Assembly: GCA_038891515.1 (NCBI GenBank)
Contig: JAWAEB010000032.1
Coordinates: forward strand, 1-17,390
DNA length: 17,390 nucleotides
Source of the DNA: Nitrososphaerota archaeon
Lineage (GTDB): Archaea > Thermoproteota > Nitrososphaeria_A > Caldarchaeales > Caldarchaeaceae
Direction of reading: 5' to 3'
Below the pieces are notes generated by a model that did not search any database, was not told where the DNA came from, and saw only the letters and a program-made list of their open reading frames with translations. How positions within the stretch are numbered: the first letter of the stretch is position 1; every line of letters begins with the position of its first letter. The position numbers and the translations under genes were made by a program. This document shows positions 1-17,390 of the stretch, one piece after another.

Positions 1-285
1 ACAGTGCTGGTGGATGAGAGTATGAGCGGGAGGTTGATGGCCGGCATCCTAGTACTAGAGCCTGGCCAGAGGCTGCCGGCGGAGGGTTTTAGCCAACATT
101 CCGAGAGCGATGAGCTGGCCTATGTGGTGGAAGGCTCTGCCATCTTCGGTGGGGAAGACGGTGAGATACTGATGAGGGGGTCTGACTTGGTCTTTAATCC
201 TAGGGGTACTAGGCACTATGTGCGGAACGCTGGTGACAAGCCCTGTAAAATGATTTGGTTTCTGGCACCGCCTATCCGGCTCTAG
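1..285 (+). CDS. Cupin-fold small protein, possibly 5'-truncated by the window edge
   Basis: Frame 1 is open from base 1, and the first listed start is GTG at 4. The translation looks like a cupin_2 beta-barrel (LAYVVEGSAIF...GDLVFNPRGTRHYVRNAG). Stop TAG at 283-285. Confidence 0.6.
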   Translation, partial: TVLVDESMSGRLMAGILVLEPGQRLPAEGFSQHSESDELAYVVEGSAIFGGEDGEILMRGSDLVFNPRGTRHYVRNAGDKPCKMIWFLAPPIRL

Positions 286-1967
286 CGCCTCCGCCCAACA
301 CGGACACCATACCTAGCCCTAGCCTCAGCTGGTGTTATGTAACCGTCTCTCACATCATTCAGCACCATCTCATGGTCACGCTCTCTCGGGTTTCCATAGC
401 CTCCACCGCCCCCAGTCACCAGTCGTATGAGGTCTCCACGCTCCAGCCTGACAGCAGCGGCCTTTCTAGTCTTGAGAGGCGGCCTCCCCCTCCTGTAGAT
501 GATGAAGTAGTTGGGCGTGCCATTACCGCCGCCAGCCATGCCCCAGGGCGGGAACTTGGACCTCCCGAATGACGCCGTGAATATGGCGTGGGAGTTGACC
601 ACCCTGTAGTCCTTTATTATCCCATGGCCGCCCCGGAACTTCCCAGCGCCCGGCTTATCCCTCAGGTTTAGACTGTATTGCTCCACCCTAATCGGATACC
701 GCACCTCGATTACCTCATTGGACATTATGTATGTCTCGCCGTCGAGACTGCATACCATCCCACTCTCACCATCCTTGTTATATCCCGCACCCCATCCACC
801 TGGCTGCGGTTCCACAATGGCGAAAGGCTCGCCGGTCCGGTCGTCCACCCCTCCTACGATGGTGGCGCATACACTCAAGAAGTGCCCTGCTGTCAGCCTG
901 TCAGGCACATGTGGTGCTAGGGCCTTCCATATGAGCTCCGCTGCGAACGAGCCGGCCTCCCAGAAAGTGGCTACGGGTGCGGGGGGCTTCGGATGGAAGA
1001 CCGTGCCCTCCGGCGCAATGACCTGCACAGGTCTGAAGACTCCCTCGTTTGCTGGTGACTGGGGGTCTGTAATGGCTTTGAACATTACCTTCGCCGCACC
1101 TACTGTCATCGAGTAGGGCGAGTTGATGGGCCCACGTGCCTGGGGTGAGGAGCCGCTGTAGTCCACTATGAAGCTCTCGTCCGATATCGTAACACTGGCC
1201 CTCACATGGACCGGGTTATCAGAGAGGCCATCATCATCAATGTAGTCCTCAGCCTCAAAGACGCCATGGGGTAGCTTACGCAGCTCATGATAGGCTTTCT
1301 CCTCACCATCCTTGATTATCGCATCCATGGCCTTGATTATCGTGGCGAGCCCATATTTGGCGCATAGCTGGGCTATCCTCCTACCTCCGAGTCTCAGGGC
1401 AGCTGCCTGAGCCTCCATATCACCCAGCGTCATGTCTGGCGTCCTAACGTTGGTGCGTATTAGGTCGAAGAGGTCCTTATTGGGCTCGCCGCCCATGTAT
1501 AGCCTGAGAAGCGGAAATTGTACACCCTCCTGGTATATCTCTGTCGAGTCTGTGGTCCAGCTGCCGAATCTCATGCCACCCACCTCACTCCAGTGACCCT
1601 TGTTGACTGAGAAGGCTATGAGCTGGCCGTCATAGAATACGGGGCTGATGAGGGTTACGTCGTTGAGGTGTGTACCGTGTGAATATGGTATATTGGTTAT
1701 TATGATGTCTCCATCTGAGAAGCCGTCCATCCCAAATTTCTTGATACAGTCCTTTACGGCCAAATCCAGCACGCCCAGAAATCCTGGGACGCCGTTGGCC
1801 TGTGCAACCAGCTCACCCCTACTGTTGGTTATCGCTACAGCGTAGTCGAGGACCTCATATATTACGGGGCTCTTGCTGGTCCTGCCGAAGGCTATGAACT
1901 CCTCCTCAGCTATGGCTATCAGACTGTTCTTAACCACTTCCAAGGTGAATGCATCTACTCCACTCAT
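282..1967 (-). CDS. hyuB: Hydantoinase B / oxoprolinase family protein (HyuB-like; N-methylhydantoinase B / acetone-carboxylase-alpha-like)
   Basis: 561-aa ORF with an N-terminus typical of HyuB (DAFTLEVVKNSLIAIAEE), internal HLNDV and C-terminal GGGGYGNP motifs. It abuts the hyuA stop directly (1967/1968), the classical hyuA-hyuB pairing. Confidence 0.9.
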   Translation of the reverse strand: MSGVDAFTLEVVKNSLIAIAEEEFIAFGRTSKSPVIYEVLDYAVAITNSRGELVAQANGVPGFLGVLDLAVKDCIKKFGMDGFSDGDIIITNIPYSHGTHLNDVTLISPVFYDGQLIAFSVNKGHWSEVGGMRFGSWTTDSTEIYQEGVQFPLLRLYMGGEPNKDLFDLIRTNVRTPDMTLGDMEAQAAALRLGGRRIAQLCAKYGLATIIKAMDAIIKDGEEKAYHELRKLPHGVFEAEDYIDDDGLSDNPVHVRASVTISDESFIVDYSGSSPQARGPINSPYSMTVGAAKVMFKAITDPQSPANEGVFRPVQVIAPEGTVFHPKPPAPVATFWEAGSFAAELIWKALAPHVPDRLTAGHFLSVCATIVGGVDDRTGEPFAIVEPQPGGWGAGYNKDGESGMVCSLDGETYIMSNEVIEVRYPIRVEQYSLNLRDKPGAGKFRGGHGIIKDYRVVNSHAIFTASFGRSKFPPWGMAGGGNGTPNYFIIYRRGRPPLKTRKAAAVRLERGDLIRLVTGGGGGYGNPRERDHEMVLNDVRDGYITPAEARARYGVRVGRRR

Positions 1968-4022
1968 CTATGCCACCTCCCCAGATCTCACCACTATGTT
2001 TCCAAAGCGGTCCACTTGGAAGGTGTCACCAGGCATCACTAGTGTTGTGGATGTTTTCTCCTCTATGATGGCTGGGCCCTGCCTTGACTGGCCGATGGGC
2101 AGTCTATCTCTCTCATAGACAGGTGTCTCGGTGAAGCCCACTCCCGGCAGATATGCTCTCCTAAATCCCTTGCTAGCTTCCTCAAACCCTGTGACGCCTT
2201 CCTGGATAACAGCTATTCTGGGCTTTCTGACCCTTGCGAAAGCAGCTAGGTGGAGGTTGACAACCTCTATCGGGCTGTCCAGCCTGAACGTGTACTCCCT
2301 CTGATGGTCGCTGTGAAAGCGCTCCGCAATCTCACGAAGCCTCTCACCGTTGAACTTCCCGGAGGGGACTTCAACACTGACTGTATGCTCCTGTCCATAG
2401 TATCTGAGGTCTAGTGTCCTAGTGAAGTACATATCCTCCTCACCGACACCTTGGGCTGTCATTACCCGTCGGCCCTCCTCCTCTAGGGAGCTGAAAAGCT
2501 CGTTCAGGAGCCCTATACAGGACCCATCCATCCTCATAACCCGTGTCAGCTTAGAGTCATGCCGCAGGTCCGTCATCAGCATCCCCCATGCGGAGAAGAC
2601 TCCGGGAATCCTAGGTATTACTGTCTTTGATATCTGGAGTTCCCTTGCGAGGAGTGTGGCGAACATGGGTCCGGCTCCACCGTAGGCTATGAGGGTGAAG
2701 TCCCTCGGGTCGTATCCACGGGCTACCGAGACGAGTCTGAGGATGTTGACCATGTTTCCTGCAGCCACTTTTATTATGCCCGCAGCCGCCTCCTCGAGGC
2801 TGATGTGGAAATGCTCTGATATTCCAGCCAGAGCCCTCTCCGCAGCATGTTTGTCAAGCCTTATCTCGCCTCCTAGAAAATATTCCGGGTTGAGTATTCC
2901 GGAGACAACATAAGCGTCAGTGACTGTGGGCTTTTCTCCACCCCTTCCATAACAGGCAGGGCCTGGGTGGGCGCCAGCACTCCTCGGACCCACCTTTAGA
3001 CTGCCAACATCATCTATCCAGGCTATGCTTCCACCCCCTGCGCCTATCTCCACGATGTCCACCACAGGTGTTCTCACCGGATAGCCCGCGTATGATGGTG
3101 TCCTCTCCACCCTATAGTCGGGGTTTAGTCTGATGCGGCCGTTCTCCACTAGGGATGCTTTGGCGGTCGTCCCACCCACGTCCAAGCTTATCACGTTGGG
3201 CTCACCCACCGCAACCCCCAGCTCCCTCGCACCAATAACGCCTCCTGCCGGGCCCGACTCGATCTGAAGTATAGGCGTCTCCCGAGCCCTCTCCAGGACG
3301 GCCACACCTCCGTTGGATTGTATTACATGTATGGGTATACGTATCCCCAGCTCCCGCATCTTCACCTCAAGCTCTGTGAGATACTTTTCCAGTAGCGGCT
3401 TCACATAGGCGTTCAATACGGTGGTGTTCATCCTCTCATACTCCCGCCATTCACGTGTAATCTCGTGGGAGGCCGAGACATGCCTGAAGCTCCTCCTAGC
3501 CATCTGGAGAACCGCCCTCTCATGGGAGGGGTTGGCGTATGAGTTGTAGAGGCAGATGGCTATGGACTCGACACCGAAACTACGTGCTTTCCTCAGGGCC
3601 GCTGCCACACTTCTCCCAGATAGCCTCTTTAAAACCGAGCCGTCTGAGGCGATACGCTCCAAAACCTCGAACCTGAGGTATCTCGGGACGAATGGCTTGG
3701 GCTTCCTATATGAGTAGTTGTACATGTCTGGCCTGTTGGAGCGCTGAATCTCGAGAACATCCCGGAAGCCCTTTGTGGTTATTAACGCTGTCTTGACACC
3801 CTTCCTCTCTATTATTGCGTTGATGACAAGTGTGGAGCCTGTGCCCACAAAACGTGTGACATCCCCTCCACTGATGCCGCTGGATTTGAAGACACCTACA
3901 ACGCCTTCAGAGTAGTCGTGAGCAGTTGTAAGCCCCTTCCCAAGAATAATCTCACCGCTCTCCTCATTCAAGGCGCAGAGGTCGGTGAAGGTTCCACCCA
4001 CATCAATCGCTACCCTGAACAT
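1968..4022 (-). CDS. hyuA: Hydantoinase A / oxoprolinase family protein (HyuA-like, ASKHA ATPase fold)
   Basis: The maximal ORF runs to 4064 (698 aa). The family N-terminus MFRVAIDVGGTFTDL begins at ATG 4022, 27 nt from a TATA-like AATAAAAG (complement of 4045-4053). A second phosphate motif, LDVGGTTAK, is present. The maximal start would leave only 7 bp to the divergent gene. Confidence 0.9.
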   Translation of the reverse strand: MFRVAIDVGGTFTDLCALNEESGEIILGKGLTTAHDYSEGVVGVFKSSGISGGDVTRFVGTGSTLVINAIIERKGVKTALITTKGFRDVLEIQRSNRPDMYNYSYRKPKPFVPRYLRFEVLERIASDGSVLKRLSGRSVAAALRKARSFGVESIAICLYNSYANPSHERAVLQMARRSFRHVSASHEITREWREYERMNTTVLNAYVKPLLEKYLTELEVKMRELGIRIPIHVIQSNGGVAVLERARETPILQIESGPAGGVIGARELGVAVGEPNVISLDVGGTTAKASLVENGRIRLNPDYRVERTPSYAGYPVRTPVVDIVEIGAGGGSIAWIDDVGSLKVGPRSAGAHPGPACYGRGGEKPTVTDAYVVSGILNPEYFLGGEIRLDKHAAERALAGISEHFHISLEEAAAGIIKVAAGNMVNILRLVSVARGYDPRDFTLIAYGGAGPMFATLLARELQISKTVIPRIPGVFSAWGMLMTDLRHDSKLTRVMRMDGSCIGLLNELFSSLEEEGRRVMTAQGVGEEDMYFTRTLDLRYYGQEHTVSVEVPSGKFNGERLREIAERFHSDHQREYTFRLDSPIEVVNLHLAAFARVRKPRIAVIQEGVTGFEEASKGFRRAYLPGVGFTETPVYERDRLPIGQSRQGPAIIEEKTSTTLVMPGDTFQVDRFGNIVVRSGEVA

Positions 4023-4095
4023 GTGTAGAGGATTATGAAGTCCGCTTTTATTCTTTGCCATCAAGATTTATATGCCTTACACATCAAGTAAGCCC
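4023..4095. promoter_or_regulatory. Divergent promoter region with two TATA-like boxes (hyuA side 4045-4053, peptidase side 4067-4073)
   Basis: The A/T boxes CTTTTATTC and TTTATAT are each centred 26-27 nt from an in-frame ATG (4022 on -, 4096 on +). This is consistent with archaeal leaderless transcripts. Confidence 0.5.
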
Positions 4096-5196
4096 ATGTC
4101 CAGTGGAAGTAGACTCGGCCGGCTGCTGGATGAATGTAGGAAGGCTGGAATGGACGGCGTAATTATACTGCCCGGGCCAAACATGAGGTATCTCATCGAC
4201 TTCACTTTAGAAGTGTTTGAGAGGCCAGCCTTTCTGCTGGCTGGGTTCGGCGGCAGGTCAACCTTGCTCGTTCCCCAGCTTGACGAGGAGAGGGCGAGGG
4301 AGGCTGTGGGTAGTGTGTGCGATGTGGCTTCATACAGTGACGAGACAGGCCCTTGGAAGTGGTTGGAGTGGCTTCTATCAGACAAAACCGGCTTCGTGGG
4401 TGTGGAGGATAGAATGCCCCTAGGGCTTTATAGGATGCTGGAGAGCAGGGCCAAGCAGCTGAGATTTGTTGGTGTGGATACCCTTCTCCGCTCCCTGAGG
4501 GTCTCCAAGGATTCTGAGGAGGTGGCTAGGCATAGGGAGGCTGCCCGAATACTGCAGGAAGCCATGCTCAGGACCTTGGCTGAGCTGAGCCCAGGTATCA
4601 GGGAGAGAGAGCTGATGTTCACTTTCCACAGGCATGCTTACGGGTTGGGGGCTGAAACATCATACTGCCTAATCCAATCTGGGCCCAACAGCGCAAAACC
4701 TCACATGGAGCCAACAGCTAAGCCAATAGAGGTAGATGAGACAGTTGTCTTCGATGCCGCAGTAACATATCGGGGATACTATGCAGACATCACAAGGACT
4801 GTCGTTATCGGGGAACCGTCCGAGACCCAGATGAGCATATTCAACACAGTGCTGGAGGCACAGCGGACAGCAATCCAAGCTAGCGGGCCAGGCGTACCAG
4901 CGGAGGAAGTTGACAGGGCGGCTAGAAAACTAATAGCCGATGCTGGTCTAGCTGAGTACTTCATACATAGGACTGGACATGGCTTAGGTGTAGAGGTGCA
5001 TGAAGAGCCATACATAAGATATGGGAACAAGACCCCGTTGACCAGTGGGATGATATTCACTATAGAGCCAGGTATCTACCTACCTGGACAATTTGGCGTA
5101 AGGCTTGAGGACAACCTCGTAGTCAGCTCATCAGGTGTGGAGAACACAACCAAACTACCAAAAACACTCAGCCTTCGCGTGACACTGAGCTCATAG
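4096..5196 (+). CDS. M24 family metallopeptidase (Xaa-Pro dipeptidase / aminopeptidase P-like)
   Basis: The maximal ORF starts at 4072. ATG 4096 (MSSGSRLGRLL) fits the TATA spacing. M24B metal-ligand motifs are present: DAAVTYRGYYADITRT, HRTGHGLGVEVHEEP, FTIEPGIY, RLED. Confidence 0.9.
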   Translation: MSSGSRLGRLLDECRKAGMDGVIILPGPNMRYLIDFTLEVFERPAFLLAGFGGRSTLLVPQLDEERAREAVGSVCDVASYSDETGPWKWLEWLLSDKTGFVGVEDRMPLGLYRMLESRAKQLRFVGVDTLLRSLRVSKDSEEVARHREAARILQEAMLRTLAELSPGIRERELMFTFHRHAYGLGAETSYCLIQSGPNSAKPHMEPTAKPIEVDETVVFDAAVTYRGYYADITRTVVIGEPSETQMSIFNTVLEAQRTAIQASGPGVPAEEVDRAARKLIADAGLAEYFIHRTGHGLGVEVHEEPYIRYGNKTPLTSGMIFTIEPGIYLPGQFGVRLEDNLVVSSSGVENTTKLPKTLSLRVTLSS

Positions 5197-5324
5197 CATC
5201 CAGCCACAAGCATGTCTGACCCCTACAAAATCATCATGCGCCCCACTCCAACCAACATCCACTGAATACGAGCTACGATAGGCAGCTCAGATTAGTGCAG
5301 TGTTAACATGGGTTCGTGAATCTC

Positions 5325-5342
5325 TGATATAAATTTATATCA
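5325..5342. repeat. Perfect 18-bp A/T-rich palindrome TGATATAAATTTATATCA
   Basis: Verified base by base as its own reverse complement. It lies at the truncation point of the ATPase pseudogene, and its function is unknown. Confidence 0.9.
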
Positions 5343-5571
5343 CCTTCAAAAGCTCGATTTCGACAACGAGGGAGAACTCAGCTAAAATTGTTTTTACTTC
5401 AGCGTTTGGAACTAAAAGTAGGGCCCATGCTTATCTTTCTAGAATTCTTGAATGAGTCTAGTTTTTCCAACTCTCCTTTGACCGTAAAGGAGCATGAGAG
5501 CCGCCCTTTTCTTGGTAAGAAGTCCATTGTGCTTGCAGTTCATCTCATCTATCAACGAATTGTAGAATCAT
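5343..5571 (-). pseudogene. Decayed, truncated archaeal ATPase (PF01637 / Arch_ATPase-like AAA) gene fragment
   Basis: The reverse-strand translation from ATG 5571 gives MILQFVDR*DELQ. After a frameshift it reads AALMLLYGQRRVGKTRLIQEF* (Walker A), followed by several more in-frame stops. Only about 75 codons remain of a family that is usually 350 aa or more. Confidence 0.55.
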
Positions 5572-5763
5572 GGTTGTAACAATCTTGATTGTAACATCTA
5601 AGCTTTACTAACCATGCTAAACTTTGCTAGCATAATGCCATCGAAAACCAACCCCCATAATTAGTACGTTGAAGTTATCAGGTTTACATAATGCTATCGT
5701 CTCTACCCGATCTCCTCTAGGAGGGACTGAGCACGTGATTAGCTGATTTTGTCAAGTGCTAAG

Positions 5764-6093
5764 ATGAAAGGCAGTGACATAATCATAGGTGCTCATGTGA
5801 GAGATAGGGAGTTCGCCTACAGGTTCGCTGAGCCTCTAGCTCGGGTCCTGAATAGGAATCCACCGAGGCCGATACCATTAGAAGCCGGGATGTTTCTGGT
5901 AACTGTTCAATCAAAGATTCTCCACGACCTACTCCGAAAAACCATAGTGAATACGACGATTCGTCGAACACTGAAGAATGTACCTGTAGCTTTCTGCGGC
6001 GTTTTTCTACCACCTATACATCAAAGCGGAAACCAGACTAAGCTTCTACAAGAAAATAGGAACTACGATTCGGAGAAAACAGCAGCGACTTGA
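5764..6093 (+). CDS. Hypothetical ORF (109 aa from ATG 5764) in the lower-GC decayed zone; possibly non-functional
   Basis: An open frame only, with no motif I recognise. Composition differs from the surrounding genes, and a 76-aa antisense ORF overlaps it. Confidence 0.2.
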   Translation: MKGSDIIIGAHVRDREFAYRFAEPLARVLNRNPPRPIPLEAGMFLVTVQSKILHDLLRKTIVNTTIRRTLKNVPVAFCGVFLPPIHQSGNQTKLLQENRNYDSEKTAAT

Positions 6094-6205
6094 ATATCTA
6101 AGGCTACGCGGGTTGCTGGAGACACCGCCCACTAAGCCATCCCCCTCTCACCCTATTATTTCCCATATAAGGAATATGTTCTACCCAGTTATTTCCTATA
6201 CAATC

Positions 6206-6281
6206 TGGGGCCGCTGGGATTTGAACCCAGGATTTCCAACGCCCCAGGCTGGAGTCTTAGACCAAGCTAGACCACGGCCCC
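6206..6281 (-). tRNA. tRNA-Pro (anticodon GGG), no intron, CCA not encoded
   Basis: The reverse complement folds as a canonical cloverleaf. Acceptor GGGGCCG/CGGCCCC, D stem GTCT/AGAC, anticodon stem CCAGC/GTTGG with loop CTGGGGC, T arm CTGGG-TTCAAAT-CCCAG, discriminator A. A TATA-like ACATAAAAC (complement of about 6305-6313) sits about 27 nt upstream. Confidence 0.92.
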
Positions 6282-6569
6282 TCCATGCTTACAGTGCTTG
6301 GCAGGTTTTATGTTTGGCCCTGAGGTGCTGTGGAGCCTTGGTCAGGCTGGCTGGGTGTACATGGTCTTCACATTGCTGTGGGTTGCACGTCCCTGAACAT
6401 TAACGGAATCGATTAAGCAATCATAAAAGCTTAGATGGGAACGCCGACAAGCAGTACGACTGCCATCTCCCATGTAGTTAAGACGTGCTTTATCTCTTGA
6501 GAGAAAATCCTAACACTAGCGGTGGCTGTGAGGTTGGTGATGGCTCGCGTTGGTGGGAAAACATCTAGG

Positions 6570-7181
6570 CTAGACATATTTCTGCTCGGATGGGCACCAG
6601 TATTTCTGATACTGTGGGACATACTGGAGCTGGGCTCCACAGCTGGGGCAGAAGGGACCCTGTGCGGCTGGCTGGGGTGGCGGAGGCGGGGGCGGTGAAG
6701 TAATACCCACGGGGCCTGCGGCTGGTTGTACAGGTGCTCTACCGAAGAACGCCTTGACATGTGGCCTAGTCAAGTAGTAGATTATTATCACATAGATCAC
6801 AATCGATATGACTAAGCCGACGATCATGCCGACGATCAAGGCCCCACCAAACTCGGTTCCTGCGTAAGGGGCTACTTGTGAGAGGGTTATTGCGCCTATT
6901 ACAAGACCTATAACAAGTGAGATTATTATCCATGCCAGAACAAACGTATAGTATCTGCCCATTATCATCATGACGCCGACCAATAACCCCACTATGCCGA
7001 TCACGAGGTTTACAGAGCCCAGCACCATGCCTTGTGCTAGGCTCGTCGCGCCGCCGGAGATACCGAGAATGCTGCCGATGATCTGGAGGATGGCTATGAT
7101 CAATAGTCCGACTGGCCTCTTCCTAGCTGGTGCTGCTGCCGGTGGGCCTACAGGATAAGCTTTATGAAAACTTATTTTCAT
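6570..7181 (-). CDS. Uncharacterised 4-TM membrane protein with poly-Pro linker and C-terminal Cys-rich (zinc-ribbon-like) tail
   Basis: 203-aa ORF with four hydrophobic Gly/Ile/Val-rich helices. These are followed by SPPPPPPPQPAAQGP (6654-6698) and the tail FCPSCGAQLQYVPQYQKYWCPSEQKYV* (6570-6653). A TATA-like CTTATATGT is centred 25 nt upstream of ATG 7181. Confidence 0.8.
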   Translation of the reverse strand: MKISFHKAYPVGPPAAAPARKRPVGLLIIAILQIIGSILGISGGATSLAQGMVLGSVNLVIGIVGLLVGVMMIMGRYYTFVLAWIIISLVIGLVIGAITLSQVAPYAGTEFGGALIVGMIVGLVISIVIYVIIIYYLTRPHVKAFFGRAPVQPAAGPVGITSPPPPPPPQPAAQGPFCPSCGAQLQYVPQYQKYWCPSEQKYV

Positions 7182-7252
7182 ACAGAGGGAGAAAAATCCC
7201 TACATATAAGCGTTCAAGTAGACGTTAAATAAACATCATCACCCTTAAACGT
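7182..7252. promoter_or_regulatory. Divergent promoter region (TATA-like boxes at 7202-7210 for the - gene and 7225-7233 for the + gene)
   Basis: Each box lies 24-25 nt from the respective ATG (7181 and 7253). Confidence 0.45.
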
Positions 7253-7606
7253 ATGGCCTATCCACCACCCGGATATGTTCCACCACCTCCCGTAAGCCGT
7301 GAGAAAGTTAAGGAGACTCTTGTCAAGATCTTTACTGGTCTTGATATCGCAGTGAGTGAGGTGAGGCGGTGTAGCGCCAACGTGGAGATTCTAAAGAGGT
7401 ATGTGCCCTGTATGCTGGAGAGCGACCTAGCTGCGTTGGAAGCTGCTGCTAGGGAGTTTGCTGAGGTTGAGTGCCGTGGTAGGGGTGTTAAGAAGGTTTA
7501 CATGTGGTCTGTTCGGGAGGGTGTCTACAACTACCTCAATATCGGCTTCTTCACAAGAGAGAAGGACGCCACTGTGCTCACCATACTCTCGGTGGGCACC
7601 AGTTAA
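7253..7606 (+). CDS. Hypothetical soluble 117-aa protein with a Pro-rich N-terminus (MAYPPPGYVPPPP)
   Basis: ATG start with a TATA-like box upstream and no TM segment. It contains a PPxY-like PPPGY. I recognise no family. Confidence 0.65.
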   Translation: MAYPPPGYVPPPPVSREKVKETLVKIFTGLDIAVSEVRRCSANVEILKRYVPCMLESDLAALEAAAREFAEVECRGRGVKKVYMWSVREGVYNYLNIGFFTREKDATVLTILSVGTS

Positions 7607-7628
7607 AGCTTTTTATAGGGTCTATCAC

Positions 7629-7955
7629 ATGACAGAAGGCATGATAGGCTCAGCCTTTGACAGTGATGGACTGGACTACATATACTATGGCGCCATAGCC
7701 GCAGCTGTTGCGGCGCTCTTCACCATGATAGCTATGGTGGCCGGAGGAAGTGTGGCGGGTGCTGTGATAGGGGTTTTGGGTGGACTGGCTTTTTTGGGAG
7801 CCGGAGGACTGTGGGTGATTGGCTTCGGAAGATATAGAGCGTATTACAGGGCTGCAATGGGTTATGGACCACCTGTTCAGCAGGCGACGTTCCCTGGGCC
7901 CGCACCGCCACCTCCACCGCCACCACCGAGCCAGTCAAGCCGTGAACAACTATGA
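7629..7955 (+). CDS. Small 2-TM glycine-zipper-like membrane protein with poly-Pro C-terminal tail (paralog A)
   Basis: The in-frame ATG at 7629 or 7641 is more plausible than the listed 7458 start, which overlaps the upstream gene. The TTTTTATA box at 7610-7617 fits a leaderless start at 7641. The protein has the motif DGLDYIYYGAIA, two Gly/Ala-rich helices, and the tail GPAPPPPPPPPSQSSREQL. Confidence 0.7.
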   Translation: MTEGMIGSAFDSDGLDYIYYGAIAAAVAALFTMIAMVAGGSVAGAVIGVLGGLAFLGAGGLWVIGFGRYRAYYRAAMGYGPPVQQATFPGPAPPPPPPPPSQSSREQL

Positions 7956-8182
7956 CACAGCAAAATGATGGACTGGACTACATATACTATGGCGCTATAG
8001 CACTTCTGGCTGCGGGCCTACTCCTATTCATCGGGTTCATAGCCGCCGCCGCAGGCGGTGGAGTGACTGCCGCCGTTCTCAGCGTGTTGGGCGGCTTCGC
8101 CTTGCTGGCCTTTGGTGGGCTCTGGTCCTATGGGTTCATGTTACACAGGTTGCATGTGAGGCAGTATTTGGTTAGACGCTAG
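7952..8182 (+). CDS. Small 2-TM glycine-zipper-like membrane protein (paralog B, lacks the Pro tail)
   Basis: Its start overlaps the stop of paralog A (ATGA at 7952-7955). It shares DGLDYIYYGAIA...VLGG.A.L..GGLW..GF with paralog A. Confidence 0.7.
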   Translation: MTQQNDGLDYIYYGAIALLAAGLLLFIGFIAAAAGGGVTAAVLSVLGGFALLAFGGLWSYGFMLHRLHVRQYLVRR

Positions 8183-9315
8183 CGGCTCTCCCTAGGAGCA
8201 TATCCATGGCCGTATCCCCAGAAATACTCATCCACAAGCGCTTCTCTAGCCATCTTGCTGAGATGGTATACGAGGACAGGCCCCCAGATGAACACCACTA
8301 TGAGGGCTATTGTGCCGAGGAGATCGGCTATGGTGTTCCATAACATGTGGGTGAATGCCGAGAAGGCGAGGGCCGGTAGTAGGGCTGAGAAACGGAGGGC
8401 CAGCCCATGAACCTTGAGGTAGCCCATCCAATATCCTATTAGGCCGGTGGTGAACATGTGCATGGACATGGTTATTATCCTCACAGGTATTATGAGGGGT
8501 GCAGCCTCTAGGCTTCTAGCTATGTAGAGTATGTTCTCTCCGAAGGCGAATCCAAGTCCTGCAGCGGCCCCATACAATAGGCCGTCCAGATGGTCGTTGA
8601 ACTCTGACCTTAGCTTGGGGCTTGTGGCTATCAGGTATACGCCCAGAATCTTGATGGGTTCTTCTGTGAAGCCTGCCAGCCCGGACCACCCCACCGTTCC
8701 TATAAGAAGGTTGTTGATGATTATCGCTGGAAGGATGGAGAATACACCCCATCCCCAAGCAAGGGCTACAAGCCAAACCGGCTCCGGCTCCAGCCTGTCA
8801 TTCATCCTCATCCATGCTAGGAAGGCCATGGCCGGTAGTAGGGCTGCGACTATCGAGGCAGGTAACATGGCAGCGAGGCCCTGTAAGTCCAGGACAATAG
8901 AGGCTGTGGCGAGACCTAGGAAGAAGATGATTAAGGCCAAGGTCAAGTAGTGGCCGGCGCTCGCTATTGTCTGGAGCCCTAACCTCTCATAAACAGCAGG
9001 TGATGCCCTGTATATCGGCCCCCTCTTCTTGGTGAGGAGCCTGTAGAGCAGCATCACATCGGCCAGCCCCCCTCTAGGCCTCGTGGACGGGTCTGTGTGG
9101 TACTGCCCCATGGTCATGGATGGGACGTAGCTGGTGAGCTTCTGCCTCTGTATTGGATATCCGCATCTTGGACATGCGTTCAGGTGGGCTGGGATTTGGC
9201 TTCGGCAGTTAGGGCATAGAACTTGAGTCAGTGGTGCTCCACATCTGAAGCAGTAGAGGCTGTTGGGCTGGTTAACAAAACTACATGAATGGCATGTGAT
9301 GGCTGACATAGCCAC
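8179..9315 (-). CDS. PrsW-family intramembrane protease with N-terminal double zinc ribbon
   Basis: The N-terminus has two CxxC...CxxC knuckle pairs (CHSCSF..CFRCG; CPNCRS..CPRCG). The polytopic body carries PrsW-type motifs FTEEPIK, GLGFAFGENILY, MHMFTTGL and FTHMLWN. A TATA-like CTTTTATG sits about 34 nt upstream. Confidence 0.85.
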   Translation of the reverse strand: MAMSAITCHSCSFVNQPNSLYCFRCGAPLTQVLCPNCRSQIPAHLNACPRCGYPIQRQKLTSYVPSMTMGQYHTDPSTRPRGGLADVMLLYRLLTKKRGPIYRASPAVYERLGLQTIASAGHYLTLALIIFFLGLATASIVLDLQGLAAMLPASIVAALLPAMAFLAWMRMNDRLEPEPVWLVALAWGWGVFSILPAIIINNLLIGTVGWSGLAGFTEEPIKILGVYLIATSPKLRSEFNDHLDGLLYGAAAGLGFAFGENILYIARSLEAAPLIIPVRIITMSMHMFTTGLIGYWMGYLKVHGLALRFSALLPALAFSAFTHMLWNTIADLLGTIALIVVFIWGPVLVYHLSKMAREALVDEYFWGYGHGYAPRESR

Positions 9316-9362
9316 CTATCACACCGTGATTGGCCGCATAAAAGACTTCCGGTAACCAAAGG

Positions 9363-10038
9363 GGCACTGTCAACTAAGCTTTTCAAGATGGGTCTAAGGC
9401 CTGACAGTTACCCCTCTCTGCTGTGCATGCATTTGAATAGATAATTGAATCGTTCTCAAGACTGTTCAGAACCCACAGGTAAAACCCTGTCGAGAAGGTC
9501 TATACAGCAATATTATTTATTGGGGGGCTTAGTCTTGGGGATCTGTCTGAGAGGTACTGTCTGACCGGTGCTTCTGGGGGGAGTGTCAGGAGATGGATCC
9601 ACAAGCTAGGGATATTATTTAAGCCTGGGAGGATTGTTGTAGTAGACGAGACCGTTGAGAAGATAATAGATGTGGATTTTAGGGAGATAATGGCTGTCTA
9701 TGTGTCTAGGGGTAGATCAATAGGTACAGCCCTAGCATTCCTTGGAAGGGTCCTCGCTACATGTGATGGCAGACCTCTCATAGTCGTTGATAGGGGGTCC
9801 ATGGTATCCATGGGCCCTAAAACGCCTAGGAATAAACAATATCCACGAAACATTCGGTGAAAGGAACATTATAGAAAGATGGTTTAGGGAGCTGAAGGAA
9901 AGGACAGGGAGGTTCTACAACAACATAAACTCAAAGGTTGTTAAGAGCATGGAGGACATAGTGGCTGCGGTCGCACTGGTACACAACATGCTGCTAGGAA
10001 ACAAGAGAATAAGAGGTGTAATACCAAGTTGACAGTAC
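9363..10038 (+). mobile_element. Decayed IS6-family insertion sequence (copy 1)
   Basis: The left end GGCACTGTCAACTAAG (9363-) matches the GGCACTGT terminus characteristic of IS6/IS26-type elements. The right end is the imperfect inverse ...AAGTTGACAGTAC (to 10038). It is flanked by the imperfect direct repeat TAACCAAAGG (9353-9362) / TAACAAAGG (10039-10047). Internal transposase remnants are present. Confidence 0.7.
9427..10032 (+). pseudogene. IS6-family DDE transposase pseudogene (stops, frameshift, small deletion)
   Basis: ATGCATTTGAATAG gives an early stop. The later frames read VVVDETVEKI..DVDFREIMAVYVSRGRS...DGRPLIVVDRG and then, after a frameshift, PWYPWALKRLGI..HETFGERNIIERWFRELKERT. 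Compared with copy 2 it lacks the RLGERVYLWSA segment. Confidence 0.7.
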
Positions 10039-10053
10039 TAACAAAGGATGTGA

Positions 10054-11022
10054 CTACACTGCCCTCCTCCTCAAGGCCACAGTAACAAGTAGGATTCCTG
10101 AGATTATGAGTGAGAGATAGTATGATGCTATCCTCCATTGAATAACCGCCACCATTGAATCTATACCCGAGACCTTGCTGAGGTAAAGGTATACACCGGC
10201 CTCAGTGAGGCCTGAACCACCAACCGTAATCGGCAGAACGCCTAGAGCGTTTCCTGAGTGGAATGCATATAGACAGCTCAGGAAGCCACAACCGTCCAGC
10301 AGTTGAAGTATTGCCGCTGGCGCCGTCATAACAACTAATGTGGAGAGCAGCAGAAAAGTGTGGGCCGATATCCTGTGAGTGGATACCAGAGAGCCAACTA
10401 TCCTATCCATGTCCTCCGAGCCGTTTTTCAGGCTCCTTCTAACTTCGCTCGGTAGGGGTAGACGCTCAGCCACCCATCCAATCACACCGCCCAGCCATAC
10501 ACCACCCTTCACCAAGGTCACGAAGATGCATGTAGCGAGGAGTTGGATAAGCGATACAAGCAGTACAGGGACTGCCAGATAATATACATTGGCCAACATA
10601 GCGTTGAAGGCTGCGGCAACTGCTATGATTGACCCCACCCATGTATCCAGCAGCATCTCGGCGAATGATATCCAGAAGGCCTGACCAACCCTCTCCCCAC
10701 GCTCAACCAGCAGCCATGCTCTCGCAGCCTCGTCCGCCAAGAATGGAAGAGTTGTTAGGGCGAAGAATTCACTTGCGCCTCTCAGGGCAAACGAGTCACG
10801 GTATCGGATGCCGATTGTCGAGTATTTTCTCAGGAGGAGGTGGAGTCTGAATCCCTGCGCCGTGAATCTTACTAGGTTCAGCATGAGGGAGAAGAACAGT
10901 ATCAGTGGGGGTATTGCTAGAACATCCTCTATGGGTGTTTTAGAAACATTGATGACAAGCAGTGATATGGCGAAACCTAGGAAGACTCCCACTAGGGAGC
11001 TTCTGAGGTATCTATGCCTCAT
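10054..11022 (-). CDS. Polytopic membrane protein, probably flippase-like / LPG-synthase-TM (UPF0104, PF03706-like) family
   Basis: 322 aa with about 8 TM helices. The N-terminal arrangement (basic N-terminus, TM1, then LNLVRFTAQGFRLHLLL) resembles UPF0104 proteins. The assignment is by eye only. It overlaps the upstream methyltransferase by 11 nt. Confidence 0.5.
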   Translation of the reverse strand: MRHRYLRSSLVGVFLGFAISLLVINVSKTPIEDVLAIPPLILFFSLMLNLVRFTAQGFRLHLLLRKYSTIGIRYRDSFALRGASEFFALTTLPFLADEAARAWLLVERGERVGQAFWISFAEMLLDTWVGSIIAVAAAFNAMLANVYYLAVPVLLVSLIQLLATCIFVTLVKGGVWLGGVIGWVAERLPLPSEVRRSLKNGSEDMDRIVGSLVSTHRISAHTFLLLSTLVVMTAPAAILQLLDGCGFLSCLYAFHSGNALGVLPITVGGSGLTEAGVYLYLSKVSGIDSMVAVIQWRIASYYLSLIISGILLVTVALRRRAV

Positions 11023-11596
11023 ACCTCTTCACAGCCACGACGCAAATGGATTGCTGGATAGCTGTGAGATGCCGACTTCGTATATTGTTCAGCGGCCATA
11101 TTATATGCATGTGGAGAGGTATCCTAGCTAAGACATTCATACCATGCCTACGCAGCCTTCTCTCAAGCCCCATCCAAGTTAAGTGGTGGGCATGTGTTGG
11201 GTCTGCAAAGCTGTCATAGAGGCCGAACCCCATCGTGTTGGGTGTGAGAATCAAGAGGAGCCCATCCTTACGAAGCACCCTCACACATTCTCCGAGAGCC
11301 TTGTCGATGTCATGTACATGCTCCAGTACATCCAACATCAACACTCTGTCGAGGCAGCCTGACCTAATCGGCAAAGAAGTGGCTGAGCCTTGTATGTCGG
11401 GGGCAAGTTCCACATCCACACCCACATAAAGATCGCCATGACAATATGGGGCATAATGCTTATGTCCGCAGCCTACTTCCAGAACCCTAACAGCCCCCCG
11501 GGTAAAAGCTGACACGAGGCCAGCCTTGTACACCCTGAACCTGTGCGGGTCCAAGGGGCTTCTAAGAAGTGGCTGCAGTTGCAAGAGGAGCACCAC
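11012..11596 (-). CDS. Class I SAM-dependent methyltransferase (Methyltransf_11-like)
   Basis: Motif I VLEVGCGHK, then VGVDV, then RVLMLDVLEHVHD and LRKDGLLLILTPN. The apparent start is GTG at 11596, with no in-frame ATG nearby. Confidence 0.85.
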   Translation of the reverse strand: MVLLLQLQPLLRSPLDPHRFRVYKAGLVSAFTRGAVRVLEVGCGHKHYAPYCHGDLYVGVDVELAPDIQGSATSLPIRSGCLDRVLMLDVLEHVHDIDKALGECVRVLRKDGLLLILTPNTMGFGLYDSFADPTHAHHLTWMGLERRLRRHGMNVLARIPLHMHIIWPLNNIRSRHLTAIQQSICVVAVKRYEA

Positions 11597-11647
11597 CCTC
11601 CGCCATGGTCATGGGCAGGCGGCTGAATATTTATTAGCTTCTCCTCC

Positions 11648-12121
11648 ATGTCTTGTTTTGTGATGGGGCGAGCTGTTATCGCTGTGGTGCCTGTGATAGC
11701 GGTGGCAGCAGCGGCTGGTGTGATACTTTTTTGGGGTGGGCCTGTTCTCGAGGCTCATGATGTTGAGGTGAAGCTGGGTGTAGGCTCCGCAGCTGTCTTT
11801 CTCACAATACATAATCATGGGCTTTTGGGGGACTGCCTCACTGCTGTGAACGTGCTGGAACCTAGGGGGCTTTCAGCAGGACTACACCAGTCCGTCATAG
11901 ATGAGGGTGGTGTAATGAGGATGGTTAAGCTCGATAAGATATGTATAGGCGGTCTGAGTGAGGTGAAGCTAGCCGGGATAGAGGAAGGAGGGCTGCACAT
12001 CATGGTATTGGGCGGCACACATGATGTGAAAGAGCTGAAGATAGAGCTGGTCTTCGAGAGCGGCCGCAAGATACTCGTCCATGCGGTAGCTGGACAAGGC
12101 GGGGAAGAACACAACCACTAA
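11648..12121 (+). CDS. PCu(A)C-like (DUF461) copper chaperone with N-terminal membrane anchor or signal
   Basis: AAVFLTIHNHG...LTAV...LHQSVIDEGGVMRM......GGLHIMVLG resembles the PCuAC H...M...HxM copper-site pattern and beta-sandwich layout. It has a hydrophobic N-terminus. The start could instead be ATG 11663. Confidence 0.65.
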   Translation: MSCFVMGRAVIAVVPVIAVAAAAGVILFWGGPVLEAHDVEVKLGVGSAAVFLTIHNHGLLGDCLTAVNVLEPRGLSAGLHQSVIDEGGVMRMVKLDKICIGGLSEVKLAGIEEGGLHIMVLGGTHDVKELKIELVFESGRKILVHAVAGQGGEEHNH

Positions 12122-12149
12122 CAGGCGTCCAAACCGGATATATTCTGTC

Positions 12150-12245
12150 GGTTCTGTTAACTTAGGTATTACAATGCAGGGATTATCCCTTCTAAGGCTT
12201 AGAGCGATGAAATCTCCCTTACCATAATACCAAAGTTAACAGAAC
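12150..12245. mobile_element. MITE-like 96-bp element with 21-bp terminal inverted repeats and 10-bp flanking direct repeat
   Basis: 12151-12171 GTTCTGTTAACTTAGGTATTA matches the reverse complement of 12225-12245 at 20 of 21 positions. ATATTCTGTC is present flush on both sides (12140-12149 and 12246-12255). The terminus GGTTCTGTTAACTTAGG matches the IS6 terminus GGCACTGTCAACTTAAG at 13 of 17 positions. Confidence 0.6.
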
Positions 12246-12294
12246 ATATTCTGTCTCTGGAAAAGTTTATCAACCCCCTCAGCCGAATCACAGC

Positions 12295-12723
12295 ATGTCC
12301 GGTGTGCCTCGGGCCAAGCTCATAGGCATGCAGGTCTACAACCCCGACGGATACCTTGTCGGCACTGTTCAGGATGTGGAGCTACCCATCGGCAGCGGTG
12401 AGATAAGCCTACAGGTACTCACTAGACTGAATACGGTTGAGCGGGTGCCTTGGAGCAACATAGCTAACGTGGGTGATATAGCAATATTAAAGGAGAAGAT
12501 AGATATTAGAGCACCAGAGCCAGCTGCTCCTCAGCCATCACCAGCAGCAGGCGCGCCGCCGGTAGCGGGTTATCCCCAAGCTCCACCGCCCCAGCCTGGT
12601 GGAGTGCTTTCAAAGCTTCCCTTCGGGAAGAAGAAGCAGATATGTCCCACATGTGGTAGGGAACTATCTTGGATAGAACAGTATCAGAGATGGTACTGCT
12701 ACAACGAGGGTAAGTACGTCTAG
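12295..12723 (+). CDS. PRC-barrel domain protein with poly-Pro linker and C-terminal Cys-rich (zinc-ribbon-like) tail
   Basis: The N-terminal 70 aa fit the PRC-barrel pattern (AKLIGMQVYNPDGYLVGTVQDVELPIGSGEISLQVL). A Pro/Ala-rich linker occupies 12511-12600, and the tail ICPTCGRELSWIEQYQRWYCYNEGKYV* occupies 12640-12723. A TATA-like AAGTTTAT sits about 28 nt upstream of the ATG. Confidence 0.8.
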   Translation: MSGVPRAKLIGMQVYNPDGYLVGTVQDVELPIGSGEISLQVLTRLNTVERVPWSNIANVGDIAILKEKIDIRAPEPAAPQPSPAAGAPPVAGYPQAPPPQPGGVLSKLPFGKKKQICPTCGRELSWIEQYQRWYCYNEGKYV

Positions 12724-13910
12724 CCAAGGTGCGGTGAGATTAGAACCCCCTTCCTCACTAGCCTCTCCAACACCGCCCTTAGGTGGGGTTTAGCGGAGAA
12801 TCTGATATATAGATAGGTGGCTGTCATAGATATTGTGAGAAGTAGGTGGAAGACCAGTCCCAATAGGATGAGAGCAAGTAATAGGTCGCCGTCAGCAACA
12901 ACGAAGGTGAAGCTTATGGGTGCGAAGATGAAAGTGTATATCTCCACCATCTCTTCGGCGAGACTGTGGATGGCTGGCCGCATCATAACACGTCTAACAC
13001 TATCGAACATCCTCACGCCCAAATCCTCATAGAGCCATAGAACTGGCCCCACGTAGAGGGAGCCTGCCGCGATAGCCACGATTGAGGCTAGCGCCGCACC
13101 CGCAGTAGCAGCGAAGGGGTCACCCCCAAACAATTGTATGTTTAGAAGGTCCAGCACACTGGATACTGTGGTGGTCACACCCAGTCCGAAGGCCATCGGA
13201 TAGTATGAGCGGGAGACGACGTTCATGAGTGTAGTCTCCTCAGGGGACGGAGTCTCCACAGACATCAGCCTCACCCTAGTCCCCCCCTTCCCAACCCGTC
13301 TCATCAGCAGGTAGGTTGTGAAGCGGTCAGCCAGCATGTGCCAGAAGACCCATGTGATTATGGCGGGAAGGAGATACCTGACGTAGAAGCTCTGGGTGGA
13401 CGCTATGGGTAATAGTGGAATATAGAGGGCGGCTATGACCGCTATGTCTAGGTTATCCTCGTGTGGGTTAGGCGGTGGCCTGACACCATGCTTGGAGGCC
13501 CGCCTATTCACTATGATCCCCGATACTACACCTGCCAACATGAGGGCCGGCCCCACCGACCATGTGAGGGATAGTAGTGTTGCCGTCGGGATGAAGGATT
13601 CTGGAGTCCCCCAAAGGATTGATGTGGTGAAGGCTGATGTGGAGAGTATCAGGCCGCCTGAGGAGGGGTAGAGATACCACTTTCTCATGGGATGCAGTCC
13701 GCTGATGAGCCAGCCGAGTCCGAAGGCTGCGACAGCTGGGCCGAGGTCAAACTGTAGTATATAGATCAGTGATGAGAACCATGTGGCCAGCACCATGAGC
13801 AAACCAGTTCTAGCAGCATATTCTAGGGAAAAACCTAATGCGATAAGTATGGCACCAACCAGCATGATCGCTAGACCTGTCTTGGAGGATGGCTCAACCA
13901 CTCCTACCAC
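12720..13910 (-). CDS. Uncharacterised polytopic membrane protein (about 10 TM)
   Basis: 396-aa ORF, strongly hydrophobic, with a basic cytosolic loop (NRRASKHGVRPPPNPHED). The GTG start at 13910 overlaps the upstream gene by 7 nt; an alternative ATG lies at 13865. I recognise no family. Confidence 0.7.
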   Translation of the reverse strand: MVGVVEPSSKTGLAIMLVGAILIALGFSLEYAARTGLLMVLATWFSSLIYILQFDLGPAVAAFGLGWLISGLHPMRKWYLYPSSGGLILSTSAFTTSILWGTPESFIPTATLLSLTWSVGPALMLAGVVSGIIVNRRASKHGVRPPPNPHEDNLDIAVIAALYIPLLPIASTQSFYVRYLLPAIITWVFWHMLADRFTTYLLMRRVGKGGTRVRLMSVETPSPEETTLMNVVSRSYYPMAFGLGVTTTVSSVLDLLNIQLFGGDPFAATAGAALASIVAIAAGSLYVGPVLWLYEDLGVRMFDSVRRVMMRPAIHSLAEEMVEIYTFIFAPISFTFVVADGDLLLALILLGLVFHLLLTISMTATYLYIRFSAKPHLRAVLERLVRKGVLISPHLG

Positions 13911-15256
13911 CTCAGCAATCCCACCCTGTACATGAGAGCTAAGGCAAGCAGAATGGACAGGATACCCATGAACGTCGGATGTGAGTTAAGGAAGAATTGG
14001 ATGGTCTGACTTCTCTGCTGTATCGAGGGGGCACGTTGTAAAGCAAGATATGTGGAGAGGAGGGAGGCGCGCCACCACCTGTTGACGAACTCATCCGATG
14101 GTAGGACACCCCTCTCGACGAGTGGAAAATATTCACCTCTTACAGAAACTTTGGACATAGCTAGGGAGACAACATCATGAAGCTCCTGTATCTTGCCCAC
14201 GACTTGCTCAAGCTTCAGCAGGAGTGTAGGAAACCTGAGGTCAGCTATCATAATGCGGCGGCCAGCCACAGCCGCAATCTCCTCACCCGGGATAAGCGGG
14301 TCCAAGGGATAAACATCAAACGCATCAACTGGAAGCAACAATATCCTGTCGCCAGCCCTCCACATGGCAGCTATGCTCTTGGCCAAGCTTATGGCCTGCT
14401 CCCCTGCATATCTCGACTGCTTTAGATGGATGTTCTCAGCCGCATCTACCAACGACGCGAGAGACCTGAGCAGGTCCTGATAGCTATCAGAGTTCTTGGG
14501 CAGGGACAGCGATGCGTTCACCACATATTCTATATGAACCGCCCACAATGCCACCAGTTCAACAGGAGGCTCCAAACCAGCCTCATGGGCTGCACCCAGT
14601 AGCTGGGAGAGCTGGGAGAGAGAGCTAGTGAGTCCAATATATCCCCTTGCAGAGTAGTTTATTATATCATCCATATGCTGTGTATATTCTCTCAGCGCCT
14701 CCGATACATCAGGTGTGAGCGGCTGGCCACCGGTCATGAATGAGATGCGGGAGGAGAGGGTCAGGAAGGCGGCCTTCGAGGTGGGTGGCGCCCACCCCAG
14801 CCTCCTCTCAAGACTCTGCACCAGCTTAAGCATGTTAGCCTTACTTCTCAAATCCTTGGTGAGGCCATAGTGGAGGGAGAGAAAATTGGCCACCGTCAAA
14901 TGTGTAATAAGATTCTCAGCATAGGAGCTGCTACTAACATCAAAACCCAAATCTACCCCATCCTCTCCCTCGACCCGTCCATTAACCTGGGCCGCCACCC
15001 TATTCAATAGCTGAAGGGACTCAATGTCACCTAGACCCAAGTGCAGTAGGGCGGCCATGGATCCCACCAGTGCATGGCTCCTGAGAGAGCGGACAGGATC
15101 GAAACTAGCTGAGACGCTTCCATCAGATTCTACAATCCCAGTGACATATGCTAGGTCGGCTCTGAGAACGTCCCGAACGCCCGCCCCCTCCCCATTCACA
15201 ACCGGAAGAAAGAACAACGTAATCGTGAGAAATACAGGCACCAGTTTTGCTCCCAT
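13904..15256 (-). CDS. Uncharacterised secreted, C-terminally membrane-anchored protein (helical-repeat-like ectodomain)
   Basis: 450-aa ORF with an N-terminal signal-like segment (LVPVFLTITLFFLPVVNGEG) and a C-terminal TM (FMGILSILLALALMY). A TATA-like CTTATTAA is centred 28 nt upstream of ATG 15256. I recognise no family. Confidence 0.7.
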   Translation of the reverse strand: MGAKLVPVFLTITLFFLPVVNGEGAGVRDVLRADLAYVTGIVESDGSVSASFDPVRSLRSHALVGSMAALLHLGLGDIESLQLLNRVAAQVNGRVEGEDGVDLGFDVSSSSYAENLITHLTVANFLSLHYGLTKDLRSKANMLKLVQSLERRLGWAPPTSKAAFLTLSSRISFMTGGQPLTPDVSEALREYTQHMDDIINYSARGYIGLTSSLSQLSQLLGAAHEAGLEPPVELVALWAVHIEYVVNASLSLPKNSDSYQDLLRSLASLVDAAENIHLKQSRYAGEQAISLAKSIAAMWRAGDRILLLPVDAFDVYPLDPLIPGEEIAAVAGRRIMIADLRFPTLLLKLEQVVGKIQELHDVVSLAMSKVSVRGEYFPLVERGVLPSDEFVNRWWRASLLSTYLALQRAPSIQQRSQTIQFFLNSHPTFMGILSILLALALMYRVGLLRW

Positions 15257-15423
15257 TCTAGGGATGACAGCCTGAACGGCTTAATAAGTAATTAGCAGCG
15301 GCTAAGGTGGCTACCGACGTATGTCGCCACAACAGTGACAACAAGCATCCCATCCATGGGGGAGGGGTGGGCGCATTCCGACGGGGCCTAAGTTGGCAAT
15401 CACAAGGATCGGCGATGGGGGAG

Positions 15424-16395
15424 TTAGACTTTCAGAAGCTCTAGAAACTGATGATTATCCATATCTATTGGTATGAGTGCGGGTAGATCTACCCCGGCGG
15501 ACAGATAAGCTGAAATTCTCTCGACACAGTCTGAGACCGGCCCGCAGACGGTCAGCGAGTTAATTATCTCCGGCGTCACTAATTTCTTGGCCATTCCCAC
15601 ACCCCCACTAACGTACGCCTCTCTTATCCGTTGAAGCTCTTCATGGCGTATACCACTCTGCACAGCAATAGCTGGAAAATTAACAAGATAGGTGGAAACC
15701 ACACCACTCAGCGACCGTCGAGCGGATTCCCCATCACTGCTTACTGATGAAACCAAAAGACCAACCACCTCTAGGTCGCCCAACTTTCGACCAGCCTCGC
15801 AGGCACCCTCTTTGATGATCTTCACAGCCCTTTCGACGTAAGTGGTAGATGTGAACACGTTAAGAATCACACCATCAGCTATCTTCCCAGCCAACTTCAG
15901 CGCCTTGAAACCCGTCACAGCCAGATATATAGGAACATCTCTTCGAAAGGGCTCAAAATCCAGCTCCATATCTCTCAACCTCACATACCTACCCTTGTAG
16001 TCGACTCGACGTCCTTTGAATATTAATCTGATGGCCTCCACATACTCCTTTAATCTAGCGAGAGGTGCATCAAATTCTATCCCCTGACGCTCCAGTATGC
16101 TTGGTGAGCCGGTGCCTAGTCCAAGTATGATCCTACCCCTTGATACTTCATCCAAAACAGCGAAGGTCACTGCGATAAGTGATGCTGAACGTGTGTAGAT
16201 GTTGACTGCTGAGGAAGCAAGACGTGACCTTTTAGTGGTGATGGCTAGAGCCGCCAAGGGTGACACAGCGTCCATAGTGAACCGAGTCTCGGCAACCCAG
16301 AACGACTCTGCCCCTGCCTGCTCAGCATCCACCGCCAATCTTAATATCTCCGCCGGACGGGGTGTGCCTAGAAATCCAACACCAGCCCTGCCCAT
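15424..16395 (-). CDS. LLM-class (luciferase-like) F420/flavin-dependent oxidoreductase, Mer-like
   Basis: Family-typical sequence begins at ATG 16395 (MGRAGVGFLGTPRPAEILRLAVDAEQAGAESFWVAETRF...ILGLGTGS). A TATTTTTATG box is centred 28 nt upstream. The listed 389-aa ORF start at 16593 is an unlikely extension. Confidence 0.85.
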   Translation of the reverse strand: MGRAGVGFLGTPRPAEILRLAVDAEQAGAESFWVAETRFTMDAVSPLAALAITTKRSRLASSAVNIYTRSASLIAVTFAVLDEVSRGRIILGLGTGSPSILERQGIEFDAPLARLKEYVEAIRLIFKGRRVDYKGRYVRLRDMELDFEPFRRDVPIYLAVTGFKALKLAGKIADGVILNVFTSTTYVERAVKIIKEGACEAGRKLGDLEVVGLLVSSVSSDGESARRSLSGVVSTYLVNFPAIAVQSGIRHEELQRIREAYVSGGVGMAKKLVTPEIINSLTVCGPVSDCVERISAYLSAGVDLPALIPIDMDNHQFLELLKV

Positions 16396-16676
16396 CAACC
16401 ACCAAAAGAAAACCTCACATAAAAATATGTCGTAATGATGGGGGAGATTCCAGGTTGCCGGTAAATAGCTAAGGTTTTCCCCCACCTCTCCACTAATAAA
16501 AAATTTGGCATACCTTTTCATACGCCATGAAGCTAAGTGGCTACAGCTCCTTTGTTTATAAAATTGGGTCCAGCAGAGGCTAGTCATCCACAACCCCGTT
16601 CCAGAAAAAAATCAAACTAAACACGTATGTTACACCCGAACTCATTGATTGCCAAAAAATATACCCTCACCCCAGA

Positions 16677-16684
16677 TTTAAATA
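16677..16684 (+). promoter_or_regulatory. TATA-like box (TTTAAATA) for tRNA-Asp
   Basis: It is centred about 27 nt upstream of the mature tRNA 5' end at 16708. Confidence 0.45.
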
Positions 16685-16707
16685 AAGCCGCCACCCAGAC
16701 AACATAA

Positions 16708-16781
16708 GCCTGGGTGGTATAGCCTGGTTAGCATCGCCGGCTGTCGCCCGGTGGACCCGGGTTCAAATCCCGGCCCAGGCG
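16708..16781 (+). tRNA. tRNA-Asp (anticodon GUC), CCA not encoded
   Basis: Acceptor GCCTGGG/CCCAGGC, anticodon stem GCCGG/CCGGT with loop CTGTCGC, T arm CCGGG-TTCAAAT-CCCGG, discriminator G. The D stem (GTAT/GCAT) pairs poorly in my hand fold, which is the one non-canonical point. Confidence 0.82.
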
Positions 16782-16829
16782 CTTCTAGATATGCATTATT
16801 AGTGTGAGAGGGTTAAGGGGAAAGGATTA

Positions 16830-17327
16830 GGGGGAGGGCTGGTCAGGTGGTGTTAGACGTTCTTCGAGGCGTTGTTGTTTCCTTTTGATTGTGAATCCTA
16901 CGAGTTTAGCATTTCTGTCCTTCATCCTAGAATGGACCTGCCCTTAGAGGCGTATACCGCTATTATCTCGCCTGTGTCAACGTCTATTGCTGACCATAGA
17001 TAGACCCTTTCGCCAAGCCTCTTCTCGACAGTCTCATCCACTGCGACCAGCCTCCCAGGCTTACGTATAGGGTTGAAGGCTCTCCTCAGCCTATGAACCC
17101 ACTCCCTAACACTCTCCCTAGAAGCATCTGTGAAGCCATATCTCTCAGATACGTCCCTAAGGCTAAGGCCAGCTAAGAATAAGAGAGCAGCGTAAGCCTT
17201 CTCACGAGGACTATGAAACCTGAAAAGCCTAGACAAGACGTCAACGAGATAGTCGAAGACATGCATGACCAGATGAGAACATCTCAGGCCATAGGCCTAT
17301 CCGAGAAAGACTTAAGTTGACAGTGCC
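16830..17327 (-). mobile_element. IS6-family element, copy 2, internally deleted and lacking a recognisable second terminus
   Basis: The intact terminus CTTAAGTTGACAGTGCC at 17311-17327 is the reverse complement of GGCACTGTCAACTTAAG. The lower boundary is only approximate, because no matching inverted repeat is visible between 16782 and 16900. Confidence 0.6.
16922..17266 (-). pseudogene. Truncated IS6-family transposase (N-terminal 114 aa only)
   Basis: VAVDETVEKRLGERVYLWSAIDVDTGEIIAVYASKGRS fits the IS6 DDE first-Asp region (DET..K..G...YLW.AID). The frame stops right after GRSILG, and the downstream sequence resumes near the C-terminal LK[DE]R region, implying an internal deletion of the catalytic core. 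Confidence 0.7.
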
Positions 17328-17390
17328 CATGGCGTTCGGACCGCGTTGCGAGGTCCTCCCGCTCCGTCCTAGTCGGGGTGAACCCTCCCA

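What the first reader, a model, noticed from the sequence alone, without database searches (positions are those of the whole stretch)
6570..9315. Divergent five-gene membrane cluster around a zinc-ribbon PrsW protease: candidate uncharacterised membrane proteolysis or signalling module
Five tightly packed genes occupy this span. (1) A 4-TM protein with a poly-Pro linker and Cys-rich tail (6570-7181, -). (2) A soluble 117-aa protein starting MAYPPPGYVPPPP (7253-7606, +). (3, 4) Two tandem 2-TM Gly/Ala-rich paralogs joined by an ATGA overlap (7629-7955 and 7952-8182, +). (5) A PrsW-family intramembrane protease with an N-terminal double zinc ribbon (8179-9315, -), whose stop shares a CTAG with the stop of paralog B. 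In Bacillus, PrsW performs site-1 cleavage of the membrane anti-sigma factor RsiW. To my knowledge, substrates of archaeal PrsW homologs are not established. Small bitopic or 2-TM proteins encoded next to the protease are the obvious candidate substrates or regulators. I can assign none of the four partner proteins to a known family. That they act together as one system is inference from adjacency only.
Basis: partly seen in the sequence, partly recalled or inferred. Interest (0 to 1): 0.7.

Follow-up and report, generated by a model that had tools for sequence, protein, structure and literature searches.

The report
Conserved orphan gene block around archaeal PrsW
Five small membrane-related genes, one of them an intact PrsW-type membrane protease, stay together in one group of uncultured hot-spring archaea. 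This gives the first concrete candidate partners for an archaeal PrsW, but no interaction or cleavage has been shown.

Summary
All five ORFs exist at the stated coordinates with the stated overlaps and are under purifying selection (dN/dS 0.08-0.27). The protease is a genuine PrsW-family enzyme with an N-terminal double zinc ribbon and invariant catalytic motifs.

The five genes stay linked in five Aigarchaeota (Caldarchaeum-like) lineages whose PrsW is only 55-76% identical. The linkage survives different flanks in nearly every lineage and one internal rearrangement. When PrsW separated from its older neighbours (methyltransferase, LPG_synthase_TM-like protein), it stayed with these genes.

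The hairpin pair and the 117-aa protein are clade-restricted orphans (17 and 8 clusters among 5.8 billion). They are absent next to more distant zinc-ribbon PrsW orthologues, so they are an add-on, not universal PrsW partners.

Distant orthologues often sit beside other membrane or PRC-barrel proteins that end in a proline-rich linker and a zinc ribbon. One such family recurs across phyla.

The idea of a functional module is therefore supported by linkage. The substrate or regulator roles remain inference. I favour stable accessory subunits over consumable substrates. Interest is moderate.

The parts
6570..7181 (-). g1: a four-segment membrane protein, then a poly-Pro linker and a C-terminal zinc-ribbon-like tail (CPSCG...YWCPSEQKYV; three Cys plus Glu).
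   Evidence: ORF and hydropathy. Orthologues are 51-70% identical in all related loci. dN/dS is 0.11-0.21. The membrane domain is related to proteins that hit DUF7144/DUF2127. The tail module is found in many other proteins, up to 10 copies in P0060.
7182..7252 (.). 71-nt divergent intergenic region between g1 and g2, with two A/T-rich TATA-like boxes (ATATAAGC and GTTAAATAAA).
   Evidence: The core CATATAAGC..AGACGTTAAATAAA is conserved in the window, L001, L002 and L018. Reading it as back-to-back archaeal promoters is inference. The sigma-70 scan does not apply to archaea.
7253..7606 (+). g2: soluble 117-aa protein with a Pro-rich disordered N-terminus and an alpha-beta-beta-alpha-beta-beta-beta core. 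Cys40, Cys74 and several Glu, Tyr and Trp residues are invariant.
   Evidence: ORF and alignments. Only 8 clusters are found among 5.8 billion proteins. AF2 model has pLDDT 87.4. No PDB match reaches E <= 0.001. No Pfam match reaches the gathering threshold. In lineages 4-5 it lies 4 nt downstream of PrsW on the same strand.
7629..7955 (+). g3 (hairpin A): N-terminal DGLDYIYYG motif, two Gly/Ala-rich helices, an Arg/Tyr-rich juxtamembrane segment and a poly-Pro tail.
   Evidence: It is 71-72% identical over 86 aligned residues in lineages where PrsW is only 55-62% identical. dN/dS is 0.09-0.17. No family assignment; the Rv2743c/PspM hit is sub-threshold at 13.5 vs 27.7 bits.
7952..8182 (+). 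g4 (hairpin B): a paralog of g3 without the Pro tail, ending in an Arg-rich cluster (HRLHVRQYLVRR).
   Evidence: ATGA overlap with g3 and CTAG stop overlap with PrsW. The same 4-nt convergent overlap is seen in L001 and L002. dN/dS is 0.18-0.23.
8179..9315 (-). g5: PrsW-family glutamic-type intramembrane protease with an N-terminal double zinc ribbon, a conserved cytosolic linker and a conserved C-terminal tail (EALxDEYYWGxxxGYxPRE). The likely start is the ATG at 9309.
   Evidence: Pfam and NCBIfam. Invariant residues include E216 E217 K220, D239 H240 D242, E258, H284 and H321 (N259 and N325 are nearly invariant, in at least 90% of sequences) across 18 orthologues. AF2 model has pLDDT 86.3 and pTM 0.86.
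9366..9436 (-). Non-coding block 50-120 nt upstream of PrsW, conserved between the window and L001. Role unknown.
   Evidence: By eye it is about three-quarters identical to L001 in the alignment, although the upstream genes differ and the coding dS is about 1. It is absent from L002.
9620..10032 (+). Degraded IS (transposase fragments). It separates PrsW from the LPG_synthase_TM-like gene that abuts PrsW in lineages 4-5.
   Evidence: ORFs at 9672-9860 and 9787-10032. There is an 82% inverted match to the IS240-like transposase gene at 16922-17266. In L013 and L017 the LPG_synthase_TM gene ends 7 nt before PrsW.
10054..11596 (-). Context: an LPG_synthase_TM-like membrane protein (10054-11022) and a class I SAM methyltransferase (11012-11596). 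They form a same-strand run with PrsW in lineages 4-5.
   Evidence: They are not adjacent to PrsW in L001 or L002/L018.
12295..12723 (+). Context: a PRC-barrel protein with a Pro-rich linker and the same zinc-ribbon-like tail as g1 (CPTCG...WYCYNEGKYV).
   Evidence: Pfam PRC 24.3 bits. Its tail matches the g1 tails at 48-62% over 26-27 aa. Orthologues lie three genes from PrsW in L013, L016 and L017, and four genes away in L015. PRC zinc-ribbon genes sit directly beside PrsW in L006, L023 and L024.

Best explanation
This is a clade-specific accessory module attached to an ancient TACK-archaeal protease.

**The protease.** The core is a catalytically intact PrsW-family glutamic-type intramembrane protease. 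It has a cytoplasmic N-terminal double zinc ribbon and a conserved cytoplasmic C-terminal tail.

**The added genes.** In Caldarchaeum-like Aigarchaeota four extra genes are co-inherited with it:
- two paralogous two-helix hairpins (g3, g4) with an invariant cytoplasmic DGLDYIYYG motif;
- a small cytosolic alpha/beta protein (g2);
- a four-helix membrane protein whose cytoplasmic tail is a poly-Pro spacer plus a zinc-ribbon module (g1).

**Proposed mechanism.**
- g3 and g4 form a hetero-oligomeric hairpin pair. They act as stable accessory or gating subunits of the protease, not as consumable substrates.
- g2 is a cytosolic adaptor or sensor that docks on the hairpins or on the cytoplasmic parts of PrsW.
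- Membrane proteins with zinc-ribbon tails (g1; the 237-aa family in sister lineages) and the PRC-barrel zinc-ribbon protein are the clients or tethered partners that the complex acts on.

**Shown:** the genes are real, they are under purifying selection, the protease motifs are intact, and the genes stay linked and co-occur.

**Inferred:** physical association, who cleaves whom, and topology. The topology (N and C termini inside, active site near the outer leaflet) comes from the positive-inside rule only.
For: **Linkage**
- All five genes are together in five lineages with PrsW identity of 55-76%.
- The flanks differ in nearly every lineage. Beyond PrsW they are an IS fragment followed by LPG_synthase_TM/methyltransferase (window), VapBC-like genes (L001), POR (L002/L018) or directly abutting LPG_synthase_TM/methyltransferase (L013-L017). 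Beyond g1 they are tRNA-Pro (window), an ion-channel-like gene (L001), LysX (L002/L018), a P-type ATPase (L013) or DUF1801 and/or CDP-OH transferase genes (L015-L017).
- One internal rearrangement moved g2 to just downstream of PrsW (4-nt gap) without removing it from the block.
- In L001 and L002/L018, PrsW is separated from the methyltransferase/LPG_synthase_TM genes but not from g1-g4.

**Co-occurrence**
- Cluster counts match roughly 1:1. There are 9 PrsW clusters at 55% identity or more, 8 A-type and 9 B-type hairpin clusters, and 8 g2 clusters.

**Conservation**
- g3 is more conserved than the protease: 71-72% over 86 aligned residues vs 55-62%.
- 18 positions are invariant across both hairpin paralogs.
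- dN/dS is 0.08-0.27 for all five genes.
- The g1|g2 divergent region is conserved.

**Wider theme**
- Proteins with a zinc-ribbon tail lie within one to three genes of zinc-ribbon PrsW in other lineages: L003, L006/L023/L024, L008, L025.
- The 237-aa membrane zinc-ribbon protein of lineages 4-5 is homologous to the one beside PrsW in the Thermoproteales-like clade (28% over 196 aa, E 8e-11).
- PRC-barrel zinc-ribbon proteins are also found in both places.
Against: - There is no direct evidence of interaction, co-expression or cleavage.
- All block-bearing genomes belong to one clade, so inheritance plus operon inertia explains part of the linkage. g2-g3-g4 are probably co-transcribed.
- The partners are absent from most zinc-ribbon PrsW orthologues, so the protease does not need them.
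- Enrichment of zinc-ribbon-tailed membrane proteins near PrsW was not significant in a crude count: 10/76 within three genes vs 6/80 farther out, Fisher p = 0.18. An earlier, looser count showed no difference.
- g1 appears frameshifted in one MAG (L016).
- PrsW is convergent to g4 in the window, not co-transcribed.
- No multimer prediction was possible.
Confidence: 0.4

Rival explanations
1. Neighbour without partnership. g1-g4 form their own small membrane complex, or are several unrelated envelope proteins. PrsW is merely a long-standing neighbour, kept by descent, overlapping gene ends and low rearrangement within a compact block.
For: - All carriers are one clade.
- The 4-nt convergent overlap of PrsW and g4 and the g2-g3-g4 operon structure make internal breakpoints costly whatever the function.
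- More distant PrsW orthologues work without these genes.
Against: - Synonymous sites are saturated, and both flanks have been replaced repeatedly while the block stayed whole.
- g2 sits next to g3 in one arrangement and immediately downstream of PrsW in the other.
- PrsW lost its methyltransferase/LPG_synthase_TM neighbours but never g1-g4.
Confidence: 0.27
2. PrsW works mainly with the other conserved neighbours as an envelope-protein maturation or sorting enzyme. These neighbours are the methyltransferase, the LPG_synthase_TM (flippase-like) protein and the 450-aa secreted protein. That protein has a conserved C-terminus, SHP(T/S)F + transmembrane helix + RxGLLRW, which looks like a tripartite sorting signal. 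The hairpins are incidental or accessory.
For: - Methyltransferase, LPG_synthase_TM, PrsW and g2 form a tight same-strand run in L013, L015 and L017.
- The 450-aa/396-aa/PRC/methyltransferase/LPG_synthase_TM block is conserved with the window.
- The C-terminal motif is conserved in four orthologues.
- Glutamic-type intramembrane proteases of the related CPBP family have been proposed, computationally, as sorting enzymes for tripartite C-terminal signals (bioRxiv 10.1101/2023.01.19.524832).
Against: - In L001 and L002/L018 this block is not next to PrsW.
- It is absent from the distant PrsW loci.
- PrsW is a different family from the CPBP myxosortases.
- Only one candidate target was seen.
- No lipid-attachment chemistry can be inferred.
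Confidence: 0.12
3. The tandem Gly/Ala-rich hairpins are a two-component membrane-active peptide (toxin or bacteriocin-like). The PrsW-superfamily protein is its immunity or processing factor, as Abi/CPBP proteins are in two-peptide bacteriocin loci of lactic acid bacteria (from my own knowledge of that literature).
For: Two small paralogous GxxxG-rich peptides are encoded in tandem beside a membrane protease of the Rce1/CPBP/PrsW superfamily.
Against: - There is no double-glycine leader and no exporter or C39 peptidase nearby.
- Both hairpin ends are predicted to be cytoplasmic (positive-inside reasoning).
- Inheritance is strictly vertical and 1:1 under strong purifying selection, unlike the patchy distribution of bacteriocin loci.
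- There are no PADLOC hits.
Confidence: 0.04

Closest known systems
Bacillus subtilis PrsW, the site-1 protease of the anti-sigma factor RsiW (sigma-W pathway)
   Same: - Same Pfam family (PF13367, 94.8 bits).
- Conserved Glu-Glu and His motifs.
- Multi-pass membrane enzyme.
- The logic of a membrane protease encoded with candidate membrane partners.
   Different: - It scores 68.8 bits against the NCBIfam PrsW equivalog, whose cut-off is 225, so it is not an equivalog.
- It has an N-terminal double zinc ribbon, a ~60-residue conserved cytosolic linker and a conserved C-terminal tail.
- Archaea have no sigma or anti-sigma factors (established knowledge), and no site-2 protease gene is in the window.
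- The candidate partners are hairpins or four-helix proteins with almost no extracytoplasmic domain.
Zinc-ribbon PrsW orthologues of Thermofilaceae, Thermoproteales-like and Korarchaeota-like MAGs (P0010-P0027)
   Same: - Same domain architecture along the full length at 37-57% identity.
- 42 positions are invariant.
- They often neighbour membrane or PRC-barrel proteins that end in a Pro-rich linker and a zinc ribbon.
   Different: - They lack g2, g3 and g4.
- Their neighbours' zinc ribbons are the PF13240 type, not the QYQ(K/R)YWC type of g1.
Gamma-secretase and BOS-complex small subunits (PEN-2 hairpin with APH-1/TMEM147). This is an analogy from my own knowledge.
   Same: A member of the Rce1/CPBP/PrsW-like fold superfamily working with a roughly 100-residue two-helix hairpin subunit. 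The only structurally plausible PDB hit for the PrsW model was a 224-residue chain of the multipass-translocon structure 7TM3 (prob 0.80, target-normalised TM-score 0.49).
   Different: - There is no homology between g3/g4 and PEN-2.
- APH-1 is non-catalytic.
- I did not verify the identity of the 7TM3 chain.
- This is an analogy for how the module might work, not a membership claim.
Archaeal PRC-barrel division proteins (CdpB1/2, CdvA)
   Same: The neighbouring 142-aa protein has a PRC barrel. PRC-barrel proteins are implicated in archaeal cell division (bioRxiv 10.1101/2023.03.28.534520; PMC11188069).
   Different: Here the barrel is fused through a Pro-rich linker to a zinc ribbon shared with g1. 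No division genes are nearby. A text search of that paper's main text found no mention of zinc or Zn-ribbon, and none of the returned passages listed a membrane-protease neighbourhood.

Membership tests
PrsW family intramembrane protease (Pfam PF13367, MEROPS M82) | Profile match above the curated threshold | tested here: met
   94.8 bits vs cut-off 23.5, residues 178-344.
PrsW family intramembrane protease (Pfam PF13367, MEROPS M82) | Conserved catalytic-type motifs (EExxK, His-containing helices, HxxxN) | tested here: met
   E216 E217 K220, D239 H240 D242, E258, H284 and H321 are invariant (N259 and N325 nearly invariant, in at least 90%) in 18 orthologues. Mapping these onto the essential Bacillus residues rests on my own knowledge of the family, not on an alignment made here.
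PrsW family intramembrane protease (Pfam PF13367, MEROPS M82) | Multi-pass membrane topology | tested here: met
   The AF2 model has pLDDT 86 with seven or more long helices after residue 118. Hydropathy and loop charges agree.
Bacillus-type PrsW (NCBIfam NF033739 equivalog; RsiW site-1 protease) | Equivalog-level score | tested here: not met
   68.8 bits vs cut-off 225.
Bacillus-type PrsW (NCBIfam NF033739 equivalog; RsiW site-1 protease) | An anti-sigma substrate and ECF sigma factor, with a site-2 protease downstream | tested here: not met
   Among the window ORFs that were scanned, none is a sigma factor, an anti-sigma factor or an M50 protease. Archaea lack sigma factors (established knowledge).
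Bacillus-type PrsW (NCBIfam NF033739 equivalog; RsiW site-1 protease) | Demonstrated proteolysis of a neighbouring protein | not testable with these tools
   This needs cleavage assays.
Double zinc ribbon (Pfam PF12773) | Profile match above threshold at the PrsW N-terminus | tested here: met
   35.4 bits vs 27.3, residues 8-52. It is present in all full-length orthologues.
DUF7144 / DUF2127 membrane proteins (for g1) | Profile match above threshold | tested here: inconclusive
   g1 itself has no such hit at E <= 1. Relatives found with g1 do reach threshold: P0075 hits DUF7144 at 28.2 vs 27, and P0065 hits DUF2127 at 26.4 vs 24.3.
PspM / Rv2743c family (for g3) | Profile match above threshold | tested here: not met
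   13.5 bits vs 27.7. The same weak hit appears in 6 of the 12 hairpin sequences scanned, one of them the window's A-type g3. It may be driven by composition (my inference).
Two-peptide bacteriocin locus with Abi/CPBP immunity protein | Double-glycine leader, dedicated exporter, patchy distribution | tested here: not met
   There is no leader in g3 or g4 and no transporter in the window. Distribution is 1:1 and vertical.
C-terminal sorting signal plus glutamic-type sorting protease (myxosortase-like) | A target with a passenger domain followed by signature motif, transmembrane helix and Arg cluster | tested here: inconclusive
   g3 and g4 have no passenger domain. The 450-aa neighbour (13904-15256) does have a conserved SHP(T/S)F + helix + RxGLLRW end. 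Only one candidate was seen, and PrsW is not a CPBP myxosortase.
Known anti-phage defence systems (PADLOC) | Any profile match | tested here: not met
   No hits for nine proteins of the region.

The most novel reading that the evidence does not exclude
Zinc-ribbon PrsW is the protease of an archaeal regulated membrane-proteolysis pathway. Its clients are membrane proteins that carry a cytoplasmic Pro-rich spacer and a zinc-ribbon module (g1, the 237-aa family, and others in Thermoproteota). Cleavage frees or destroys the zinc-ribbon tail. The tail would communicate with PRC-barrel zinc-ribbon proteins, and so possibly with the PRC-barrel-based division or envelope machinery. In Caldarchaeum-like Aigarchaeota the g3/g4 hairpin pair and g2 would be dedicated gating subunits. 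This would be a sigma-independent counterpart of bacterial anti-sigma proteolysis cascades.
Probability: 0.1. Interest if true: 0.75.

Novelty: new variant of a known kind. Interest (0 to 1): 0.42.

Why it matters
No archaeal PrsW has a known substrate or partner. A 2022 review lists the Haloferax homologue's function as unknown (PMC9263693).

This block supplies a short, specific list of candidates: two hairpins, one small cytosolic protein and one zinc-ribbon-tailed membrane protein. They have stayed with the protease through repeated genome rearrangement, so the question can be tested with recombinant proteins and catalytic-site mutants.

The wider pattern hints at a recognition principle for a protease family found throughout TACK archaea. 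In that pattern, zinc-ribbon PrsW sits beside membrane or PRC-barrel proteins that end in a Pro-rich linker and a zinc ribbon, with one family recurring across phyla.

The limits are real. The organisms are uncultured, the partners are clade-restricted orphans, and everything beyond linkage is inference.

Tried and rejected
- **Anti-phage defence.** PADLOC gave no hits.
- **Structured RNAs.** Rfam found only tRNA-Pro (6206-6281) and tRNA-Asp (16708-16781/16782).
- **g2 vs the YbjN-like protein beside PrsW in L003.** No relationship (hhalign probability 0.1).
- **Solved PrsW structure.** None was found by sequence or by fold.
- **Enrichment of zinc-ribbon proteins near PrsW.** No difference with a loose pattern, and not significant with a stricter one (p = 0.18). 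No genome-wide base rate was available.
- **A shared operator.** A motif shared between the PRC gene upstream region and the g3|g1 spacer of L015 turned out to be a terminal repeat of a small MITE-like element.
- **IS-mediated inversion.** I considered that the two transposase fragments were halves of one IS split by an inversion. I rejected this because the copies overlap (82% inverted match) and the present gene order matches the related lineages.
- **CAAX-like processing of g1-g4.** I considered a protease-plus-methyltransferase scheme. None of the proteins ends in a CAAX box.
- **Sigma-70 promoter and terminator scan.** It does not apply to archaea and gave nothing above expectation.
- **Literature.** Searches for archaeal PrsW with zinc ribbons or arCOG context found nothing relevant.

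Full report
**Observation**

The window is archaeal. The protease is 100% identical to a protein annotated in a Nitrososphaerota MAG, and its nearest relatives are Candidatus Caldarchaeum and archaeon HR01.

All five ORFs are at the stated coordinates (sequence).
- g1 (6570-7181, -) has four hydrophobic segments, a PPPPPPP linker and a C-terminal CPSCG...YWCPSEQKYV tail.
- g2 (7253-7606, +) is a 117-aa protein with no hydrophobic segment.
- g3 (7629-7955, +) and g4 (7952-8182, +) are paralogs, 45% identical. Each has one ~50-residue hydrophobic stretch, consistent with a two-helix hairpin.
- g5 (8179-9315, -) hits Pfam PrsW-protease (94.8 bits, cut-off 23.5) and DZR (35.4 bits, cut-off 27.3).

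The ATGA and CTAG overlaps are as described. There are two small corrections. The database start of PrsW is the ATG at 9309 (376 aa). The g1 tail has three Cys, with Glu where relatives have the fourth Cys.

**Are the genes real?**

Against the closest relatives, synonymous sites are already near saturation (dS about 1 or more). Even so, dN/dS is 0.08-0.27 for all five genes. The short ORFs are therefore protein-coding genes under purifying selection.

**The protease**

Eighteen orthologues share the full architecture. They come from Aigarchaeota, Thermofilaceae, a Thermoproteales-like clade, a Korarchaeota-like MAG and Pelearchaeum, at 37-76% identity.
- The shared architecture is a double zinc ribbon, a conserved cytosolic linker (RP.GGL...KKR.PIY..SP.VYERL), the PrsW domain and a conserved tail (EAL.DEYYWG...GY.PRE).
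- Forty-two positions are invariant. They include E216, E217, K220, D239, H240, D242, E258, H284 and H321; N259 and N325 are nearly invariant.
- The AF2 model is confident (pLDDT 86.3, pTM 0.86).
- Loop charges fit an eight-helix, N-in/C-in topology with the Glu-Glu motif towards the outer leaflet. This topology is my inference.

The protein scores only 68.8 bits against the NCBIfam Bacillus PrsW equivalog (cut-off 225). It is a family member, not an equivalog. No solved PrsW structure was found by sequence or by fold.

**The partners**

g2, g3 and g4 have no match at or above the curated thresholds in Pfam or NCBIfam, and no PADLOC match.
- A profile search of 5.8 billion proteins found only 17 hairpin clusters, all scoring strongly.
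- The same kind of search found only 8 g2 clusters.
- These are therefore clade-restricted orphans. The word-index limit of that search should be kept in mind.

g2 folds confidently (pLDDT 87.4) as alpha-beta-beta-alpha-beta-beta-beta behind a disordered Pro-rich N-terminus. It has no significant PDB match.

g1 is composite.
- An exhaustive HMMER search found 171 relatives.
- Some match its four-helix domain, and two of these just reach the DUF7144 and DUF2127 thresholds.
- Others match only its ~30-residue tail, C-P-x-C-G...Q-Y-x-(R/K)-Y-W-C-x-x-(C/E)-x-x-Y.
- That tail is a mobile module. It occurs at the C-terminus of diverse membrane proteins after a poly-Pro spacer, and up to ten times in tandem in P0060.
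- The same tail ends the PRC-barrel protein at 12295-12723.

**Neighbourhood test**

The five genes occur together in every locus that contains any of them.
- The loci are the window, L001 (HR01), L002/L018-L020 (Caldarchaeum sp.), L013/L014/L021, L015/L022, L016 and L017.
- By PrsW identity these fall into five lineages, 55-76% identical to the window.
- Cluster counts agree with 1:1 co-occurrence.

The flanks differ.
- Beyond PrsW: a degraded IS followed by LPG_synthase_TM-like and methyltransferase genes (window), VapBC-like genes (L001), pyruvate:ferredoxin oxidoreductase (L002/L018), or directly abutting LPG_synthase_TM and methyltransferase genes (L013-L017).
- Beyond g1: tRNA-Pro (window), an ion-channel-like gene (L001), LysX (L002/L018), a P-type ATPase (L013), or DUF1801 and/or CDP-OH transferase genes (L015-L017).

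There are two internal arrangements.
- In lineages 1-3 the order is g1 <-> g2-g3-g4 >< PrsW.
- In lineages 4-5, g2 lies 4 nt downstream of PrsW on the same strand.
- In lineages 4-5 an extra 237-aa gene (membrane domain, poly-Pro, Cys-rich tail) lies between g2 and the hairpins.

Rearrangements have therefore hit the outside of the block repeatedly. The one internal event kept every member.
- In L001 and L002/L018, PrsW parted from the methyltransferase/LPG_synthase_TM run but not from g1-g4.
- I estimate at least eight independent outer breakpoints and none separating members.
- If only the two non-operonic internal junctions and the two outer junctions count as free, the chance of that pattern is about (1/2)^8.
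- Both numbers are my own rough inference from the flank comparisons, not a tool result.

The g1|g2 spacer keeps two TATA-like boxes and the sequence between them in lineages 1-3.

**Limits of the association**

Twelve more distant loci with zinc-ribbon PrsW were examined: L003-L011 and L023-L025. L012 was not informative on the upstream side. None carries g2, g3 or g4. The partners are a clade-specific addition.

**A wider pattern**

Several distant loci have other proteins with a Pro-rich linker and a terminal zinc ribbon within one to three genes of PrsW.
- L003 has a YbjN-like gene, a TM/poly-Pro/zinc-ribbon gene and PrsW running in the same direction.
- L006, L023 and L024 have two PRC-barrel zinc-ribbon genes and a five-helix zinc-ribbon gene, divergent from PrsW.
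- L008 has a PrsW paralog without the zinc ribbon, plus a two-helix zinc-ribbon protein.
- L025 has a multi-pass zinc-ribbon protein.

The five-helix protein of L006 is homologous to the 237-aa protein of Aigarchaeota lineages 4-5 (28% over 196 aa, E 8e-11). PRC-barrel zinc-ribbon proteins are near PrsW in both groups.

This cross-phylum recurrence of two specific families is the best hint that zinc-ribbon-tailed proteins are functionally tied to this protease. A generic enrichment count was not significant, however: 10/76 vs 6/80, p = 0.18. I had no genome-wide base rate.

**Mechanism**

What is shown:
- an intact protease;
- real and constrained partner genes;
- persistent linkage and co-occurrence.

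What I infer:
- The hairpins are stable accessory or gating subunits rather than substrates. g3 is more conserved than the protease (71-72% over 86 aligned residues vs 55-62%). The two paralogs share 18 invariant positions, centred on a cytoplasmic DGLDYIYYG motif and the second helix. They co-occur 1:1 with PrsW.
- g2 is a cytosolic adaptor or sensor. It has invariant Cys40 and Cys74 plus acidic and aromatic residues. It is operonic either with the hairpins or with PrsW.
- g1, the 237-aa family and the PRC zinc-ribbon protein are candidate clients or tethered partners.

My confidence in this overall reading is about 0.4.

The rivals are these:
- The genes are neighbours without partnership (about 0.27).
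- PrsW acts as a maturation or sorting protease for the other conserved block. That block includes a 450-aa secreted protein with a conserved SHP(T/S)F + helix + RxGLLRW C-terminus. This follows the precedent proposed for CPBP proteases. About 0.12.
- The hairpins are a two-peptide toxin and PrsW is its immunity factor (about 0.04).

**Comparison with known systems and verdict**

The module resembles the Bacillus PrsW-RsiW logic only in having a PrsW-family protease next to membrane proteins. It fails the equivalog threshold, and it has no sigma factor, anti-sigma factor or site-2 protease.

It is a new variant of a known kind: a known protease family with a previously undescribed, clade-specific set of accessory genes. 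The literature I could search lists archaeal PrsW function as unknown, and I found no description of this neighbourhood.

Interest is moderate. The candidates are concrete and testable. Against that, the organisms are uncultured, the distribution is narrow, and there is no functional evidence.

Noticed in passing
window 12151-12245 (with flanking repeats at 12140-12149 and 12246-12255): A 95-nt MITE-like element lies between the PCuAC gene and the PRC zinc-ribbon gene. It has 21-nt terminal inverted repeats (TTCTGTTAACTTAGGTATTA, 95% complementary). It is flanked by a 10-nt direct repeat, ATATTCTGTC, that looks like a target-site duplication. A related arm lies in the g3|g1 spacer of L015 and L022.
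   Followed up: partly
window 9366-9436 (- strand): A non-coding block 50-120 nt upstream of PrsW is, by eye, about three-quarters identical to the corresponding place in L001. This holds although the upstream genes differ and coding dS is about 1. It is absent from L002. It could be a regulatory element, a small RNA or a repeat remnant.
   Followed up: no
window 9620-10032 (+) and 16922-17266 (-): Two degraded copies of an IS240-like transposase gene lie in inverted orientation (44-nt arms, 82% complementary). The first sits exactly where LPG_synthase_TM abuts PrsW in related genomes.
   Followed up: partly
window 12295-12723 (+) and g1 tail 6570-6660 (-): The PRC-barrel protein and g1 end in the same zinc-ribbon-like module. 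In both, Glu replaces the fourth Cys (C..E.KYV). Relatives P0061, P0065 and P0069 have the canonical four Cys. The Cys-to-Glu variant recurs in P0070, P0072, P0083 and P0127.
   Followed up: partly
window 13904-15256 (-) and 12720-13910 (-): A 450-aa protein with an N-terminal hydrophobic segment has a conserved C-terminal SHP(T/S)F + helix + RxGLLRW end, which resembles a tripartite sorting signal. It overlaps a 396-aa multi-pass protein. Neither has a Pfam family. Both are conserved, at 55-72% identity, next to the PRC, methyltransferase and LPG_synthase_TM genes in L013-L017.
   Followed up: partly
P0060 (766 aa): This protein consists of about ten tandem copies of the g1-type zinc-ribbon module, separated by acidic low-complexity spacers. 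No dedicated Pfam family covers the module; only generic zinc-ribbon models hit it.
   Followed up: no
L008 4974-5855 (-) and 4126-4977 (-): A second PrsW paralog lacks the zinc ribbon but keeps the conserved C-terminal tail. It lies divergent to the zinc-ribbon PrsW and is followed by a two-helix protein with a Gln/Tyr/Pro-rich linker and a zinc ribbon.
   Followed up: no
L003 5216-7134 (+): In a Thermofilaceae MAG, PrsW is the last gene of a tight same-strand run. It follows a YbjN/T3SS-chaperone-like protein (TY-Chap1, 35.7 bits) and a 105-aa TM/poly-Pro/zinc-ribbon protein.
   Followed up: partly
L016 8869-9452: The g1 orthologue matches in two adjacent pieces in different frames, and the gene call there is only 87 aa. 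This is either a frameshifted pseudogene or an assembly error in that MAG.
   Followed up: no
L013 6961-7674 (-); L006 4186-4815 (-); L023 3208-3843 (-): A multi-pass membrane protein family with a C-terminal Cys-rich or zinc-ribbon tail lies beside zinc-ribbon PrsW both in Aigarchaeota lineages 4-5 and in a Thermoproteales-like clade (28% identity, E 8e-11). It is missing from the window.
   Followed up: yes
window 6206-6281 (-): tRNA-Pro(GGG) lies 289 nt downstream of g1 and marks one edge of the block in this genome. tRNA-Asp(GTC) lies at 16708-16782, next to the second IS fragment.
   Followed up: no
window 282-5196: Hydantoinase/oxoprolinase B and A subunits and an M24 Xaa-Pro peptidase are ordinary metabolic genes. 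They are not syntenic with the block in any related locus.
   Followed up: yes

Follow-up and report, generated by a model that had tools for sequence, protein, structure and literature searches.

Membrane tethering of archaeal division and envelope proteins is under current study, the proteins concerned being SepF, CdpA, CdpB1-3, and CdpC. In bacteria, the FtsZ anchor ZipA is built from an N-terminal transmembrane (TM) segment, a flexible linker rich in Pro and Gln, and a small C-terminal domain that binds its partner. In H. volcanii, CdpC ends in a C4 zinc ribbon that follows a long disordered linker and binds FtsZ1 at ∼0.1 µM, and mutants in the zinc ligands lose this binding (bioRxiv 10.64898/2026.07.16.738847). 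The same study recovered CdpC with CdpB1 as bait and found CdpC to be almost without homologues in Thermoproteota, its distant homologues being multi-zinc-ribbon proteins in Thermoplasmatota (bioRxiv 10.64898/2026.07.16.738847). A survey of archaeal PRC proteins reported that 93% contain PRC domains only and mentioned zinc-ribbon fusions just in passing, for few proteins. FtsZ, CdvB, and CdvC are encoded by Ca. Caldiarchaeum subterraneum, and CdvA is not (PMC3082918).

Here we analyze a stretch of DNA of 17,390 nucleotides (the window) from a Nitrososphaerota metagenome-assembled genome (MAG) close to Candidatus Caldarchaeum, in which a PRC-barrel protein and a small membrane protein end in matching Cys-rich tails. 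To the study of membrane tethering, this locus contributes a large zinc-ribbon family missed by all Pfam and NCBIfam models searched; a fusion of the ribbon to a predicted CdpB-type barrel across Caldarchaeales, Bathyarchaeia, Thermofilaceae, and Nezhaarchaeota; and a PRC-ribbon gene that clusters with genes for membrane proteins bearing the same ribbon on poly-Pro linkers.

Matching tails on unrelated proteins

The first carrier is a 203-residue protein encoded at 6570-7181 on the minus strand, in which four predicted TM helices are followed by a disordered Pro-rich linker and, at the C terminus, the ribbon. Its tail, C178-V203 (6573-6650, minus strand), presents C178, C181, C196, and E199, closes with KYV, and is followed by a TAG stop codon (6570-6572, minus strand). 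The linker, which includes PPPPPPP and runs from the last helix to the ribbon, is encoded at 6651-6743 (minus strand), as judged from the translation and from AF2 pLDDT below 50. The second carrier is a 142-residue protein (12295-12723, plus strand) with a PRC barrel, a linker, and a C-terminal ribbon; its tail, C117-V142 (12643-12720, plus strand), presents C117, C120, C135, and E138 ahead of its own KYV and a TAG stop codon (12721-12723, plus strand). The C termini read ...PPPPPPPQPAAQGPFCPSCGAQLQYVPQYQKYWCPSEQKYV in the membrane ORF and ...GKKKQICPTCGRELSWIEQYQRWYCYNEGKYV in the PRC ORF. A sequence-only reading of this DNA had placed 26-residue Cys-rich tails at both gene ends, and both were found there with the same spacing, C-x2-C-x14-C-x2-E-x-K-Y-V-stop. 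The first knuckle is C-x2-C in each (CPSC and CPTC); a second C-x2-C knuckle is absent from both, its place being taken by C-x2-E. Identity between the tails, put at 14 of 26 residues in that reading, came to 13 of 26 on recounting, and 47 of 81 nucleotides of tail DNA are identical. The DNA strings described as shared, CAGTATCAGA in the tails and GTCTAGCC at the gene ends, do occur in both genes, but the former merely encodes Q-Y-Q-(K/R). Ahead of the tails the two proteins are unrelated, as had been proposed: one has four predicted TM helices and the other a PRC barrel.

Homology of the tails was assessed with a hidden Markov model (HMM) built without either window tail, from PRC-type tails in other genomes alone, and run on 330 window ORFs. 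The PRC protein tail was recovered at E=9e-22 and the 4-TM protein tail at E=1.9e-10, and no further ORF among the 330 matched. Because a model from other genomes finds both tails and nothing else in the window, the two are homologous, with a match far beyond chance. Judged by sequence, each tail is a copy of the same small autonomous domain. Nearby (8179-9315, minus strand) is the gene for an intramembrane protease of the PrsW family (Pfam PrsW-protease, 6.5e-27) that carries a double zinc ribbon at its N terminus. Its two ribbons, which the sequence-only reading had set beside the tails, are of a different type: they match Pfam DZR at 1.2e-8 but the tail model at only E=4.1. Membership of the tails in the PrsW ribbon type was rejected, as the tails have no DZR match.

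In the membrane protein, AF2 places helices at residues 24-49, 53-74, 78-106, and 110-137, with a short helix at 140-146, and pLDDT falls below 50 at 154-173 in the linker. No Pfam family matches the protein, and its orthologues are 50-67% identical to it. Clusters of basic residues lie before helix 1 and after helix 4; given the even number of helices, the positive-inside rule would therefore make the tail cytoplasmic. YYLTRPHVKAFFGK is the hallmark of the family to which the membrane domain belongs, and the Pro-rich linker is conserved across this family. Since some of its members end in this ribbon, others in a different ribbon type, and others in poly-Pro alone, the ribbon and linker are modular, in agreement with the sequence-only reading. 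A tRNA-Pro(GGG) gene lies at 6206-6281 (minus strand), ∼290 bp downstream of the poly-Pro ribbon gene, within a 1.3-kb AT-richer stretch (5200-6500; GC 0.44) that has no convincing ORF.

The 142-residue protein matches Pfam PRC at residues 6-66 (24.3 bits against a cut-off of 21.2) and is 100% identical to a protein of an NCBI MAG, encoded on a 32-kb contig. An AF2 model made with 37 homologues gives pLDDT of ∼88 for the barrel and 85-91 for the ribbon, and the linker (residues 74-111) is mostly below 50, specifically at 74-95 and 100-111. By sequence and predicted fold, the closest PDB structures to the barrel are CdpB1/CdpB2 of A. fulgidus (8onw and 8qzo), with Foldseek E=1e-4, target TM-score 0.74, and rmsd 1.9 Å for 8onw_D and hmmsearch E=8e-9 for 8qzo_A. 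The modeled barrel thus resembles CdpB1/CdpB2, a cell division family.

Breadth, fold, and metal site of the ribbon family

A 32-position tail profile was searched against 1.84 billion cluster representatives at a threshold of E≤1e-3. It matched 1632 representatives, 288 of them at E≤1e-10, from archaea and some bacterial MAGs; the tail is not confined to the window genome. A word-indexed search with a 42-residue tail profile matched 2 proteins. A scan of metagenomes with a GC-rich DNA pattern added 120 carriers, none recognizably haloarchaeal. Named sources of carriers include MAGs of Thermoplasmata and Euryarchaeota, together with a few from bacteria that are labeled WOR-3 or Desulfuromonas. 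Among the best 150 of the 1632 matches, ribbon copies number 1-9 per protein, mostly 2-9, and TM-like segments are found in 68 of the 150 proteins; many carriers are small membrane proteins, and many have 1-6 TM segments. SAP is the commonest non-ribbon partner domain (24-25 of 141 proteins), and PRC is found in 6 of 141. An M48 peptidase, an MMPL transporter bearing six ribbons, coiled-coil single-pass proteins, and an archaeal AAA ATPase are among the other partners. The tail of most PRC-ribbon orthologues is a canonical CPTCGKELSWIEQYQRWYCYNCGKYV, and a related Nitrososphaerota MAG (P0238) encodes a third type of carrier, a coiled-coil single-pass protein whose tail is nearly identical.

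The idea of a C-terminal tag held insofar as the tails are a shared unit; however, only 42 of 480 ribbon instances are C-terminal in multicopy proteins, and the unit is better called a domain. A Pro cluster lies upstream of the ribbon in only 60 of the 480 instances. On this count we rejected the view that poly-Pro universally accompanies the ribbon or is its ligand; it characterizes the membrane carriers rather than the domain itself.

The ribbon signature is C-P-x-C-G-x2-L-x-[YFW]-[IV]-x2-Y-x-R-[WYH]-[YW]-C-x2-[C/E/D]-x2-Y. Beyond the ligands, Y14 (92%), R16 (81%), and Y25 (99%) are conserved, as are W17 and Y18. AF2 predicts a matching pair of beta-hairpins in both tails, with pLDDT of 85-91 in the PRC protein (strands 123-127, 132-135, and 140-141) and 70-75 in the membrane protein, where the strands at 186-196 follow the same pattern. 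We infer that the window ribbons bind metal. The sequence-only reading had called for comparison with Pfam zinc ribbons, and neither tail reaches any Pfam or NCBIfam cut-off: those of Zn_ribbon_6, DZR, Zn_Ribbon_1, DUF7575, HVO_2753_ZBP, Ribosomal_S27, and PRK14890 are all missed. The best curated models give 11-15.5 bits on the window tails and 21.5 bits on a canonical homologue tail, for which the cut-off is 33.2. Tandem copies do match the generic Zn_ribbon_6 (best E=5e-18) and DZR (best E=7e-10) models. Membership in a curated ribbon family was rejected, every cut-off being missed by single tails. No solved PDB structure is related to the ribbon by sequence, and a literature search found no paper describing it. 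By its profile matches, the ribbon is a widespread zinc-ribbon family without a model of its own in the curated libraries searched.

Across the 480 instances, the fourth ligand position is occupied by Cys in 394 (82%), Glu in 64 (13%), Asp in 20 (4%), and another residue in 2. Among PRC-ribbon orthologues of 80 species it is Cys in 45, Asp in 28, and Glu in 7, and the codons are TGY in 45, GAY in 28, and GAR in 7, with no intermediates. The 4-TM protein orthologues mostly have Glu, with Cys in one (P0218). A change from Cys to Asp takes two nucleotide changes and one from Cys to Glu takes three; since intermediates are essentially never seen despite this distance, selection for a ligand-competent side chain is likely. 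Glu and Asp states also cluster within proteins, 21 all-Glu/Asp proteins being observed against 2.2 expected. Both carriers have the same state in the window, HR01, and L082 (Glu) and in L081 (Cys). In Bathyarchaeia loci, Cys, Asp, and Glu are mixed in neighboring genes, and an organism-wide switch from Cys to Glu was rejected; there is no simple genome-level rule. The earlier suggestion that Glu replaces the fourth ligand in a conserved manner is thus upheld to the extent that the replacement is no accident, but CxxC is the norm, both overall and among the PRC orthologues. Judged by how Cys, Asp, and Glu are distributed over the 80 species, C3E is a variant that recurs and is probably under selection; it is neither the family norm nor unique to the window genome. 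LIM domains, in which a terminal Asp ligates structural zinc, provide a precedent for a carboxylate in place of the last Cys or His ligand, although their fold and spacing differ from those of the window ribbon. Clean alternation of Cys, Asp, and Glu at one ligand position constitutes a natural experiment on structural zinc sites.

Gene neighborhoods of the carriers

PRC-ribbon orthologues were found by a genome scan in 80 species loci, distributed over Caldarchaeales, Thermofilaceae, Bathyarchaeia, and Nezhaarchaeota, and 10 kb were searched on either side of each. In 14 of the 80 loci, one or two further ribbon genes were found, all within 2.3 kb of the PRC-ribbon gene despite the wider search. 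These extra carriers are membrane proteins of 110-220 residues with 1-4 TM segments and a PPPPP linker, and the ribbon forms their very C terminus. Such clustering was seen in two distant lineages; in several Caldarchaeum loci the PRC-ribbon gene stands alone within 10 kb on either side. Ribbon subtypes are also conserved across phylum-level distance, with C-Y on barrels and C-P on many membrane proteins. The 5.5-kb block that separates the carriers in the window encodes the PRC-ribbon protein, a methyltransferase, an LPG-synthase-like membrane protein, the PrsW protease with its DZR ribbons, a 117-residue protein, two 2-TM proteins, and the 4-TM ribbon protein, and it is kept in two relatives (L081 and L082). 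Association among carriers, which the sequence-only reading had anticipated, is thus seen both in the clustered loci and in conservation of the window block. That reading had opposed a tag to a generic ribbon family with canonical CxxC in most members and no association among carriers; CxxC is indeed canonical in most members, but the carriers are genomically associated.

At a Pelearchaeum locus (L010), the co-directional gene order is p450, mem396, PRC-ribbon, 4TM-ribbon, 1TM-ribbon, and the 4TM-ribbon protein is 40% identical to that of the window. The three ribbon genes are followed by a gene for a fourth small membrane protein (L010 11874-12467) that has a linker rich in Pro and Gln and ends in a ribbon of another type (Pfam Zn_Ribbon_1/Zn_ribbon_3), which suggests that similar scaffolds exchange ribbon types.

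The two 2-TM proteins of the block are paralogues with a DGLDYIYYG motif (7641-8182, plus strand); they lie between the ribbon genes and have a DGLDYIYYGAIA start, and PPPPPPPP closes the first. In Bathyarchaeia, a 2-TM protein whose N terminus has DGLD (L039 12498-12830, minus strand) carries a poly-Pro stretch and the ribbon. Beside the PRC-ribbon gene, two unannotated genes (12720-15256, minus strand) encode a 396-residue polytopic membrane protein and a 450-residue protein with N- and C-terminal hydrophobic segments, neither of which has a Pfam, NCBIfam, or PDB sequence match. By tblastn synteny, these genes adjoin the PRC-ribbon gene in 12 of the Caldarchaeales-type loci (L001, L003, L004, L007, L008, L010, L011, L013, L014, L016, L081, and L082), and in several genomes they are co-directional with it. 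In the window, the PRC-ribbon gene and the gene for the 396-residue protein are convergent and overlap by 4 nucleotides (12720-12723), which hold both stops, with GTCTAG on both strands. Short ORFs resembling the C-terminal and N-terminal halves of a transposase were found at 9672-10032 (plus strand) and 16922-17266 (minus strand). One interrupts the block between the PrsW gene and the LPG-synthase-like gene, at a site that is unoccupied in L081 and L082; the other adjoins a tRNA-Asp gene (16708-16782).

Candidate functions and comparison with known systems

In the mechanism that we propose, the ribbons of both proteins would lie in the cytoplasm on a disordered Pro-rich linker, which follows a four-helix membrane domain in one protein and a CdpB-type PRC barrel in the other. 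The ribbon would serve as a protein-protein docking module at the inner membrane face, where the barrel protein and the small membrane proteins would meet a common cytoplasmic partner or one another, much as ZipA or haloarchaeal CdpC presents a binding domain on an extended flexible linker. A docking domain that is cytoplasmic and tethered by its linker is our best reading, and we give it an even chance. Of the docking or targeting tag first suggested, the shared modular domain and the clustering of genes are established here; the cytoplasmic location, the docking itself, and any specific partner are what we infer. That clustering covers just a minority of the loci, the 14 of 80 described above, counts against the docking reading. 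If the ribbon does dock, its 26 residues could be used as bait to find the partner and to list the membrane proteins that are co-recruited.

By analogy with haloarchaeal CdpC, FtsZ is a lead for that partner. A more specific proposal, which we consider doubtful, is that the ribbon is a filament-binding tag (for FtsZ, possibly for ESCRT-III/CdvB) related to the FtsZ1-binding ribbon of CdpC. Were this so, the small poly-Pro membrane proteins would be ZipA- or CdpC-like membrane anchors, the PRC-ribbon protein would combine a CdpB-type barrel and a CdpC-type ribbon in one chain, and a previously unrecognized division or envelope complex would be present in Caldarchaeales and Bathyarchaeia, with Glu or Asp for Cys as a tolerated or tunable variant of the metal site. 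With FtsZ, CdvB, and CdvC all encoded in Ca. Caldiarchaeum subterraneum, a barrel-plus-ribbon protein could plausibly serve either system. However, PRC-ribbon orthologues are found in Thermofilaceae MAGs too, and their presence in a group that to our knowledge lacks FtsZ weakens the case for FtsZ. Partner domains as diverse as a peptidase, a transporter, and an ATPase make it unlikely that the whole family has a single division-specific partner. A tubulin-signature scan placed ftsZ ∼7 kb from multi-ribbon carriers in only 2 loci (L131 8968-11298 and L203 1090-2202, metagenome contigs of the family with SAP, ribbons, and 2 TM segments) and, in one Bathyarchaeia locus, a tubulin-signature ORF at ∼9 kb from the PRC-ribbon gene; proximity to FtsZ was rejected as evidence with so few loci. 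In the family with SAP, ribbons, and 2 TM segments, a conserved 338-residue gene product is always encoded next after the carrier.

It is improbable, though worth weighing, that the ribbon binds nucleic acid and that its carriers tether chromosome or RNA to a membrane or barrel protein. SAP domains are DNA binding, and their place as the commonest partner speaks for this idea, as do the conserved aromatic and basic residues Y14, R16, W17, and Y18. The nearest structural match found by Foldseek is the zinc ribbon of RPA (27 residues at 1.5 Å, not significant), and over the full length, ribosomal eS31/S27ae comes nearest in sequence (E ∼0.02, below significance). But these similarities all fall short of significance, no nucleic acid genes are conserved beside the carriers, and partners such as the M48 peptidase and the MMPL transporter give no reason for nucleic acid binding.

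We consider it similarly unlikely that the ribbon has no shared function and is a generic, easily shuffled structural cap, its distribution reflecting domain promiscuity only. The very wide range of partners, the reach of the family into some bacterial MAGs, and the related membrane proteins that bear other ribbon types or none would fit such a cap. They have to be set against the tight clustering of ribbon genes around the PRC-ribbon gene in two distant lineages, the strong conservation of the nonligand surface residues Y14, R16, and Y25, and the retention of the C-Y and C-P subtypes across phylum-level distance.

Less probable still is a peripheral module for binding membrane or lipid, by which soluble carriers such as the PRC barrel would be anchored at the membrane. 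Surfaces rich in Trp, Tyr, Arg, and Lys occur in interfacial membrane binders, and the ribbon has such a surface; TM-like segments are frequent among the best 150 matches, and tandem copies weakly match FYVE (19 of 141) and C1 profiles. These profile matches, however, arise from Cys patterns in tandem repeats, single ribbons remaining below the cut-off, and the long disordered Pro-rich linker of the integral carriers points the ribbon away from the bilayer, an arrangement that would hardly suit a lipid binder. Finally, both genes continue in frame past TAG as P-R-C (CCT AGA TGT at 6561-6572, minus strand; CCA AGG TGC at 12721-12732, plus strand), the three nucleotide differences all being synonymous third positions, but readthrough of TAG to supply the missing fourth ligand from the downstream Cys is exceedingly improbable and was rejected, since P-R-C is absent from Glu-type orthologues (V*MWESS and V*TGRREG in L082, and no Cys in Bathyarchaeia Glu and Asp types), TAG is the main stop in the window (12 of 18 plausible ORFs) and so the one that this genome prefers, and the bases in the PRC gene encode the H-L-G-stop C terminus of a convergent overlapping gene (12720-13910). 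Homologues with the canonical Cys end at the same position, and we take the shared P-R-C to be coincidence.

A docking domain on a flexible linker, the reading that we favor, can be placed among known systems at several levels. At the level of the ribbon, Zn_ribbon_6 (PF07191), DZR (PF12773), Zn_Ribbon_1, and Ribosomal_S27/eS31 likewise have two knuckles, of which the first is CPxCG, and two predicted beta-hairpins. In contrast to these curated families, the window family has its own aromatic signature, Y-x-R-W-Y-C ... K-Y, and replaces the fourth Cys by Glu or Asp in ∼17% of copies, including both window tails. At the level of the barrel, CdpB1/CdpB2 of H. volcanii and A. fulgidus are nearest to the N-terminal part of the 142-residue protein, but the A. 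fulgidus CdpB chains in the PDB have PRC domains alone, unlike the barrel-plus-ribbon chain of the window. CdvA joins its PRC barrel to a coiled coil and a C-terminal ESCRT-III-binding peptide, whereas the window protein has a barrel without a helical region, followed instead by a disordered linker and ribbon.

At the level of whole-protein architecture, the comparison with ZipA is an analogy only: the proteins have no sequence or fold relationship, and the C-terminal domain of ZipA is not a zinc ribbon. The likeness to CdpC (HVO_0399, D4H025), the membrane anchor of FtsZ1, is one of architecture: a part that binds the membrane is joined through a long disordered linker to a small ribbon at the C terminus (residues 304-346 in CdpC). 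The membrane part of CdpC is an amphipathic helix in a C3H ribbon, in place of which the window proteins have four TM helices or a barrel, and its C-terminal ribbon is C4, whereas the window tails are C3E. Both window proteins share with CdpC the disordered linker (pLDDT below 50) ahead of the C-terminal ribbon, and the tail profile, too, finds multi-ribbon proteins in Thermoplasmatota, the group that holds the distant homologues of CdpC.
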